The translations under genes and the position numbers were made by a program. This document shows positions 1 through 64,000 of a stretch of 64,000 bases of DNA, in pieces. Positions within the stretch are counted from its first letter, which is position 1, and every line of letters starts with the position of its first letter. The DNA comes from a virus (lineage: Duplodnaviria > Caudoviricetes): the IMG/VR virus record IMGVR_UViG_3300031994_000020; one strand, given 5' to 3'. A model generated the notes under the pieces. It was not told the origin of the DNA. It worked only from the letters and a program-made list of their open reading frames with translations, and made no database searches.

Positions 1-1
1 G

Positions 2-820
2 GGAGTTCTTGCTGCATTAGGGTTAGGGTCCGCCGCAACAAAAACTAATGGTCAAGATGCTATGATAACTCTTAATGGAGTTCAATTTAAATCAGACAAT
101 AATCACTTCGATATAAATGGTTATAGTATTGAGGCTAATTCAGTTGGTAGTACGACTATTAAGACTAAAACTGATGATAAGATTTTCGATACAATTAAAG
201 ATTTTATTGAAACATATAATACTTTAATTAAGAAAATTGATACAGCTTATAATGCAAGTAATAAGGGCTATAAACCATTAACTGATGAAGAAAAAGAAGT
301 TTTAAGTGAGAAACAAGTTGATGAATGGGAAAAAGTATTAAAAGATTCTGCTTTGTATAAAGATAGTTCTTTATATGAAATAAGTAACGTATTAAAGAAT
401 ACTATGAGTACCACATCTATTGATGGAATGAGATTATCTACAATAGGAATTAATCTTGGTAATTATTTTACCACAGATAAAAATGAGCGTGGAGTCTATA
501 CAATAGACGAAGATAAACTCAAAGAAGTTATTAATAAAGATCCGAATAAAGTAACTAATTTCATTACTAAACTATCAGCTAAATTATATGACAATATAGA
601 CAAGAAAATGAAGTCTACAAATTATAGCAGTGTTTATACTGTATATAATGATAAACAGATTAAAGCTGATATTGAAGATTATGATAAAAAGATTAAAGAA
701 TGGGAAAAGAAAATCGAGCAGATTGAGGATAAGTATTATAAGCAATTTGCTAAAATGGAAACACTTCTTTCTTCAAGTCAAAGTAAATCCAATTATTTCG
801 CAAGTTATTTCGGAATGTAA
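2..820 (+). CDS. fliD: Flagellar filament cap protein FliD, C-terminal part (5' truncated by window edge)
   Basis: Open from window start. GQDA-ITLNG, 'IKDFIETYN', 'YKPLTDEEKEVLSEKQVDEWE' and C-terminal coiled coil 'IEDKYYKQFAKMET' match clostridial FliD_C. Confidence 0.88.
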   Translation, partial: GVLAALGLGSAATKTNGQDAMITLNGVQFKSDNNHFDINGYSIEANSVGSTTIKTKTDDKIFDTIKDFIETYNTLIKKIDTAYNASNKGYKPLTDEEKEVLSEKQVDEWEKVLKDSALYKDSSLYEISNVLKNTMSTTSIDGMRLSTIGINLGNYFTTDKNERGVYTIDEDKLKEVINKDPNKVTNFITKLSAKLYDNIDKKMKSTNYSSVYTVYNDKQIKADIEDYDKKIKEWEKKIEQIEDKYYKQFAKMETLLSSSQSKSNYFASYFGM

Positions 821-826
821 AAAAAT

Positions 827-863
827 AAAGCGGGAGATGATTAATTTCATCTCCCGCTTTTCT
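827..863. terminator. Bidirectional intrinsic terminator between convergent genes
   Basis: AAAGCGGGAGATGA-ttaatt-TCATCTCCCGCTTT with A and T tracts on either side. Confidence 0.8.
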
Positions 864-866
864 ATG

Positions 867-2378
867 TTATGCAGTTATGGCTTCGTATCTCTTACTGAGA
901 AGTTTCTGAAGACAGAGTTCCCAGCCAGTCACACCAGTTATAACATTTTCAAAGATTACAGGTGAAGCACCACTTACGTAGGTTACACTTTCATCTTCAT
1001 CGAGGATTGTATTTTCTCTCGCCTGTACGTTCCAATAAATGAGCTTAGGCATCTTGTGACCGTGGCGTGCCCACTTCTCACGAACCTTAGCCATTTCTGT
1101 AGCTACAGGACGATTCTTATGTCTCCAACCATATGAGGTTCCCCAATCAGACATAGCATCAATTTCCATGTCAGAAATGACAACTATTTTCTCAGGTATA
1201 TCTTCTTCTTTTGTAGTAGGACGATCTGCTATTTCAAGAAGCATATCAAAAGTTCTTGTAAGGTCAGTATTCTCACAGAGGTTGGTTCTGTAGATACGTT
1301 CAACCTTATCAACGAAATCTGTTCCTCTTATCTCAATAAGCTGAGGTCTTGAGCTGAAGCTAATGTAGTGATTCTTAAAAGGACCTCCTGCTCTCTCAGC
1401 ACAGTACATACCAAGAGAGATAGCTATATTGATAGGAGCAGATGCTTCGTTACCGGTCATAGAACCTGAAGTATCTACAACGCAAAGCATATTGGACTGT
1501 TTTCCATTGAAATAATCCTTCTGATTATCCCAGTATTTCTCTATCATGGCTCTATCGGTTTCAGAAAGAGAAAAACTACTATTCCAATAGTCCATATGGC
1601 TTGTAGCCTTAGCCACGATCTCATAAGGATAGAGAGTAGCAGCATTTACAGTTGTACTTTCGCTCTTTGCAAACTCTTCATACTTCTTTGCTATGATGTC
1701 ACGTCTAGCAAATGCGTTCTTGTATATAAGTCCAGCCTTAGAGGGAATCTTATCAAATTCAATTTCATCCCATCTGTTTTCAGACATAAGTTTCTCTACT
1801 ATATTAATGCGGGCGCGCAGGTCTGAGAGAATTTTTCTATACTGTTTATGTGTAAGACCAAGGTAGTCCCGCACTTTATTACCCATAGCTATTGTTTCCT
1901 TAGAAGATGCGTTCTCTGAAGGAAGCCACTTTGCAAGTAAAGAAGGAGTCTTGCTTTCAAGATCAATAGCAAGCTGTTCCTTGATGAAATCAAGTGCATC
2001 CTTTTCAACCTTTGTGCCAAAGCAAGCATATACTACGTCATCCCAACGTCTATACTCAGGTATCTGCTTTATGAGTTTGCGGGCTACATTAGCGTACTTA
2101 TTAGCAAGCCAATTAAAGCATATTCTAAAATAGCGGCGTTCACCCTGACCACCACGACAGTCACCAAGATAAAAGAGGCACTTAAGAGCGAGATCTGCAT
2201 TTTCCTCATATGCTTCCTTGAAAAGCAGTATACAGTCCTCATTAGTTCTTGAACGATATGCTCCACCAAAAGCAAACATATCATAGACCTTCTTCATTGT
2301 TGAAGAAAGGGCTGTTCCTCCATTCTCAGTGAGCTTGTAATTTGCATCATTCTTCATTTCATTTAAAAAAGCGTTCAT
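867..2378 (-). CDS. DUF2828 / TROVE(Ro60)-like protein with C-terminal vWA domain
   Basis: N-terminal TENG motif, 'DCRGGQGER', 'RWDD', 'LLAKWLPSE', vWA MIDAS 'VDTSGSM', 'ISDMEID', 'IYWNV'. Confidence 0.85.
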   Translation of the reverse strand: MNAFLNEMKNDANYKLTENGGTALSSTMKKVYDMFAFGGAYRSRTNEDCILLFKEAYEENADLALKCLFYLGDCRGGQGERRYFRICFNWLANKYANVARKLIKQIPEYRRWDDVVYACFGTKVEKDALDFIKEQLAIDLESKTPSLLAKWLPSENASSKETIAMGNKVRDYLGLTHKQYRKILSDLRARINIVEKLMSENRWDEIEFDKIPSKAGLIYKNAFARRDIIAKKYEEFAKSESTTVNAATLYPYEIVAKATSHMDYWNSSFSLSETDRAMIEKYWDNQKDYFNGKQSNMLCVVDTSGSMTGNEASAPINIAISLGMYCAERAGGPFKNHYISFSSRPQLIEIRGTDFVDKVERIYRTNLCENTDLTRTFDMLLEIADRPTTKEEDIPEKIVVISDMEIDAMSDWGTSYGWRHKNRPVATEMAKVREKWARHGHKMPKLIYWNVQARENTILDEDESVTYVSGASPVIFENVITGVTGWELCLQKLLSKRYEAITA

Positions 2379-2418
2379 TCCTTTTTTCTCCTTTTTAATC
2401 TTTATGATTAAGGTTATT

Positions 2419-2628
2419 TTACATAGCCTTTAATTGTCTTAATTTTTTATAATAAACTGTTTCTAATTCAGACCTACTTATAATAATTTTCTGAAGAATA
2501 TTAAAACATTCTCTATCAAATGTGTTATATCCAAAAATTTTAAAATATTTATTTTCAACTCGTTTTAAAATATCAATACTTTTTAAAATTTGATTACATT
2601 CTTCATTTAATATTTTTCTTTTTCTCAT
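2419..2628 (-). CDS. hypothetical protein
   Basis: 69 aa ORF, coupled to the upstream gene (TAATG overlap). Confidence 0.55.
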   Translation of the reverse strand: MRKRKILNEECNQILKSIDILKRVENKYFKIFGYNTFDRECFNILQKIIISRSELETVYYKKLRQLKAM

Positions 2629-2891
2629 TATCTATTCCTAATTAATTCATCGTAGGTAATAGTTCCGCAAGTTGTGGTTTCGAGATCCGAAGCCCGCATT
2701 TCATAAACTCCATAGTTACTGCATGCATTTGTTATCTCTATTCCAGCAAAAGGATCTCCTTCTTGCATCTTCCGCGCCATACTATACTCTGCGAATTTCT
2801 GCATAAAGAAATTAATCTCTTCTTTTGAATTAAACAAGATTATTTTTCCTTTATGATGTAAAAATACATTATCAAGAATTACTGCTAACAT
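2628..2891 (-). CDS. hypothetical protein
   Basis: 87 aa ORF with AAGGAAG RBS. Confidence 0.65.
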   Translation of the reverse strand: MLAVILDNVFLHHKGKIILFNSKEEINFFMQKFAEYSMARKMQEGDPFAGIEITNACSNYGVYEMRASDLETTTCGTITYDELIRNR

Positions 2892-2908
2892 AGTTTCTTC
2901 CTTTCATA

Positions 2909-2981
2909 AGGGGTAAATAGGATTCGAACCCATGATCCTGGAACTGCAGTCCAGAGCCTTACCAGACTTGGCTACTACCCC
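2909..2981 (-). tRNA. tRNA-Cys(GCA)
   Basis: Cloverleaf GGGGTAG/TTACCCC, anticodon arm CTGGA-CTGCAGT-TCCAG, T-loop TTCGAAT, U73. Confidence 0.92.
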
Positions 2982-3100
2982 AAAAATAATGCCCCCGCAA
3001 AAGCGTTATTATAGCAATGTGCGAGGGCGTTTGTTAAGTAAACTATAAATTTAAGCCGGTATATTTGCTTTCCGTTACTTCTCTTTTTCTTATTAGTCTA

Positions 3101-3191
3101 AGGGCAAGAAAAAGATTTTCATAATTTATAGTTTTCTTTACAAAGTTATAATTTTCTTCTTTATAAGACTTGAAAATTTGCTGTTTGCCCT
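3101..3191 (-). ncRNA. ACAGCAA-stem small RNA (Y-RNA-like family, copy A)
   Basis: AGGGCAA-ACAGCAAA...TTGCCCT terminal stem. Confidence 0.55.
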
Positions 3192-3193
3192 AA

Positions 3194-3265
3194 AGCCCGT
3201 AACGGGAATTGAACCCGTATCCTCTGCTTGGAAGGCAGATATACTAGCCATTGTACTACACGGAC
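3194..3265 (-). tRNA. tRNA-Gly(TCC)
   Basis: TCTGC-CTTCCAA-GCAGA anticodon arm, full cloverleaf, U73. Confidence 0.92.
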
Positions 3266-3270
3266 ATTGA

Positions 3271-3478
3271 TGCCCTGTGGGAACCACCCTACGGCTCGGG
3301 GATCATTAGCCGGTATTTTTTATCTAGTCTTTGCATGACAAGTTGGCTGTTACTGTCGTGTTCAGCAGACGCTAATTCACTTTTGGAATTAGTAATGTCA
3401 CTCATATGACGGTGAGACCGAACAAAAGTTTCTGGTTAATGAGGCTTTGTCAGACCCAATATGCCAGCAACACAGGCA
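3271..3478 (-). ncRNA. Unidentified ~210 nt structured RNA between tRNAs
   Basis: GC-richer than flanks, closed by TGCCTGTG...CACAGGGCA, internal hairpins, no ORF. Confidence 0.45.
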
Positions 3479-4207
3479 AGCCGCCGGAGGGACTTGAACC
3501 CCCAACCCGCTGATTTGATTCTCAACTTAAACAAATCTCCTTTCCCAAATAAATCCATAAGCAGTATGTCTTTCATTTTTTAATACTTGACATATATGAC
3601 TATTATCACCGTTTACGGCTTTTGCTGCTTCAGTGGCAGTATCATATTCTGCTATAAAATTATGATCTTTATCAAATTGATAAATTTTCATTTTTACTTT
3701 AGGCTCAGGTTGATTATTAATTAATCTACTTAAAGTTTTTTCAGCTGTATAATTTTCAATAAAATATACATCAGCTTGATTTATTTTTTGTTCTTTGAAA
3801 GATAATGTTCTATTTGCGCCTTGACAATCTTCAATTTTTATAAGATAACATTGCCCATTCCAAAAAGTAGCAAAATAATCAACTTCATCAATATACTTCT
3901 TAGATTGCAATGCATGAGTTGTGTTACTTCCTTGAGTTGATCTAGTTGCAAATTCTATTCCTGTTTTAGATTGATTTTCATGGCAAGTTTTTATTTGAAT
4001 TCTAATTAATTTACCATTTATATCAGCTATCATATCATAACGACAATCTTCTCCCAAAGGAATAGATACATTATATCCAAGTTGAGTTAAATAAGTTTGA
4101 CATTGTAATTCTGTTACCAAACCTTTTTGTTTTGTTTCGTTCATTTAACATTTTATTGTTATCCATTGAGAAACAAATCAGCCGCTCTACCATTGAGCCA
4201 CGACGGC
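3479..4207 (-). tRNA. tRNA-Thr(TGT) split by a 657-nt insertion (5' part 4173-4207, 3' part 3479-3515)
   Basis: GCCGTCG..GCTGA-TT-TGT | insertion | AA-TCAGC..TTCAAGT..CGGCGGC rejoins into a normal cloverleaf. Confidence 0.85.
3527..4144 (-). CDS. PD-(D/E)XK homing-type endonuclease with C-terminal NUMOD1-like DNA-binding domain, inside tRNA-Thr
   Basis: 'KGLVTE..RYDMI..IRIQIKT..VDYFA' (PDDEXK_5-like), 'IYQFDKD..EYDTATEAA..TAYGFIW' (NUMOD1-like). Confidence 0.85.
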   Translation of the reverse strand: MNETKQKGLVTELQCQTYLTQLGYNVSIPLGEDCRYDMIADINGKLIRIQIKTCHENQSKTGIEFATRSTQGSNTTHALQSKKYIDEVDYFATFWNGQCYLIKIEDCQGANRTLSFKEQKINQADVYFIENYTAEKTLSRLINNQPEPKVKMKIYQFDKDHNFIAEYDTATEAAKAVNGDNSHICQVLKNERHTAYGFIWERRFV

Positions 4208-4217
4208 ATTTGGCGCC

Positions 4218-4526
4218 TTATGACGCCTGTTCAGTTACTTCAGTCTTTGCTTCCTGCTTCTTTGCAGCAGCTTCTCTATCTTTCTTTATTTTGATAGCCT
4301 GCTTAATAGATGTCTTACTTTTCAAGAGTTTATTGTCAAAAGCCCATAACAAATTCTCTTCTTTAGCAATTTTATCCTCATAAGCTTTATCACTTTCCGC
4401 TTTGAGACTATCAATAGATAAACTTTTTGTATTACGAATTGTGTTTTCAAAATGCTTTGTTACTTTTGTTGGTGTTGAAGGAGTTGTGTCCTTATTTGTG
4501 AAAATTGTTTTCCACCCTTTAGCCAT
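4218..4526 (-). CDS. hypothetical protein
   Basis: 102 aa, own sigma-A promoter and RBS. Confidence 0.7.
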   Translation of the reverse strand: MAKGWKTIFTNKDTTPSTPTKVTKHFENTIRNTKSLSIDSLKAESDKAYEDKIAKEENLLWAFDNKLLKSKTSIKQAIKIKKDREAAAKKQEAKTEVTEQAS

Positions 4527-4586
4527 ATATATTTCCTTTCTTTATCTTATATAAATATTATATCATATTTTTTTTAAAATGTCAAA

Positions 4587-4931
4587 TGGACTTGACGGGA
4601 GTCGAACCCGTGTCCGCGATTCCTATTCCAAATCAATTTTTTACGCAATAGTGTTTTAAAGTGTTCACTCACTGAGCCGACAGGTTATACCTGTTTAGTC
4701 CCACCACTTGTTTTTTCTAAAACAAGAAACTATATAGCCTTTCTTATAAGAGTGAGCATTGACTGGCAAAAGTATTACTCACAATTCCTAAACTCAAGCT
4801 GCAAGAGCAACTTTAGTAGGGAAAGAAACAATTTTCTTTGCGTTTATTTTAAATTAGTGATTGCATAACGCGCATATCATTTCGTGCGAATTGATTTTTT
4901 TATTGAACCTCGTCGAATACCTTACAAGCCC
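4587..4931 (-). ncRNA. ssrA: tmRNA, tag peptide (A)AKKIVSFPTKVALAA ending in TGA
   Basis: 5' GGGCTTGTAAGGTATTCGAC, resume context ATAAAC-GCA, tag ending ALAA, 3' GGACACGGGTTCGACTCCCGTCAAGTCCA. Confidence 0.92.
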
Positions 4932-5158
4932 TCAGATTCTTTAACAACTAATTGCTTATATATATCATGCAATATTGTTAATCTTTCATCAAATTTAGAT
5001 GTTAAAGTATTAAAATTGTTTCCTATAAGAGGCTCCCATTTAATATCAACATGACATCCAAGAAGTACTGCGGTTCTTATATCATTATATGATATAATCG
5101 CATTATTCAAAGCGTCAATTAATGTTTTTAAATTTTCAACTTCTAATTCTATTTTCAT
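4922..5158 (-). CDS. hypothetical protein
   Basis: 78 aa ORF, stop overlaps the tmRNA 5' end. Confidence 0.55.
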   Translation of the reverse strand: MKIELEVENLKTLIDALNNAIISYNDIRTAVLLGCHVDIKWEPLIGNNFNTLTSKFDERLTILHDIYKQLVVKESEGL

Positions 5159-5316
5159 AGAAACTTATTTTAAAAATTACTTGCTAAGATTACGAATTTC
5201 TCTGCGTAGTTTCTGAACCACACCACCGCTCTTAATATTCTTAGGATTTTCCATGAGTTTATTAAGTCTGTCCTTCTTTAATGCAAGTTTCTCTTCTTTA
5301 GTCATATATATCTCCT

Positions 5317-5616
5317 TTATTTTCTTTTAAAATCTTTTTCCCATTCATTTATCTATTCTTCAAAAGCATAATAATCACTAGGAGAATACCATCTTCTGCG
5401 TTTATTATAATTCTCTATCCATTCTTCTTTAGTGCATCTATTTATCCAATCATGTATATCATAAGAACAGAATATTTTTTTATATGCTTTACCTTTTTTG
5501 GGTAATTCTTCAAAATTAGTATTACGAACTTTTTTATTCGCAAACTTTTTCATTTCTTTTGTTGTCCCAGGGCTTCCATCTGTAATTACGGGATTATGCT
5601 TATAACTTCTGCTCAT
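5317..5616 (-). CDS. hypothetical protein (TAG at 5353-5355 read through)
   Basis: AFEE*INEWEKDFKRK-TAA; the extended stop abuts the next RBS. Confidence 0.65.
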
Positions 5617-5635
5617 ACTTTTATCCTCCTCTTAG

Positions 5636-5707
5636 CACAGGTACCGGGAATCGAACCCAGATCTAAGCATTAGAAGTGCCTTGTTCTCTCCATTAAACTA
5701 CACCTGC
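5636..5707 (-). tRNA. tRNA-Arg(TCT)
   Basis: AGGCA-CTTCTAA-TGCTT anticodon arm, cloverleaf. Confidence 0.88.
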
Positions 5708-5710
5708 ATA

Positions 5711-5782
5711 CACTCCCAGCGGGATTCGAACCCACAATGTCTGGTTCGTAGCCAGATAGTTTCTCCATTAGCTTACAGGAGC
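5711..5782 (-). tRNA. tRNA-Arg(ACG)
   Basis: TCTGG-CTACGAA-CCAGA anticodon arm, weak D stem. Confidence 0.85.
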
Positions 5783-5928
5783 AAATGACAGCTTATCGAG
5801 AACTGTCGACGCTGTAGTGTGGCTATATGCCCAAAGGATCCGGACCCACTCTTTAAATGATGGCGCCTCTCGACCAGAGCTACATCCTACAGAATTTTTC
5901 TCTATGCAGAAATTTCTAACTCCTGCAA

Positions 5929-6047
5929 ATATGCGGGTGGGAATCGAACCCACATGTATTCAGAGAACCAATGGCTTCACGGAATCGAACCGTGTCTGAA
6001 TTCCTTTCATGCCCTTGATAGCGTCTACCCATTTCCGCCACCGCATA
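5929..6047 (-). ncRNA. tRNA-like RNA with two T-arms and no recognisable anticodon arm
   Basis: TATGCGG/CCGCATA acceptor, Leu-type D arm, CACGG-TTCGATT-CCGTG and GTGGG-TTCGATT-CCCAC. Confidence 0.6.
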
Positions 6048-6049
6048 AA

Positions 6050-6121
6050 CTGAGGTGGCAGGATTCGAACCTGCGAATGACGGGATCAAAACCCGTTGCC
6101 TTACCACTTGGCGACACCCCA
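6050..6121 (-). tRNA. tRNA-Gln(TTG)
   Basis: U1-A72, ACGGG-TTTTGAT-CCCGT, G73. Confidence 0.93.
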
Positions 6122-6473
6122 ATATATCTCAGACTTATTGCTGCACCCAAGGTAGATATTAGGATAAGTCTGAAATATTAACAATTAATAATAATTAATA
6201 ATTAATAATTAATACACAGCTTTTTCTAAATAATATTAAATCTACTATAAATACCAAATCTACCGTTAGTATCATAGCTCATTTAATAGATAATGAAAGA
6301 AAAAGTTTTTAGGCGGGTTATAATTTAATTCTGCTAAACCAGAATAAACTTTTTCTTTTCTATTAAACGAGATTATATTCCCGCACGTTTACAATAGTTG
6401 CCATGAGATTGTATTAAGTTTAGTAATATCAATCTTTTACCTTATCCTTATTTTAAGGAAATACTATGGTAAA

Positions 6474-6547
6474 TTGGAGTGGCGGGATTTGAACCCACGA
6501 TCTCTTGAACCCAAATCAAGCGCCTTACCGAACTAGGCTACACCCCA
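6474..6547 (-). tRNA. tRNA-Pro(TGG)
   Basis: CTTGA-TTTGGGT-TCAAG, cloverleaf. Confidence 0.92.
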
Positions 6548-6553
6548 AAATAC

Positions 6554-6626
6554 AAGACACGCTACTATCTTTATCATTCTATAATATTGGCTGAATGTGA
6601 ATTAAAATTTTTGCTGTTTGTGTCTT
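6554..6626 (-). ncRNA. ACAGCAA-stem small RNA (copy B)
   Basis: AAGACAC-AAACAGCAAA...GTGTCTT, directly downstream of a sigma-A promoter. Confidence 0.6.
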
Positions 6627-6676
6627 TTTTAACTTTCTATAAATATTATACCATATTTTTTTATAAAAGTCAAATA

Positions 6677-6988
6677 TTAAAAATAATCACTGATTTTTTC
6701 ATTACAATATTTTTCTATAAAACCTTGTGGATCTTTATAAATTTCATCATTAAGTTCGTTCAATGATTTAAAAGTTTCTTCTGTAAAAGGATAAACTTCA
6801 TATGCAACGTGTTCTTCGCAATTGTAATCTTCATCTTCATCCTCAAGAGCATAACTTTGCATAACATCATAACTCATTTGCTCTGCTATTATATTAGCAT
6901 CTTCTTCTGTTCCTTCTACAACAGCAAAAGAATTTATCCCATGAAGTCCTCCAAAAGTATCTTCATAAGCACAAATTGCATATAACAT
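6677..6988 (-). CDS. hypothetical acidic protein
   Basis: 103 aa, promoter and RBS upstream. Confidence 0.7.
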   Translation of the reverse strand: MLYAICAYEDTFGGLHGINSFAVVEGTEEDANIIAEQMSYDVMQSYALEDEDEDYNCEEHVAYEVYPFTEETFKSLNELNDEIYKDPQGFIEKYCNEKISDYF

Positions 6989-7101
6989 ATTTATTATTTT
7001 CTCCTTTCTTAACTTTATATAAATATTATATCATAAATTTTTTAAAAAGTCAAGGGGCGGGAACGGACCCAATCCTAAAGATCTCAGAACCGGGTTCCCG
7101 C

Positions 7102-7515
7102 TTAATCAGGTTCACCGCTAGCATAGTCAACTTTCTAAATAAAACCTTTACTCAATCTCTCTGGATCTTTTACTTCAGATTTCTCATCATTAAAAGGTGC
7201 TTGAAAAGCAGTTACATTTATTTTTATATTTTTTTCTTCTGCATCATCATTAATATCTTTAAATACTTCTGGTTGAAATTCAAACATGCCTGTAGACCCT
7301 ATTTTAAATTCTAAATAATTTTTACTATTATTAAATTCTAAAAAAATAGGGTAATTTATTGCTCTATTTTCGCAGCAATAACCAAATTTATACACAGGGG
7401 TAGAAGGAAAAGTATATTGTTTATATGTAACAGCATGTTCTATTCCGTCAATAATAATATGTTCTTTTGTAATTTCCGTTCCTGAATCATAATTAGTTAT
7501 TTGAGATATATCCAT
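7102..7515 (-). CDS. hypothetical protein (TAG at 7135-7137 read through)
   Basis: KGFI*KVDYASGEPD-TAA, followed immediately by a GCGGGAAC/GTTCCCGC hairpin. Confidence 0.65.
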
Positions 7516-7570
7516 TCATTATACCTCCTTTTATAGAATAAAAGAAAGGGAGATAAAATTTATCTCCCTA

Positions 7571-7795
7571 TCAGTTCTTACTTGTGTCTATTGTTATATT
7601 AAGAGTTGTGTTATTAACAATTTCAATTTTGGTTACTTCATCATCCTCAAGAAAGTCATCTAAACACTCATATCCTTTAAGAATAAAAGTGATAAGAAGT
7701 AAATCCTGTTCATCAAAAAGATTTACTTTTATATCTTTATCAGACTCTATAACGCTTAATAAACCTTTTAAAGTTATAAGTACATCATTTTCCAT
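7571..7795 (-). CDS. hypothetical protein
   Basis: 74 aa, RBS, terminator downstream. Confidence 0.7.
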   Translation of the reverse strand: MENDVLITLKGLLSVIESDKDIKVNLFDEQDLLLITFILKGYECLDDFLEDDEVTKIEIVNNTTLNITIDTSKN

Positions 7796-7801
7796 AATTT
7801 A

Positions 7802-8053
7802 TTAACCTCCTTGTGATGTTTTATTAATACCAAAAAGAGTTAATGTGTCATTCTCATAAGTATAAGGTATCGCTTTAATAGCTATTTTTTCATTTCCATT
7901 TATTTCTAATGTATCATCATCAACTAAATCAAAATCAGATGTACTTTTATTTCCACCCAAAGATACATTATTTATTGAAGGTTTATCTTTTAATGCGTTA
8001 TAGCTATCATAGGTTCCTGAATAAGGAATACCATTTTTATAAATTGCTCCCAT
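7802..8053 (-). CDS. small virion-associated/fiber-like protein
   Basis: 'YNALKDKPSINNVSLGGNK' motif common in Firmicutes phage fiber proteins. Confidence 0.55.
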   Translation of the reverse strand: MGAIYKNGIPYSGTYDSYNALKDKPSINNVSLGGNKSTSDFDLVDDDTLEINGNEKIAIKAIPYTYENDTLTLFGINKTSQGG

Positions 8054-8077
8054 ATGGACCCCTCCGTTTACTTTTTA

Positions 8078-9247
8078 TTATTCCTCTATTAAAGAAAAAT
8101 CTAAATTATTATATACACACACGCCGCAATCAATGTTATTCTGCATTAATTTTCTTGTTTCTGGATTTTCTTTCATTTTAGTCCAAATTTCATATATTTT
8201 ATTTTCATCATATTCTTCTGTATGAAGTTTGTCAAAAAATTCTTTTATTCCCATGCAAGGTATAATACCTATCATACTACCATCCTGATATTTTGCCATA
8301 GAAGCCATAGAAAACATTTCAGCAAGAGCTTCTTCTGAAATACCTTCTTCTATTTTTTTATAGCAAGTATGATAAAATTTCTTTACATATTCCCAGTTCT
8401 GCTCTGCAAATACAGGTTTCTTTGCATAGGTTTCAATCCAATAGTAATAAAGTTGGAGCATTACACTTGCTATTGTTTGCATAACATTCCCATCAAAAGG
8501 ACGTTTCTTTCTTACATTTTCAATAGCATAAATCATATTATCTGTCCAACCGCAGAAGCACTGATCAAGTGCATATTGTCCATCATTAATGCGGGTGATA
8601 GAATTGTTTTTGTTGTGCCATAAATATACTATATCTTGTAAAAATCTTATTTGTTCATTTGCATTAGAACATAATAATTGAACCCATTTATTATATCCAG
8701 TATCTTCATTAGCACGAGTTTCATTAAATTTAATTCCATAATCCTCAATAAATTTTCTACGATATAATTTACCAAACATCCAAACCATATCATTTAAATG
8801 CGGAAGCATCTGCTTAGTTTCTTCTCCAAGCTGCATAAAACCCGCGGAAACGCATTTAATTGAATCTGCGGGGAATTGAGGATTTTCTTGTTTCATGCCC
8901 TCCCGCATTATCTCTAATGACAATGCGGAAGAGAATGTATCATCTGCATCTATACAAGTAAAAAATTGATTTTTTCCTTCTTCAATACCCACCTGCCGCG
9001 CAACACCGGGTCCCGCATTTACTTCAAGTCTTTTAACAACTATATCAAGACCCAGATTTCTAAATTGGCAAGCTATTTTATCATATTCCTCTCTATTGTT
9101 AGGGGTAGCATCATCTACTATAATAACATGTAAATCATCTTTAATAGTTTGCATAAGTATTGATGCTAATGTTCTTCTTAATGTTCCCTGAGCTTTATAA
9201 GCTGGGATTATAATATCAATTTTATTATTTGTATTTTCTTTAGCCAT
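8078..9247 (-). CDS. Glycosyltransferase family 2
   Basis: 'IDIIIPAY','IIVDD','GPGVARQVG','IDADD','NEDTGY'. Confidence 0.9.
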   Translation of the reverse strand: MAKENTNNKIDIIIPAYKAQGTLRRTLASILMQTIKDDLHVIIVDDATPNNREEYDKIACQFRNLGLDIVVKRLEVNAGPGVARQVGIEEGKNQFFTCIDADDTFSSALSLEIMREGMKQENPQFPADSIKCVSAGFMQLGEETKQMLPHLNDMVWMFGKLYRRKFIEDYGIKFNETRANEDTGYNKWVQLLCSNANEQIRFLQDIVYLWHNKNNSITRINDGQYALDQCFCGWTDNMIYAIENVRKKRPFDGNVMQTIASVMLQLYYYWIETYAKKPVFAEQNWEYVKKFYHTCYKKIEEGISEEALAEMFSMASMAKYQDGSMIGIIPCMGIKEFFDKLHTEEYDENKIYEIWTKMKENPETRKLMQNNIDCGVCVYNNLDFSLIEE

Positions 9248-9275
9248 AAGTTATTCTCCTTTTATCTCCTTTTGT

Positions 9276-11117
9276 TTATCTATCATTATATAGATATATA
9301 TTCTATGCTTCATTCTAAGCACAAACGTCATTTGTTGTCCATGTAATTGATGAGCTTACAAGTGAATGGCTACCTGAAGTTGACATTGCATTTTTCATAT
9401 TTCCGCCAATACCAAAATGGATCTCTTTTCTTTTTTCACCATTTGTTGATTGAAATAAACCATCCTAAGCATTAACATTCATACCCGTCATATTAGTAAT
9501 TGTAATAATATTTTCAAAATTTTTACAATTAGCAAGCATATATCCTACACTTGGACAATTAACTGGTATTGTTAATGGTTGATTAAAATTATAACAATTT
9601 GAAAAAGTAAATGTTAATCTAACGTTACTATTTGGTAATTTTATAGGTTGGTTAAATGAATGAGCACTATTAAACATACTTGTCATATCATAAACAGTAT
9701 CAGGTATATTAATAGGCTGATTAAATGACTAAGCATTATAAAACATGTTACTTGTATTAGTAATGTTATTAGGTATATTAAAAGGTTGGTTAAATGATCG
9801 AGCATTGTAAAACATCTATGTTACTGAACATCCGTTTCCATTATTATACTATTGTATATTTAATGAAGCATTAAATGGACTATTATCAAACATCCTTTCT
9901 GTATTCTGTGCATTTTCAATATATACAGAAGAATTTAAATTACTTGAACTAAAAATACCTGATAATCTTACTGGTTTATTAGAATAAATATTAACAGAAC
10001 TATTAAAATTGTAACAGTAACCAAATGCAGAAGAACAATCAGCCTATTCAAATTTTGAATTACAATAAAAATTCATGGGTTGATTAAAATTTCTACAATT
10101 CTAAAACATTTGATAAGCATTCATTGTTTCAACATAAACAGGACTATTAAAATTAATACAATTTGTAAAACAGTATTGACTCTAAGTAACATTTTTAATA
10201 TTAACAGGACTATTAAAATTAAAGCAGTTATAAAAACAATTAACTATACTTGAATTTAGATTAATATCATCAATAATTATATCTATAGGTTGATTAAAAT
10301 TATAAGCTTCTCTAAAACAATTTACCATATTAGTTACATTATGTGGTAAATTAAGAGGTTGATTAAAATTAAAACAATTTTGAAACGTCCCCATCATCTG
10401 TAAATAAATATTATTAGTAGCATTTGATAATATAGTTATAGATGAATTAAAATTTCTACAATCATAAAGCATATTTCCTATATTCTTAACATTTTCAGGT
10501 ATTGTAATAGGCTGATTAAAATTATTACAATATCCAAATGCAGCAAATAATGATGTGCAAGTTTCTGGAAAATTTACTCTTTGATTAAAACTTTCATATT
10601 GCTACATTAAATAATCCAAATTTGTAGCGTCTTCAGCTATTGTAATAGGCATATTATAAGCATTTTGAAAACGATTCATAGGGAATGTTCCACCTATAAT
10701 AGTATTATTAGTAAAAGATATTGAAAAATCTACACTTTCACTATAAATCTAAGATTTAATATATCCTGCACTGTGTTCTATATTACTTTTTAGCTAGGTG
10801 ACCCTCTAGGAAGTACCATAATAATCTATATTAAAAAAATTATCATAATTCACAGGATTATTTTTTAAATTTGAATAAAGATAATCCATAGATGATATTA
10901 AATTTTCATTAATATACTTTTCTACTGTTATACTAGCATCAGTACCACCTGTTGTTTTTGTTAATATATGATAACGATATACAGTAGAAGATCCACCGCC
11001 AGTATTTATGTTATTAATGGCGGCCGCCATTTCAGAAGGCTTATAAGTTGTTGCAACTCCCGCCTTGCTTCTTATACTATTTGCTATATCTAAAAAGATA
11101 TTTGTTAATGTACTCAT
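9276..11117 (-). CDS. 613-aa BspA/DUF285-like leucine-rich-repeat protein, probably virion-associated (13 in-frame TAG)
   Basis: Single frame from ATG 11117 to TAA 9276; repeats MFxNCxxFNQPxxIPxxV; every internal stop is TAG. Confidence 0.8.
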
Positions 11118-11135
11118 ATTAAATACCTCCCTTCA

Positions 11136-11891
11136 TCAGAAATAAGTATCTAATACTTGAGTTATTGCTATATTTATTTGCTGATCGGTATAATCATTTG
11201 CCGCATCAATTTGTGTATCAACATAACTCTTACTTACTTTATTTCCTAATTCTGTATTGACTTTAGAACTTGACCATACTTTACTAACATCAACAGAAGT
11301 ATCATCTATTTCTGCTGCAACAGCTACTGCATCTGTTATATAATATGTTGTTCCATTAAGTTTCTCTGATGCGGGAAGTGCGTCGTACTGAGCTTTGGTC
11401 AACTCCATTGAAGGATCTTGACGTTGAGGTACCCATTGAGTACCATCCCATAAATAAAAAATCCCATCTGCAATACAATAATACATTTTTCTATCAGCAG
11501 AAGTGAATCTAGGTGGAAGATCCTCTTCAGTAGCGACTATATCATAGTTACCATCGGGACTACCTATTTCATTCCATTTTGTATCATCAAAAACCATATC
11601 TTGGTTTTCTCTTATACAACGATAAAAACAAGAAGCATATATAGCCAAATCACCATACTTATAAGTATCTCCCGCAGTCCATTCATAAATAGGAGTACCA
11701 TCATTTACAAAAGCTTGACTTTCTCTTGTTTCCCCTTCATCATTCTTCTACTCGAATGTAATTATTGATTGACCATCTTGTTTAGTTATGGATTTTACTT
11801 TACATGGTGCGCCTTTAAGACCGCCAAATTGAGCCGCAGTTTCATCTGTGTACTTTTTGGCAAGCGCATAAGCTGTAACTGATAATCCCAT
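11136..11891 (-). CDS. virion accessory/fiber-like protein (TAG at 11748-11750 read through)
   Basis: MGLSVTAYALAKKYTDET..ITFE*KNDEG..YLWDGTQW..ELTKAQYDALPASEKLNGTTYYITD. Confidence 0.75.
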
Positions 11892-11905
11892 GATTCAATC
11901 CCTCC

Positions 11906-12076
11906 TTATAATAAATGATACTCTTCATCATTTCCAAGCATCTATACTGAGCTATCTTCTAATACAATAGCAGTACTACCAACGCCAACATTGGTAGGGA
12001 GATCTTCTATATCTTCAAGGGAATCAGCGACTATTTCAACAGTTCCTGACTGTCCATTTGAAATTATTTTGAACAT
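11906..12076 (-). CDS. small phage protein (TAG at 11942-11944 read through)
   Basis: MFKIISNG..GSTAIVLEDSSV*MLGNDEEYHLL, AGGAGG RBS. Confidence 0.7.
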
Positions 12077-12295
12077 AGTTTTGCCCTCCTTTATAGTTCT
12101 ACAATATATAAAAAAATGCGGGAAATGAATATCCTATTTTGCCCTAAAAAAATTCCAAACACCTATTTTGTTCCCGGTAGCCCGATCGCTTGCCGCCCAG
12201 CAGATTATTTTTCCTTAAACTAAATAAACGCCGAAGATATAAAATCTTCGGCAAATAAAAAAGCCCCAATGAACTTAATCATCAAAGCTCCCCTA

Positions 12296-12383
12296 CGCGG
12301 ATCCAGGGACTCGAACCCCGATCGCCCTTTCGAGCTACAGCGGTTTTCAGGACCGCCCTCTTAGCCAATTAGAGTAAATCCGC
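12296..12383 (-). tRNA. tRNA-Ser(TGA)
   Basis: GCGGT-CCTGAAA-ACCGC, long variable arm, G73; C at position 33. Confidence 0.85.
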
Positions 12384-12390
12384 AAATTAC

Positions 12391-12498
12391 AAGACTTCCA
12401 TATTTGAGCCGGGGACTGGATTCGAACCAGTATCTTCTAATTTTGTTAGATGCACTACCTTTATACTACCCTGGAAATTATTTTGCTGATGAAGTCTT
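12391..12498 (-). ncRNA. CAGCAA-stem RNA enclosing a tRNA-like domain (copy C)
   Basis: AAGACTTC-ATCAGCAAA...D arm, 5-nt-loop hairpin, T arm ACTGG-TTCGAAT-CCAGT...GAAGTCTT. Confidence 0.7.
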
Positions 12499-12501
12499 TA
12501 A

Positions 12502-12588
12502 CGTTCGGAGCAAGATTCGAACTTGCGGACCCCGAAAGGTCCCCACATTAGCAGTGTGGTGGTTTAAACCAGGCTCACCCATCCGAAC
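12502..12588 (-). tRNA. tRNA-Ser(GCT)
   Basis: CCACA-CTGCTAA-TGTGG, long variable arm. Confidence 0.9.
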
Positions 12589-12596
12589 AGTATTAC

Positions 12597-12662
12597 TAAG
12601 CACATTATTAGGTATATTGATTAAAAGTCAATGCCATATTTAAAATTTGCTGTATGTGCTTA
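12597..12662 (-). ncRNA. ACAGCAA-stem RNA displaying a Lys(UUU)-like anticodon stem-loop (copy D)
   Basis: TAAGCACAT-ACAGCAAA...ATTGA-CTTTTAA-TCAAT...ATGTGCTTA. Confidence 0.65.
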
Positions 12663-12665
12663 AAG

Positions 12666-12747
12666 TGGGCAGGGCTGGACTCGAACCAGCGAAGGCTTGC
12701 GCCAATGGGTTTACAGCCCACCGCAATTGCCACTATGCGACCTACCC
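12666..12747 (-). tRNA. tRNA-Tyr(GTA)
   Basis: GTGGG-CTGTAAA-CCCAT, variable arm, A73. Confidence 0.93.
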
Positions 12748-12873
12748 ATATGCCGTGCGGAACGGAAGCTAAGTCGACTCGAACAGACCACGGCTATCTT
12801 ATATTATTGAGGTTTTTATATAAGACTTAAGTCGATTTTACTAGAGTTAACCTCAATACCTCTAGAGCGATAG

Positions 12874-12991
12874 ACGGAAGGACGAGACTCGAACTCGTAT
12901 CATCAGGCCCCCTAAGCATTATAATAATTGCTGTACAAGAATATATCTAATCTCTTTTATATACTGCGCTCTACCATTAAGCTACCTTCCG
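12874..12991 (-). ncRNA. tRNA-like RNA whose anticodon arm is replaced by an ACAGCAA-containing insert (copy E)
   Basis: CGGAAGG/CCTTCCG acceptor, canonical D and T arms, ~60-nt insert containing TACAGCAAT. Confidence 0.65.
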
Positions 12992-12993
12992 CG

Positions 12994-13085
12994 CAGGAGC
13001 TGTAGGACTCGAACCCACACCCGAGGCTTTGGACACCTCTGTCCCGGTTTTAGAGACCGGTGTGCTGCCATTACACCAAGCTCCC
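12994..13085 (-). tRNA. Amber-decoding tRNA (anticodon CTA), tRNA-Trp paralog with long variable arm
   Basis: CCGGT-CTCTAAA-ACCGG; acceptor GGGAGCT/AGCTCCT-G; T arm identical to the adjacent tRNA-Trp; 25-nt variable region. Confidence 0.93.
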
Positions 13086-13094
13086 AATTAATAG

Positions 13095-13165
13095 CAGGAG
13101 TTGTAGGACTCGAACCCACCTCTCTGGTTTTGGAGACCAGGGCACAACCCCTATACCAAACTCCC
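13095..13165 (-). tRNA. tRNA-Trp(CCA)
   Basis: CTGGT-CTCCAAA-ACCAG, GGGAGTT/AACTCCT-G. Confidence 0.93.
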
Positions 13166-13171
13166 ATAATC

Positions 13172-13281
13172 AAGACACTATATAAGTTTGGATTCGAACC
13201 AAAATCTTTAAACTTTTACATCTAATATTCTACCTTTAAACTACTCTCCCTTTGCGGAAGCAACATCGCTGTTAGTGTCTT
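13172..13281 (-). ncRNA. ACAGC-stem RNA enclosing a tRNA-like domain (copy F)
   Basis: AAGACACTA-ACAGCGA...D arm...TTTGG-TTCGAAT-CCAAA...TAGTGTCTT. Confidence 0.65.
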
Positions 13282-13445
13282 AATAATAACGGCTCAACCC
13301 GTTTTGCAGAGGATCCCCTCTGGAGTTCCCCGGCTTCTGATTTTCACAAGTACCAGGTGGTGGACCAGGAATCATAGCTACTCAAGAACTAGGCTCCGCG
13401 CGCGGTTGTTTTACTAATTCAATTTTACTATGTTCAGCCACTTTA

Positions 13446-13516
13446 GGTGCCTAGTGGGAATTGAACCCACATATGCGGTACCACAAACCGCTGTTCTACC
13501 ATTAAACTATAGACAC
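13446..13516 (-). tRNA. tRNA-His(GTG)
   Basis: GCGGT-TTGTGGT-ACCGC, C73. Confidence 0.9.
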
Positions 13517-13518
13517 AG

Positions 13519-13591
13519 TACCCAAAGTAGGATTCGAACCTACAAAAACTACGTCCTTAGCGCAGTGCGTATGCCATTCCGCCATTTGGGC
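13519..13591 (-). tRNA. tRNA-Leu(AAG) lacking the long variable arm
   Basis: Leu-type D arm GGCGGAATGGCATACGC, CTGCG-CTAAGGA-CGTAG, 5-nt variable loop, A73. Confidence 0.8.
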
Positions 13592-13672
13592 TTATCAGCG
13601 CCTTTCTTAACCTGTCCGAAAACAGAGGTTCCTTCACTGGCAGTCCGAAAACTTCAGAGGGCTTATTTTTAG

Positions 13673-13755
13673 TGCGGGAGGCGGGATTCGAACCCGCACG
13701 GAGTCACCTCCGGGGGATTTTAAGTCCCCTGCGGCTACCTTTACGCCACTCCCGC
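13673..13755 (-). tRNA. tRNA-Leu(TAA)
   Basis: GGGGA-CTTAAAA-TCCCC, long variable arm, A73. Confidence 0.93.
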
Positions 13756-14002
13756 ATATATCTTAACTAGACCACTCGCATCCCACCATCTTGTTTTAAA
13801 ATCAATTAGAGGTATAACGATTAAAATCTCCCTCTCTTATCATTTAATCATATGCCTAAGCCTTGTCCGTCTGTTAAGAAATAGTAAGTGCGGAAGATTA
13901 ACCGCCTCCCGCCGCGGATCCATGTATTATTTCTCCCCAGGACATTTGGGATACTGTGAATTGATTATATAGAAACCCCGAAAGGAGGACTATATTCATT
14001 TC

Positions 14003-14116
14003 AAAGCACCTTTTTTCTTTGCCCTACCTACTAGGCGATCTGCGCTAAAGTGGCGCGCGGAGCTGGACTCGAACCAGCGAAACGAGAATTAATCTCCAAT
14101 TTGCTGTAGGTGCTTT
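14003..14116 (-). ncRNA. YrlA-like RNA: ACAGCAA stem plus circularly permuted tRNA domain (copy G)
   Basis: AAAGCACCT-ACAGCAAA...T arm, TCCGCGC-GCCA-CTTTA-GCGCAGA (loop-closed acceptor), D arm...AGGTGCTTT. Confidence 0.75.
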
Positions 14117-14118
14117 AA

Positions 14119-14189
14119 TAGCGGATGCGGGATTCGAACCCGCGTCTTCTGCGTATGAGGCAGACAAGGAACCGCTCCTCTAATCCGCG
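14119..14189 (-). tRNA. tRNA-Met(CAT), initiator-like 1:72 mismatch
   Basis: C1:T72 mismatch, TCTGC-CTCATAC-GCAGA (lacks the three G-C pairs of fMet). Confidence 0.85.
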
Positions 14190-14262
14190 ATAATATGGGC
14201 GTTTGTTTCAAGGCGGACACCCAGCCGCCAGAAAAGAGGGGAAACGAATATTGACAAACTAA

Positions 14263-14335
14263 CAGCGAGTACGGGGATCGAACCCATATCTAGTCCTTGA
14301 AAGGGACTTATCCTTGCCGATTAGAAGAACTCGCC
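14263..14335 (-). tRNA. tRNA-Glu(TTC)
   Basis: AGTCC-CTTTCAA-GGACT. Confidence 0.88.
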
Positions 14336-14340
14336 AAAAT

Positions 14341-14610
14341 ACTAGTTTTTACCTAGGGAAACTAGCAAACCTTCCACCCCACCTATACGCTCTGGGTAAG
14401 CGGTTATTTGTTATGATTTATATACCGGTCGCAAACAGGTTTTCTCCGCAATACCCGGTTAAAAATCCACGATAGCCTGCCAAGGTGGGACGCCTAAATC
14501 CCCACTATCTCACTGATGCATCAATGCGAGATTCAACTATGACGATTTTTCTCTACTTGGTTATCTACCCTTTGTGGATAAATGGGGAGATAAACTTGAC
14601 GAAAACTAGT
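14341..14610 (-). ncRNA. Unidentified ~270 nt structured RNA
   Basis: Bounded by ACTAGTTTT/AAAACTAGT, internal hairpins, no credible ORF. Confidence 0.45.
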
Positions 14611-14657
14611 ATTCATAGGACGTTTTTCGCCCATGTCGTCGTTTATCCCTATCCCAA

Positions 14658-14730
14658 TGACGGATATTGGATTCGAACCAATGTCGCCTGGCTGAGAACC
14701 AAGCATCCTAAACCGCTAGACGAATCCGCC
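14658..14730 (-). tRNA. tRNA-Glu(CTC)
   Basis: CTTGG-TTCTCAG-CCAGG. Confidence 0.9.
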
Positions 14731-14865
14731 ATAATTTTCATTTATATTCTTTAGACTCCCAAAAGAAACCCGTGCCCGTAAAACAAAATGGAGTTGCCGG
14801 CGGTTTTTGTGCGCTGAGGAAAAACCTTTAAAAACCTCATTTTTTATAATAAACTAGCCTTAACT

Positions 14866-14961
14866 TGCGTCCAACAAGGATTCGAACCTTGACCCCCTCT
14901 TACGCTATTCCGCAGCCCGCGGCCGTAAAGGTATGCTTGTGCCACTCACACTCTCGAACAC
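14866..14961 (-). ncRNA. tRNA-like RNA with extended, bulged anticodon arm
   Basis: D and T arms present; anticodon arm is CCTTTACG-G-CCGCGGGCTGCGG-AATAG-CGTAAGAGG. Confidence 0.5.
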
Positions 14962-15133
14962 CAACTAGTTATTATCATTCAGGTGGTAGGTATTTCAGAC
15001 TCTCACCGTTATTGATTAGCCTACTCTTTTATTTATCGGATTTCTGTCAACCCTATTATTTTTTATTGCTTTCTTAACTTTCTATAAATATTATATCATA
15101 TTTTTTTATAAAAGTCAAATATGATTTTTAAAC

Positions 15134-15197
15134 TAAGCACAGTGTTTTGCATTTATAATCCCAAATTATACGCTAAAAAGATTGCTGTATGTGCTTA
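15134..15197 (-). ncRNA. ACAGCAA-stem RNA displaying a Pro(UGG)-like anticodon stem-loop (copy H)
   Basis: TAAGCACAT-ACAGCAAT...TATAA-TTTGGGA-TTATA...TGTGCTTA. Confidence 0.62.
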
Positions 15198-15198
15198 A

Positions 15199-15272
15199 CG
15201 GCGATGGAGGGAATTGAACCCTCGACCTCCAGGTTGACAGCCTGGCACTCTAACCATCTGAGCTACACCGTC
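15199..15272 (-). tRNA. tRNA-Asp(GTC)
   Basis: CCAGG-CTGTCAA-CCTGG, G73. Confidence 0.9.
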
Positions 15273-15277
15273 AAATA

Positions 15278-15481
15278 TAAGAGTTAAAGACTAGGTGGGT
15301 GGTCATATTTCAGCCACACGCTTATACTACTCAAATTCGTAAACATTCACTTCCAAATGTTCAGGCGTAGACATTTTATACCCATTTGAACCATAGTCGA
15401 ACTAACATGATGTGGGAAACCAACCTCACTCTACCTCGCCTACCTAGTCGGACGATTGGACCTGATCCGTTTCAACTCTTA
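15278..15481 (-). ncRNA. Unidentified ~200 nt structured RNA
   Basis: TAAGAGTT/AACTCTTA closing stem and GACTAGGTGGG/CCTACCTAGTC inner stem; strand inferred from the cluster. Confidence 0.45.
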
Positions 15482-15482
15482 A

Positions 15483-15555
15483 TTCTCATTCTGGGAATCG
15501 AACCCAGTCTCCAACCCTCTTTAGGGTCGGGTGCTTCCCATCACACTCAATGAGA
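15483..15555 (-). ncRNA. tRNA-like RNA with 8-nt anticodon loop
   Basis: TCTCATT/AATGAGA acceptor, D and T arms, CGACC-CTAAAGAG-GGTTG. Confidence 0.6.
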
Positions 15556-16001
15556 CCGTAACTTTGCTTTTGAAAGCTACCAAAGTCAAATCGCGTTTAA
15601 TGTCTGTGGACTCTCGACAACCGCTACATTTTAGGTCTGCAACTCGACCACCATCAGCAGTTCTTTAGTGGCGCTCAACCGGAAACTGCTTATCCGACCA
15701 CCTAGCCCCGTGTTGCCCTCGAGTACTCCACTTATGAGCCGTATGTTAGTCGCTAACCACATAGCCTACTTTGACAGATTTCCTCTCTGGGAAAAGTATC
15801 ATTTCGACTTCCCAATCTGTTTATAAAGCGAGGATTAGGCTACAACCGCTTCGCTTGCAAACTAGCTTACTTTTTTTGTTGCTTCCACAGCGACCGCAAC
15901 TGGACAAACATAGCTTAATTAAACCAACTGGCATTTCAGAGACTCTTTTTGAGTTCTTCGTACTCGGGTGAGGATCTGCAATGCTCTGCCGTCTCCCAAA
16001 C

Positions 16002-16073
16002 CGCTTACTCTATCTTTTACGTCCTAGTAAGAATGGACGCTTACTCTATCTTTTATGTCCCGGCAAGAATGGA
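16002..16073. repeat. Two tandem 36-bp imperfect repeats
   Basis: CGCTTACTCTATCTTTTAyGTCCyrGyAAGAATGGA x2. Confidence 0.85.
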
Positions 16074-16104
16074 CTTAAAATATATAATAAAACTTCCTTA
16101 TATT

Positions 16105-16180
16105 GAGCCGTCAAGGACTCGAACCTTATCTCCCGATTAGCCCACAGGTGTCTTTTTACCGCAATTAGACGATCCAACCC
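16105..16180 (-). pseudogene. Degenerate tRNA-like sequence
   Basis: D arm GTCT..AGAC and T arm AAGG-TTCGAGT-CCTT, poor acceptor and anticodon stems. Confidence 0.45.
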
Positions 16181-16343
16181 CAGAAGTCTTATTAACTTTT
16201 TATCTTATATAAATATTATATCATATTTTTTTAAGAAAGTCAAATTTTTTATTTTCTTTATTTTATTTTCCTTTCTTAACTTTCTATAAATATTATATCA
16301 TATTTTTTTATAAAAGTCAAATATGATTTTTTAATAAAGAATA

Positions 16344-16429
16344 CGGGTGCGATAGGATTCGAACCTACATGGAGTTTCCTCGCACTGACGGGTTAACAGC
16401 CCGCTGCCAAGCCTTTTGGCGACACACCC
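16344..16429 (-). tRNA. tRNA-Asn(GTT) with atypical long variable arm
   Basis: GCGGG-CTGTTAA-CCCGT, 19-nt variable region CAGTGCGAGGAAACTCCAT, G73. Confidence 0.88.
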
Positions 16430-16557
16430 AATTAATAATGCAGACGTTACCACCGCTGCCACCAAAGAATAACTTTCCCAACCTCGTGCACAGGTTGCTC
16501 TGGCCCCCAACTATTAGTTGTTCAGAAAGTTTTTCATGCTACACTTACAAAAGCAAG

Positions 16558-16628
16558 TACGGGATGGTAGAATTGAACTACCTCAGCCACCTTATCAGAG
16601 TGGAAAGCTACCATTACATCAATCCCGC
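16558..16628 (-). tRNA. tRNA-Ile(GAT)
   Basis: CCACT-CTGATAA-GGTGG, weak D stem, A73. Confidence 0.82.
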
Positions 16629-16741
16629 AGATGCTGCGTTAGTTTAACGACCAACCCCGCAGCTAGTTGTCCAATCTACCGCGAAAATATAAGATAAATG
16701 AAAATATTTTATTTTCTTCTTTCTTTATCTTATATAAATAT

Positions 16742-16768
16742 TATATCATATTTTTTTATAAAAGTCAA
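16742..16768 (-). promoter_or_regulatory. Sigma-A type promoter driving the tRNA cluster (example of a motif repeated dozens of times)
   Basis: TTGACT-N17-TATAAT with extended TG; near-identical copies at ~4560, 6650, 7030, 15095, 16220, 16295, 18095, 20530, 22780, 23890, 28735, 29995 and throughout 33-49 kb. Confidence 0.85.
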
Positions 16769-16778
16769 ATAAAATCTT

Positions 16779-17384
16779 TTATTTAAAATAATGATCTTGT
16801 ATCTGCTTTTTAGGGTTCTTTACTGTCGTATTAAAATACAAATAAGAACTCATTTCAATATTTTCACCCTTATAAAACACACTTGTATTTCCATCCAAAA
16901 CATATTTTGCGGCATTTATGGCATCTTCAGGCAAGGTTCCCGCATCATACATTTTCAATGCCTTTGATAAACGCCCATTTGATGCAGGTCCAAATTGTCC
17001 TTTTTCATAAATCACATCTTTTATAGTGTCAGCAAAGTAAGTTTCGTGATTCACTCTGTTCAAAACTACAATCCCCACAGCTTGTTGACCAGCCTCACAC
17101 TGGTTTCCCGCCTCACTCTAAATGATAGAAGATAAATACCTTAAATCTTCTTCATCATAAATTTTCTCCATTTCAATAATTTCTTCTATTATTTCTTCCT
17201 CTTGTTCAACAATAGAACAATCTGAAACAGATACGGTATTAGTAGATACACCCTAATTCAAAATGATAGGGCTGCCATCATGCACTCCCTGATAATATCC
17301 TCTGTAATAAGACTCTCTTAAAACTATAATTGAAAGTGCTAAAATAGCTGTAATTACTAATACTGTTAAAATTTTCTTCTACAT
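16779..17384 (-). CDS. SleB-like cell wall hydrolase (Hydrolase_2) with N-terminal TM/signal; 3 in-frame TAG including codon 2
   Basis: M*KKILTVLVITAIL...LSSII*SEAGNQCEAGQQAVGIVVLNRV..DVIYEKGQF..IQDHYF; RBS AAGGGAG. Confidence 0.88.
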
Positions 17385-17475
17385 TATATAATTTCTCCCT
17401 TCTTGTATTATGGGAAGTACAAGTGATTATTTTATTTTATTTTTATCAAAGAGAAATTGTATTTTTCTGACCAAA

Positions 17476-17760
17476 TTATATTTGATAATTTGCTTTGCGA
17501 GCTTCCGCATTTATCCAATTTTTATAAAGTCTCATTTTGCTCTGATCATTCCACGACCATGTACAAAAACAAGTATCTTTACTATACATAAAATGGTCAG
17601 GCTTATATTTAGTTAACAAAAGCTCGATAAATTGCGCGGGAGATATTCCTAAAATGCGGGCGGGATGCCACCATGCACCAGAGCCTTTAGCTAAGTTATC
17701 CACACAATTAGCGTGCCATCCGCTTGTAGTTTCCCATTCAGTTGCTTTCCAAATAGCCAT
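17476..17760 (-). CDS. hypothetical Trp-rich protein (all TGG)
   Basis: 94 aa ORF with RBS. Confidence 0.75.
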   Translation of the reverse strand: MAIWKATEWETTSGWHANCVDNLAKGSGAWWHPARILGISPAQFIELLLTKYKPDHFMYSKDTCFCTWSWNDQSKMRLYKNWINAEARKANYQI

Positions 17761-17775
17761 CTCCCGCGTTTCTCC

Positions 17776-18057
17776 TTATAGATTAAGTCTTTCCATTAAT
17801 GATGCAACTTCTTCTTTCTCTTCTTTTGTTATTTCTGTTGATGTAGTGTCTACTTTAGCTGTGCTTGTAGTCTGACTAGGAGCAACCCCTCCCGCATCTA
17901 CATTCACTTTCGCGCAAGTACAAGCTATTTTTATTTGTACTTCTTCCCCATTCTCTATGAAGGGAATCCTTACTTCTTTATCGTACTTAAAACTTCCTTC
18001 AAATGTATCAAGTATCTTCTTTATAATTTCTTCTTTAGCGATAGCGCCTTTAGCCAT
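17776..18057 (-). CDS. hypothetical phage protein
   Basis: 93 aa, promoter and RBS. Confidence 0.8.
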   Translation of the reverse strand: MAKGAIAKEEIIKKILDTFEGSFKYDKEVRIPFIENGEEVQIKIACTCAKVNVDAGGVAPSQTTSTAKVDTTSTEITKEEKEEVASLMERLNL

Positions 18058-18126
18058 TATTCTTCTTCCTTTCTTTATCTTATATAAATATTATATCATA
18101 AAATTTTTAAAAAGTCAAATGTTCCC

Positions 18127-19053
18127 TTAAAATGGCGGCGCCGGGGCCTGCTCTCCGCACATCTGTATTACACTACTATTAGTAGTAGCTGGATCATAAT
18201 ATGCTTTAAAACACTCATCGCATACACCATAATCGCCTATATCATTCTGCTCTCTAATTATTCTATCTCCTGTTTTTAACTGTTTTCCACATAGTAAACA
18301 AATATTATCAGAGAAAGAAAAACCCCAAGTATAATTTTGATTAGGTTTTGACCATGGAATATAAGTATAAGATTTCATTGTAGAACTTGCATCTAAAATC
18401 TTCCGCACTTTATCTAATGTAGCGTCTGTCCATTTACAATAAAGTCTTTCACATGGAGTATGTTCACACTTATAACCAACAGAAAGATTAACTGCCGCAA
18501 TTTTCCATGCGGGAGCTATAATACTTATATCAGAAAAAGTCCCATAATTAAACTCAAATCCAAAATCGCAGATATATTTTTCAAAATCATTATTATCACA
18601 TTCATAAAATACTGCATCATTATCATATGCTCTATCTAATTGTATAATAGCTCTACAATCAGCAAACGGACAATCTGGATAATCTGCAACTAAATGATGA
18701 GCGCCAACTCCGCCTACTTCTTCTCCTCTTGTAAAAATAATATTTGGAAAATAACCTTCTTTTAAAAGTTCCAAAATAATATAAACTCCCGCACGATCAT
18801 CAAAACCCGCACCTGAAGGACTCCATAATATTTCTTTCTCTGAGTCATAAAAAAACTCATGGGGTAACTGAGTAAAAACAGTATCAAGATGTGCTATCAA
18901 ACAGACAGGAAGGGCATTTTCATGTTCAGCTATTATATAATCTTCACTATATATAATTGTTGAATATCCTATCTCTTGTAATAATTTAATTAAATGTTCA
19001 TATAAAGTTTGTTCATTCGTTTTGCACAGCGTCTTTATCAGATTTAAATTCAT
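18127..19053 (-). CDS. M28/M20-family Zn peptidase-like protein with C-terminal Zn finger
   Basis: 'AHLDTV','GFDDRAGV','GEEVG','QLDR','YKCEHT', CxxC..CxxC. Confidence 0.8.
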   Translation of the reverse strand: MNLNLIKTLCKTNEQTLYEHLIKLLQEIGYSTIIYSEDYIIAEHENALPVCLIAHLDTVFTQLPHEFFYDSEKEILWSPSGAGFDDRAGVYIILELLKEGYFPNIIFTRGEEVGGVGAHHLVADYPDCPFADCRAIIQLDRAYDNDAVFYECDNNDFEKYICDFGFEFNYGTFSDISIIAPAWKIAAVNLSVGYKCEHTPCERLYCKWTDATLDKVRKILDASSTMKSYTYIPWSKPNQNYTWGFSFSDNICLLCGKQLKTGDRIIREQNDIGDYGVCDECFKAYYDPATTNSSVIQMCGEQAPAPPF

Positions 19054-19927
19054 TTACTCTATCCTTTAATTTTTTTAATATTTCTTCCGCTTCTTTAGGT
19101 GTTACTTCTGTTTTTTCTGAGAATTTATCTTTTAAAATTGAAAAATGTGCTTCTTTAAATTTCTTTGCAAATTTTTCTACCTCTGGACAATAGAAGCATT
19201 CTCCTATCATGCATCGCTTTCCACAATTTATTCTTCTTTGTCCAAAATGTGGATCAATGGCATCATTAGCTAAATCTAAATCATCTGCGGAAGATAATAA
19301 ATTTTTTAAATCGCCAAGCCATAATCTATCTTTATATACCTCATATACTACTGATTGTTGATCTGTTAAGTTAAATATCTCAAATATATCAACATATGGC
19401 TCATATTCTTCAGTATCTTCTGGTCTAATCCAAAATTTCTGAATTGCGGGGATCTCTTGACTAGTTCCGCGAGATGATTGACAAACATCAGGGAAGCATC
19501 GAACCTTGATTCCCGCATCTTTAAGAAACTGTAATGTTTTTAATTTAAAACCAAGTTCTTCAATAATATATACATCAGTAGGATTATATTTAAGTAATGT
19601 ATATAATAAATCATAATTATTTACAAAATTACTAAACATAATAGGTATATCATTATCTTTTAATATTTGTATCCAATCCTTTTGCATAAAGAAATCAAGC
19701 TGCACTACTATATTAGGGTGTTTTTCTTTTAAAGCATTTAGGTATGGAATAATATTTTCAATATATTCTATTTTTTCTATATTTATAACTGCTCTCTGCT
19801 CTTGTCTCTTTAACACTTGAGGTATAAATTCTACAATTTTATCAGAGCCAGTTTCATAATCAAAAATTACTTCGTCTATATCTTGAAAATGACGAAAGTC
19901 TCTTCTGTATTTTACCGCATATTTCAT
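19013..19927 (-). CDS. Peptidase U32-like / TIM-barrel hypothetical protein
   Basis: 'FWIRPEDTEEYEPYVDIFE' and C-terminal Cys cluster. Confidence 0.5.
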   Translation of the reverse strand: MKYAVKYRRDFRHFQDIDEVIFDYETGSDKIVEFIPQVLKRQEQRAVINIEKIEYIENIIPYLNALKEKHPNIVVQLDFFMQKDWIQILKDNDIPIMFSNFVNNYDLLYTLLKYNPTDVYIIEELGFKLKTLQFLKDAGIKVRCFPDVCQSSRGTSQEIPAIQKFWIRPEDTEEYEPYVDIFEIFNLTDQQSVVYEVYKDRLWLGDLKNLLSSADDLDLANDAIDPHFGQRRINCGKRCMIGECFYCPEVEKFAKKFKEAHFSILKDKFSEKTEVTPKEAEEILKKLKDRVNEFKSDKDAVQNE

Positions 19928-20034
19928 TTTATAATTCCTCCTTTATATAATTATAACATAATTTTTTTTATAACGCAAGAAAGACTCCTTTTTAAGGAGC
20001 CTTTCAAATAATCTACATTTTACTTTTATATGTA

Positions 20035-20469
20035 TTACTCTGCGTCTTCAGTCTCGGGAGCGGGACCTGCCGCATATGCTACAATCTTGCGACCTTCCTC
20101 AGTCTTAACGAATGTCTTATGAGCCTTACCAGCCTTAATGAGCTGAGCGATACGAGCTGTTACCTTACCGCGAGTAACATCCTCTCCCTCGATAGCATCA
20201 ACGATGTCAGCCACGGTCTGATACTCATCTGTAAGAGCTTCCTCTATAACCTTTGTAAGTTCATCGCCATCAGCTTTCTTCTTAGCCGCAGCTTCCTTAG
20301 CCTTTGTAGCCTTAGCATTGAGCTGCTCGATAGCGGTGTTTGCATACTCAAGGATGTCATCTGCGGTGATTTCTATACCATCAACCTCGATAGCTGCATC
20401 CTGCTCTGCAAAATAGTTAGTAATTGCTGTAAGTACCATTTTCTTTGTTTTCTTGATTTCAGTTGTCAT
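20035..20469 (-). CDS. wHTH-like DNA-binding protein (family with 34976-35329 and 38397-38756)
   Basis: 'TVADIV..VTRGKVTARIAQLIKAG'; biased high-expression codons. Confidence 0.6.
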   Translation of the reverse strand: MTTEIKKTKKMVLTAITNYFAEQDAAIEVDGIEITADDILEYANTAIEQLNAKATKAKEAAAKKKADGDELTKVIEEALTDEYQTVADIVDAIEGEDVTRGKVTARIAQLIKAGKAHKTFVKTEEGRKIVAYAAGPAPETEDAE

Positions 20470-20622
20470 AATAATTTTCTCCTTTAATATTGTGTTTTAG
20501 TTTTTTATTTACTTTACTTTATGTATTTATTATATCATATTTTTTTAGGAAAGTCAAATTTTTTATTTTCCTTATTTTATTTTCCTTTCCTTACTTTCTA
20601 TAAATATTATAGCATAATTTTT

Positions 20623-22500
20623 TTAATATGTCAAAAATTTTATTTCATCAATTATTTTAGATGATTGACTTCTATTGAGCTTATATACATCTTCTGATGC
20701 ATATAATGATGTAAACATGTCTTTATTACTATTCTTCAAATTTATATATCTAAATTTCTCAACGTCATTAAATGACTTTGCACCTGGATTAAAAAATTCT
20801 ATTTTTATCTTTCTTTGAGTACCGAATTCATCTTTTTCAACAGTGCCAATTTGAAGAGCACCTTCTTCTTTTAGATGCTTTCCACATTCTTTACATATAT
20901 AAAGAGACTCTGCATTATCTTTATATAATTTTTCTGCTTTTTCTTGTCTTATTTCAACTCCGGATACACACCTAAAAAAATTATTTAAAGATAGCATTTC
21001 TGAATCTTTAATTAAATAAGGCGCGGTTCTAGTAATATATACATTATCAAAATCTTCTACCCATATAGAAGCTCCACAACAAGGGCAGATTTTAGCATAT
21101 CTTTCATAGCATTTTGAACATACTCTTATTTTTTTATCATCTACTATAATGTATTTATAATCTCGTAAAGGAGTTCCAGTGGAACAGCAGTGGCAAGTAA
21201 AATCCCTTGCACAAGATTCGCAAACTACAGATCCTGTATTTGCAAATCTATCATTATAATTAGGATAATCATAATCACAATCCCAAGTAATAATTTCTCC
21301 ATTGCATCTTACGCAATTACATTTTCCACTTACAGAGATAACTTTATTGCCTGTTACCTTATTTCTAACACACCAATATTCATAATCATTGTCATTAAGC
21401 ATATCATTATACATACCTTTAGTATCCCATATAATATTATGCTTATTTCCACCAAATCTAGCCCAATTTTTATTACGATCCATTCTATTAAAAGAGTTTA
21501 TATGGATCATATCCTTGTATCTCTCAATACCATATTTATATTCCCAATTTAAATTTTCTTTTGCCAGCTCCCGCGCAAAAGTAAGCAGTTCTTTACTAAC
21601 TTTTTCATTATAATAAGGATATGATTTACCTGTCATAATAATGTTTTTATTGGTATAAACTAACTGCCGCCATTTTTTATTATTCCAAGTTCTTTCTGCG
21701 GGATCTGATATATTTATGTTTTCACCTGAAGTACGATTTGCCTTGGTTATAAAATCCCATTCATCATTACCTTTTGAAGACATAATATATCCGCAAAGGA
21801 CATTATTAGAGTTCATCATTTCGACGGTCCCTACATGGTAGCATCCTTTTTCAATCCAAGACATACAAGAGGTCCAAGAGAGACCATTATCACTCATTGT
21901 CATATAATCAAGAGGATGTATAGAAAGACATAATTTCCCCTTAATTATTTTATCATTGAGAACTCTTGAATGAGCAAGTCTAAATTCTTCAAAATATTCA
22001 GGATGCCAATCCCATTCCTTATCAAAATAATTGATAATTTTCTGAAGTGCTTTCATAGGTTTCGTCCCTATAGGGATCTGAAGCATCTTTGCGAAAGGAT
22101 TTTTTCTATATTTTATTCCATAAGCTATCTTATCAGTAACAAAATTTTCTACGTCTGTTAAATGATTAAAGAAACGAACATCTTCATCAGAAAAAGACTT
22201 GGACTCTTTTACAAAATTCCAATAAAAACTCTTATAATCACTTCTAAAAGCACTTTCAAAATAGAGGTTATACATTTCCTGCTTAATAGCATCTAAAGGC
22301 TTTTCATAAAGATAGTCTTTTTCTGCAATTAATTTGTTACCAAGTAACTTATATAACTTCTGATTAGAATGACTCCACTGTTCAAGCCACTTCTCTAATC
22401 CAATAAAATTCTTCTTATTAATACTTGTAGTAAAAATATAGTTTTCTATTTTCTTCTTATCAACATCAGATAACTTGTCTATTAAATTAATATAAGCCAT
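20623..22500 (-). CDS. Large conserved phage hypothetical protein with Cys-rich C-terminus
   Basis: 'LSIHPLDYMTMSDN..WTSCMSW', multiple CxxC; start taken at MAYIN after a GGAGG RBS. Confidence 0.7.
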   Translation of the reverse strand: MAYINLIDKLSDVDKKKIENYIFTTSINKKNFIGLEKWLEQWSHSNQKLYKLLGNKLIAEKDYLYEKPLDAIKQEMYNLYFESAFRSDYKSFYWNFVKESKSFSDEDVRFFNHLTDVENFVTDKIAYGIKYRKNPFAKMLQIPIGTKPMKALQKIINYFDKEWDWHPEYFEEFRLAHSRVLNDKIIKGKLCLSIHPLDYMTMSDNGLSWTSCMSWIEKGCYHVGTVEMMNSNNVLCGYIMSSKGNDEWDFITKANRTSGENINISDPAERTWNNKKWRQLVYTNKNIIMTGKSYPYYNEKVSKELLTFARELAKENLNWEYKYGIERYKDMIHINSFNRMDRNKNWARFGGNKHNIIWDTKGMYNDMLNDNDYEYWCVRNKVTGNKVISVSGKCNCVRCNGEIITWDCDYDYPNYNDRFANTGSVVCESCARDFTCHCCSTGTPLRDYKYIIVDDKKIRVCSKCYERYAKICPCCGASIWVEDFDNVYITRTAPYLIKDSEMLSLNNFFRCVSGVEIRQEKAEKLYKDNAESLYICKECGKHLKEEGALQIGTVEKDEFGTQRKIKIEFFNPGAKSFNDVEKFRYINLKNSNKDMFTSLYASEDVYKLNRSQSSKIIDEIKFLTY

Positions 22501-22744
22501 TATGTTTCCTCCGATAATAGTCTTCAATATTTTTATTTAGTATTCTTACATCTTCATCAAGTAAATCATCTTCATTTATATCAAGTTCCCGCAATACTTT
22601 AGATATAACAACATTAGGATCATATCCTTTATCTATATATTTGCGGAATTCCTTTATTAATCTGTCCCTGGCTGCCGCGGACGAAATCGCCATTGACTGG
22701 AAACCATTGCCAGGGTCCAAATTCATAAAATCTACATTAAACAT
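22487..22744 (-). CDS. hypothetical protein
   Basis: Start MFNVDF after promoter/RBS. Confidence 0.65.
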   Translation of the reverse strand: MFNVDFMNLDPGNGFQSMAISSAAARDRLIKEFRKYIDKGYDPNVVISKVLRELDINEDDLLDEDVRILNKNIEDYYRRKHNGLY

Positions 22745-22824
22745 AATATTTCCCCTTTTTTCATTTTCTATAAATATTATATCATATTTTTTTATAAAAG
22801 TCAAAGTGGCTTAGCAAAGCCACT

Positions 22825-23700
22825 TTAAACTCTCTTTACTCTTGTTATTATTGTTACTTTTTCATCGTTATAGGTGTCATGAGATTTAATTGAAGCATCA
22901 ATATCTATCTCTTCACCCTCTTCCGCGGGAAATATTGAAGTTGTGAACCATGTAAGTTTATTTCCTTCAGGGGTCTCAAATTTGTATATATTGGTATAAC
23001 CCCATCTACCTTCAAACCCGCCTTTTCCTTTGACTATAACATGAGTAGGACCAAGTTTCTTTCCCTCATTTCCTATCCATTCGGAATTAGAAGGCTCTTC
23101 TTTCTCTTTAAGTAATGACTGGATAATATTATATGCGCCTTCTTTATATACACCCTTACCCCAAGCGGTAAATGTGAATATCTGGTCAACATGGACTTTA
23201 ATAACTCTATCTTCATAACCTGCGGGATCCGCCTTGTGCCACAAAAGGATTGTATCAAATTTCCAACCGGCATGCTTCAGTTCCTCTCTAATCGAATAAG
23301 AGTCACCTGTGATGATATAAGTAAATCCATCCTCATTAAACTCGTTTTTGTTGAGCCAATCTTCTTTATTCTTTGCAAAACTTGCTTCTATTTCTTCCTG
23401 ACGCTTTGCCTCTCTTCTTTCTCTGGCTCTTTTATTGGCTCTATCCATTTTTTCTCTTTCTTCGGGAGTATAGAGTCTTACTTCGTCATAAAGCCATCCC
23501 GCACCCATGCATTTAAGACATACTCCACCATATGCGGGATGTGGTTTTATCTGTCCATTCTCAACGCCGCATGCGAATACGCCATTCACGCATCTATCAC
23601 ACTTCTCTTTAATGCGGACATAGAGCTTGCCTTCCCGCTCGAAAGGTTTACTTATTCTTTCAGCATTTTCATATTTCTTTGCTGTTACATATTTATCCAT
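22825..23700 (-). CDS. Zn-finger plus OB-fold-like protein
   Basis: CDRC..CLKCMG; C-terminal 'IKSHDTYNDEKVTIITR'. Confidence 0.6.
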   Translation of the reverse strand: MDKYVTAKKYENAERISKPFEREGKLYVRIKEKCDRCVNGVFACGVENGQIKPHPAYGGVCLKCMGAGWLYDEVRLYTPEEREKMDRANKRARERREAKRQEEIEASFAKNKEDWLNKNEFNEDGFTYIITGDSYSIREELKHAGWKFDTILLWHKADPAGYEDRVIKVHVDQIFTFTAWGKGVYKEGAYNIIQSLLKEKEEPSNSEWIGNEGKKLGPTHVIVKGKGGFEGRWGYTNIYKFETPEGNKLTWFTTSIFPAEEGEEIDIDASIKSHDTYNDEKVTIITRVKRV

Positions 23701-23931
23701 TATTATACCTCTCTCCACTCCTCTGCATAATCTACAATCATCCAATTACCATTGCAAGTTCCTATTTCACCGAATTTCACATCATCTGTAATAATCATTT
23801 TTTTCTCTCCTGTTAAGAGATTTCTCAAGAAGTAGTACCGTATATATATCATTTCTACAACACCTTCTTTCTTTATCTTATATAAATATTATATCATAAA
23901 ATTTTTAATAAGTCAAAAAAGAAGGATGGTA

Positions 23932-24129
23932 TCAGAATAGATACCATCCTTTCTTATTTAATGCCTTTATTATAAGTACGCTTACGATAATTAATAATAT
24001 AAGTCCAAACTGAATGATTATAGGTGATAATACCCAAAACCATGACCAACTTATAACACCGGTAAGTTTAAGTATAACAAAAAGCATTGATAATACTACA
24101 CCAAATGAAAAATCAATCTTTATATTCAT
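23932..24129 (-). CDS. small membrane protein
   Basis: 'LFVILKLTGVISWSWFWVLSPI' common phage TM motif. Confidence 0.75.
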   Translation of the reverse strand: MNIKIDFSFGVVLSMLFVILKLTGVISWSWFWVLSPIIIQFGLILLIIVSVLIIKALNKKGWYLF

Positions 24130-24140
24130 AATTTTCTCCT

Positions 24141-27100
24141 TTAACTTAATTTTTTTCCACAATTAGGACAATAGTTACTCCTTTGAGACCACTTCATTTT
24201 AGAAATACAGTATGGACAAACTGCATTATCTTCTACATCACCATCTCCCGCACTATGCTCCCTTAACCATAAACTATTAGGCGTGCGATAATCTCTCTGC
24301 ATCCATGCGAGCATTTTATCAGGAGATAAAAATACTTCTCCTATGTCAAAACCAAAAAGTTCTTTAAATTTTTCCCTATTTGTCATTCTTACTCTCCATT
24401 ATTCATTTTTCTACTCTTCGTTACTTTCTCTATCTCTTTTTTCTTTGCGTACTTCATAAATGAGATACTTAATACCCTCATTGCAGAAAGCTTCCTCTAT
24501 AATATCTAATTCTTCATTTGTAAAATCACTAAATCTTGTCATTTTTTTACATCCACTTCATTAACACTTTCGTCTTTTATAATAGGTGAAATGATAGAAT
24601 ATAGTTGTTTTTCATAACATTCCTCTGTGCAAAGAATATGAGGTATTTGATCTACATAGACCTTAATTGGCCTGTCATTGAATAGACTCCAAGCTTCTGC
24701 GCTACTTAAAACAATAAACTTAGTCATTCTTCTACCTCACATATTTTCAGCCCCTATCGGGCTTGTATTGTATGGCTCTGGTAATGGCATCCATGCTACT
24801 ACTTTTTCTTCAACAGCGCCATCTTTAAATGCATCAAAATCATTTGTTCCATATAATCCATAATAGTCATCTGTGACGTATTTGTCATCAAGACTTACTA
24901 ATACATGAGACTCTAGTTCTGGCGGATGCTCTGATATCGGAATCCAGCTTGTCTGCTCCCTCAATCGCTTGTAGTCTTTCAACCATTCGGCAAGCTGTCT
25001 ATATTCTTCGGCACATTTTCTACATTGTATGCTTTCAAGGCAGTTTTTATCAAACCATTCATTCTTTTCCGCAACTTCCTCTGCGTATTTAATTGCTTCA
25101 TCAAGTGTCATCTTTTTACCTCCTGCATCTTTGCACCACAGTGTGGACAGTATTTGCATAATGGGATGCTATCCTTTTTATCTTTGCTAACGCACTCCAC
25201 AATAACGCTCTTGCACTCTGAGCAACACCAGTCTCCCAATAATCTAGTATTAGGGTTATACGGTACCCATTCCCAATGTCCCATCATTTCATTCCTCACT
25301 TTCTGCTTTACTGCCCTCCACCCTATACCTGTCGATAATTTCAAACACATCATCGGGATCAAGACGTGGTATTCTTACTTCATCTGTCCCATCACAACTA
25401 ACAATAGCATCTTCCCAAACAGCCTGTTCTATCTCGGCTCTTATTTTGTCAAGTACATCTACGCTTATCAATTTACCAACTATTTTTTTTGGTTGAATAA
25501 AATCTATTTCCTTCATTCCTTTCCTCACTTTCGGCCTGTCCCCTAATATAGCGGGCAATCTGCGCCGCCGCCATCTGTAAACCTTCAATTCTCCCATTTT
25601 CCTTTGCTATTTTTATCCTGCAATCGGTTACATCATTATTAGTCTGTTCTGTCAGATATATCAACAGCTTATCTCTATCTTCTTTTGTCATTATTTATCC
25701 CTCGCTTTCCATCTTTGCTCCACAGTTAGGGCAATAATTTCTGAAACTGTCATATCCGTATTGTATCTCGCCACATTCAGAACATTCTTGACCACTTCCT
25801 GTGTCTCGCCAATGCCCTATCTTCTGCTCTATTGCATCTTGCTCTATTGTTTCAATGATCTTTTTTATTAACGGTTTGTAATAAAACGGTATATTCTCAG
25901 CCTTTAACAGATTATTCAAGTCGCTAATTGCACCACCTAATGTCATTCAATTACCCTCTTTCAGCGTTTTATTGCATTTTCAATCTCTGTTAAACGGATT
26001 CTTATATCCCATAACTTATCCATAATAGAAAAGCCTGCCATTAAAATTGCGTATGCAATTATAACCCCATCTGACACATTTGCTCTTTTTAAGACAAATA
26101 TTGATATAAAACCTATAACTATTATCGTCATTCAATTACCCTCTTTCTCTATACTATTTTCTGATACTGCTATTTTTTCATATCCAAACTCATGTGGTAC
26201 AGTTATGAAAAGAGCTATTATAACGCTCAAGAACACAAGTACACATATGAAACCAAGATGATATTCTTCATCTCTCCAAACTACACTGAGCATAAGTGAA
26301 GTTCCAATAAGGATAAGAGATATAAAAATAGCTAAACCGAAAACTGTAAAAACTGTCATTCTTCTTCCTCCATTTTTGCTCCACAGCTAGGGCAATATCT
26401 GAACAACATATACCGATTATCTTCAAAACCACATTCTGAACAACGCACCACTGATGTTACCCCATTTTCACCAATAGTTTTAATCCACCGCCCTGTCTTC
26501 GGCTCTTGCTTGATGGATGGTAATCTATCTATGCGGTCATATAAGTATTTCGTAGCGTTGCTATACTTGTATTCGCCATAAGTTATCCACTTTTCCAATT
26601 CAATGTGCATTGCCTGTCTGCTGATAGCATCCTCACAAGGCTCTTGCTCTTTGTTTGTCATACTTCCTCACTCTCCTTATCTGCTTCTATGATTGGCTCA
26701 ATAACAGATAAATCATATTTAGTAATCTCCATTGAATTACCATCCCAAAACATATCAATCAATGTTTCTATATCCACAATATCCCCGTGTCCTTTTGGAA
26801 GTGGTGTGCCGTTTAAAATTGCATTATACGATCCGTCTTTGTTATGTGATTTAAGATACTCATAATCTTCTTCGGGTATCTTAATAACTAACTCTATATC
26901 TGCCATATCATCCCTCACTTTCTTTATCTGCTTCTATGATTGGCAGCGCTGTATCTAGACACATACTTAATCTGTCCAGAAGTTCTTTATATGTTGGCTT
27001 ATTGGAATAAGACTCTAATTCTTTCCAAATACCATAAAATCTGTCGTTTATTTTATCCCTATCCACTAAATCTCCGTGTCCTTTAGGAAGCTGCTTGCCA

Positions 27101-27421
27101 CTCTCTATGTATCCTCTTAATTTGAATATATCAATATAAACAAGTCTTTTATATTCTTCTTTCGGTATATCAATTACTATCTGCATCTTTTCTTCCATTT
27201 TATTTATTCTTTTCTGCTATTGTTTCTATCTGTTTAAATGCATTCTTCAGCATTTTTATTCTTTCTTCGAGTTTTCTGTATTCACGTAACGGAACACAAA
27301 TGTCATAACCATCTTCGTCACTGTTATCTAATCCAAATTTCTCAGCCACTATTAAATCAGATGACTGTTTCCATTTTCTGATTTCATCATTTTTATCTAC
27401 ATAAATAACCGTATATATCAT
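24141..27421 (-). other. Run of ~14 small overlapping ORFs (Zn-ribbon CPxCGAKM, DUF551-like, 'LPKGHGDL' paralogs)
   Basis: Translationally coupled ORFs such as 24737-25108 (WIPISE..VAWMPLPEPY), 25695-25946, 26356-26661, 26658-26918, 26908-27198. Confidence 0.75.
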
Positions 27422-27452
27422 TTTATTTTTATCTTCCTTAAAATATTATTTT

Positions 27453-27998
27453 TTATTTTATTGACTTTATCTTCGCATAGATATCACAGTATGTTCTATC
27501 GAAGCAATCATCTACTTTTTCAATAAACCACGGTTTATCTACTATTTCACGAAAATAATAAGACCAATTAGGACCGCCTATTCGAGAATGGATATATAAT
27601 ATATCATCTCGTCCAACATATTTATTCCATGTTTCATACTGTGAAGCTATACGCTTCTTTCTATTGTGAATAGCAAGCTTTAATCTTTTTCTCTTCCACC
27701 CATGTATGCGTTCCCATCTTACTTTTATTGGATCATGATCTTTATATTCCATAAAGAAATGTTTAAGATATTTAGTGTAATCATCGCTAATCCAATATTC
27801 AGGATGATTAGACCAAAATGGTGTAGCTTCGCATAAATCTTCGACACATTCTATATCTATATCCGTAAACATACCCGAATAGTCTATATGCTCTTCATTT
27901 TTCATAAGTCTATATCCACGCAAACGTGGAACTTCTATATTATTTTCCTTTGCGATTTCATCCAAATCATTAATTTGTATATAAGCTTCTAAATCCAT
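27453..27998 (-). CDS. hypothetical phage protein
   Basis: 181 aa ORF. Confidence 0.75.
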   Translation of the reverse strand: MDLEAYIQINDLDEIAKENNIEVPRLRGYRLMKNEEHIDYSGMFTDIDIECVEDLCEATPFWSNHPEYWISDDYTKYLKHFFMEYKDHDPIKVRWERIHGWKRKRLKLAIHNRKKRIASQYETWNKYVGRDDILYIHSRIGGPNWSYYFREIVDKPWFIEKVDDCFDRTYCDIYAKIKSIK

Positions 27999-28193
27999 AT
28001 TTTTATCCTATTTTACTTATTTATATAATTTTACTTTTTTACACTTGCATCTGCCGCATTATGATAAACTTTCTTTGAATGCCCGCATCTTGTGCAAATC
28101 TCAATATAATAAAGTCTATTATTTTCTACTCTAAAATATTTATGCCCAAATAATTTACATATAGGATTATCTTTTACAAACATAATTTTCTCC

Positions 28194-28694
28194 TTAATAA
28201 TTCTGAGCCACTTTAAGCGCAGCTCCGCAACATTTGCTACGATACATTTGAGGGTATTTAACAACATTTCCTGCCTTATAATAACAAGTTGCTATTTTTC
28301 CACATTCCGCACAACTTACTACATATTTATACTGGTTAGGAGTATCTGCTCTTTTACCCGAAGCACAACGGTTTCCCGCAATTCCCAACTTCTGACATTT
28401 CGCTTTGAAATAAGAGTCATGACCATGTTTCTGAAGTGTATCAATAGCAACAAGAGCATGAGCACATTCGTGAATTATTGTTTCGTCTATTTCCTTTTCG
28501 TCTCCTGACTCAAGCAATGCGCGGGAGATCTCTATCTTTGTAGGAGCTACCATTGTACCAACCGATACATAGTGGCATCTCCCAAGGGTCGCCCGCAAAC
28601 GACCATTAATTTTAACTTCAATATTTTTAAATTCCTTGCCATCTGCCGCGAATATCTCTCTGCATCTATCATATATCTGTTTTTCAGTCATCAT
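28194..28694 (-). CDS. SprT-like Zn metalloprotease
   Basis: 'NGRLRATLGRC','HECAH','HGHD..FK', Zn ribbon. Confidence 0.85.
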   Translation of the reverse strand: MMTEKQIYDRCREIFAADGKEFKNIEVKINGRLRATLGRCHYVSVGTMVAPTKIEISRALLESGDEKEIDETIIHECAHALVAIDTLQKHGHDSYFKAKCQKLGIAGNRCASGKRADTPNQYKYVVSCAECGKIATCYYKAGNVVKYPQMYRSKCCGAALKVAQNY

Positions 28695-28783
28695 ACTTTA
28701 TAACACCCTCTTTCTTTATCTTATATAATAATTATATCATAAAATTTTTAATAAGTCAAAAAGACTTCCTAAAAAGGAAGCCT

Positions 28784-29107
28784 TTATTTTTTATCAGGTA
28801 ATTCAGAGAGGAGTATTAAAACCATACCCGGAGAGTGTTTAAATTCTTCTCCCAAATCTTCTCGTATCATAATACATCCATCGACGGGAGCCTTATCATC
28901 ATATCCAAGATAATAATCAAGATAATACCAAGGAAGGTCGTATAAGGAACCGCTCCAAGAAGGACCATCTCCCGCATCCTCATCTTCTTCTTCTGTCCAT
29001 ACTACCACATTAACAATAGGATCGAATAAGCCTATGATATCTTTAAGCTGTAATCTCTTGGGATTATACTTTTTCATCTGTTTTACTTCTACATTTTTCA
29101 TATCCAT
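28784..29107 (-). CDS. hypothetical protein
   Basis: 107 aa ORF with RBS. Confidence 0.7.
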   Translation of the reverse strand: MDMKNVEVKQMKKYNPKRLQLKDIIGLFDPIVNVVVWTEEEDEDAGDGPSWSGSLYDLPWYYLDYYLGYDDKAPVDGCIMIREDLGEEFKHSPGMVLILLSELPDKK

Positions 29108-29252
29108 TTCCTCCTTAATTAAAAGTTAAAGTCTTTGAATATATAAGTTTTTCCGCATCTTCGACAATAAAAACATTCTTTTTTATATATATTTTTATGT
29201 CCAAATATGCTGCAAATTAATCTACCTATTGTTTTCTGGAATATCTTTTTCA

Positions 29253-29966
29253 TTAATATGCCTCCTCTCCAAAATCTCCCCAGTCAAAAATCACGGGGGA
29301 ACCATCTTCACGGTAACCGAAGTTACCCCAATGCCAATCATAGAGTCTTTTTTCTTTGAGAAAAGCGAGAAAGTTCTCTACAAATTCTTCTCCATAACAT
29401 TCAACTGCGGAAGCCAGCCAATCTTCTTCAAAGTGCCTCCACATAAAGTCACCTTGGAACTCGCAGCGCTGCTTATGAACATAAGTATTAGACTTCTTGG
29501 AAGTTTTGATTTTTCCTCTTAATTCTTCACTAACGTCATCATAAGTTGCGGCGATCCTTTCCTGCAGGTAGGCATAGTGATTATGTCCGATGCTGCCTAA
29601 GACCTCCATTCCCGCAAAAATATCAGCAACTCCCGCTTCTTTTGCTTCTTCATAAATATCATAGCTTTTTTCTGCATAGTCAACAATATAATTCTGAAAT
29701 TCCGTAGTGCAATTATAATTACGATCACATTTATCGACAAACCAACCGAAAAATGGAACTTTAATTACCTTATCCCACTTATTGTTGATTATAACGAACT
29801 GAGAAATACCCCATTTTGTTTCGAGGGTATAGTCAAGTTGGTCGAAAACTTTTTCGATAGAGCTAGATACCACAGATTCGTCTTCCTCAAAGGGTCCGAA
29901 ATCCGCAGGAAATTCTATGTCTAAAATATCTTTATATTCATTAAAATGTCCCATATTTATATTCAC
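29253..29966 (-). CDS. Protein kinase-like fold protein
   Basis: 'VIKVP' (beta3 Lys), 'YLQE', 'DWHWGNFGY' catalytic loop, 'VIFDW'. Confidence 0.65.
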   Translation of the reverse strand: MNINMGHFNEYKDILDIEFPADFGPFEEDESVVSSSIEKVFDQLDYTLETKWGISQFVIINNKWDKVIKVPFFGWFVDKCDRNYNCTTEFQNYIVDYAEKSYDIYEEAKEAGVADIFAGMEVLGSIGHNHYAYLQERIAATYDDVSEELRGKIKTSKKSNTYVHKQRCEFQGDFMWRHFEEDWLASAVECYGEEFVENFLAFLKEKRLYDWHWGNFGYREDGSPVIFDWGDFGEEAY

Positions 29967-30203
29967 CCTCTTCCTTTATCTTATATAAATATTATATCAT
30001 AAAAATTTAAAAAAGTCAAATGCGGGAAACGGATTAATTAAGAAGAGAAAAAGTGAGGCTTTTTTGTATATTTTTAATAAAAACCGTTTTGTCGACTTTT
30101 GCGATTTTTTACGAATTGCGGAAGATAAATATCTGCCGCATTTACTTGCTTTTGTTGAAAAAATATGTTATAATAATTATATAAAATATTAGGAGGTATA
30201 GAT

Positions 30204-30419
30204 ATGAGTATTTTAATAGATGTTTTATTTTTACTTTATGTAGGTGGAATGTCTGGATGGTGCGGTTATCTGTTAGGCAAAATGAGAGCTATGAACTTTT
30301 GGGAACAAAAGCAGATTGCAGAGTTCTATAAAGAGTATAAAGAGATGCCCGCAGAGCAGAAAAAGGCGTTTATGGAATGGTATATTGATGTAAAGAATAG
30401 AGAGGCGGGAAATGAGTAA
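30204..30419 (+). CDS. small membrane protein
   Basis: AGGAGG RBS, N-terminal TM segment. Confidence 0.65.
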   Translation: MSILIDVLFLLYVGGMSGWCGYLLGKMRAMNFWEQKQIAEFYKEYKEMPAEQKKAFMEWYIDVKNREAGNE

Positions 30420-30633
30420 ATGGATATAAAGTATATGTTTATTGAGACGCAGATCCAGAATATTGAGGATGAAATTACGCGGGCGGTGAAAGAAATGGAA
30501 TATAGTTCTTTGCCGGAAGAAGAGAAAGATAAATTTTTGAATAGGCTTTTTTATGTTTTAGAGGGACGGCTGATGAAATATACATGATGCGGCGAAGCTT
30601 GCTCTAATGATGCAGAGGAGCAAGGGTTCCCGC

Positions 30634-30950
30634 GTTAAAATTTTGTACGCCTAGAAAAATGTTAAAAAATTGTGTTAAAAATTTGTACATACAGCAAAAA
30701 TGTTAAAAAATTGTGTTAATTTTTTGTACGCATAGAATTTTGTTTATGATTTTTATATTTATAGATGAAAATGTTAAGATTACAGGCAGCATCAAAGCAA
30801 GGTTCCCGCATTAAATGATTTGTTCAAAAATTTCTATAGTTTTGTTCAAAAATTTCTAGTAAAATGTTTAAAAATTGTGTTTAAAAATTTCTATAGTTTT
30901 GTTTAAAAATTTCTAATGAAGTGTTTAAAAATTTCTATAGTTTTGTTTAA
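30634..30950. repeat. Iteron-like AT-rich direct repeats (putative replication origin)
   Basis: Multiple TGTTyAAAAATTTCTA and GTTAAAA(A)TT(T)TGT units; same unit again at 31668-31752. Confidence 0.7.
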
Positions 30951-31022
30951 GATTTACAGGACAAGAATTGTAAATCGTGAACAGATTATTTTAATATATT
31001 GATGAAAAGGAGGAGTGAAAAT

Positions 31023-31655
31023 ATGTTAAAAATACAATCTGATTCACGACAAGTGCCTAGTATAGAAAAATATACGGCAGATAAAAAATATCATGACCTT
31101 TTATATGGGGTATTGCAAGAAATGTCTTATGGTGAAAAACTTCCAAATGAAGATATCACAAATAGATATGTAAATAAAAAAGATTTTAGTTTTGAGACTT
31201 TAGGGGCTAAGATAGGATTAGCGAGGGTTACAACTTCAAAGTATTTTAAGAATTTAATTTCTCTTGGACTTATTGAAGAAGATAAAGAAAATAAGAGATA
31301 TAAATTAACTTATCTTGATAAAAGTATTGCTACTTTAATACCTTTTGAAACTTTAAGGAAGATTAATAACTCATTAAATCATAATTCAATATCCATTTAT
31401 GTTTATTTATTGAAAAGATATGTGGCGGCAGGAGAACAAGAGTTTATTTATACAAGAAGGCAATTAAAAAGTTTTTGTGGATTAGCTCCAGATACTAATG
31501 CAAATGATAATGTTATTTCTGATATACTTGAAGTTTTAGAATTATTGGGGCTAATTGAAAGAAGATATGTACAGGCGGAAGATAATAAAACGTTAACTTA
31601 TATAACGAAGGTAAGAAATCAAATTAAGGAACTTGGAGTTAAGCCGGGGATCTGA
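31023..31655 (+). CDS. wHTH replication initiator-like protein
   Basis: 'SFETLGAKIGLARVTTSKYFKNLISLGLI' HTH, second wHTH 'LEVLELLGLI'; flanked by iterons. Confidence 0.6.
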   Translation: MLKIQSDSRQVPSIEKYTADKKYHDLLYGVLQEMSYGEKLPNEDITNRYVNKKDFSFETLGAKIGLARVTTSKYFKNLISLGLIEEDKENKRYKLTYLDKSIATLIPFETLRKINNSLNHNSISIYVYLLKRYVAAGEQEFIYTRRQLKSFCGLAPDTNANDNVISDILEVLELLGLIERRYVQAEDNKTLTYITKVRNQIKELGVKPGI

Positions 31656-31934
31656 CAAACGACAATTTTGTTCAAAAATTTCTAATGAAGTGTTTAAAAA
31701 TTTCGGCGGGCTTGTAAATAGTTTGTTCAAAAATTTCTATAGTTTTGTCTAAAAAATAGGTATCTATTAAATAGAAATAGAGGGCATTGAATAGAAATAG
31801 TATAGACGAGATTAATGAAATGTCGCTTCGCTCCATTTCATTAATCTCTTAAAGAGTTGATGAGGGGGTAGGATCTAGTATTAGGGGCCTTCCCGCATAT
31901 TAGAGGGTATATTTTTGGTTAGGGGGTATAAAAT

Positions 31935-32483
31935 ATGGAAGATAATCGAGTTTTTAGAATGGATTGTGAAATTTTGGAACGGATGTTAAAAGAATGGGAA
32001 GATATAAAAGAGATGGGTCTTGATTCATATAAGATAAAAGACTGTTTTATAAAGATATGGGTAAGGAGAATTATCCATCTCCCGCCTGATATATGGGACA
32101 GGGTGAGAAAGGTTACTGAAGGATTAGATGGAAGTTATATGAATATGAGTGTTGGTAATTTTCTTGCTATTGTTAATAATAATACAGAAGAAGATGCAAG
32201 GAAGAAAATAGAATTATGTAATAAGAATAATAGTTATTATGAAGTGAGAGAAAAGGTTATTAATAAAGATAATTTTGACTCTATTCCTGTTCCTATTGTA
32301 AACAATGTAATAAAAGAGTATGGTATTGATGGGGCAGTGGTTAGATTAAATGAAGACGCGGATGTGTCGTATGGGGAGATTCTTTCTGTTGTTGATGAAG
32401 CTATAGAACAGATTGGTATTGTAGAAGATGCTTTAAAAAAGTTTGATAATGTGAAGAAGAGATCATTGAATGAAGATAAGTAA
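31935..32483 (+). CDS. hypothetical protein
   Basis: 182 aa ORF. Confidence 0.65.
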   Translation: MEDNRVFRMDCEILERMLKEWEDIKEMGLDSYKIKDCFIKIWVRRIIHLPPDIWDRVRKVTEGLDGSYMNMSVGNFLAIVNNNTEEDARKKIELCNKNNSYYEVREKVINKDNFDSIPVPIVNNVIKEYGIDGAVVRLNEDADVSYGEILSVVDEAIEQIGIVEDALKKFDNVKKRSLNEDK

Positions 32484-32663
32484 ATAAGTAGTTGGGGATG
32501 GAGATGATAAGAAGGCGGGTAATGGTGAGTAGGGTAACGGCGGGTGAGATTAGTTAGGTAATGATGCTAGGTAATGGTGAGTGTTAGGTGCACCTGTACC
32601 AGACCTGTGTGATTTTACCGTCATCGTTATCGTCTTCCTCTTTAAATAAAAAAATAACTTAGC

Positions 32664-33017
32664 TTACGCTAAGTTATTCTTCTTCAGAAACTCTATGATT
32701 GTTTTATCTGGGTTTATTCCTTTTCTTTCTCTTGTTGGAACCACTTTAGTCAAGACCTCTTCTATTGGATCGAGGTTCTTTATCATTGTGTCATAGAAAT
32801 CATTTTCCTCTTCCTCGGTCATGTTCTCAAAGTTAGGATCGAGGAGCTTAATGTATTCTAGAATTGCATCAAGCATCTCCTGCCGCGCATTGATGAATTC
32901 CTGTCTTTTCTCTTTCGCAGCCACTTCATTTATCTGGGCGGTGATGTCCGCAATAACCTGTTCCTTGGTTGCGCGCTGCAGCCAGGCTCTTATTATATCA
33001 TTATCTATTGTTATCAT
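32664..33017 (-). CDS. hypothetical protein
   Basis: 117 aa, promoter and RBS. Confidence 0.75.
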   Translation of the reverse strand: MITIDNDIIRAWLQRATKEQVIADITAQINEVAAKEKRQEFINARQEMLDAILEYIKLLDPNFENMTEEEENDFYDTMIKNLDPIEEVLTKVVPTRERKGINPDKTIIEFLKKNNLA

Positions 33018-33616
33018 ATTTATTCTCCTTTTTTTATTTTATATATATATTATATCATATTTTTTTTAATTTGTCAACTGCTGCCGGCATATACAAAAAT
33101 GAAAGTGCGGCAAGCGAAAATTGTAAATCGTTACAAAGGCTGTAGTTAGCTCTTGTTTAATGAAAGATAATTGAACGAAACTTTATGAGCCAGAAGCAAA
33201 AAATGGCTCACAGAGCCTCTGAGAATGTGCGGATTTAAAAAAGGGTTTTTTTAATATTATAACATATTTTTTTTGAAAGCGCAAGTAAAGGCAGACAACT
33301 AGCGGCGGCCCGCATATTGCGGGATTTAGTCTGGAGATCTCATAAGTTCAAACATCTGGGAAAAAATTCCATATAGGATCGCGGAGCTGGAATTCGGCAC
33401 ACTGCAGTCGCAGTCGCGCCGCAGTAATAAAGGTTTATTACGTATCATATAGAATAGATATCAGAATTAACGTGCCCCGCTCGAACGTGCGGTAGAAGCT
33501 TGCTATAGGTTATTTAGATTTTTTCCTTTATCTATAATTATTATATCATAATTTTTTTAATTTGTCAAGAAAAGCAGAAAAAGGCAAACCTTTTAGAAGA
33601 AAGGTTTGCCCTCTCT

Positions 33617-34604
33617 TTAAAAGAAATAACCATCTTCAAAAGAGAATTTTGCTATTTCCATTAACTCGGCAAGTTTGCCAAAGGTTCCGAAGTTCATTTC
33701 TGAAATACACTGAACCAACCACTGAAAGCACTCATACTCGGGACTTGTAATAAATGTTGAGGGGATAAACCTCTTTTCTTCCTTATCCCACTGAAGCACT
33801 CGCCGCACATCGGGATGTTTAGTACTTCCGCCCCATACCTCAAAATATGTATTTTTTGTATCAAGTCTTGAGTATATTATCATTTTTTATTCCTCTCTTT
33901 CTTTATCTTATGTATTTATTATATCACTCTGCAAGGAATTTGTCAAGCTCTTTTTGAAAATTTCTTTTAGCTTTTTTGCGGGAAGGCTTCTTTTTACTTT
34001 CGAACATGCGTTCGCCTGTATTAAAACCATTCATAATGCGGTTAGCTTTTTGTACCTCAAGCCACTGCTTTTTTGTCATGGTCTTCCGCATATCGAATTC
34101 AATATATTTATCATTCATTTTTTAATTCCTCTATCTGTTTTTTGTACTTTTTATAAAGGTCTTCTATTGCTTCATAAGTTACTTCTTCATAATCTTCATC
34201 AAAAGACTGTGCAAATAATGCCGCTCCCATTATTCTGCCTAATGCTCCATTGATAAGTTCATCAATAGTAATCCATCTAACTATGCCTAATCTTACGCCC
34301 TCAATTACTTCTTTTGTGTCATTTAACTCCATTTTATAGTAATTTTCAAGATATTTTAATACTTTCATGCGGTTTTCCTCTCTTATTCTACATAGTCATC
34401 ATAAATTTTTATTTCAATTTTTGCTTTTTCAAGTTTAGGTATATCCTCTTCCTTAAAGCCATCCCAAAAATCTAATATGTCTTTAGTATAGGTATTTTGT
34501 GAAACAATAAGGCTATCAGCAATTTTAAGTAAACTTTCAAGAGTATTAACTTCTTTAAATTGATACCAATAATCATCACTTGCTTTAGTAATTAGTGCTA
34601 ACAT
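33617..34604 (-). other. Four small early ORFs (33617-33883, 33924-34118, 34111-34368, 34383-34604)
   Basis: AGAGG RBSs, sigma-A promoters. Confidence 0.7.
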
Positions 34605-34614
34605 TCTTTATTTT

Positions 34615-34740
34615 CCTCTCTTTCTATTTTGCACAAATTCGATAAACCCTACTATTCCACAAAAAGGGTAATATAATATTGCAATAAATAATATTATTAA
34701 TAATAGTTTTTCAATATCAAACATTTTTTTCCTCTCTTTC
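34615..34740. repeat. 126-bp exact duplicate of 36195-36320 (small TM ORF MFDIEKLLLII..)
   Basis: Identical by direct comparison. Confidence 0.9.
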
Positions 34741-34975
34741 CTTTGATAATCTTATTATATCATATTTTGGGATAATGTAAATAGATAAAAATGACAAAAA
34801 ATCGGTCAAAAAATAGTCAAAATTGCATAAAAGTGCCTAAATTTGGCGCATTTTCGAGCGAAAATGCGCCATCCAAGCTTTTTTTAGCTCAAATTGCGCT
34901 TATTTGCAACTTAAATGACGCATTTTCAGTTTTTATGTGGGGGTGGGGGATTACTTGCCCCACCCCTTTGGTCTA

Positions 34976-35329
34976 TCAGGCTACAGAGAACAGAGCCTTT
35001 TTCTTGTCTACAGTTCTGACAACCTCGCCAGCCTTGTTAAGTGCGGTAAGCAGAGCAGTTACCTTGGGCAGAGAGAGAACAGCCTCGGCGGTTGCATTGT
35101 AGCGGTTCATTACCTCGGTAGCGGATACAGGCTCCTCAGTAAGCAGAGCGACAATCTTAGCCTTTATCTCCTCATTTTCTTTCTGGGTCTTGGTAGCGCC
35201 CCTGTTCTCGGACTTCTTGACAAAGGATGCCTTGATAGCGTTCAGCTTCTCAAACACTTCCGCAGGAAGTTCATTTTCAAAGTTGGTTACTACATACTCA
35301 ATTGCCTTTACATTAGTCATCTTTTCCAT
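34976..35329 (-). CDS. wHTH-like DNA-binding protein (paralog of 38397-38756)
   Basis: MEKMTNVKA..LPKVTALLTAL..VRTVDKKKALF. Confidence 0.75.
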   Translation of the reverse strand: MEKMTNVKAIEYVVTNFENELPAEVFEKLNAIKASFVKKSENRGATKTQKENEEIKAKIVALLTEEPVSATEVMNRYNATAEAVLSLPKVTALLTALNKAGEVVRTVDKKKALFSVA

Positions 35330-36348
35330 AAATTTGCACCTCTTTCATTTTTTGATTTATTATAGTGTTTACATTTACATTTTACCATATTCAATTGTAT
35401 TTGTCAAGCGGTTGGCTGAATTTTTTTAATGAGGATTTCAAACCTCGGAATTGACTGTAGTAGTTTTCCTTTGCGCGCGGGGTAGGTTGTCTACTCTCTT
35501 TTAAGTCGCTTCCTTTATCTTATATATTTATTATATCATATCTTTTTTATTTTGTCAAGCATTTTTTTTATTTTTTTTCTTGACTTTCGCTTGGCTTCTT
35601 TCTTTATCTTATATATTTATTATATCATAAGATTTTTATTTTGTCAAGCATTTTTTTTAAGATTTCTCAAAAAGGATTATTGACTATATCTTATTTTTAT
35701 AAGCCCGAAACATCAATTTTCTTACACACTTGATGGGGTTTTCTTATCAAGTTTTACAAGCCTTTTTGATTTATCTTATGTATTTATTATAACAAAAAAT
35801 TTTTAATATTGCAATATACAAAATATACAAATTTTGGGAATGATCTTTGTGCAATTTTTTTAAAAAATCCACTTGACAAAATCTCAAAAGCATGGTATAA
35901 TGGTAAATTTGGCGCGTGACCAGCCTTGGGCGCCCGGTCACGCGCCAACAAAAAAGTCAAGGGGATTATTAAATAATCCCCTCAGCTTTACAACAAGTTG
36001 CAAAAGCATTTACACAATCTAACCAACAGTTTTCGATGCTTGCAATTTCTGAAAGTATTATATCATCTGCCGCATCGGGAACACCATCCGCAAGCCAATA
36101 CTCATAAAAAGTATCTTCTGAAAAATGCTCCCTTGCGTAAGCGTCCATTTCTTTAAGTAATTTTACTCTTAATTCAATAATGCTCATTTTTTCGCCTCTC
36201 TTTCTATTTTGCACAAATTCGATAAACCCTACTATTCCACAAAAAGGGTAATATAATATTGCAATAAATAATATTATTAATAATAGTTTTTCAATATCAA
36301 ACATTTTTTTCCTCTCTTTCATTTGATAGATTTATTATAACATACTGT

Positions 36349-36864
36349 TTACTCATTGTCAAGGTTTTTTGTGTAAAATTCTATAAAAGCTTTTTTCAGT
36401 TCTTGCCATATCTCCTCAAGTTCTTTTTTGTTTTCTTTTGCATAATTTATAGCCCATTCAGTGGCGATTATTTCATCAGGCAAGCTAAAATACTCAAACT
36501 CAAGCTTTTTAGCTTCTTTTTCGCTTTTTGCTTTTTCCATTTCTGTTTCGATGCGCTTTTTTTCTCTCATGCAAAAGTCATAAGCCACTTCACTTTCATA
36601 AATATCATCAAGTGTCATTTTATGTCCGATTTCATGGAGTACAGTTATTATAAAAGTGTTTTCAACCTTATAACCAAAACGCTTTTTTACAAACTCATTA
36701 AACCATATATCTTCTGCTTTGTTTTCTACAAGAGAATAAGTTATTTTATTTTCATTAGGGTAAAATGCCCAGTCCCCATTCATATTAAATTTATCTATCC
36801 CAAACTGACTAAAAGCAGTTATCATAGCCTTATTCAGTTTCTTTATTCCTTTAAGCTTTGCCAT
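36349..36864 (-). CDS. HExxH metallopeptidase-like protein
   Basis: 'VLHEIGH','EIIATEWA'. Confidence 0.7.
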   Translation of the reverse strand: MAKLKGIKKLNKAMITAFSQFGIDKFNMNGDWAFYPNENKITYSLVENKAEDIWFNEFVKKRFGYKVENTFIITVLHEIGHKMTLDDIYESEVAYDFCMREKKRIETEMEKAKSEKEAKKLEFEYFSLPDEIIATEWAINYAKENKKELEEIWQELKKAFIEFYTKNLDNE

Positions 36865-37001
36865 TTTGTTTACCTCTCTTTTCTTTATCTTATGTAATTA
36901 TTATATCATTACATTTTTATTTTGTCAAGATATTTTTTAAAAAATTTTTTTATTTTTTCACTTGACAAGAACGCATGTTCGGCGTACGTGCGGGAGTTAG
37001 C

Positions 37002-37460
37002 TTAAGCTAACAGTTCCCGCAATTCCGCAATTATGTTTTTATTTGCATCTATTGTTGTACCTAAATCCCATTCCTTGCGGTTGCGCTCCTCATCATCAAC
37101 AAGGATGCCTTTTCCATACTTGCGGCAAGTATCCGCTTTCCGCTTACCATAAGCGGTGATTAAAACCTTATCAAGCACTGCATCAAACAGATATTTTTTT
37201 AACCATTCCATTTTAGCTTCAATTACCGCCTTATCATAATCTGCATTGTGTGCTTTACTGCACCAAGAGATTATGCCTATTTTATAACCGCTCATTTTAA
37301 GCTCTACAAGGACAGGCATTATTTTAAGTAAGTCATAAATCATGCCCGCATTGCGGTAAGGTCTTGTATTAAAAGCGTTAAGGTCATCAAGCCAACCATT
37401 CACGCTGTATAAGTCTGCTATTGTTCCATCCATGTCAAGCCATATCCAACCTTTATCCAT
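37002..37460 (-). CDS. HAD-family 5'(3')-nucleotidase-like protein
   Basis: 'LDMDGTIADL','ISW','ILVDD'. Confidence 0.8.
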   Translation of the reverse strand: MDKGWIWLDMDGTIADLYSVNGWLDDLNAFNTRPYRNAGMIYDLLKIMPVLVELKMSGYKIGIISWCSKAHNADYDKAVIEAKMEWLKKYLFDAVLDKVLITAYGKRKADTCRKYGKGILVDDEERNRKEWDLGTTIDANKNIIAELRELLA

Positions 37461-37707
37461 TCTTTTGTTCTCCTCTCTTTATCTTATGTAATTATTATAA
37501 CACATTATTAGATAATTACAATAGACAAAATAAACAAAATTGCGGGAGATTTTTTATTAAAATTTACAACAAAATTTCGCTTGACAAAAACTGCGGGGTA
37601 TGGTATAATGGAAAATCTGGGTCGCGAGCCACCGCACGCGACCCACCAAAAAGAAAACCCGCATTTCTGCGGGTTTCAGAGAGGAGGTCGAACATTTTGA
37701 TTTTGAG

Positions 37708-37779
37708 TGCGCCGAATGGGAGTTGAACCCACCTAACCATGATTAAAAGTCATGTGCCTATCCGCTAGGCTATCGGCGC
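37708..37779 (-). tRNA. tRNA-Lys(TTT), isolated in the early region
   Basis: GCGCCGA/TCGGCGC-A, CATGA-CTTTTAA-TCATG. Confidence 0.9.
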
Positions 37780-37969
37780 AAGGTTGGGGAGGTCTTACTT
37801 GACCTTTGCCCCTGCAATCTTGCCATCAGGTAAGATTACATTTGTACCGAACAGGATGTCAAACCCTGTAAACTGCGCTCTTGCGCGGAAGATGCGGTCA
37901 GAGTTCCACTTTGCTATGAACTCCGCCTTGGTTTTAGGACACTCCTCAAAAGTAAGTTTCTTCATTTTT

Positions 37970-38296
37970 TTATTCCCCTTTCTTTCTGTGCTTGATGAGA
38001 GTTACTGAATAATCACCGAAAGTGATTTCCCTCTGTTCATTTACTATTGTAGCATCATTGTAGCCATTTGTCAAGAGAAAATCCGCAAGTTTTTTAATTA
38101 TTTCAATTTTTTCCGCATCTTTCTTGACTTCTCTTGGCTTGCGCTTGGGCTTGTTTTCGCTCATTGTCTTGCCCTTGTTTGCGTTGGCTTTTAACTCCAT
38201 GTCAGCCATTTCTTCGGCTTCTTCTCTTGTAACTGGCTCACCATCCGCTTCGGCTTCTTTCATAATGTCAAGTATCAGTTTTTCTCTTTTGTCCAT
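37970..38296 (-). CDS. hypothetical phage protein
   Basis: 108 aa, promoter and RBS. Confidence 0.75.
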   Translation of the reverse strand: MDKREKLILDIMKEAEADGEPVTREEAEEMADMELKANANKGKTMSENKPKRKPREVKKDAEKIEIIKKLADFLLTNGYNDATIVNEQREITFGDYSVTLIKHRKKGE

Positions 38297-38396
38297 AATC
38301 TTTACCTCACTTTCTATTATGATTATAGCACATCAGTTTCAGTTTGTCAACAGTTTTTTTTATTTTTTTTGGGTGGGGGCTTTCGCCCCCTATCCC

Positions 38397-38756
38397 TTAT
38401 GCTATCTTATAAAGTGCCTTTTTCTTGTCAGTCACTCTCTCAACAGCCTTTGCATCTTTCAGCTGAGTAAGCAGAGCGGTAAGCTTGGGCAGAGTGACTA
38501 CATTATACTTTGCATCAGCCGCCTTTATCTTTGTAAGGATTTCAGTAGCAGTTGCGCCCTCTGCGGTCACATTTGCAAGGATTACCGCCTTAAGCTCTTC
38601 ATTAGCTTTCTGTGTAGCGGTAGGCTTGCGGTTTTCCGCTTTCTTGATGAATGATGCCTTGATAGCGGTCAGCTTGTCAAAAACCTCTTCGGGCAGGTCA
38701 GCACCGCAATTTTCGAGAACATAATCCATTGCCTTTACATTAGTCATCTTTTCCAT
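38397..38756 (-). CDS. wHTH-like DNA-binding protein
   Basis: Paralog of 34976-35329 with the same RBS/start context. Confidence 0.75.
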   Translation of the reverse strand: MEKMTNVKAMDYVLENCGADLPEEVFDKLTAIKASFIKKAENRKPTATQKANEELKAVILANVTAEGATATEILTKIKAADAKYNVVTLPKLTALLTQLKDAKAVERVTDKKKALYKIA

Positions 38757-39810
38757 AGTTTTGCACCTCTTTCTTTTTTTTGAATGTTTTTTGTTGTTTT
38801 CTTATGTATTTATTATATCATAAGTTTTTTTGTTTGTCAAGCATTTTTTTTATTTTTTTAAGAGTTTTTTCAGTGCTTGTTCTTTTTTTCTCTTTCATCT
38901 TATGTATTTATTATATCATAAGATTTTTATTTTGTCAAGACTTTTTTTATTTTTTTTTAGGAAAGTTTCTTGACTTTTTTCTTTCCTCATCTTTATAATA
39001 ATATTATATCATAAAAAATAAAAAAAGTCAATTGTTAAAACCTTACAAATTTTGGGAATAATTTTTGTATAATTTTTTTTAAAAAAGTGCTTGACAAAAA
39101 GTGCGGAGGTGTGGTATAATGGAATTTCTGCCCGCAGCCGACACCTTTGGCGCCGACTGCGGGCCGTGCAAAAAGCGCACCTTAGTAGGTGCGCTCTTCC
39201 TCATACTTCGGCTTGTAAGTACCACCTTCCGCCTTGACCTTTTCAGCTTCTGCGTAGGTTCTGACCTCAAAAACCTTGCCATTCTTATCAGTGCATACAT
39301 AAGTTAAAGTTGTCATTTTATTTATCCCCTTTCTTATCTTGTAAATTTATTATATCATATTATTTTTTATTTGTCAAGGATTTTTTAGCAATTACATGTC
39401 GTCATATTCAACCTCTATATCACCTAATGATGTGCGAATTGTACCATATTTGCCATAAATTCCGAGTATTACTTCAACAAGCACTTCAGGGCGATCCTCT
39501 ATATCTTCTATATTAAAAACATCTTCTACTATGTTAGTAATTTCTCTTATGGTATTTCTTTCCTCTTTTGTTACCCCTATTGTTACTTTCTTATTCAATT
39601 TCATTTTTATTTATCCCCTTTCTTATTTTGTAAATTTATTATATCATTCTTTTATCATGTTGTCAAGTTCTTTTTTCATTTTCTGTCGAAATTTTTTTCT
39701 ATTTTTCTTTTTGTACCAGCTCCACCCTTGAGGATGATTATGAGAAGAACAGCACCAGCGTTTTATAAAATTATCTTGAAAAATTTCCTTTTTGATATTT
39801 CTTCTCATTT

Positions 39811-40071
39811 TTATATCCCCCTATACAAAAGTGTCAAAAAGTAAATGTTTAAAACTGCGCTTGCAGTGTGCATCATTATTGAATTTATATGGCGGTCAGT
39901 AGTAAAATCTTTTACCAGACCGAATACCGCAAGAGCCAAACCGAACCATGATACCGAAAGTCCAAACATCATTATAAGGGCTACATTGAGAATTTGAATT
40001 CCCGCCCGCAAGTCATTCATTTCAAACTTATAAGCGGTTTCGATATTGAAAAACCTTTTTATTTTTTTCAT
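39811..40071 (-). CDS. small membrane protein
   Basis: 2-3 hydrophobic segments. Confidence 0.7.
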   Translation of the reverse strand: MKKIKRFFNIETAYKFEMNDLRAGIQILNVALIMMFGLSVSWFGLALAVFGLVKDFTTDRHINSIMMHTASAVLNIYFLTLLYRGI

Positions 40072-40201
40072 TCTTTTGTTTCTCCTCTCTTTATCTTATG
40101 TATTTATTATAGCATTATGTTTTTATTTTGTCAAGCATTTTTTAAAAAATTTTTTTTAGAACATTTGTTCGGGGTGCACGTGCGCCCATAGGGCGGGATT
40201 G

Positions 40202-40924
40202 TCAAGAGGCTTTTTTAAAAACCTCTTTCAATCCCATTTCTTTTCTTTTTCTCTGTACTTTTCGCCAACAAGCAGAGTTTATTTCTTTATCCATTTTTTT
40301 ATGCTGTCTATAACATTCAGCCATTATTTTTACTTCAATTTTTACATCTTCAAGCCCTGTATGATTTTCAATAAATTCTATGCTATCTGTTAAATAGCGG
40401 TAGGCACATTCCGCACTTGTTAAAATATTATCACTTGCGGAGATAAAACCATTTTTTGTTGCAAAATTTATGTAAGATGCTCTGTTCAAAATCACATCAC
40501 AAGCCATATTCCAAATACAGAAAAATTTTACACCAAAGGGAAACCACCACCTTTTAAAGCTTTTTGATACATAGCGGATAAGGTTATTTAATGCCCTTTT
40601 ATCAAAGCCCATGTTGTATGCCCCTATCTCTTTTATTTTGTAAACCTTTATATCATCAAGCATAAGTTTTCTAATATTCCACATGCTTCTGATTTCTCTT
40701 GTGCCATTTTTTATATCTTCCCAATACTGCGGTATTTTTTCCGCATAATAGGCACTTTTCATGACATCTTTCATATCAAGGAAAGTGTCAGCAACAACAA
40801 AAGACCTTTCCTGATAGATATTACCATATCTGTCACATATACACCACCCTATATCATAAGGGAGTGGCTGTTCTATTGTATTGCAAGTTTCGGTATCAAG
40901 TACAAGATAATATTTTTTACTCAT
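40202..40924 (-). CDS. DEDDh 3'-5' exonuclease family protein
   Basis: ExoI 'LDTET', ExoII 'AYNMGFD', ExoIII 'HTGLED'. Confidence 0.85.
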   Translation of the reverse strand: MSKKYYLVLDTETCNTIEQPLPYDIGWCICDRYGNIYQERSFVVADTFLDMKDVMKSAYYAEKIPQYWEDIKNGTREIRSMWNIRKLMLDDIKVYKIKEIGAYNMGFDKRALNNLIRYVSKSFKRWWFPFGVKFFCIWNMACDVILNRASYINFATKNGFISASDNILTSAECAYRYLTDSIEFIENHTGLEDVKIEVKIMAECYRQHKKMDKEINSACWRKVQRKRKEMGLKEVFKKAS

Positions 40925-41637
40925 TTGTTTGTGTCCTTTCTTTCTTAACTGTTAAACTTATTATACATCACACAAGAGATAAAGTCAAGCGGAAGATGCA
41001 AAAAATATTATACAAAATTGCGGGAGATCTTTTGTTAAAATTGCCGATAAAAAACCACTTGACAAAATCTACAGAGCGTGGTATAATAGAAAATTCGCCC
41101 CGCAGCGGGCACTGGCGCGTCGGCTGCGGGGCGACAAAAAAATAGGGCGGTCTCCCGCCCTGTTATTACTGAAAATCTATTTCTGTTTCCTCAAGTTTAT
41201 CCCAATAAACATCATCAGTGAGAAGATCATTTTCATGTAACCATCCTAAAAATTTAAGCTGGTCTTCTGATAATAAGGCTATAAATCTATTGTTATCATA
41301 TCCATTTGTAATTACATATTTCCTTTTTTCTGTTACCATTTTTTCTTACCTCTTTTCTTTCATTTGATGATTTTATTATAGCATATAGTGTTTATTTTGT
41401 CAACCCCTAATCTACAAAAATGAAGACATATTTTGAGGTTACTTTTACTTGAAAAATATGGCGGTCAGCGTTATTATAAGGACCGCCCAAGTATTCCCTT
41501 GTATCAGACTCAAGAATTCTTATTCTTTTTCCAAAAGTTGCGGGCATATCTATTCTTTTATTCATAAAATCAGCTACTGTCATATCATCCACCGCCTTTC
41601 TTTATATAATATATTTTATCATATAGGGGAGGGCTTG

Positions 41638-42093
41638 TCAAGCCCTTTTCCCCTTTTTCTGAAGATTTTTCAGCGTTCTTTCAACTACTATCTGCGCGCC
41701 GTTCATTTTCACCTGAACCTGCTTGCCATCTATCTCAATATCACCCGACACCCAGAAGCCTACACTATCTTTTCCACGATATTCAATTCCATTGAGTTCT
41801 GATATAAGTCTTTCAAACTCAACACCCTTGTTATAATCGCCTATGAGAAGCTCCTCACCGCCCAAACATCTAGCACCCTTGCGCATAAGATACTCCATGT
41901 GGGGCTTTGTAAGTCTTAGCTGAAGCTTTGCACAGCCGCCTTTTTTAGAGGACTCATGTTCAACACGCATAAAGCGGGGGGCGATTTCGTCAACCATAGC
42001 CACATATACATTATGACCATATATAAAGCCTAACGCATAGCTATCTGCCGCACTGAATTTTCTGTAATTTTTAATCATTGTCTGCTTGTTCAT
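41638..42093 (-). CDS. hypothetical protein, possible PD-(D/E)XK fold
   Basis: 'NKGVEFE..GDIEIDGKQVQVK'. Confidence 0.55.
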   Translation of the reverse strand: MNKQTMIKNYRKFSAADSYALGFIYGHNVYVAMVDEIAPRFMRVEHESSKKGGCAKLQLRLTKPHMEYLMRKGARCLGGEELLIGDYNKGVEFERLISELNGIEYRGKDSVGFWVSGDIEIDGKQVQVKMNGAQIVVERTLKNLQKKGKRA

Positions 42094-42747
42094 TTTCTGT
42101 TCTCCTCTCTTGTTTTCCTTACCTTGTAAATACATTATAGCACACGTTGCAAAACCCGTCAACACTTTTTATTAAAAAAATTGCACAAATTTTGGGACTT
42201 TATTATTAAAAATTTTGTGCAAAATGCCTATTGACAAAAACCCGAAGATGTGGTATAATGTAAAATTCGGCCCGTGCGGGATGGGAGAAGCCAGGCACGG
42301 GCCGCCAAAGCAAAAAGCCCCAAACATTCAGGGGCTTTCCGCATATTGAGAGGAGGATTTCAGTCTTCCGATATAGGCGATACTTTTATATTTCTCCACT
42401 GAGGAGTACGACCAATAGCATGATCAAGCTTTCTCAAAGCGACACCCGCCGCCTGTTCGTGGCAAGATGCCTGTACTGTGTACTCATATTTTTCAAGGTT
42501 TACTGTATTTATTGTCACTTTAAAATTCTTCATTTTGCTTTCCTCTCTTTCATTTCTTCTTTTGTTAACATCAGATTGTATATACATAATAAATCTTGTC
42601 TATTTAGATTGCTTGTATCACCATCCCAGTGGTCTTTCACATATTGTATTCTCATTTCCTCAATTTTTTTCTCTAATTCAATGGCGGTCATTTTGTTTTC
42701 CTCTCTTTCATTTGATAAATCTATTATATCATGCTTTTGTTAGTTTG

Positions 42748-43191
42748 TCAAGGGAGTTTTTTAATTTTTTCAATTAAATTTTCAACATCTTCCGCACCCT
42801 TGCCCCAAGCTTTTCTGTTAGGCTCTTCATCATCGAACAGGTAACCCGATCCGAACAGGTGTTTGGGAGTGCCATAAGCTATAATATTTATATTGTTAAA
42901 CTTGACACTCGGAAGCCTTTTCTTGAGATAATTTATTTTAGCTTCACGGATGCGGGCGTTGTAGTCCTCATCATCCACCTTTGCAGTCCATGAAATAACA
43001 TTTATTTCATAGCCCTTGCGCTGTTTATTATTGAGAACCCTTGCAAGTGCGCTAAAGTTAACCAGAGGTTTTGCTATCTCATAGGGTGTAGTATCTTTTG
43101 CAAGTATATAATCAAGCCATCCCTCTACGCCATACAGATTTACGAATGTCCCGTCCATATCAAGGTTAATTGCTTTTCTCATTCCGTTCAC
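42748..43191 (-). CDS. HAD-family nucleotidase-like protein (paralog of 37002-37460)
   Basis: 'LDMDGT','ISW','LFDDE'. Confidence 0.8.
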   Translation of the reverse strand: MNGMRKAINLDMDGTFVNLYGVEGWLDYILAKDTTPYEIAKPLVNFSALARVLNNKQRKGYEINVISWTAKVDDEDYNARIREAKINYLKKRLPSVKFNNINIIAYGTPKHLFGSGYLFDDEEPNRKAWGKGAEDVENLIEKIKKLP

Positions 43192-46100
43192 CTCTCTCCT
43201 TTTTGATAATTATATTATATCACTTTTGTGTAATTTGTCAAGCATTTTATAAAAGTTTTTGGAGTAAAAACTATTATTGTTATATCTAATATATCGTAAG
43301 TAGAATAAAAATCAATATCATTTGTTTCATTAAATAAGAAATGAATTCTTTTCATCATATAGCGAGTAAAACCATACTCATAAAAAATTATTCCTGTTTC
43401 GTTATTTCTTACTTTTATCCTATACATTGTCTATTTCCTCTCTTGTTCTGATAATACTATTATATCACATTATGGGATGAATACAATAGGCAAAATGCAC
43501 AAACTTTGGATCAAAATTTTGTTAAAATTGCTAGTTGACATGAAATACGCGGCGTGCCGAGGCACAACCAGCCAAGCACGCCGCGCTCAAAGAAAAAGAG
43601 GCTTATGCCTCTTCTTCCTCAAGCTCTTCGAGGTACTGCTCAAGCGAGCGGTAGCCTGTTCTGCTATATATTATAGCGTTAAGGCACTCTTCCCAATTGC
43701 GCCAAGTTGAGCAATTCCATACGAGGTTTATTTCCTCTGCGGTTGCTATCTCAAGCTCTACTACTCTGTCATACATTATCATTTCTTCTGTTGTCATCAT
43801 GGTTTTTATCTCCTCTCTTTATTGTATCTTTATTATAACACGGTGGTCGATGTTTGTCAAGCACTTTTTTAGATATTTTTAACTTCAACTATCCACCAAG
43901 GAATTCCTTTGTATTTCTTGCTTTCTTTCATATATTTTTCTAATCTCTTTTTAGAAGTAGAAAATTCAACTATAGGGCATCCGGGTCGACTTATTTTTGC
44001 TACATACAGCGGTCTTCTTTCTTTTTTAACTTCCTCAGTAATAGTTATTGTAATTGTCTTTGTCATTTTATTTTCCTCTCTTTCCTTATCTTGTACCCCT
44101 ATTATAACATGTTAGGTTTGGTTTGTCAACACTTTTTTATTTTTTTTTGAGGAAGTTTCCGCAAGGTGAGAAGTTACTTTTCCGAATGTCTTTGTCAAGT
44201 CACCCTTACTTTTCGCTTAACAGTACTTGCTATCTCACTGAGTGGGTTTCCGCTTCCTCGTTTCCCTCTCTGTAATTATAATATACCACATCCCCCGCTT
44301 TACGTCAAGAGTTTTTTATAAAAAAGTTGCACAAATTTCGGGATCTGATAATTGAAAAATTTGTACAAAATGCCTATTGACAAAATTTGCAGACTGTGGT
44401 ATAATGAAAAATGCGCACCGTGGCGAAGCAGAAGGCGCCAGCCACGGTGCGCCCAATAATCACTCTCCTGTATACAAATAAGGAGAGATGACTTCTCTGG
44501 CCTGAGTCCAGTCAACTTTTACAGTTTTAAAGGGTTCGAGAACATGCAGCTCGAAGCGGTTTTCGTCTATGTCTACATAGGCGCCCCATGCACCAAGAAT
44601 TTTCGTGGTGACAAGGTTTACAAGGACATCGGGGGAGATTTTAGCGTAATCACAAATAAATGCTCTCATGGGGTTTACCTCTCTTTCTTTATTATGATTT
44701 TATTATATCATTTTATTTTTTATTTGTCAAGAAAAATCTTTCAAATTCTTTTGTTTTTTTGTCAAGTTCTCCCCATGTAGGAGCTTTCTTGAATTTTTTA
44801 CAATATATTGAGTACCATACATCAACTGCCTTTGAAACTTCTTTCTGTATATTCTTATCCATGATATCTACCTCTTTCTCATTTGATAAGTCAATTATAC
44901 CAACGTTGCGGGAAAAAGTCAATGTACAAGATCACCAAAAATGCAACTGAAAAATTGTTAAAATTGCCATCTTGACAAAAATGCGGAACCTGCGCGAAGA
45001 GTAACGCCCGCGCAGGTTCCGCCAAATAAAAAATCTGCGGATGCGCTTCTCCCCCGCAGACTCTGCCCGCATTATTTCGCGCCCTACTGAAGCGTGGGCT
45101 GTGGCGCGCCCGAATGGGTATTTTTTAAATATTTAGTTGTCGGTCGGCGATGCTCTAATCATATTATTTGGTGCGCTCCTTGCGCTGATCTTGGTTTGCT
45201 GATATTGGTTTATGGTTACATTATATCAAATAACAGATGCGTTGTCAAGCCCTTTCTTCTAATATTTCTTCATTTATTTCTCTCCTCTCGTTTGTTTGTT
45301 TTCTTTATCTTATGTACTTATTATATCATGGGGCTTGGCTTTTGTCAAGCCCCATTTTTATTTTTTATGCTTCTGCCCAAAACCACCATTCATCCTCGGT
45401 TATCTCTGCTTTCTTGAGCGCTCTGCGGAAGCGAGCTTTTGCGTTCTTATCACCCATTGCGGAGTCCCAACTATTATTGTTAAGACGATCGAATAATTCA
45501 GCATCCAGTCCGCAAATTATTTCGTTCAGCTCTTCAAAATCTCTCATTTTTTTGTCCTCTCTTTCTTTATCTTATGTACTTATTATATCACGGTACTTTG
45601 TGCTTGTCAAGCACTTTTTTCAATCTGCTATAAGTACTATTCTGTTTTCTTCTTCATGCTCGTTGATGTCATCAAGGTTACGCACAAATCCTTCATTGTC
45701 AAGAAGCTGAACTACCGCATCATCCTTGTACTTGTTTAAGAGTTCCTTGAGTTCCTTTACAGTAATCTTGTTCATACCTCGTATCTCCTTTCCTTAACTT
45801 GTGCTTTTATTATAACACGTTAGGTTTGGTTTGTCAAGCACTTTTTTAAAATTTTTTTTGAGGAAGTTTCCGAAGGGTGATAACTTACTCTTTCGAAGCA
45901 TCTTTGTCAAGTTGCCCTTACTCTTTCGGTTATCAGAGCCTTCTATCTCTTCGAGTGGTATCCGCTTCCTGTTCCCTCTCTGTGATTATAATATACCATA
46001 CCCCGCGGAAGATGTCAACAGTTTTTATTAAAAAAATTGCACAAATTTCGGGATCAGATTATCTAAAAATTTGTGCAATTTGCCTATTGACAAAATGTGC

Positions 46101-48118
46101 AAGGCTGTGGTATAATGGAAATTCGGCGCGAGCGCGACTGAAAGGAGTCGCGCTCGCGCCGCGCAATTATACCACTTTTCTGAAAATTTGTCAATAGGAA
46201 AATTGCACAAAAATTTGCGGTAGATTTCTAACATCTACCGCGCAAGTGCCTATGCATACAGGGCGTCAAGATCTGCTGCCGTCAGTATATAGCCGTTATA
46301 GTATTTTTTTATTCTTATGGCATCATCTTCGGTATCCACTTTTACAATTAAATCATCCTCATCATCATATACGTAGAACATATGTTTTCTCCTCTCCTAT
46401 AGTTATGGTGCTTGAGGGTTTAACCCTCAAGCATCTTCAGCCACTCGGCATCCGCATCTGCGGTGTAAGGAACTGTGTCCTCTGTGGTGTTTGCGATTGC
46501 TTTAAAACCAACCTCAGTGTAAACCTCTTCAAGTTCTATTCTTTCGTTCATCATATTTTTTGTTCTCCTCTCTTGTTTTCTTTATCTTATGTATTTATTA
46601 TAACACGTTGTTATCTGCTTGTCAATACTTTTTTTAAAAAATTTTTAATCATCTTCATTTTCAAGTATATGTAAACAACATTCAAGATGAAGATCCATAT
46701 TTTCGATTTCTTCAAATTCCGCAGAAAACTCTTCCCAATCATCATCATCAGTAGACTCTAATATCTCTTCTCCATAAGCCTTGAGTTCCTTTACAAGTTC
46801 TATATACTTTGCAATTTTCTTTTTCATTTCTTTGTTCTCCTCTCTCTTGTTCTCTTTATCTTATGTATTTATTATACTATACGTTTTATTCTTTGTCAAT
46901 ACCTTTTTTAAAAAATTTTTTATTTTATATAGTATTCTATGACATACTTTCCGCTGTCTTTGTCCTGATATACTGTTGCCTCTTTCACTCTTTCTATAAT
47001 CTCTTTCACTTCATTCATGTAATTTACTTCCACTCTTTTCATTTTTTTATCCTCTCTCTCTGTTTATCCTTTGTTTTCTGAAAAGGCTTTTTTCAAGCCT
47101 TTTCATATCCTCTCTTGTATATTGCTATTATGTCAAGTATCATTTCTTTTGTTATATCTTCTCTTCTTGTTACTTCTTTTTCAAGTGATGTGAGTGTTCT
47201 TATTATTGCATTGTTTGTTAACTCTTCTACTGTACTTGTGAACTCTTCTGTTGTTACTGTTATATTCATCATATCTTTTCTCCTCTCTTGTATTGCTTTA
47301 TCTTATGTATTTATTATACTATACGTTTTGTTGTTTGTCAAGTGTTTTTTTTATTTTTTTGTTTGCGATATGCCCTTTTAGGTTACTGCTTATTTATTTT
47401 TCTTGAAGTACTCTTTATCCCATATCCACTCTACAATATAAGTCTTTGTTTTTGCGTTAAGGCTTTTGTAAGCTACTGTTGACATTTTGTTTATCCCGTA
47501 AAAGAACTTTCCTGCTTCTTTTCTATCTGTAAACTCTCTTCTCTTCATCATCTCTCTTGTTCTCCTTTCCTTTATCTTGATTAAAGTATACCATACCATT
47601 ACACGTCTGTCAATAGTTTTATTATAAAAAGTTGCACAAACTTACTTAGTTATTTTTGTCTATTTTGCTAATAAGATCTTTTTGCTAAATTTGGCTTTTT
47701 ATTGCTTTTTGCTGAGTTTTGCAATTTCGTGAATTTGCATAAACTTGCATAATTGCTTTTATGCATTTTGCTAAACCCGAACAGGTGTTCGGAATGAAAA
47801 TAAGGCGCGCCTTGATCGTGGGCGCGCCTGGCTCAAATAGTTTATCTACACAACGTTTCTTTTTATGAAGGGGGGCTATATTTTGGGATGAAACTCTAAA
47901 AAAATTTGAAATTGGTTTGTGCTCGACCAAAAAATCTCCAAATCAATTTTCAAATCTAAAAAACGATAAAAATCTCCAAATCATTTTTCAAATTCAGAAC
48001 ACGACAAATCTAGGAAAAAACAAAAGTGAGACATTCTCCTCATATCCTATCTTAAAATATCTACGCCCCTATAAAACCTCCGTTTTACTTTCTTATACGA
48101 TACTTACAGTTAGCCTCT

Positions 48119-48904
48119 CTACCCTTTCTCAGCTGCCGCAGCCTCGTCGCATACATAGAAAATATTTTCATCATATCTTTGTTTTTTTAGTCTTTCTATC
48201 CATTCCTTTCCATCATTCGCCTCTTCCCAACTTATCATATTACCATCTTTTATTTCATAACCATATTCTTCCAATACATTTATTATCTTTTTCCTTTTAA
48301 TATTGGATAAAACAGCAACAAAATCAATAGGCAAATAACAGTACATTTCCCCTTCTTCTATAGCTTCTTTTATCAATTTCTCAATATACTCCAACTCTTT
48401 ATTAATATCACATTTTTCCGCTATTTTTTTAGCATCAACCGCATTAATCATTCTCTTTGTATCTCCTTTTCTTCATAATCAACATAATAGACACCTTCTC
48501 CATAAACATCCCTTATCCATACAAAGCGGGAACCCTCCATTTCAACAATAGCGAAAGTCTTATAATCCTTTACAATACGCGGGGACCTATACTTGCAATA
48601 AGCCATGCTAGCCAACATAGACAAAATTATTAATACAATTAGCCATATCGCTACTACATTAACGCGCTCCCATTCCGCATCAGACCTCATATCCCGCGCC
48701 CTCCTCATCAAATATCTTTTGTGCCAAAGCAGTTAAAGTCATTTGCATTGCAATATAAGATTCTTTAAATTCTGGATTAAAATTAAATTCCTCCTGAAGC
48801 TCTTCTTCTGTTAAAGCCTCTAAATAAGCACCTTCAAGATAGACATCACTGAGATAATCTTTAAATTTCTTTTCTATTATATTATAAACTTCTTTCCAAG
48901 ACAT
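48119..48904 (-). other. Three small ORFs (48119-48451, 48448-48711, 48680-48904)
   Basis: Coupled ORFs downstream of a promoter at ~48935-48966. Confidence 0.65.
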
Positions 48905-49095
48905 ATTTATATCTCCTTTTTTCTTTTTTATAATATAATTATATCAAAAATTTTTTATAATGTCAAATAAAATTCTTTTGACCAAACTTGCGTTACAAAA
49001 AATTTTTTGGTATAATATTAGTAGATGGATGAAAATTTCATTTTCATCATTTACTAAATATGGATAATTTAAATTACGCATAGGAGGAAAAAGCA

Positions 49096-50202
49096 TTGGA
49101 TAATTTGCAAGAAAAAGAAGAAAAACTCCAAGCGGAAGATGGATATATAAAAATGGATTAGAGTTTAGAATCTCCCGCAGATAGAGTTAAAAAAGTAGAA
49201 GAAATTATTGCCAATACTCCTTCAGAAAGATTAACGCCAGTATATTTAGAAAAATTATCAGACTATATTATTTTAGCTATGACAAAAGAAGAAAGAAAAC
49301 AGAAAAAAATATTAACAGATAATCATATGGTAACAGTGAATAAGCGGGAGATGTCTTATGAAGGATTAGTAGGTAAATTAGAAAATGGAGAAGATGGTAT
49401 TTATAATATTATGACAAATGATAAAAATATTATCTTTGCTCCTAAAGTTAAAATTACAGAAGAAGATGTAGAAACTATTCCTGGTTTAAAAGAATTGCGG
49501 GAAGGTATAGAGCGAATAGAAGAAGAGTGTAAAAGCGCCCGCGGAGCTCGCGCCTTCCGCCTTAAAAAGCAACTTATAGAAATGAGACAAGATCAGTATG
49601 TTCTTAAAAACGCATATAAAAAACCAACTTATGTAATGAATATAACAAAAAGTTTATCTAAATTAGATTTACCAGATGAAAATTACGTTGATGATGATGG
49701 AAACCCGCAGAGTGCCACATTAATAAATTTATTTAATCCAAAGCATGTTTCTGCATTATTATGTAATTACTCTCAAATAAAAGAAGATTGTTGGGATAAA
49801 TTTAATAGCGATATAAAATGGTTAATGGAGGATCTTGATTTTCTTGTTGATGCAACATTAAAAGAAGACTATCCTTTATATTATGATATAGTTATTTATA
49901 AAATAGATGGATTACAAAATATAGATATTCAACAAAAATTATTTGAAGATTATGGAATTAAACATAGTGTAGAATATATATCATCACTTTAGCGCAATAA
50001 GATACCTAAAATGATTGCAGATAAAGCGGGAGATGATTATCTTATTTAGCACTATACTAATGAAGAATATGGAAAATGGAAAAAGTGCTCGCGGTGTGGA
50101 CAAATCAAGTTAGCCAATAATAGATTTTTTTCTAAAAATAGTACAAGCAAAGATGGATTTTATAGTATATGTAAATGCTGTAGAAATAAAAAGAAAGGAT
50201 GA
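49096..50202 (+). CDS. Conserved phage protein with C-terminal Zn finger (TTG start; TAG at 49159, 49990, 50047 read through)
   Basis: AGGAGG RBS; ISSL*RNKIPK, YLI*HYT, KKCSRCG..CKCC-TGA. Confidence 0.8.
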
Positions 50203-50208
50203 TGTTAA

Positions 50209-51417
50209 ATGGCAGAACAAAGATTTTGTTCCAAATGTCGTAAGACAATGGCGGCAGACACTAACTTTTATACCTATAAAGATGGAACGAAATGCGAATT
50301 ATGCAAAGCATGCTTAACTATGCACATAAATAATTAGGAGCCGGAGACATTTCTTTGGCTTTTGGAAAAATTTGATGTTCCTTGGATTCCATCAGAATAG
50401 AATGTATTAAGAGATAGAGCTTATCAAAAAGACCCCCATAAGATGACCGGTATGTCTGTCTTTGGTAAGTATTTGTCTAAAATGAAATTAAAACAATAGA
50501 ACAAATATACTTAGGCAGATACTGAAAGGCTAAAAGCGGAAGCTGAAGAAAAAGCTAAAAAATATGGTATGCCTGATGAACAAGCGCAAGCTCAATTAGA
50601 AGAAATGAAAACTGCTTATGAAAATGGAGAAATTTCAGAAGCTCAATATAAAACATATGCAGAACAAAATGCACCAGAGCCAACACCCGAACCTGCGGCG
50701 GCTCCTCCTTCTGATGGATATGAGTATCCGGTAAATTCTCCCTTTGAGGAAGTACCCATTGTAGATGTAGGTGCGGATCTTACTGATGAAGATAAAATTT
50801 ACTTGGCTATGAAATAGGGAAGACTTTATAAAGCATATGAATGGGTTGCGCTTGAGCAATTATATAAAGAGTTTATGGATTCATTTGATATTCAAGGTGC
50901 AGCAAGAATCGACACTCTTAAAATGATATGTAAAACAAGTTTAAAAATGAATCAAGCAATAGATTGCGGGGACGTCGATTCGTACCAGAAGTTATCTAGA
51001 GTATATGATGCCATGATGAAATCCGCAAAATTCACAGAAGCTCAAAATAAAGAAGGTAAATCTGATTTTGTTGACTCTGTTGGTGAATTAGTTGCTTATT
51101 GTGAAAAGAATGGTGGACAAATTCCTAAACATGAAATTAAAGCTCCTTATGATATTGTTGATAAAATTATAAATGATTTAAAAGAATATAATAAGACTTT
51201 AATATATGAAGATAAATCATTAGCGGAAGAAATTGAACAATATTTAAAGAATAAAGAAATTGCTGAGAATATGAAGAGAGATAGAGAAGCTGCACGAGAA
51301 AAAGGTCAAGATGAAGTTGAATTAACTGATGAAGATTATGAAAATTTTAAAAAAGCAATAGCAGAAGATAAAGAAAAAGATCAACAACTTGAAGCGGGAG
51401 GTGCTGATGAAGAATGA
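50209..51417 (+). CDS. Zn-finger protein directly upstream of TerL, putative terminase small subunit (5 TAG)
   Basis: FCSKC..CKAC; TAG at 50335, 50398, 50497, 50512, 50815; contexts KQ*NKYT*AD, MK*GRLY. Confidence 0.7.
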
Positions 51418-53153
51418 GTTTACAAAATTTATTAGACCTCTCAGAATCAAGATCAGTTAAACAAGGTCTTTCTGAAGAAAGATTAAAAGAACAAATTCCT
51501 CATTTGAGGAAATTAATCTCTTTTTATAGAGAATATCCTGATTATCTTGTTGATTTTATGAAAGGTCCAGATAGTACTTTTCAATTTTATTTTTATCAAA
51601 GAATATTTTTAAGAGTGGTAATGCGACATAGATATGTTTATGCAACCTTCCCTCGTGCTTATAGTAAATCATTTTTAAGTATGATGGTTTTGATGCTTAG
51701 ATGTATTCTTTATCCTAATAGTCAATTATTCGTAACGACGGGCGGAAAAGAGCAAGCTGCAAGTATCACAATAGCTAAGATAGAGGAGATATGTAAGCTG
51801 ATTCCCGCACTTAATAATGAAATAAATTAGAACCGCGGTGTTTCTAAAAAATCTAAAGATGATGTAAAATATGTATTTAAAAACGGTTCTTCTATTGATA
51901 TACTTGCGGCAAGACAATCTTCCAGAGGTCAACGTAGAACAGGTGGCCTTATGGAGGAATGCGTGCTTATAGACGGTGATATACTTAATGAAGTTATAAT
52001 TCCTACTACAAACGTAGATAGATTACTACCGGATGGAAGTAGACATAAAGAAGAAAATGTAAATAAATCTCAAATATATATTACAACGGCGGGATAGAAA
52101 AATAGTTTTGCATATGATAAACTTGTGGAACTTTTAGTCCAGAGTGTAATTGATCCAAATGAGGTTATGGTAATAGGTGGAACTTATGAGACACCAGTAA
52201 CTGAAGGACTATTAGATGAGTCTTTTGTTGATCAACTTAAAATACAAGGTACTTATAATGATGAATCTTTTGATCGTGAATATAGATCAATCTGGTCTGG
52301 TGATGTAGAAAATGCTTTTTATTCAGCAGAAAAATTTGATAAACATAGAGTATTATTACAGCCAGAGTATGAATATAGCGGAAGGTCCTCTAAATCAGCC
52401 TACTATGTAATTGGCGTAGACGTTGGTCGTATTGGATGTACGACAGAGGCTTGTGTATTTAAATCAACACCTCAACCACAAGGTTCAGATCTTAAGACTC
52501 TTGTTAATATTTATACTTACGAATCAGAAGATTTTGAAACACAAGCAGTTAATTTAAAAAAATTATATTATAAATACAAGGCGCGGGTGCTCTCTATAGA
52601 CGCCAATGGTCTAGGTATTGGTCTCGTTGATTTTATGACTAAAGCTCAAGTAGATCCAGAGACTGGTGATGATTTACCTCCATTTGGAGTTGAAGGCGGT
52701 ACTTCAGAAGACGCTTCAGAGCTTTATAAAAATATAAAAGGGTATGGAGTTGAAGAAAATGCCATGTATTTAATTAAAGCAAATGCTCCTATAAATACAG
52801 AAGCTTATTCTTATGCTCAAACACAAATGTCAAGCGGAAAGGTAAAGTTTCTTATTGATGAACAAGCTGCAAAGACTAAATTAATGAGTCAAAAACAAGG
52901 ACAGACATTAAATGCAGATCAAAGAAATGAATATCTTAAACCTTTCGTTTTAACTTCAATATTAAGAGAACAAATGTTAAATTTGGTACAGGATAATGAA
53001 GGTGTTAATATTATTTTAAAGCAAAATAATAAAAGTATTAGAAAGGATAAATTTTCTGCTTTTATTTATGGTTTGTATTATATAAAACAAGAGGAAGATA
53101 AAAAGAGAAAGAGAAAGAAAAGAGATATAAGTCAAATGTTATTTTTTAGTTAA
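51414..53153 (+). CDS. terL: Terminase large subunit (TAG at 51828 and 52095)
   Basis: Walker A-like PRAYSKS, Walker B GLMEE, motif III ITTAG*KN, nuclease 'GVDVG','IDANGLG','KDKFSA'. Confidence 0.93.
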
Positions 53154-53216
53154 CTTGGGCAGTGAAAATTAAGAGAAGTAAGATTAAATTGATATACAGT
53201 ATAAAGGAGATTGATT

Positions 53217-53573
53217 ATGAGAGCAAGCCGTGGTGAAATAAAGATAGAAGATATATTAACTGATGCGGGATTGGTATTTAAAGAAGAGTATAGTTTTTCA
53301 GATCTCGTATCAAGTAGCGGTAGACCACTCAGGTTCGATTTTGCAGTCTTTGATGATAATGGAGACTTAGATTTTTTAATTGAGTATCAAGGTATTCAAC
53401 ACTATCAAGCTAAATCTAAATTTGGTGGTTCAAAAGGTCTTTATAGACAAAAATATAATGATGCTCAAAAAAGACAATATTGTCAACAACATAATATAAC
53501 TTTAGTTATTATTCCTTATTAGGATGAAAATATACTTGATTACGATTATATTATGAAAGCGGCAGGATATTAA
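53217..53573 (+). CDS. DUF559/Vsr-like PD-(D/E)XK endonuclease (TAG at 53520)
   Basis: 'SRGE..LRFDF..IEYQGIQH..D..K..YC..LVIIPY*D' (family motif IPYW). Confidence 0.85.
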
Positions 53574-53594
53574 TCCTGTCGTTTCCTTTGTTGC

Positions 53595-53623
53595 TTGACA
53601 ATTTAGAAAAAATATGTTATAAT
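53595..53623 (+). promoter_or_regulatory. Perfect sigma-A promoter upstream of portal
   Basis: TTGACA-N17-TATAAT with TG extension. Confidence 0.8.
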
Positions 53624-53653
53624 AGAAATATAGTGAGAAAAGGAGGTGTCTCT

Positions 53654-55273
53654 TTGCGTAATAGAATTAAAGAAAATCATATTAAAGATTTTAGTATGAT
53701 GACACCAAGAGATACTAACCCTAATCAAACTTCTGGTTATCAAGGTATCCCCGCCATTGATTTTAATAAGATTAGGATTGGTGCGAAAACCCTTGATGAT
53801 GCCATTCTTAAATTAGGTGATTTAAAGAAAGCTAATCCAAAATTAGCAGATAAAGGAACTATATTAAAAGCTATAACTAGTTATGATTTACAAACTATGA
53901 GAGAAGCATCTGATTTATTTTATAAAGTAAGTGGTATTTATTCTCGTATTATTAAATATATGGCTTTTATGTATCGCTATGATTGGATGATTACTCCTTT
54001 CGTTAATGATGAATCTGTTAAAAAAGAAAAATTATTAAAAGGTTTTCAAAATGCTTTAAATATATTAGATAATTTTGGAGTAAAGAAAGCTTTTGGAGAA
54101 ATTGCTAAAGAAGTACTTTTACATGGAGCTTATTATGGTTATAAGGTAGATACAAAGGAAGGAATGTGTTTACAAGAACTTCCTGTAAATTATTGTAGAA
54201 GTAGATTTAATCAAGGCAAAAGACCGGCAGTTGAGTTCAATATGAAATTTTTTGATGAACAGTTTAGAGATGCCGCACAGAAGATGAAAGTATTAAAAAT
54301 GTTTCCAGATGAATTTTCAAAAGGTTATATTTTATATAAGCAAAATAAATTACCTCCTGAATTCATGGGTGATACAAGTGGTTAGTATTTATTAGATCCA
54401 AATAAGACTGTTAAATTTAATATTGCGGGAGACGATTATCCTCCATTTATAGCAGTCATTCCTTTATTAATTGATTTGGATGAAGCACAGGCATTAGACA
54501 GAAAGAAAACTTTACAAAGATTATTAAAGATAGTAATTCAGAAGATGCCGTTAGATAAAAATGGTGAATTAATATTTGATGTGGATGAAGCTCAACAGCT
54601 TCATAATAATGCTGTTCAGATGTTAAGTAGAGCAATTGGTGTGGATGTCTTAACTACATTTGCAGATGTTGATGTAGCTAGTATGACCGAAAATCAGGCA
54701 TCTGCGCAGACAGATGATTTAGCAAGAGTTGAAAGACAAGTTTTTAATGAAGCTGGTTTATCTCAGATGCAATTTAATACTGATGGAAACATAGCATTAG
54801 AGAAGTCTATATTAAATGATGAATCAAGTATTTATAATATGATTCTTCAGTTTGAGCAATTTTTAAATGAGCTTATTGAACCATGTAATATGGGTAAGAA
54901 AGCTCAATTTAAAGCACAGATATTAAGCACTACAATTTATAATTATAAAGAGTTATCTAAATTATATAAAGAACAAATGCAAATTGGTTTCTCAAAGATG
55001 TTACCTCAAATTGCACTTGGTCAATCACAAAGTAGTATTCTTGCTAATGCATACTTTGAAAATGATATACTTGATCTGGTTAATGTATTTATACCTCCTT
55101 TAATGAGTTCTACTATGAATGAAAATATTCTTAATAGAGTTAAAGGCGGGAACCCAGGCACTGGGAGTCCATCAACTAACCCTGGTAAGGAACAGGAAGG
55201 CGCCGGCCGCAAGGAATTACCAGATGATCAAAAGTCAACAAAGACTATTCAAAATAGAGAGAGCATGAATTAA
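53654..55273 (+). CDS. Portal protein (TTG start; TAG at 54383)
   Basis: Position between terminase and head genes, ~540 aa, C-terminal 'AGRKELPDDQKS'; SG*YLLDP. Confidence 0.8.
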
Positions 55274-55286
55274 GGAGGATATAGTA

Positions 55287-56636
55287 ATGGCACGAATGAG
55301 TGTTGCAACGATAGATTCTCCGGAGTTTATTAATATTACTTCTATTAATCCTCTTGTTTCTAAATGTGAGATAAAAGTTCTTTATGTTGGAGAGAATAGA
55401 AATAGAAGTTTTATTTCAAAAGAAGTAGCTACTGAAATGGCGCAGACTTTACCTGGATGTCCTATTGTTGGCTACTATATTGAAAATAAAGAAGACTTTG
55501 GAGATCATGGTGACCAAATGATTATTGATGGTGAGGGTATTAAATTTAATAAGCTCACTAAACCTTATGGATTTGTTGCTCCTGATAGTAAAATATAGTT
55601 CCAAAAGTTTGAAGATACTGATGAATTTGGAAATACTGTTATTAGAGATTATTTAATGACAGAAGGGTATATTTAGACTGGACAGTTTGAAGAGTGTCAG
55701 AGAGTTGTCGATAAAGGAAATCCGCAATCTATGGAACTTGATGAAAAAACTTTAAAGGGTCATTGGTCAACTGATAATAATCGTGGCATTGATTTTTTCA
55801 TTATAAATGACGCGATATTTTCTAAGTTATGTATTTTAGGAGAGGACGTTGAACCTTGTTTTGAAGGTGCTTCAGTTTCTGCTCCTCAAGTAAGTTCTCA
55901 TTTTAGTATGGATAATGAATTTACAGCTACTTTATCATCAATGATAAAAGAATTAAAAGAACTTACTTTTGCATTACAAAATAAAGGAGGAAATTCAATG
56001 GACGGTATGGAGAACACAACACCAGTAGTTGAAGAACAAGCTATTGAAGTACCTGCCGCAGAAGAAGTTGCTACAGAAAATTTTTCTGCTGAAGAGGACA
56101 AAGTAAGTTCAGAAACTATAGTTGAAAATCAAAATACAGTAGAAGAGTTCGAAAAGAAAGAAGAACCTGAAGAGGAAAAGAAAGAAGAGTCTGAAGAGAA
56201 AGAAAAAGAAGAAGATGATGAAGAGGAAAAAGAGCCTAAGAAAAATCATTCTTTAGAAGATGAATTTGCTTTAGTAAAAGAAGAACTTGACGAACTCAAG
56301 AATCAGTATTCACTTTTACAGAAAGAAAATGAAGAACTTATTAAGTTTAAGAACTCTGTAGAAGATGAAAAGAAAGATGCTCTTATAAATTCTTTCTATA
56401 TGCTTTCTGATGAAGACAAGAAAGAAGTTATTGAGAATAAATCTAAATATTCTTTAGATGATATTGAAGCTAAACTTTCTGTTATTTGCGTAAGAAAGAG
56501 AGTTAATTTCAATAATGAAGAAGTAAAAACAGAAGAACAGCCTGCTCTTATTTACAATTTTAATGCGGCAGAAGAAGTTGATGCACTTCCTGCATGGTTA
56601 AAGGCTGTTGAAGCTAAACGAAACAATAATAATTAA
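55287..56636 (+). CDS. Prohead protease/scaffold fusion (TAG at 55596 and 55674)
   Basis: 'GENRNRS','PIVG','GYI*T','QSMEL','LCILG..VEPCFEGA', acidic coiled-coil C-terminus. Confidence 0.82.
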
Positions 56637-56649
56637 GGAGGAATATACA

Positions 56650-57345
56650 ATGGCATTTACAAGAGTCGGATATGGTCAAGTAGAGCCTAATCAACTTTCT
56701 GCTCAGAAAACTGGCCAGATTTATGCTAGTCTCCCTCTTGATCCTACTGTTAACGTACTTCAGAATGGTGAATTCATGTATTATGATTATGCCACTGGTA
56801 AAGTAACAGCAGATGATTCAACAGGTGTGGCAGAGCCTATGCTCGTATTCAATGAAATAAAACTTTATGAACCTTTCTGGAGACGTTCTTATAAAGATTT
56901 TGCAATGATTAGAGTTGGTGACAATTATGTTACTTCTGATCTTGCAGTTAATGGACCTATCGAAGGAAAATATGGTGATGGCGCTTTAACAACAGGCGTT
57001 GTTCCTACAGCAAATTACATGGATGATCAGACACCTCCAGTACAGCAAACACTCACCGGTCATACTGAGTATCCTTATCGAATGGATGGTATCGCACCTC
57101 GTCTTTTCAAGACAAATGTAGGTGATATTTATACTACTAATATGGTTAAAGCTGGTGCTAATGTAACTTATGCTGTTGGTGCATTACTTGTACCTGTTAA
57201 AAATACAACTTCAAAGACACTTGTTCTTGAAGAGTTCGTACCTGCTCAGACAGGCGATAAGCCTACTGGTATGGCATGGGTTGTTGTTAAAGTTTACACA
57301 ATGCCTGATGGTCAAGATGCTGTTAAGCTTCAGAGAGTACAATAA
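56650..57345 (+). CDS. Head decoration/cement protein
   Basis: Between scaffold and MCP; 'GYGQVEPNQLS','LQNG'; no TAG. Confidence 0.65.
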   Translation: MAFTRVGYGQVEPNQLSAQKTGQIYASLPLDPTVNVLQNGEFMYYDYATGKVTADDSTGVAEPMLVFNEIKLYEPFWRRSYKDFAMIRVGDNYVTSDLAVNGPIEGKYGDGALTTGVVPTANYMDDQTPPVQQTLTGHTEYPYRMDGIAPRLFKTNVGDIYTTNMVKAGANVTYAVGALLVPVKNTTSKTLVLEEFVPAQTGDKPTGMAWVVVKVYTMPDGQDAVKLQRVQ

Positions 57346-57364
57346 TTAATAGGAGGATAAGAAA

Positions 57365-58396
57365 ATGGCTTTAGAATTTAAAGATGTATTAGCATTAGCT
57401 AAAACCGTAGCCAAGGCTAATTCTTCTGCTCCTACTGCGTACAGCTTTGGAGATAAGAAATATAGCTATAATGAGTTACAGGAAACTTTAAGAGATGAGT
57501 TCAAGGAAATCGCTGGAACTTATTCACTTTATAGAGAAAATAAGAATACTGTATTTGCTCTTTTAGAGCAGACAATTGACGATGTATTACCCGCAAGAGT
57601 TCTTGAACAATATGGTCAGTTCGCTGAAATCAAGACTTTCGCACAGGGTGACAAGCCTATCTTCACACAGAAGATAACAACCGCTTCAAGAAGACGTGCA
57701 AGACAGTTTATCGGAAAAGTTGGTCTTGCTGGTTTATACGAAGTATTCAAGCTTGATGGAACTAGCTACGAAGTAACAACCAATGCAATTGGTGGTGCTG
57801 CGCAGATCGGTTTTGAAGAGTGGATGGATGGTCGTGTAGATTTCGCAGACGTTCTTGATATAGTAATGGAAGGTCTTGATTCTTGCATCTATGTTGAGAT
57901 TGAGAAGCAGTTATTAGGTGCTGTAGGTATTATGCAGGCAGCAAATAAGAGATCTGTAGCTGGTTGGAGTGAGACCGATATGGACGCTTTAATCTCCATC
58001 GCTGATTCTTATGGAAAATCTGCTATTTACTGTACATATGAATTTGCAGCAACTATGGTTCCTGCTCAGGGCTGGGTTTCTGATGAAATGAGAAATCAGA
58101 AGTGGAATAATGGTTATATCGCTAACTATAAGGGTCATACAGTAATTGTTCTTCCTCAGTCATATGAAGATGAAACAAATAAGGTAAAGGTTATCGATCC
58201 TAGTTTCGCATACATTATTCCTGTTGGTGCTGAAAAACCTGTTAAGATTGCATTAGAAGGACAGACAATCGTTGATGAATACACCAATTATGATAGATCA
58301 AGAGAAGTACAGATCTATAAGAAGATCGGTGTAAGAGCTATCTTTTCTAACGCTATCTGTGTATATCAGAACACAACATTAAAACGTGGTATTTGA
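57365..58396 (+). CDS. Major capsid protein
   Basis: 343 aa, position, high-expression codon bias, terminator downstream; no TAG. Confidence 0.8.
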   Translation: MALEFKDVLALAKTVAKANSSAPTAYSFGDKKYSYNELQETLRDEFKEIAGTYSLYRENKNTVFALLEQTIDDVLPARVLEQYGQFAEIKTFAQGDKPIFTQKITTASRRRARQFIGKVGLAGLYEVFKLDGTSYEVTTNAIGGAAQIGFEEWMDGRVDFADVLDIVMEGLDSCIYVEIEKQLLGAVGIMQAANKRSVAGWSETDMDALISIADSYGKSAIYCTYEFAATMVPAQGWVSDEMRNQKWNNGYIANYKGHTVIVLPQSYEDETNKVKVIDPSFAYIIPVGAEKPVKIALEGQTIVDEYTNYDRSREVQIYKKIGVRAIFSNAICVYQNTTLKRGI

Positions 58397-58419
58397 TAAT
58401 TAATTGCTTTAAAATAAAA

Positions 58420-58456
58420 TATGGGGAAGATGGATCAATCTTCCCCAATATTTTTA
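58420..58456 (+). terminator. Intrinsic terminator after MCP
   Basis: GGGGAAGAT-ggatca-ATCTTCCCC then T-rich. Confidence 0.75.
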
Positions 58457-58482
58457 TATAAGAGGTAAAAGGAGATAAGTTT

Positions 58483-59088
58483 ATGAAAGATATAAATAGT
58501 GGTTTAATTTCCGTTAAAAATAGAAATAATGGAACAACAGTTTATAAAATCCCAGATAAAAATATAGTAAGAACTTTTGCTCCAGGTGAAACAAAGCAGA
58601 TTTCTTTAGATGAATTAAAAGAACTTCAGTGGATTCCTGGCGGTGAATATTTACTTAAAAATCTTTTAATTGTTGATAATAAGGTAGCATTAGATGCTCT
58701 TAATATGAAAGTAGAACCAGAATATTTCTATACTGAAGATGATATTAGAAAACTTCTCACAGGTATGGATAATATGGATGAATTTCTTGATTTTCTTGAT
58801 TTTGCAACTGAAGGTGCTATTGATATAGCAAAAGATATTGCTGTAAAGGAAAGAATTCCCGATTCAAGAAAGAGAGAGGCTCTTTCAGCAAAAACTGGTT
58901 TTAATATAGATAGTGCAATAAATATGGACAAACTCTTTGAAGAAGAAGAGAATAAGCCTGAGCCAGAAAAGAAGGAACGCAGAGTAAAGGTGGCAGATGC
59001 TAAAGAAGAAGAAGCTCCTAAGAGAAGAGTTGCTATTTCTGAAAAAAGTGCGGAAACCGCATCTAAGTATAAAATAATTTCTAAATAA
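58483..59088 (+). CDS. hypothetical structural-module protein
   Basis: 201 aa with RBS. Confidence 0.75.
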   Translation: MKDINSGLISVKNRNNGTTVYKIPDKNIVRTFAPGETKQISLDELKELQWIPGGEYLLKNLLIVDNKVALDALNMKVEPEYFYTEDDIRKLLTGMDNMDEFLDFLDFATEGAIDIAKDIAVKERIPDSRKREALSAKTGFNIDSAINMDKLFEEEENKPEPEKKERRVKVADAKEEEAPKRRVAISEKSAETASKYKIISK

Positions 59089-59112
59089 TATTAGAAGAAA
59101 GTGAGGTGCCGA

Positions 59113-59718
59113 ATGAGTAGAATAAAAGCTCCCACCTCATTTGTAACCATATATGATAGTTTCTTTGCAAGAGTAACTGATGATATGTATATGGAGATAA
59201 CTGAACTTGAAACGTTAGAAATGTTACAAGACCTTTTATTAAATGCTATTTCTAGATTTGAATTTCCTAGAGTAGATATATTCGATTATGAAGAAGGTCA
59301 TTAGGAAGATATGGGTACTTATAAAGGCGTTGAAAGTGAAAATAAAAAAGTGCCAGCTACCGGATAGGTAGGTGGCTTTTTTAATTATCTTCTGACTGAT
59401 GAAGAAATTAATATTCTTGCTTTAAATATGGTTATAGAATGGTTAGGACAGCAATTAGATACTACTGAAAATTCAAGAATGAAATATAGTGGTTCTGATT
59501 TTAAATTTACTTCTCAAGCTAATCATATGGCTAAATTAAAAGTTCTTATAGATGCACATAAACAAGATTGTGTTCATTTACAGAGAATTTACAAGAGAAG
59601 AGTATTTACTGAAAATGGTGCCCAATCCACCATGGGTCAGATTGTCTCTCGCCCTGATTATGGAGTAGACAAAATTAATAGAATAGGTTGGTATTCTAAA
59701 CGTGGTATTAAAATATGA
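59113..59718 (+). CDS. Putative head-tail adaptor (TAG at 59302 and 59365)
   Basis: Single frame; 'LTDEEINILA..EWL','SDFKFTSQANH'. Confidence 0.7.
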
Positions 59719-60013
59719 TTTAGAATTTGATAATGATACTATAAAGAAAAGTCTTGATAGAATCACAAATCAAATTTTTAAATTATTACCAAGTAGAGAA
59801 GAAGGCGGCGATTGGTTAACGCCACTTCAAAACTTGATATATGAAATTATTGGTATGAAAGCACTTTGGGTCGATCAAACAAATTTGTTTTCTTTATTAT
59901 GTAAATTAGAAGCCTTATTAACATTAACAGATGAAAATGATTTTCTTATTTTTAGAAAACTTATTTTTGAATGTTTAGGGCTTGTAACTCAAATAAAAAA
60001 ATGTCTGGATTAA
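59702..60013 (+). CDS. hypothetical neck-region protein
   Basis: 'NQIFKLLPSREEG'. Confidence 0.7.
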   Translation: MVLKYDLEFDNDTIKKSLDRITNQIFKLLPSREEGGDWLTPLQNLIYEIIGMKALWVDQTNLFSLLCKLEALLTLTDENDFLIFRKLIFECLGLVTQIKKCLD

Positions 60014-60957
60014 GTAATATGTTATTAAGAGCCGGTTATAAAGGTTATGACAGGGCGGATGATCGTAACGTCACTGGTAAGTTTAAATCTTTTTTAGCTG
60101 CTTTAAAAAATTCATACCAAGCGGAATGGATTACCTTAAATAAAGGTGAAGAAAATGAACAAAGATAGAGATGTTTAATAAATCCTTCCCGCTTAACAGA
60201 GCAATTTGATAAAAAAGTTATTTCAATAGAGTTTGAATCTGGGTTAGAAGAAGGTTCAGTATTTTATTAGGATAGAACCAACAGATATTGGATTGTTAAT
60301 CTTCAACAGCATACAGAGGAAGCTTACTTTAGAGGTACTATAACAAGAGCTGATGGCATTATAGAAGTTGATGACCATCCATATTGGGTTAGTGTGCGCG
60401 GACCTGTTGAAACTGAGACGATATAGAATCAGAAGCATGGTATTACATAGAATGATCTTAATTACTCTATGGTAATTCAAATTGCTAAGGATAGTAGGAC
60501 AGTACCTTATTTTTCAAGGCATAAAGTTATTAAAATGAGATTATCTTATCCTGATGCGGAAACTGGAGAACCTTTAGAAGAATGGCATAATTAGAAAGTG
60601 GTTGCCACTGATAAATATTCTGAAGAGAAAGTTATGCAAGTATATCTTGATGAATAGTATGATAATGAGGCGGAAGATGCCATGATCCCAGAAGAGGAGA
60701 CAGTACCTGATCTTATGGCTCCACATATCGAGGGTCCCGCAGATGCACATGTTTATGATGAAAATTTAGTCTTTTCTATTGTTGGTTTAAACAGTGGAGA
60801 ATTTGTAGTTAACTCTGATAAAGTTAAAATTACAAAAATGACTGATACTTCATGTACTTTAGATATTTTAGCAGGAAAATCTTTCAGTTTTAATTTGTCT
60901 TATAAGACGCAGGATGGAACTACAGTTGATAAAGTAATAACTGTAAAATCATTTTAA
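60001..60957 (+). CDS. Putative head-closure/neck protein (6 TAG: 60166, 60268, 60424, 60448, 60592, 60655)
   Basis: Single frame; R*RCLIN, VFY*DRT, HN*KVVATD. Confidence 0.75.
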
Positions 60958-60983
60958 TTAAAGGAGATACAAGGAGGGATAAT

Positions 60984-61568
60984 ATGAGAGGTTCAAGAAT
61001 GAATGGTTATCAAGGAGAATTCCAATCTTCTTTTCTCTCTTGTGAAAAAGATACAGAGACGATTATAAAGAAGTTATTTGTTGAAAGTCGTCCTTATAGT
61101 GATTTATTAAAAAGATTGCTTTTGATAAATACTAAAGATTGCCTATATGATATGACTAATCCTAAATATATAGATATTATAAAAAATACTTCGGTGCAAG
61201 ATTTACATGATAAAGGTTATGTTAGACTTAGCCCTAAAATTTTATTGGGTGAAAATGAAGAAGTTAAATCTTATATAAGAATTTCTTATGACCATTTTAC
61301 TCCTTCAAGAAATTTACAATTTAGAGATTGTATTGTAGAGATAGATATAATTTGTCATCCTGAATATTGGGATTTGGGCAATTATAGACAAAGGCCTATA
61401 AAGATTGCGGGATTTATTGATGGTATTTTAAATAATAGTAAATTATCTGGAATAGGTACTCTTCAATTTGCGGGATGCAATGAAATCATATTAGATGAAA
61501 ATTTAGCTGGCTATTGTTTAATGTATACAGCTACTCATGGTAGTGATGATATAATTGAGGAGGAGTAA
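60984..61568 (+). CDS. Putative tail terminator/completion protein
   Basis: 'IDIICH..W','RPIKIAGFIDG','GIGTLQF'. Confidence 0.65.
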   Translation: MRGSRMNGYQGEFQSSFLSCEKDTETIIKKLFVESRPYSDLLKRLLLINTKDCLYDMTNPKYIDIIKNTSVQDLHDKGYVRLSPKILLGENEEVKSYIRISYDHFTPSRNLQFRDCIVEIDIICHPEYWDLGNYRQRPIKIAGFIDGILNNSKLSGIGTLQFAGCNEIILDENLAGYCLMYTATHGSDDIIEEE

Positions 61569-61571
61569 TTT

Positions 61572-62306
61572 ATGGAGGTCGATGAATTATTATTACAAAC
61601 TGGTGCGGATATACCTTTTGCCCAGGCGCGGTTAACAATTCATCAACCACTTTTGAAAGAAATTGCTTTTATGGGGGAGAGTAATTTTCATATAGGTAGT
61701 CAATTTTTGTTGTTTGATAAAAATAATTTATCTGACAAGGACAAGGTTGGTTTAGAAAATCAAAGCAATTTTAATATATTTATGTCAGTAATGCATAGTC
61801 ATGAAAAGGCTATACATAAGACATGCGCTTTGATGATTTTAGCTTTACTTTTTCCAGAAGCTAAAATGAAAGTTGAAGCAGATAAAATACTTCTTCAACT
61901 AGAACAATTTTCATCAAGTATAAATGAACAAAATTTTGTGGATTTCCAAAGTATTATAAAGCAAATATTTTGTTTAGGAGATAAAGGAGATTCTAGTAAT
62001 TATGATCCCGCGGATGCGCTTGCCGCACGAATAGCTAATAAGATAAAAAAAGGTAAAGAAAAGTTAGCAGAAAAAAAAGGTATTGATATTACCAAAATTT
62101 CTATTTATAGTAAATATATAAGTATATTAGCGGTGGGATTAAATAAAGATAAAAATGAATTATCTAATTATACTGTTTATCAGTTAATGGATGAATTCGA
62201 GAGATTTCAACGTTATCAAAGTTTTGATATTTATATTAAGGCAAAGATGGCTGGAGCTCAAGACTTAGAAGAAGTAGATAATTGGATGGGTGATTTACAT
62301 TCTTAA
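61572..62306 (+). CDS. hypothetical tail-module protein (chaperone-like)
   Basis: 'IHQP.LKEI','YTVYQL','A.MAGA','W'. Confidence 0.6.
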   Translation: MEVDELLLQTGADIPFAQARLTIHQPLLKEIAFMGESNFHIGSQFLLFDKNNLSDKDKVGLENQSNFNIFMSVMHSHEKAIHKTCALMILALLFPEAKMKVEADKILLQLEQFSSSINEQNFVDFQSIIKQIFCLGDKGDSSNYDPADALAARIANKIKKGKEKLAEKKGIDITKISIYSKYISILAVGLNKDKNELSNYTVYQLMDEFERFQRYQSFDIYIKAKMAGAQDLEEVDNWMGDLHS

Positions 62307-62341
62307 CCAATTTAGCTAAATTTATTAAGGAGGAAAAAATA

Positions 62342-63559
62342 ATGAAGTTTGGTGTTAGAGAAATCGTTGACGTTGTCTTCAAGGCAGCGGATAATATGAG
62401 AATCGGAAACAAAACTTTCAAAAAGTATCAACCTGTATTTATGATTGATACAGCTACAACTTCCTCACTTGAACAAGCAACAACTACCGTATATGCACAA
62501 GGTGGTAAAGGTTATAGCCGTTTAATCGCTTGGGAAGGTGAGAAAACAATGACCTTCACTGTTACTGATGCTCTTATGTCTCCTATGGGACTTGCAGTTT
62601 TAACAGGCGCTGGTCTTATTAATCCTGACAAGACAAATCAGGCTCATGTACATACAACATTAAATGTAGTTACTAATGCAAGTGGTGAAGCTACTGTTTC
62701 TGTAGATGATCTTAATGAAGAATATGGATTAAATGCAGAAGATTATGTAATCTGCAATGCAATAGAAAAGTATGCTACAGAACTTGATGGATCTGGTGCT
62801 GGTATTGAATGGTTTGATAAAGTTTCTATAAAGGATGCTACTGGGGATTATGTTCACATTAGTAAAGCACAGGGTGAAACTCCTAATGCTACATTTGTTA
62901 TTAATGGAGCTGCAAATACCACTGTTCAGCTTGACTTCTATGTAATTATGAATAATAGTGTAACAGAAGTTCAGATTGAGCCAGGTAGCTTTGGTGGATA
63001 TTTCTATGTAGAAGCTCAGACATTATTCAGACGTGAAGATACCGGTAAGGATATGGCTGCAGAACTTATTATTCCTAAAGCTAAGGTACAGTCAGCGTTT
63101 ACATTTACAATGGCTGCATCTGGAGATCCTTCTACATTTGATTTCGTTATGGATGCTATGCCTGGTTACACAAGATTTGATTCTACTAAGAAACAAATGT
63201 GTGTAATTCAGATCGTAGGTGATGACAAGAAAGCTGTTAATGATGTTGGTGCTCATACACATGAGACTCAAACAGAAATAGATTCACCTTCTTGGGAGGA
63301 ATCTCCTGAACCTACAACTTATACAGTTACACAGAACCTTACAAATGTAACAAGTTCTTTCTCAGGCAATTCAGTTAATGCAGGTGCTGCCTTTACTGCA
63401 ACACTTACTGCTGAGACAGGATATACAATGGATGCAGTTACAGTAACAATGGGCGGAACTGATATATCAAGCACCGCTTGGGACGAAACTGCAAGTAAAG
63501 TTACTATCGCAGAAGCAACAGGTAATATAGTTATTACCGCAGCTGCTACTGAGGAATAA
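62342..63559 (+). CDS. Major tail tube protein with C-terminal Ig-like appended domain
   Basis: 'AQGGKG..LIAWEG','FTMAASGDPSTFDF'; C-terminal 'TYTVTQNLTNV..VTVTMGG..GNIVITA'; no TAG. Confidence 0.75.
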   Translation: MKFGVREIVDVVFKAADNMRIGNKTFKKYQPVFMIDTATTSSLEQATTTVYAQGGKGYSRLIAWEGEKTMTFTVTDALMSPMGLAVLTGAGLINPDKTNQAHVHTTLNVVTNASGEATVSVDDLNEEYGLNAEDYVICNAIEKYATELDGSGAGIEWFDKVSIKDATGDYVHISKAQGETPNATFVINGAANTTVQLDFYVIMNNSVTEVQIEPGSFGGYFYVEAQTLFRREDTGKDMAAELIIPKAKVQSAFTFTMAASGDPSTFDFVMDAMPGYTRFDSTKKQMCVIQIVGDDKKAVNDVGAHTHETQTEIDSPSWEESPEPTTYTVTQNLTNVTSSFSGNSVNAGAAFTATLTAETGYTMDAVTVTMGGTDISSTAWDETASKVTIAEATGNIVITAAATEE

Positions 63560-63572
63560 TTATAAAAAATAT

Positions 63573-63606
63573 GATGCGGGAGGCGGAAGTCTCCCGCATT
63601 TTTTGT
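63573..63606 (+). terminator. Intrinsic terminator
   Basis: ATGCGGGAGGC-ggaa-GTCTCCCGCAT-TTTT. Confidence 0.8.
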
Positions 63607-63629
63607 TTATATGAAAAGAGGTGAGATTC

Positions 63630-64000
63630 ATGGACCTTGTTATTGATATATATTCAATAGATGCAAATTCAATAAATATAAATGATGTAACTTTAAAAGA
63701 ATTAATGAATAGATTAGAAAATAATATAGCAGAAGAATCAATTCCTTTTTTAAAAATGGATTGGCAATATTTAAGAATTGCCGCTGCTAATTTTTTAGGA
63801 GGAGAAAGAAGATTAGATAATTTAAATAAAGTAAATGATTTTTCTAAATTAAAAAGAATGTTATATAATACTGATCCAGAAAAAGGAACTGTTTTTTCTA
63901 AATATGCTAATATAAGGCAAAAAACTGATGAGCAAATAATTTTACAATCAAAATATTTATTAGCGAGAGAATTTGAAAAATATTTAGATTCATATAGAGG
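63630..64000 (+). CDS. hypothetical protein, 3' truncated by window edge
   Basis: GAGGTG RBS, open to end of window. Confidence 0.6.
   Translation, partial: MDLVIDIYSIDANSININDVTLKELMNRLENNIAEESIPFLKMDWQYLRIAAANFLGGERRLDNLNKVNDFSKLKRMLYNTDPEKGTVFSKYANIRQKTDEQIILQSKYLLAREFEKYLDSYR

Follow-up and report, generated by a model that had tools for sequence, protein, structure and literature searches.

Introduction

It is generally held that the introns of bacteria and their phages splice themselves, and that protein-dependent splicing of tRNAs belongs to archaea and eukaryotes; to our knowledge, no protein-dependent tRNA splicing has been known in bacteria or phages. The archaeal introns that bear homing endonucleases are folded into a bulge-helix-bulge (BHB), spliced by EndA and joined by RtcB. 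In phage T4, SegB is a free-standing homing endonuclease of a tRNA cluster, and Pnkp and Rnl1 reseal tRNAs that a defence nuclease of the host has broken in the anticodon loop without the loss of any sequence. The tRNA-fMet gene of Synechocystis PCC 6803 contains a group I intron of 655 nt, with a 150-aa ORF that encodes I-Ssp6803I (PMC1995217). Unexplained introns, termed the first in phage tRNAs, were also described in the Lak megaphages, Thr(TGT) included (Devoto et al. 2019, PMC6784885).

The locus presented here lies in a stretch of 64,000 nucleotides, hereafter the window, which is part of a 146.6-kb phage contig and carries approximately 24 tRNA genes and a tmRNA on its minus strand. 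One of these genes, for tRNA-Thr(UGU), is interrupted after the anticodon by an insert with an endonuclease ORF (Table 1), and the nearest known relative of this insert is the I-Ssp6803I intron of Synechocystis, with which it shares a PF11645 nuclease, a position in the anticodon-loop region of a tRNA, a near-equal length and the logic of targeting a pseudo-palindromic anticodon arm. However, the Synechocystis intron keeps a group I ribozyme of some 200 nt, whereas the window insert has only 39 non-coding nucleotides (28 in the 5′ flank and 11 in the 3′ flank), lacks a terminal G, does not follow the P1 G.U rule and matches no ribozyme model.

In architecture, the insert most resembles the archaeal endonuclease-bearing BHB introns, which also lack a ribozyme and place the ORF in the loop of a long stem, of which both junctions are part, with pseudo-twofold splice sites, and in both cases a separate ligase would be needed. 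Unlike these introns, the window insert has no 3-nt bulges, its central helix is of 3 bp rather than 4, it lies at position 36/37 rather than 37/38, and it resides in a bacteriophage (a tmRNA is encoded), while EndA (PF01974) was not found in the complete genome of Enterococcus phage EFP01, which bears a related insert, or in two partial contigs. A BHB intron was ruled out by the continuous duplex (0-1 mismatch), and a BHB forced at 36/37 breaks the register of the anticodon stem.

The “enigmatic” introns of the Lak phages also occupy phage tRNA genes, such as tRNA-Thr(TGT), and are conserved inserts left unclassified by Rfam, but the one in the Lak tRNA-Thr was reported to be short, perhaps with the shape of a tRNA, and neither an endonuclease ORF nor an anticodon-pairing rod was described for it (PMC6784885). 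The free-standing PF11645 genes of phages BCP12, CP14, Pylo, phi-pp2 and K54 are of the same family and are found in tRNA arrays, on the tRNA strand, abutting the next tRNA, although they sit between intact tRNA genes, while the window nuclease is inside an anticodon loop, with a helix that spans the junctions. A kinase/phosphoesterase/ligase set comparable to the Pnkp and Rnl1 of T4 is encoded ~6-10 kb from the window intron, and the participation of such repair enzymes in its removal would be a conjecture by analogy. No published description of an endonuclease-bearing, anticodon-pairing tRNA insert, or of its removal, was found in a literature search. As described below, the window insert is one of a class of intervening sequences that is widespread and mobile in phage tRNA genes, contains no ribozyme and has a conserved RNA rod.

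Architecture of the Split tRNA Gene

A preliminary description of this DNA had placed an insertion of 657 nt directly 3′ of the anticodon of a tRNA-Thr(UGU), with an ORF of 618 nt and flanks of ~28 and ~11 nt, and both the coordinates and the anatomy were confirmed. Taken by itself, the window sequence leaves the splice point ambiguous, and the gene is called as SeC(UCA) by ARAGORN when introns are permitted. A scan of IMG/VR returned 39 loci with the same word of D arm and anticodon arm, more than 30 of which are intron-less tRNAs that read ...GCTGATTTGTAATCAGC, i.e., Thr(UGU), and this homology rules out the SeC or opal-suppressor reading. When the insert is taken out between U36 and A37, the implied exon-exon junction is ...GCUGAUUUGU joined to AAUCAGCGGGUUGG, and a clean tRNA-Thr(UGU) of 72 nt with all 21 of its 21 stem pairs intact is obtained, so that the identity first given to the gene stands, on both the intron-less homologues and the clean product of the removal.

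Table 1. Features of the split tRNA-Thr(UGU) locus in the window, related inserts, and nearby candidate genes for cutting and sealing.
Feature	Location	Strand	Remarks
Split tRNA-Thr(UGU)	4207..3479	minus	72-nt tRNA with a 657-nt insert between U36 and A37; 729-nt precursor
5′ exon, tRNA-Thr(UGU)	4173..4207	minus	35 nt; ends ...GCUGA-UUUGU; anticodon UGU = 4175-4173; assigned by homology to intron-less Thr(UGU) tRNAs
Intervening sequence	3516..4172	minus	657 nt; starts UUCUCAA, ends UUGAGAAUCA; terminal G absent
Homing-endonuclease ORF	3527..4144	minus	205 aa plus stop, 618 nt
3′ exon, tRNA-Thr(UGU)	3479..3515	minus	37 nt; first base A37; starts AA-UCAGC, then continues to the matching acceptor strand
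Rod, 5′ strand	4165..4182	minus	Anticodon stem (5 nt), U32 U33, anticodon U34 G35 U36, intron +1..+8
5′ splice site	between 4173 and 4172	minus	
Rod, 3′ strand	3509..3526	minus	Intron -11..-4, tail UCA (3518-3516), A37 A38, 3′ strand of the anticodon stem
3′ splice site	between 3516 and 3515	minus	
Relatives in tRNA-Thr(UGU)	L040, L041, L055, L045/L050, L049, L046, L056		
Relative in tRNA-Gln(UUG)	L057		
Relative in tRNA-Asn(GUU)	Enterococcus phage EFP01 (KY549443, L058)		Cultured phage; 463-nt insert
RNA ligase	~5.8 kb from the intron		416 aa; PF21189+PF09414 (Pfam labels)
KTI12/AAA_33 kinase, two metallophosphoesterases, PIN_4+PhoH protein	With the ligase, 1-8 kb before the window start, ~4-11 kb from the intron		Pfam labels

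The Helix across the Junctions

The junctions had been described as extending the anticodon stem into a long helix, and its parts, i.e., GCUGAUUUG/CAAAUCAGC, a U.U mismatch and UUCUCAA/UUGAGAA, are all present. In the window, intron positions -11 to -4 pair with +8 to +1, and the last three bases of the intron face the anticodon (A-1:U34, C-2:G35 and U-3.U36), which gives a rod of 9 bp, the U.U mismatch and 8 bp. When the 729-nt precursor is folded, this rod is kept in both the minimum-energy and the centroid structures, together with the acceptor, D and T arms.

The same pairing is found in all 11 members of the family, in which positions +1 to +6 or +7 of the intron pair with -9 or -10 to -4, the last three bases with positions 36, 35 and 34 of the anticodon, and U33 with A37, so that the rod and the anticodon stem make up a continuous duplex of ~17 bp with no more than one mismatch. 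After 6-8 bp, helix A usually ends in an A.A or G.A mismatch. The helix is beyond chance, given that the junction pairing has a family mean of 9.0 of 10 pairs in its own register, against 3.9-4.9 in slid registers, and helix A has 6-7 of its 7 positions paired within each member, in comparison with 3.9 of 7 when strands are combined across lineages. Four to six types of pair occur at each of the positions +3 to +6, and the tail is UCA, ACA or ACU for the anticodon UGU, CAA for UUG, and AGC for GUU. Judged by this comparison of the members, the rod is conserved and covarying in the family. The paired positions include nine G.U and no A.C, which argues that the pairing is selected in the sense-strand RNA rather than as a repeat in the DNA.

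The 5′ and 3′ splice sites are on opposite strands of the rod, 3 bp apart, and given this stagger, cuts at both sites would leave a 3-nt 3′ overhang which is the anticodon itself. The 3-nt tail and the exact start of the helix are, however, the geometry of any unbroken helix across an insertion at 36|37, and are not independent evidence of precise cutting.

Search for a Self-Splicing Core

The lack of a self-splicing ribozyme, claimed on the basis of the short flanks, was borne out by the searches of Rfam, which gave no match to group I, group II or any other ribozyme at E up to 10 in window positions 2500-7000, nor at E up to 5 in nine relatives, and no group I core was found overlapping the ORF. 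Both boundary rules of group I introns fail in the family, given that the last intron base is never G (A in nine members, U in one and C in one), and that the 5′ exon of the Gln member ends in G. In addition, synonymous differences are found along the whole ORF, in 36 of the 151 codons for identical residues between the window and L040, and in 52 of 156 between L045 and L049, which indicates that the ORF has no long stretch conserved as an RNA.

A group I intron was ruled out by the absence of a core match, the 28 + 11 nt of non-coding sequence, the boundary bases and the synonymous changes through the ORF. A group II intron was rejected on the basis of the UUCUC...AUCA ends, which are not GUGYG...AY, the absence of a match in Rfam, and an ORF that is a PD-(D/E)XK nuclease.

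The Endonuclease and the Mobility of the Inserts

The cleavage performed by I-Ssp6803I leaves 3-nt 3′ overhangs. The protein encoded by the insert matches PF11645 over positions 2-136 of the 138 in the profile (E=6e-21), which is the model of the Ssp6803I family (PMC3424549), whose nucleases bind pseudo-palindromes (PMC3384342). It also matches the I-Ssp6803I structure, PDB 2OST (E=1e-5), in an alignment that takes in the ...YD..D...Q.K... stretch, and the residues of this catalytic stretch are invariant across five orthologues. By its core, motif, Pfam model and structure match, the ORF is assigned to the I-Ssp6803I / PF11645 homing endonucleases. The combination of PD-(D/E)XK and NUMOD1 domains that had been proposed for it is firm in its first part (aa 3-133, PF11645 and 2OST), but the NUMOD1-like C-terminal DNA-binding module (aa 152-201) is borderline, with 22.5 bits against a cut-off of 22.8. 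The orthologues in other split tRNAs are from 74% down to 36% identical, and further relatives of the nuclease are the free-standing genes mentioned above.

The ORF is intact in all 11 members, although that of L056 is open only under TAG recoding. This ORF (L056:1201-1968) has five in-frame TAG codons ahead of a TAA stop, and the same contig has a CUA suppressor tRNA at L056:807-885, so that this mobile nuclease gene uses the recoded genetic code of its phage, to which it has adapted.

The relatives were found by protein and protein-alignment searches, except for EFP01, which came from a tblastn against cultured phages. Besides that of the window, ten distinct inserts of this kind were recovered, and the split gene is tRNA-Thr(UGU) in eight of them, tRNA-Gln(UUG) in another and tRNA-Asn(GUU) in the last. 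All 11 are inserted at 36|37 with the ORF on the tRNA strand, and the sequence freed of the insert is called as the expected tRNA. In the ten members whose ORF was called from an ATG, the flanks measure 19-30 nt and 10-14 nt, and the short members, of 463-470 nt, have ~40 nt outside an ORF of 140-143 aa. No version without an ORF was found inside a tRNA among the at least 117 pattern matches listed, and in short Logan contigs, screened for excised RNA of the window phage, only ordinary genomic copies were seen. This phage is present in the runs SRR9006654 and SRR9006655.

The insertion point in EFP01 is fixed at U36|A37 by its exons, which do not differ from the tRNA-Asn annotated in phage iF6. 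The search for intron-less alleles that had been recommended returned none for the exact tRNA of the window in IMG/VR, but was successful in the case of EFP01, where the tRNA-Asn is uninterrupted in 29 sister Schiekvirus phages. The introns of L041 and L055 are 93% identical, while their exons are only 61% identical, and this contrast, together with the presence/absence polymorphism around EFP01, shows recent lateral movement. On this distribution, the insert is a mobile element, as the preliminary description had supposed.

Candidate Enzymes for Cutting and Sealing

The neighbourhood of the ligase in the window phage was read from the contig gene table and its Pfam labels, over ~21 kb. Of the two enzymes that it had been suggested to look for in the genome, RtcB and an RNA ligase, the latter was found, as the PF09414+PF21189 ligase (Table 1), but no RtcB was seen in the ~21 kb of the gene table. 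EFP01, by contrast, carries RtcB (140344-141453), which is variable among its sister phages, and has no PF09414, PF09511, EndA, PIN_4 or PhoH. No phage accessory (EndA, PIN_4, PhoH, Rnl1 or Rnl2-type) is common to the intron-bearing phages examined. Given this, a ligase is present in both of the genomes checked, and the only phage-encoded cutter that they share is the nuclease of the intron itself.

Housekeeping RNases and PD-(D/E)XK nucleases leave 3′-OH/5′-P ends, which RtcB cannot join. As RtcB is the only ligase found in EFP01, the end chemistries fit no one simple scheme. The mimicry of a tRNA end for RNase P or RNase Z was rejected, given that the tail is paired with the anticodon rather than being an RCCA-like single strand, that position -1 is often paired, and that a cut after the discriminator-like base would leave a 9-nt loop. 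The stagger of RNase III is 2 nt, and this enzyme was discarded as the exact splicer because such a stagger would give a loop of 6 or 8 nt.

Removal of the Insert or Loss of the tRNA

With regard to the fate of the interrupted tRNA, the best reading is that trans-acting enzymes cut out the insert and reseal the tRNA, a process whose chances appear to be evenly balanced on the sequences that were compared. In this process, the tRNA operon would be transcribed, and the intron ends would fold with the anticodon arm into the ~17-bp rod, both strands of which would be cut at the junctions by a trans-acting endonuclease of the host or the phage, which might even be the nuclease of the intron. An RNA ligase would then join the anticodon-bearing 3-nt overhang to A37, and this enzyme would be the Rnl-type ligase with its kinase/phosphoesterase neighbours in the window phage, and RtcB in EFP01, and the products would be tRNA-Thr(UGU) and a released intron that acts as the mRNA of the endonuclease. 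At the level of the DNA, the endonuclease would cut intron-less tRNA genes at the pseudo-palindromic anticodon arm, which would allow the insert to spread.

The more specific version of this proposal, i.e., a protein-dependent and ribozyme-free splicing of phage tRNAs in which a rod without bulges is cut with a 3-nt stagger and sealed by a phage Rnl or RtcB, is a tentative reading of the sequences, to which we give somewhat less than an even chance. In its boldest form, the cutter may be the PD-(D/E)XK nuclease of the intron, given that the rod copies in RNA the left half and the centre of the pseudo-palindromic DNA target of this enzyme. If the insert is indeed cut out and the tRNA sealed, a widespread ribozyme-free intron in phage tRNAs would break the division of the domains into self-splicing and protein-splicing, and the phage RNA ligases and RtcB would gain a routine substrate besides the repair of damage. 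It could also bear on the origin of BHB-type introns from endonuclease-carrying elements. As one member of the family is from a cultured phage, Enterococcus phage EFP01, the question of splicing is directly testable at the bench.

The main rival to cutting and sealing is insertional inactivation, in which a selfish homing-endonuclease cassette would have destroyed a dispensable tRNA gene, with no tRNA-Thr being made from it, and we regard this as the less likely of the two, albeit a reading with several observations in its favour. None of the 11 members has decayed exons or a decayed ORF, despite the divergence of the nuclease to ~35% identity, with 0-1 mispairs in the 21 bp of the exon stems in ten members, EFP01 being judged by its identity to the tRNA-Asn of iF6. 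Lateral transfer into unrelated tRNA-Thr genes can, nevertheless, keep the exons fresh-looking, and since L041/L055 and EFP01 represent fresh invasions, intact exons need not mean function. The comparison of the window with L040 is more difficult to accommodate in a destroyed gene. In this case, the homology (79.8% over 736 nt) extends precisely from one end of the tRNA gene to the other, and the exons have diverged as much as the intron (83% and 79% identity, respectively) in ways that only preserve the structure, including that of the acceptor and D stems, which are outside the rod. The 12 exon differences create no mispair and consist of four double compensatory changes (at acceptor 7-66, in the D stem and at two pairs of the anticodon stem), a change of U.G into C-G, and three sites that are unpaired; 12 random substitutions left all the stems intact in only 0.065% of trials (P=6.5e-4). 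Phages can usually dispense with their tRNAs, so that an insert can stay in place unspliced; EFP01 is viable while carrying one, and its 29 sisters have an uninterrupted tRNA-Asn. The free-standing relatives of the nuclease between intact tRNA genes (phi-pp2, K54, BCP12, CP14 and Pylo) indicate that the family needs no intron, and the absence of a shared splicing accessory in the intron-bearing phages examined is also as expected of inactivation. The rod would then serve the cassette only, for instance as a processing site for RNase III or another enzyme, or as a clamp between its two ends by which the endonuclease mRNA is released from the tRNA operon transcript and stabilised, for which the ready-made anticodon stem would be the cheapest base of a continuous duplex of ~17-22 bp, but the tail is re-tuned to each new anticodon, which counts against this reading. 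If the tRNA is sacrificed, the family would still offer a clear case of a parasite of phage tRNA genes, a homing endonuclease whose expression is served by a conserved RNA rod of its own making.

It is much less probable that the insert is a cryptic or new type of self-splicing RNA, with a core that overlaps the ORF, or with the rod as part of an unrecognised small ribozyme, perhaps one that cleaves and leaves the joining to RtcB or Rnl. The group I ribozyme in the Synechocystis tRNA-fMet intron, the nearest known relative, which is of almost the same length (655 nt; PMC1995217), speaks for such an RNA, as do the 2′,3′-cyclic phosphate and 5′-OH ends that its cleavage would give, which are those used by RtcB and the heal-and-seal systems. 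However, ten inserts gave no covariance-model match, there is no terminal G, the 5′ splice site has no obligatory U, and the ~40 nt outside the ORF in the short members, together with the synonymous substitutions throughout the ORF, count against a hidden core. Both splice sites, furthermore, lie in a regular duplex, which is a poor geometry for in-line attack. Scarcely credible is a feature of the DNA only, i.e., 17-bp terminal inverted repeats or a by-product of the repair of a staggered cut, in place of an RNA helix. The two junctions do read alike in inverted orientation in the DNA, and pseudo-palindromes are bound by this nuclease family (PMC3384342), but the nine G.U and absence of A.C form an asymmetry expected only of sense-strand RNA, and the fill-in of a staggered cut would duplicate the anticodon directly rather than give its reverse complement. 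A target-site duplication or DNA inverted repeat was ruled out by this asymmetry and the reverse-complement tail.

Other Features of the tRNA Arrays

The tRNA array of the window is flanked by a FliD-like C-terminal ORF (2-820, plus strand) and a DUF2828/DUF7788 (Ro60-like) gene (867-2378, minus strand), and a flagellin gene is also found in the gene table of the contig. The phage-encoded tmRNA (4587-4931, minus strand; Rfam 80.8 bits), with the tag peptide AKKIVSFPTKVALAA, is ~380 nt upstream of the split tRNA. With introns allowed, ARAGORN also calls a Thr(GGU) and a Phe(AAA) tRNA (5929-6047 and 12873-12991, both on the minus strand) with inserts of 42 and 34 nt, respectively. The 42-nt “intron” of the former itself contains a T-loop-like GGTTCGATTCC, and both calls resemble small RNAs derived from tRNAs more than tRNAs with introns. 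An amber-suppressor-type tRNA with the anticodon CUA and a long extra arm (12993-13085) and a tRNA-like gene with a four-base anticodon call, AAAG (15483-15555), are found on the same strand.

An element of ~50-90 nt is repeated in more than 12 copies in the window, mostly in the intergenic spaces of the tRNA region (4534-4585, 6624-6673, 6962-7054, 15057-15118, 16259-16320, 16712-16768, 18055-18118, 20573-20634, 22735-22804 and 23864-23916, among others). It is also present at L040:5608-5696, with 80-90% identity, in a contig that is otherwise non-alignable to the window, and its role could be that of a promoter, terminator or processing signal common to both.

In three other IMG/VR contigs (L002, L014 and L022), the 5′ part of a tRNA-Thr(UGU) passes the anticodon loop and then enters unrelated sequence, and these may be attachment-site remnants or other types of intron. 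A weak, sub-threshold HDV-like match (RF02682, 27.1 bits, E=0.26), probably due to chance, begins one base past the 3′ end of the split tRNA-Thr of L049 (L049:1058-1146). Finally, a YrlA (Y RNA-like) match of 42.8 bits, below the threshold of 69 bits, is found in the cluster that holds the split tRNA-Gln (L057:412-524), and a ROOL RNA (264.8 bits; L058:2433-3019) lies ~460 nt downstream of the split tRNA-Asn of EFP01.

Follow-up and report, generated by a model that had tools for sequence, protein, structure and literature searches.

Which amino acid does TAG specify in a phage that carries an amber tRNA directly beside its tRNA-Trp, and what is the long variable arm of this amber tRNA for? 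We addressed both questions in a window of 64,000 nucleotides (the whole stretch of DNA that was analyzed), which is part of a large gut/rumen phage with a G + C content of 34%. Genes for the large terminase, the portal, a sigma factor and virion proteins were recognizable in the window. A minus-strand array was formed by 23 tRNA genes, and there was one tRNA-Lys elsewhere, plus a tmRNA. A megablast search of the window against GenBank phages gave no close match.

An earlier reading, made from the sequence only, had reported two minus-strand tRNAs, a tRNA-Trp(CCA) and, after 9 nt, a CUA paralog. Both were confirmed by ARAGORN and Rfam (Table 1). Against RF00005, the suppressor scored 54.2 bits (E 1e-10) and the tRNA-Trp(CCA) 49.2 bits (E 2.3e-9). 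The suppressor exceeded the model cut-off of 29 bits and matched the model over its full length (1-71), the arm being treated as an insertion, and ARAGORN gave it a cloverleaf. The details of the comparison were all found in the sequence as they had been described: the acceptor stems are near-identical (GGGAGCT/AGCTCCT versus GGGAGTT/AACTCCT, with G1.U72 in both), the T arm GTGGG-TTCGAGT-CCTAC is identical, the discriminator is G73 in both (position 12994 in the suppressor), the anticodon of the paralog is CTA, and its variable region has 25 nt, versus 4 nt (AGAG) in tRNA-Trp(CCA). The body of the suppressor is of the Trp type (G1.U72, G2-C71, G3-C70, G5-C68, G73 and A15/U48), which bears out that a Trp-type paralog adjoins the tRNA-Trp. 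The suppressor gene has no encoded CCA end. A scan for promoters and terminators around the tRNA pair performed no better than on shuffles. The exact T-arm/acceptor pattern had 0 matches in IMG/VR, and in E. coli genomes BLAST found nothing that matched the suppressor.

Table 1 Positions of the tRNA features and of the genes with in-frame TAG in the window.
Feature	Position	Strand	Evidence and remarks
Amber suppressor tRNA(CUA), 92 nt	12994-13085	-	ARAGORN; Rfam RF00005; homology to 18 other tRNAs with a putative decoy arm
Suppressor, true anticodon arm CCGGU-CUCUAAA-ACCGG	13044-13060	-	Anticodon CUA at 13053-13051
Suppressor, variable-arm hairpin GAGGU-GUCCAAA-GCCUC	13023-13039	-	Spare CCA at 13032-13030
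Suppressor, whole variable region, 25 nt (GACAGAGGTGTCCAAAGCCTCGGGT)	13019-13043	-	
Spacer between tRNA-Trp(CCA) and suppressor, 9 nt	13086-13094		Suppressor is the downstream gene on the minus strand
Ordinary class I tRNA-Trp(CCA), 71 nt	13095-13165	-	ARAGORN; Rfam RF00005
613-aa ORF beside the tRNA array	9276-11117	-	13 in-frame TAG; open only with TAG as sense
Late gene phrog_3314	50209-51417	+	5 in-frame TAG, at W/F/Y columns
Large terminase	51414-53153	+	2 in-frame TAG; relatives have W at both (69/80, 68/80)
Portal	53588-55273	+	1 in-frame TAG; W in 64/66 relatives

From the anticodon alone, ARAGORN labelled the suppressor a tRNA-Pyl. A tRNA-Pyl has a very short variable loop, a small D loop and an elongated anticodon stem. 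We rejected this label for the suppressor, whose variable region has 25 nt, whose D loop has 7 nt and whose anticodon stem has 5 bp.

The recoding of TAG, also proposed in the sequence-only reading, was borne out. When TAG was read as sense, many fragments joined into full-length genes. Besides the genes in Table 1, in-frame TAG codons were counted in phrog_3313 (2), the sigma factor (4) and a 328-aa gene (6). For the meaning of the codon, the window proteins, with an X at each TAG, were aligned to 80 related loci fetched via the terminase. Of the 12 genes tested, 9 contributed TAG sites, 23 in all and in late genes. These sites had 1072 aligned residues opposite them and stood at Trp positions of the relatives: 811 residues were W (75.7%), 113 Y (10.5%), 92 F (8.6%) and 2 Q (0.2%). 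The codons opposite were TGG (811), or TGA (74) in TGA-recoded relatives. As a control, the TGG sites of the window itself were aligned with 73.5% W and 18.8% Y in the relatives, a near-identical profile. By log-likelihood W was the best amino acid at the TAG sites, and the next one was more than 3000 units behind.

TAG was assigned to Trp and not to Gln because of this W-dominated profile and the likelihood. Code 15 (TAG = Gln) was rejected for the window, since Q made up only 2 of the 1072 aligned residues and W was best by likelihood. At the codon level, TAG means Trp in this phage, and most Trp residues of its late genes are written as TAG. The code corresponds to NCBI table 32, with TAG aligned to Trp and a matching tRNA present. 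None of the 80 relatives had TAG at the TAG sites of the window. The closest ones (76-92% terminase identity) had TGG there. Among the other relatives in this set, some wrote Trp as TGA, many had TAG at Glu-like columns and one had TAG at Gln columns. The tRNA behind the code is, judged by its anticodon and body, most probably the suppressor of the window.

The variable region of this suppressor had previously been described as carrying a GAGG/CCTC stem. The stem is present, but the description missed that it belongs to a 5-bp hairpin, GAGGU/GCCUC, which encloses the anticodon loop of tRNA-Trp, GUCCAAA. A 5-bp stem with a 7-nt loop is the architecture of an anticodon arm, and within the loop, G-U-CCA-A-A, the stretch U-CCA-A-A equals positions 33-38 of tRNA-Trp. 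The CCA triplet is found in the suppressor only in the variable arm, and the anticodon position holds CUA. By its sequence, the tRNA is an amber-reading member of a tRNA-Trp family with a duplicated anticodon arm. In single-sequence folding, the minimum of the window suppressor was not a cloverleaf, and the arm hairpin was still kept.

Between the second hairpin and the T stem only 3-4 nt are left, which is the variable-loop length of a class I tRNA. This spacing would suit a tRNA with two heads, in which either hairpin could act as the working anticodon arm and both UAG and UGG would be read. We find such a dual reader hardly credible. The first hairpin would then lie between the D stem and the anticodon stem, where it would break the stacking. 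Furthermore, the minimum-energy folds of three suppressor relatives are five-arm cloverleaves, and most phages with the arm keep a separate tRNA-Trp(CCA), often adjacent.

We grouped tRNAs into a family by a stop-reading anticodon together with a 5-bp/7-nt variable hairpin that carries the cognate anticodon loop. The window tRNA falls into this family and aligns over its full length with 18 others, at a mean column identity of 82%. All 19 members have the arm loop N-U-C-C-A-A/U-A (CUCCAAA in 11, GUCCAAA in 7 and GUCCAUA in 1), with 6 of its 7 positions fixed across the family. The arm stem occurs in 15 different versions, in which 92 of 95 pairs are kept. When 15 UCA tRNAs and the window tRNA were aligned, the arm stem was paired in 97.5% of the cells. 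In this alignment both partners had changed in four of the five stem pairs; none of the 500 shuffles reached this degree of covariation, and register shifts came nowhere near it. G73 was found in all 52 family sequences. In the later, larger sets the loop invariance is imposed, because UCCAWA was part of the search pattern, and three of the four CUA members were found via this motif; the set of motif-free UCA tRNAs plus the window is unbiased. The pattern points to an arm loop under purifying selection on a covarying stem.

The motif-free set came from a scan of IMG/VR in which the anticodon stem-loop and the T arm were constrained and the variable region was left free. It returned 15 distinct long-armed UCA tRNAs, and in 15 of 15 the arm loop was U-CCA-A/U-A. 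Two Trp-like UCA tRNAs in the same scan were armless, showing that the arm is not obligatory for UCA.

The arm had been taken for something new in this phage. It is not a novelty of this phage, because the same arm sits on UCA tRNAs in at least 58 IMG/VR contigs, from many habitats, and on CUA tRNAs in three other metagenome contigs. With the same pattern, 0 tRNAs combining CCA and the arm were found in IMG/VR, which is rich in ordinary tRNA(CCA) genes that have this anticodon loop and T arm. The arm is restricted to stop-reading anticodons. For CUA with the CCA-loop arm the pattern also had 0 matches in IMG/VR, and a metagenome scan gave, beside the window, the tRNAs L203, L204 and L206. A fourth metagenome match (L205) was a false positive inside a coding sequence. 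The contig of L206 has a length of 144.6 kb. L203 and L204 are each part of a tRNA array; the gene order around L204 resembles that of the window, and L203 belongs to a Trp-then-suppressor pair with a 9-nt spacer, as in the window. The assignment of TAG to Trp in these three contigs relates to two or three codons only.

The codes of the tRNA-rich loci were assigned by codon-level alignment, the gain in ORF length under TGA or TAG as sense being too coarse. Four carriers of the UCA version (G007, G014, G015 and G016) had TGA at Trp columns. In G007, a TGA-recoded relative of the window phage, a 93-nt tRNA(UCA) with an encoded CCA end adjoins a tRNA-Trp(CCA), and its D arm, T arm and arm design are the same as in the window suppressor. 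ARAGORN labelled the UCA relatives as tRNA-Sec. In a tRNA-Sec the acceptor/T stems are 8/5 or 9/4 and the D stem has 6 bp; the label was rejected, as all family members have 7/5 stems and a 4-bp D stem, and TGA stands at Trp columns in the carrier genomes. The arm-bearing phages have very different terminases (32-68% identity). For three close relatives with the standard code (G001, G002 and G005), a DNA search with the tRNA array of the window gave scraps only, and their tRNA arrays contained no tRNA-Trp and no suppressor. An 89-nt 'atag' call in G005 was dismissed for its poor fold.

The origin of the arm was traced in L206. In BLAST against GenBank phages, its positions 7-42 matched positions 7-42 of the annotated tRNA-Trp of Acinetobacter phage Ac42, and its positions 49-93, from the arm to the discriminator, matched positions 28-73 of the annotated tRNA-Trp of Aeromonas phage B614 (39/47 identical). 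The 5' half only also matched the annotated tRNA-Gln of Streptomyces phage BRock. Because two parts of L206 align with overlapping positions of tRNA-Trp, the arm stems from an internal duplication: the gene consists of tRNA-Trp(1-43), a linker and tRNA-Trp(27-73), with a tandem duplication of about 22 nt that comprises the anticodon arm and the variable loop.

This differs from the birth by local tandem duplication of the neighbouring gene that had been suggested for the window suppressor. The D arm of the suppressor matches the wider suppressor family, not the adjoining tRNA-Trp(CCA), and its acceptor stem and T arm are those of the neighbour. This mixed likeness hints at homogenisation at a later stage, or at a shared adaptation to a single TrpRS, rather than at a recent local birth.

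A second type of arm was found on amber tRNAs for Gln. A motif-free scan with the loop CUCUAAA gave 100 distinct CUA tRNAs, 33 of them long-armed, and in about 20 of these 33 the arm loop was YU-CUG/UUG-AA, with the Gln anticodon. The tRNAs with the CUG/UUG arm have Gln-like bodies, with a weak 1-72 pair and G73. Five phages with such suppressors are terminase relatives of the window phage (35-62% identity), and all have in-frame TAG in the terminase region. Their TAG codons stand at Gln columns in 32 of 63 cases. Seven of the Gln columns concerned lie in the terminase and hold Q in 79-80 of the 80 relatives. Where the window has TAG, the same five phages have TGG.

Three combinations were seen: arm loop CCA with anticodon UCA and TGA = Trp, arm loop CCA with anticodon CUA and TAG = Trp, and arm loop CUG/UUG with anticodon CUA and TAG = Gln. 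In all three the arm loop matches, and would predict, the amino acid. The match could also stem from common descent, with arm and body types inherited together.

With both types of arm at hand, the arm might still be a neutral relic of a tandem duplication, on a tRNA whose UCA or CUA anticodon the host TrpRS simply tolerates. In many systems TrpRS does charge a tRNA-Trp with UCA (Borges et al., preprint 10.1101/2021.08.26.457843), and the two armless Trp-like UCA tRNAs fit such tolerance. We consider a relic very improbable. The stem pairs turned over with compensation at four of five positions while the loop stayed fixed at six of seven, the arm was not found on CCA tRNAs in IMG/VR, and the CUG arm on Gln bodies is a second, independent case.

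We propose instead that the arm serves TrpRS as a decoy identity element, a spare CCA hairpin that would let the host enzyme charge a stop reader. We give this reading a probability of about 0.6; the conserved loop, the covarying stem, the lack of the arm on CCA tRNAs and the parallel with Gln all agree with it. The first copy of the anticodon arm, in the normal position, would have mutated to CUA and would read UAG on the ribosome. The second copy, in the position of a class II variable arm, would have kept the original U-CCA-A-A loop. A plain tRNA-Trp(CUA) would lose its Trp identity and drift to Gln. If the host TrpRS took up the spare CCA hairpin in its anticodon-binding domain, Trp identity would be restored to a tRNA that lacks C35 (CUA) or C34 (UCA) in its working anticodon, and the enzyme would load Trp onto the reader of the stop codon. 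Expression of the suppressor, binding of its arm by TrpRS and charging with Trp are what we infer from the sequences.

Bacterial TrpRS depends on C34, C35 and A36 together with G73. The suppressor has the G73, and C34 C35 A36 is missing at its anticodon position. Compared with the acceptor pairs of the bacterial tRNA-Trp identity set, A1-U72, G2-C71, G3-C70, G4-C69 and G5-C68, the suppressor and its neighbour have G1.U72, G2-C71, G3-C70, A4-U69 and G5-C68; most suppressor relatives have the canonical acceptor AGGGG/CCCCU. Trp identity depends chiefly on the anticodon, on G73 and on the first acceptor pair, and a tRNA-Trp(CUA) is mischarged (PMC9976931).

As for the fit on the enzyme, TyrRS and TrpRS bind their tRNA across the dimer, and it is on its variable-arm side that the tRNA faces the protein. 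By analogy, the variable-arm side of the suppressor would face TrpRS. These two enzymes are exceptions to the binding of the acceptor stem from the minor-groove side by class I synthetases (PMC7373986). The geometry is a difficulty for the decoy: an arm of 5 bp rising from the tRNA core puts its loop off the real anticodon site, and TrpRS would have to bind differently.

The sequence-only reading had already connected the arm with a synthetase, either as a block against GlnRS or as an aid to a dedicated phage TrpRS. Synthetase identity is indeed what the arm most likely concerns, and the block against GlnRS is the weaker version. As a negative element, the arm would sterically keep GlnRS, or a tRNA-cutting defence nuclease, off a tRNA that otherwise resembles the Gln-accepting suppressor Su7, and TrpRS would tolerate CUA by itself. 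A CUA tRNA with a Trp body does need to be protected from mischarging, and the body of the suppressor suits GlnRS (weak 1-72 pair, G2-C71, G3-C70, G10, U35 and G73; rules from PMC9976931 and from Su7). We nevertheless judge this function unlikely. For a steric block, bulk would be enough, and a U-CCA-A-A loop that stays invariant on at least 15 different stems would not be needed. UCA suppressors, which lack U35 and run little risk from GlnRS, carry the arm as well, and the CUG-loop arm of Gln-type amber suppressors would be senseless as a device against GlnRS. The variable region would presumably point away from GlnRS; with the exception of TrpRS and TyrRS, the class I enzymes come to the tRNA from the minor-groove side (PMC7373986).

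The arm could also be a handle for a factor encoded by the phage, such as its own TrpRS or a modification or processing enzyme, and not for the host TrpRS. Among the TGA-recoded Jade phages, some carry genes for TrpRS and RF1 (Borges et al., preprint 10.1101/2021.08.26.457843), and a TrpRS gene could lie beyond the visible 64 kb of the ~146-kb genome. In the visible 64 kb, Pfam detected no TrpRS and no release factor among the ten largest unassigned ORFs, which leaves the dedicated phage TrpRS of the sequence-only reading without a candidate gene there. The arm is also spread over phages with very different terminases (32-68%) and over many habitats, and a co-inherited factor would have had to travel along. 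In addition, the loop is identical to the anticodon loop of the host tRNA-Trp, which the host enzyme already recognises. We give little credence to a phage factor on these grounds.

Taken with the Gln-type arms, the decoy for TrpRS may be one case of a more general phage device. The anticodon arm would be duplicated, the copy in the variable position would serve as an identity tag and the other copy would be free to mutate. The arm loop would then set the amino acid, which would permit switches between TGA = Trp, TAG = Trp and TAG = Gln within one phage family. We see an about even chance that this generalisation from the sequence patterns is right.

A spare hairpin would explain how unmodified host enzymes charge such suppressors for Trp and Gln, whose synthetases are the most anticodon-dependent ones. 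It would also explain how TAG is held at Trp on a Trp body that normally drifts to Gln. The main survey of phage recoding left the charging of phage suppressors open (Borges et al., 10.1101/2021.08.26.457843). For annotation, pipelines that assume TAG = Gln will mistranslate phage genomes of this kind, and the arm loop offers a simple sequence rule to predict what a recoded stop codon means. The design also hints at how anticodon-independent tRNAs could be built for synthetases that normally read the anticodon. If the general device is real, it would give genetic code expansion an identity module that is natural and portable.

In the literature we found no description of a duplicated or second anticodon arm in a tRNA, and for TAG-to-Trp we found only the Balanophora plastid and no phages. 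NCBI table 32 (Balanophoraceae plastid), the only other tabulated case of TAG = Trp, gives the codon the same meaning, in the plastid of a parasitic plant and not in a virus; we know of no decoy arm there. The E. coli suppressor Su7 (supU) is alike in its Trp body, its C35U anticodon and its reading of UAG. Su7 is a class I tRNA and is charged largely with Gln, whereas the window suppressor has a 25-nt arm with a spare CCA loop, and its genome has TAG at conserved Trp columns.

The suppressors of recoded gut phages (Borges et al., 10.1101/2021.08.26.457843; Peters et al., PMC9523058) are likewise stop readers carried by the phage. There too, the recoded codon is concentrated in late genes for packaging and virion, no synthetase is evident and charging by the host is assumed. 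Their codes are code 15 (TAG to Gln) and code 4 (TGA to Trp), unlike TAG = Trp in the window; in phages with a code differing from that of the host, only these two changes had been seen (Borges et al., 10.1101/2021.08.26.457843). In the phAss-1 paper the suppressor was assigned to Gln. Among 180 phage tRNA-Sup, almost all amber, software gave the Trp isotype to 19.4%, without codon evidence (theta-ribozyme preprint, 10.1101/2023.06.13.544163).

In class II tRNAs (Leu, Ser, bacterial Tyr and Sec) the long variable arm acts as an identity element and, as in the window suppressor, forms a stem-loop that follows the anticodon arm and precedes the T arm. For tRNA-Ser it is the main determinant and makes charging independent of the anticodon (PMC7373986). 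In class II tRNAs the length and orientation of the arm matter and the loop sequence is not conserved, whereas in the family of the window tRNA the loop is conserved and copies the cognate anticodon loop. The body differs as well, being of the Trp type with 7/5 acceptor/T stems and a 4-bp D stem, and not Sec-like. A mimic of a cognate anticodon loop outside the normal tRNA context is known from the thrS mRNA operator, which is bound by ThrRS (PMC9976931). Mimics of the thrS type regulate the translation of the synthetase mRNA, whereas the mimic in the window sits in a decoding tRNA and would serve aminoacylation.

Several unusual genes accompany the suppressor, the amber tRNA(CUA), and tRNA-Trp in the window. 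A tRNA-like gene starting 2 nt downstream of the suppressor had perfect acceptor, D and T arms, and a 57-nt insert in place of the anticodon region. A second tRNA-like element lay immediately upstream of tRNA-Trp; ARAGORN called neither. From the rest of the array, Asn(GUU) was 88 nt long, with a Tyr-like body and a long variable arm, the loop of which was GAAA-type and not an anticodon copy. The variable loop of Leu(AAG) was merely a short one, position 34 of Phe(AAA) was an A, and one tRNA had its anticodon called as four bases. The phage also encoded a tmRNA, with the tag peptide AKKIVSFPTKVALAA.

Features in the window and in related loci. The four unusual tRNAs are Asn(GUU), Leu(AAG), Phe(AAA) and the four-base-anticodon tRNA.
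Feature	Location	Strand	Remark
tRNA-like gene	window 12874-12991	-	Rfam 45.9 bits
Second tRNA-like element	window 13179-13250	-	Rfam 36.2 bits
Unusual tRNA	window 16343-16430	-	
Unusual tRNA	window 13518-13591	-	
Unusual tRNA	window 12406-12475	-	
Unusual tRNA	window 15483-15555	-	
tmRNA, phage-encoded	window 4584-4931	-	80.8 bits
Class I tRNA, 71 nt	L206:5829-5899	-	anticodon called UCA, non-Trp body
Also listed with the TAG-opposite-Glu loci	L092:4857-4932		

The 3' CCA was encoded in none of the window tRNA genes, nor in those of L203, L204 and L206, metagenome contigs having a CUA tRNA with a decoy arm (a variable-arm hairpin with a loop copying the cognate anticodon loop). In the UCA-carrying relatives compared (L090, L093 and similar loci), nearly all tRNAs had it. 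This contrast is a hint that the lineages with TAG=Trp and those with TGA=Trp infect different groups of hosts. Besides its decoy-arm tRNA, L206 (144.6 kb) carried a 71-nt tRNA.

Gln anticodons were found in the variable arms of amber suppressors with Gln-like bodies (L286, L296, L318, L315, L332, L356, L279, L324 and others), the loop reading YU-CUG/UUG-AA. TAG occurred at Gln columns in all five carriers tested. Other amber tRNAs(CUA) had Ser-like class II bodies, with a GGAGAG... acceptor and G73 (L372, L369, L258, L342, L367), which suggests that some phages suppress TAG as Ser. In huge phages, on contigs of up to 405 kb, there were tRNA(CCA) genes in which the D arm was class II-type and the variable arm was long, with a GAAA-type loop (L097, L109, L111, L119, L138, L155 and others). 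These look like Trp-reading tRNAs with G73 and Ser/Leu/Tyr-like bodies.

In many of the relatives fetched through the window's large terminase (L022, L030-L034, L038-L059, L064-L068 and L073), the residue opposite in-frame TAG was mostly Glu, for example 33 E, 6 D and 3 Q in L043. This pattern agrees with a Glu substitution profile more than with a Gln one. One of them, G009, had a class I tRNA(CUA) with an acceptor stem resembling that of the phage tRNA-Glu. A TAG=Glu code appears to be undescribed in phages.

Follow-up and report, generated by a model that had tools for sequence, protein, structure and literature searches.

How does a phage read TAG when this codon, and no other stop, interrupts its late genes? 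The question is raised by a 64,000-nt stretch of viral DNA, here called the window, which stems from a large phage in a sheep gut metagenome. Between positions 49096 and 60957, eight late genes become single open reading frames (ORFs) once TAG is read through. These fused ORFs hold 22 in-frame TAGs, no internal TAA or TGA and no frameshift, and our recount agrees in each of these points with a preliminary description of the locus. The number depends on where the first gene begins: counting from the ATG at 49060 gives 23, the extra one being the TAG at 49081. The TTG at 49096, with AGGAGG upstream, is most likely the true start, so that TAG 49081 lies outside the gene and 22 remain. Some gene labels of the preliminary description were wrong, and those of the first gene, the terminase gene and the portal gene are corrected in the following list, which also gives the codons or residues of relatives at the TAG columns.

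49096..50202, plus strand: protein resembling a sigma factor (phrog_5767), its C-terminal stretch being like endonuclease VII (phrog_1035); three TAGs (49159, 49990, 50047), where relatives have TAT, TGG and TGG.
50209..51417, plus strand: conserved protein (phrog_3314) upstream of the terminase gene; five TAGs (50335, 50398, 50497, 50512, 50815), four columns TGG-majority and one TTT.
51414..53153, plus strand: terminase large subunit (TerL); two TAGs (51828, 52095), with W in 34 and 29, respectively, of 36 standard-code TerLs.
53211..53573, plus strand: HNH/homing-endonuclease-like ORF; one TAG (53520), TGG in 59 relatives.
53588..55273, plus strand: portal protein; one TAG (54383), TGG in 68 relatives.
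55287..56636, plus strand: head-module protein (phrog_3313); two TAGs (55596, 55674), TGG in 61 relatives at each.
59101..59718, plus strand: structural-module protein (phrog_3853); two TAGs (59302, 59365), one column mixed or gapped and one TAT-majority.
59971..60957, plus strand: structural-module protein (phrog_31155); six TAGs (60166, 60268, 60424, 60448, 60592, 60655), the columns being TGG in three cases, TTT in one, TAT or mixed in one and mostly gaps in one.

A single kind of stop is involved, and read-through restores full-length family matches for TerL and portal, as in stop-recoded phages. About 17 further TAGs lie elsewhere in the window: 13 in a DUF285/BspA-like gene, three in an endolysin gene, one between 11136 and 11891, and a few singles. 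Together with the 22 of the late region, this is compatible with the earlier count of 42 TAGs in 14 genes. When TAG is taken as sense, the ORFs of the window end 71 times in TAA and 31 times in TGA, and none has an in-frame TGA. The remaining features that bear on the question are these.

9276..11117, minus strand: repeat protein of the DUF285/BspA-like type, a candidate for a tail or receptor-binding role; 13 TAGs, 1 TGG.
12993..13085, minus strand: tRNA(CUA), 93 nt, found by ARAGORN and Rfam; anticodon loop CUCUAAA.
13094..13165, minus strand: ordinary tRNA-Trp(CCA), 72 nt; anticodon loop CUCCAAA, variable loop of 4 nt.
16779..17384, minus strand: endolysin (Hydrolase_2, SleB-like); three TAGs, no TGG.
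17476..48711, mainly minus strand: presumed early gene arm, with well-supported ORFs that lack in-frame TAG.

As the list shows, genes rich in TAG are poor in TGG. TAG takes the place of roughly one Trp codon in two in the late, structural and lysis genes, and the presumed early arm goes without. In that arm (17.4–48.7 kb) in-frame TAG is essentially absent and TGG counts are normal, so it reads alike under either code.

Could the TAGs be assembly errors, a check that the preliminary description had itself proposed? Over the 49–61 kb region, the source run gives approximately 20x coverage with zero differences. Contigs from independent samples keep the same codons: those of the sheep RNA library X4 have TAG at 54383, 60592 and 60655, and those of a goat run at 49159 and 55674; this comparison between samples (sheep, goat, RNA library) rests on contigs. 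A related strain in run X3 carries an A to G change at 60656, which turns the TAG at 60655 into TGG, a natural polymorphism. The TAGs are genuine and are not assembly errors.

Which amino acid does TAG stand for? We tallied the codons of relatives that lie opposite the TAGs of the window, using 86 loci and approximately 1280 aligned codons. TGG occurs 844 times, followed by TAT (113), TTT (95), TGA (74) and CAA (4); CAG does not occur. By column, 15 of the 22 TAG positions are TGG-majority, five are Tyr or Phe, and two are mostly gaps or mixed; Gln is the commonest residue in none. In the standard-code relatives, the pooled TAG columns (n = 521) contain 77.9% W, 7.7% Y and 7.7% F. The same alignments supply the calibration: columns of the window's own TGG codons have 67.7% W, 12.3% Y and 9.6% F, those of Gln codons have 54% Q, and those of Tyr codons have 78% Y and 1% W. 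The TAG profile resembles that of the TGG columns, down to the admixture of Tyr and Phe. The method can tell codes apart, as the same tally distinguishes TAG=Gln (L077 and phAss-1), TAG=Glu (31 loci) and TGA=Trp (14 loci). The comparison with standard-code homologs that the preliminary description had called for is thus dominated by Trp, and its reading of TAG as Trp is supported both by these columns and by a Trp-type suppressor tRNA with G73. Outside the late region, the alignments are less informative. The DUF285/BspA-like gene was compared with 120 database homologs, repeat proteins of 25–45% identity that are too distant for column assignment; its TAGs fall at variable positions, with Tyr enrichment at four and no Gln. 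Of the endolysin TAGs, only one can be aligned with SleB structures, where the opposite residue is Tyr. On the strength of these columns, the phage very probably decodes UAG as tryptophan, and the assignment is of the code 32 kind, with TAG as Trp and with TAA and TGA still serving as stops.

The tRNA that would carry out this reading is of an unusual type. The body of tRNA(CUA) is Trp-like, with a 7-bp acceptor stem and the discriminator G73; it and the adjoining tRNA-Trp(CCA) have identical T arms and acceptor stems that differ by one base pair. The decoding anticodon is CUA and not the CCA of a tRNA-Trp. A CCA triplet is present all the same, in the 7-nt loop of an extra hairpin: the variable region is 25 nt long and forms a stem, GAGGU/GCCUC, with the loop GUCCAAA, a copy of the Trp (CCA) anticodon arm. 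ARAGORN labels the gene tRNA-Pyl, a label set by the anticodon alone; we reject it, since the body is Trp-like and the TAG columns are Trp. No Pyl-system families (pylS/pylBCD) were found among the approximately 40 window ORFs scanned.

Where does this tRNA come from? It is homologous to 12 distinct UCA tRNAs on large phage contigs, one of these tRNAs being in the record of a TGA=Trp relative (G006). All members of the family share the hairpin in the variable region, with the motif NGGU-NUCCAAA-ACCN, preceded by an unusually long A-rich 5' linker. Across the family, 98% of the cells in the extra helix are paired, two of the four pairs show compensatory changes, with at most five pair types, and within the loop (NUCCAAA) the stretch UCCAAA is invariant. 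A CUA anticodon is found in the window and in L197, and the other members have UCA. By sequence, tRNA(CUA) is nearer to this family of extra-arm opal suppressors than to its neighbor tRNA-Trp(CCA), which makes a plain local tandem duplication unlikely. A search of IMG/VR for the exact anticodon-arm pattern returned unrelated CUA tRNAs only and no copy of the window's tRNA, and a DNA search of five relatives' records did not find the tRNA locus. A second, distinct phage contig (JAEEGL013603757.1) has the same CUA tRNA; its TAGs fall at Tyr, Tyr and Trp columns. Long variable regions also occur in 57 CUA tRNAs that share a CUCUGAAG-like motif, and we considered a parallel "Gln decoy arm" for these. 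Folding places the motif partly within a stem, or CUG off the anticodon position in loops, and we therefore claim no Gln mimic.

The anticodon CCA is the main identity element for TrpRS, and when its anticodon is changed to CUA, E. coli tRNA-Trp is wrongly charged with Gln. For this reason Trp charging of tRNA(CUA) is not to be assumed, although the alignments speak against Gln. Is TAG then glutamine after all, as gene callers assume? The E. coli precedent would allow it, and the proteins that databases give for the second TAG=Trp phage carry Q at TAG. The phAss-1 group, which is related, has this code in the literature, and both phAss-1 and L077 are Gln-dominant at TAG in our tally. We reject genetic code 15 for the window, where the tally has four CAA codons and no CAG, while these controls do return Gln; moreover, the Gln-column profile of the same alignments is wholly unlike that of the TAG columns. 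Glutamine thus appears extremely improbable. Tyr or Phe as the aromatic residue in place of Trp, or an ambiguous Trp/Tyr reading, would account for the five columns with a Tyr or Phe majority and for the Tyr opposite the endolysin TAG, and the long variable arm of tRNA(CUA) is reminiscent of bacterial tRNA-Tyr. Tyr columns, however, are almost devoid of W, the window's TGG columns show the like admixture of Tyr and Phe, and the tRNA has a Trp-like body with G73 and an extra-arm loop that contains CCA, not GUA. We regard such a reading as very unlikely, if conceivable at those five sites.

Two further explanations would dispense with a phage-specific code. The TAGs might be real stops, in a degraded phage or through assembly errors, or the mRNA might be edited (A to I, UAG to UIG) in place of tRNA suppression. 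None of these has direct support; editing too would yield Trp. The interruptions are always TAG, never TAA, TGA or a frameshift, they lie at Trp columns and recur in independent samples, and the phage encodes the cognate tRNA(CUA). Furthermore, the contigs of the RNA library retain A at the three TAGs that they cover, weak evidence against editing because the library may contain DNA. All this leaves real stops or editing hardly any probability. Might the host itself read TAG as Trp, with the phage only matching it? To our knowledge, no bacterium uses this code. The presumed early arm avoids TAG, which fits a host with the standard code, and the closest relatives of the window phage use the standard code as well. 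In 185,579 species genomes, the extra-arm tRNA family occurs once, and the 3-kb contig concerned may be of phage origin. The Borges preprint describes some TGA=Gly phages that do share their host's code; for the phage studied here, a matching host is highly improbable.

How would decoding by Trp then proceed? The host TrpRS would charge the phage tRNA(CUA) with Trp, and the charged tRNA would compete against RF1 at UAG. Because of this competition, late translation would have to await accumulation of the suppressor tRNA, so that late genes become translatable only after it has built up, as in the "code switch" model of other recoded phages. No TrpRS or release factor genes were found among the approximately 40 ORFs scanned in the 64-kb window, which is part of the genome, nor in five relatives' records or three complete relatives' genomes. 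We infer that the extra hairpin would let the host TrpRS go on charging the tRNA despite its altered decoding anticodon. More speculatively, the hairpin may offer TrpRS its CCA identity element and so free the true anticodon to become CUA, or UCA in the TGA=Trp relatives; this decoy-arm idea is drawn wholly from sequence mimicry and covariation. The two hairpins may also be folded the other way round, so that the one with CCA takes the canonical place of the anticodon arm and the one with CUA is inserted; this fits the 4-nt variable loop as well as the decoy-arm fold does. Generalizing the decoy-arm fold, we tentatively propose, as a possibility rather short of even, that Trp-type phage suppressor tRNAs bear a duplicated anticodon arm, in which one copy decodes a stop (UCA, or CUA here and in L197) and the other retains CCA for no purpose but recognition by the host TrpRS, and that this phage group is a natural laboratory of rapid code turnover. 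If true, the identity that a tRNA shows to its synthetase would be separated from the codon it reads, and one scaffold could shift Trp from TGA to TAG via two anticodon changes.

Phage recoding has been held to comprise two changes alone, TAG to Gln and TGA to Trp, a limit explained by the tolerance of host GlnRS and TrpRS. A phage with TAG=Trp would mean that the limit is not absolute, and the spare Trp anticodon arm may be an adaptation that circumvents it. The same phage group includes lineages with TAG=Glu, TAG=Gln and TGA=Trp, and also the standard code, four codes in addition to that of the window; with no fewer than five codes among closely related rumen phages, codon reassignment can be compared directly, step by step. 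The TAG=Glu relatives have a tRNA(CUA) of 74 nt. For annotation, pipelines that meet an in-frame TAG use table 15 and put Gln at positions that are almost certainly Trp in this phage, as seen in the database entries for the second phage. A Trp tRNA that suppresses amber naturally, and may be charged by way of a decoy arm, is also a lead for genetic-code expansion and may help engineering.

How does this compare with what has been reported? According to the Borges preprint, phages with a code unlike that of their host show two changes and no others, TAG to Gln and TGA to Trp; Gln is also the reading of TAG in the phAss-1 paper. In a 2023 preprint on theta ribozymes, Kienbeck et al. note a predicted Trp isotype for 19.4% of 180 phage tRNA-Sup(CUA), referring to the "rarely reported code 32", and still call the genomes code 15. 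This isotype remark is all that our literature searches yielded on TAG/UAG to Trp in phages and on anticodon-like variable arms. TAG=Trp had been established for no virus before, the prior hint being tRNA isotype only, and novelty is therefore not absolute: the preliminary description, which knew of no TAG=Trp phage, holds as to established cases and is to be qualified by that remark.

The gut phages of code 15 (TAG to Gln; crAss-like, Lak, phAss-1) and code 4 (TGA to Trp; Agate, Jade) resemble the window phage in that one stop is made sense, mostly in late, structural and lysis genes, by a phage-encoded suppressor tRNA, with code-neutral early genes and hosts presumed to use the standard code; the window differs in pairing the codon TAG with the amino acid Trp. 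The plastid code of Balanophoraceae (NCBI table 32) makes the same assignment, TAG to Trp, in a very AT-rich genome, yet that is a plant organelle recoded throughout, whereas ours is a partly recoded virus with its own specialized tRNA. Phage opal suppressors of the tRNA-Trp(UCA) type, for example in the AP1/HF2 TrpRS:tRNA pairs ("code change operons"), are likewise phage-borne, Trp-type and equipped with a stop-reading anticodon. In contrast to these, the family described here imitates the Trp anticodon arm in a second hairpin and has CUA in the window and L197, and a phage TrpRS was not found in the relatives. The tRNA-Sup(CUA) of Kienbeck et al. are also gut-phage amber suppressors, scored as Trp isotype by tRNAscan-SE; there the assignment is an isotype prediction, and in the window it comes from codon-by-codon alignment with calibrated controls. 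Finally, class II tRNAs and allo-tRNAs share an extra helix between the anticodon arm and the T arm. Unlike theirs, the helix of the window's tRNA carries a 7-nt loop equal to the Trp anticodon loop and follows a long A-rich 5' linker, on a tRNA body that is Trp-like and not Ser-, Leu-, Tyr- or Sec-like.

The window is a portion of a big tailed phage of low GC content (about 30–35%). Its main features are listed below; the individual genes were assigned by PHROG profiles, which also place additional head and virion proteins in the morphogenesis arm.

2.9-16.6 kb, minus strand: tRNA array and tmRNA
17.4-48.7 kb, mainly minus strand: arm of mainly minus-strand genes
from 49 kb, plus strand: morphogenesis arm
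49096-50202, plus strand: sigma-factor-like protein
50209-51417, plus strand: conserved protein upstream of the terminase gene
51414-53153, plus strand: TerL
53211-53573, plus strand: HNH-like ORF
53588-55273, plus strand: portal

Further features are a FliD C-terminal (flagellar cap) domain protein (62-820, plus strand), a DUF2828/DUF7788 protein adjoining the tRNA array (867-2378, minus strand) and a phage-encoded tmRNA with the tag peptide AKKIVSFPTKVALAA (4584-4931, minus strand). Three tRNA-like genes are of odd type (15483-15555, 12406-12475 and 13179-13250, all minus strand): the anticodon of one is predicted to have four bases (aaag), another is a 'tRNA-Phe(aaa)' of 70 nt, and the third matches the Rfam tRNA model without an ARAGORN call.

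Under translation table 11 the morphogenesis genes are fragmented. As the preliminary description had stated, they fuse into full-length single-frame ORFs that lack any internal TAA or TGA once TAG is read as sense, and its count of 22 TAGs in eight genes is reproduced exactly with a TTG start at 49096. This TTG, preceded by AGGAGG, is most likely the start of the first morphogenesis gene. A DUF285/BspA-like gene contains 13 TAGs versus one TGG, and the endolysin gene three TAGs and no TGG. TAG occurs only in structural, tail-like and lysis genes, with none in the other arm: long ORFs between 17 and 48 kb are TAG-free, with ordinary numbers of TGG. Four small minus-strand ORFs (47646-47930, 48110-48451, 7102-7515 and 5317-5616) carry a TAG 3-13 codons ahead of the next TAA or TGA; TAG may still end translation here, with a short tail from read-through when a suppressor tRNA is present.

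Could these TAGs be assembly errors? The contigs of the source sample, a sheep gut metagenome, agree with the window without a single difference. Identical contigs from an independent sheep RNA library span the TAGs at 54383, 60592 and 60655, and a goat run spans those at 49159 and 55674, all covered TAGs being retained. In a related strain from an independent run of another study, whose compared pieces differ from the window at a few percent of positions, an A to G change at 60656 yields TGG where the window has TAG (60655-60657). The TAGs are real, and this site is a natural TAG/TGG polymorphism.

Which amino acid does TAG encode? TerL is related to that of Enterococcus phages H1 and EF1, Geobacillus virus E3 and the phAss-1 group (44-46% identity) and matches 302 IMG/VR contigs, of which the best 80 were retained (67-92% identity). 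Window proteins with each TAG written as X were compared by local tblastn with 86 related loci, and the codon facing each X was read. Pooled over these loci, the counts were TGG 844, TAT 113, TTT 95, TGA 74, CAA 4 and CAG 0. Taken individually, TGG predominates in 15 of the 22 TAG columns and Tyr or Phe in five; the other two are gapped or mixed. The same alignments, restricted to relatives without in-frame stops, served as calibration.

Residues of relatives at window columns, by window codon
TAG: W 77.9%, Y 7.7%, F 7.7% (n=521)
TGG: W 67.7%, Y 12.3%, F 9.6%
Gln codons: Q 54%
Tyr codons: Y 78%, W 1%

Among 36 standard-code TerL sequences, W occupies the two TAG columns in 34 and 29 cases, respectively. 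The proposed reading of TAG as Trp is thus borne out by the comparison with standard-code homologues, in which Trp predominates. A Gln assignment is excluded by the near absence of CAA and CAG opposite X and by a profile unlike that of Gln-codon columns. Trp is also a better fit than Tyr or Phe.

A candidate for the decoding of TAG is a tRNA at 12993-13085 (minus strand) with anticodon CUA, G73 and a 25-nt variable region. It lies 9 nt downstream of a tRNA-Trp(CCA), with which it shares the T arm and, except for one base pair, the acceptor stem. The ARAGORN label 'tRNA-Pyl' was rejected, as it derives from the CUA anticodon alone. A pattern scan of IMG/VR, with the variable region unconstrained, retrieved 12 distinct homologues, every one of which has the anticodon UCA. 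The phage contigs that carry them are 14-177 kb long (10 of the 12 exceed 60 kb); one homologue resides in G006, the record of a relative whose in-frame TGAs face window W and X positions. The window tRNA is nearer in sequence to this UCA family than to its tRNA-Trp(CCA) neighbour. A hairpin forms in the variable region of each of the 13 sequences, and its stem co-varies (compensatory changes in two of four pairs, up to five pair types, 98% of cells paired). The loop has 7 nt, an initial C or G followed by an invariant UCCAAA. The C form (CUCCAAA) equals the anticodon loop of the tRNA-Trp encoded in the window, and the loop-proximal stem GGU/ACC is likewise identical. The family appears to be phage-borne: among 185,579 species genomes scanned, its only occurrence is on a 3-kb contig of a MAG bin.

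The tRNA(CUA) thus comprises two tandem anticodon-arm-like hairpins, the first stop-reading and the second with CCA. Alternatively, the molecule could fold such that the CCA hairpin occupies the canonical anticodon position. We favor the first hairpin as the decoding arm because its anticodon follows the recoded stop, being UCA in the TGA=Trp relative and CUA here. The second hairpin may keep the tRNA recognisable to host TrpRS, a reasonable proposal since a search for TrpRS or release factors, as suggested in the preliminary description, found none in five relatives' records (three complete) or among the window ORFs scanned. No description of a duplicated anticodon arm was found in the literature searched, coverage of which was incomplete. 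Among 57 CUA tRNAs (loci L112-L188), many gut-phage amber suppressors share a conserved CUCUGAAG or CUUUGAAG motif within a variable region of 20-30 nt; this motif could be either a Gln anticodon mimic or merely a GAA-loop hairpin.

TAG=Trp is no singleton, because a second phage, metagenome contig JAEEGL013603757.1 (L197, 144.6 kb), has a 93-nt tRNA(CUA) that belongs to the family of the window's tRNA and bears the CUCCAAA loop, and three TAGs in an adjoining 161-aa ORF at which homologues of greater distance carry Tyr, Tyr and Trp. Within the 9.4 kb of L197 compared, it resembles the window in only three short stretches, at about 82% identity. Nearer database homologues (P0002-P0008) show Gln at these columns, most likely TAG translated with table 15; current pipelines probably mis-translate TAG=Trp genes. 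L197 also has a tmRNA homologous to that of the window (about 82% identity) and a 71-nt tRNA of unrelated body and anticodon UCA (5829-5899, minus strand), which may give this genome a second suppressor.

The same column tally was applied to the relatives' own codes. In 31 of them (L028, L036-L040, L044-L052, L054-L061, L063-L065, L070-L072, L074, L079), up to 89 TAGs per locus (per 20 kb) face Glu, with a pooled profile (E 51%, D 11%, Q 10%) that matches that of Glu codons; in their TerL, Glu is the majority in 37 of 57 TAG columns and Gln in none. This looks like TAG to Glu reassignment, of which we know no report in phages. A 74-nt tRNA(CUA) of this group (L106 5681-5754, minus strand; L108 4744-4817, plus strand) is unlike both tRNA-Glu and tRNA-Gln of the same genomes. 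Fourteen relatives (L033, L035, L066, L067, L069, L073, L076, L080-L086) have in-frame TGA facing window W and X positions (code 4), and occupy at least two clades on the TerL tree. On this tree (FastTree topology only; recombination possible), Glu and TGA users are spread over several separate clades, and the window is nested among the standard-code loci L007, L008 and L020. In L077 and phAss-1, TAG stands opposite Gln, which agrees with the phAss-1 paper.

Is a TAG=Trp phage lineage new, as first supposed? In phages with a code unlike their host's, TAG to Gln and TGA to Trp are the only reassignments that the Borges preprint saw, and tools and surveys published since then consider codes 4, 15 and 25. 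Priority is partial, the nearest precedent being a tRNA-isotype remark: for 180 theta-ribozyme-linked tRNA-Sup(CUA), a Trp isotype was predicted in 19.4%, with mention of the 'rarely reported code 32'. That study nonetheless classed the genomes as code 15.

TAG makes up about half of late-gene Trp codons, yet the nearest TerL is 92% identical. This could be because, in so AT-rich a genome, TGG and TAG would become synonyms free to drift as soon as a suppressor tRNA exists. For the early genes, the host machinery without modification would suffice, and late genes would become translatable only after the phage suppressor tRNA is abundant. The confinement of TAG to structural, tail-like and lysis genes, and its absence from the other arm, fits this model, which the Borges preprint proposed for other recoded phages.
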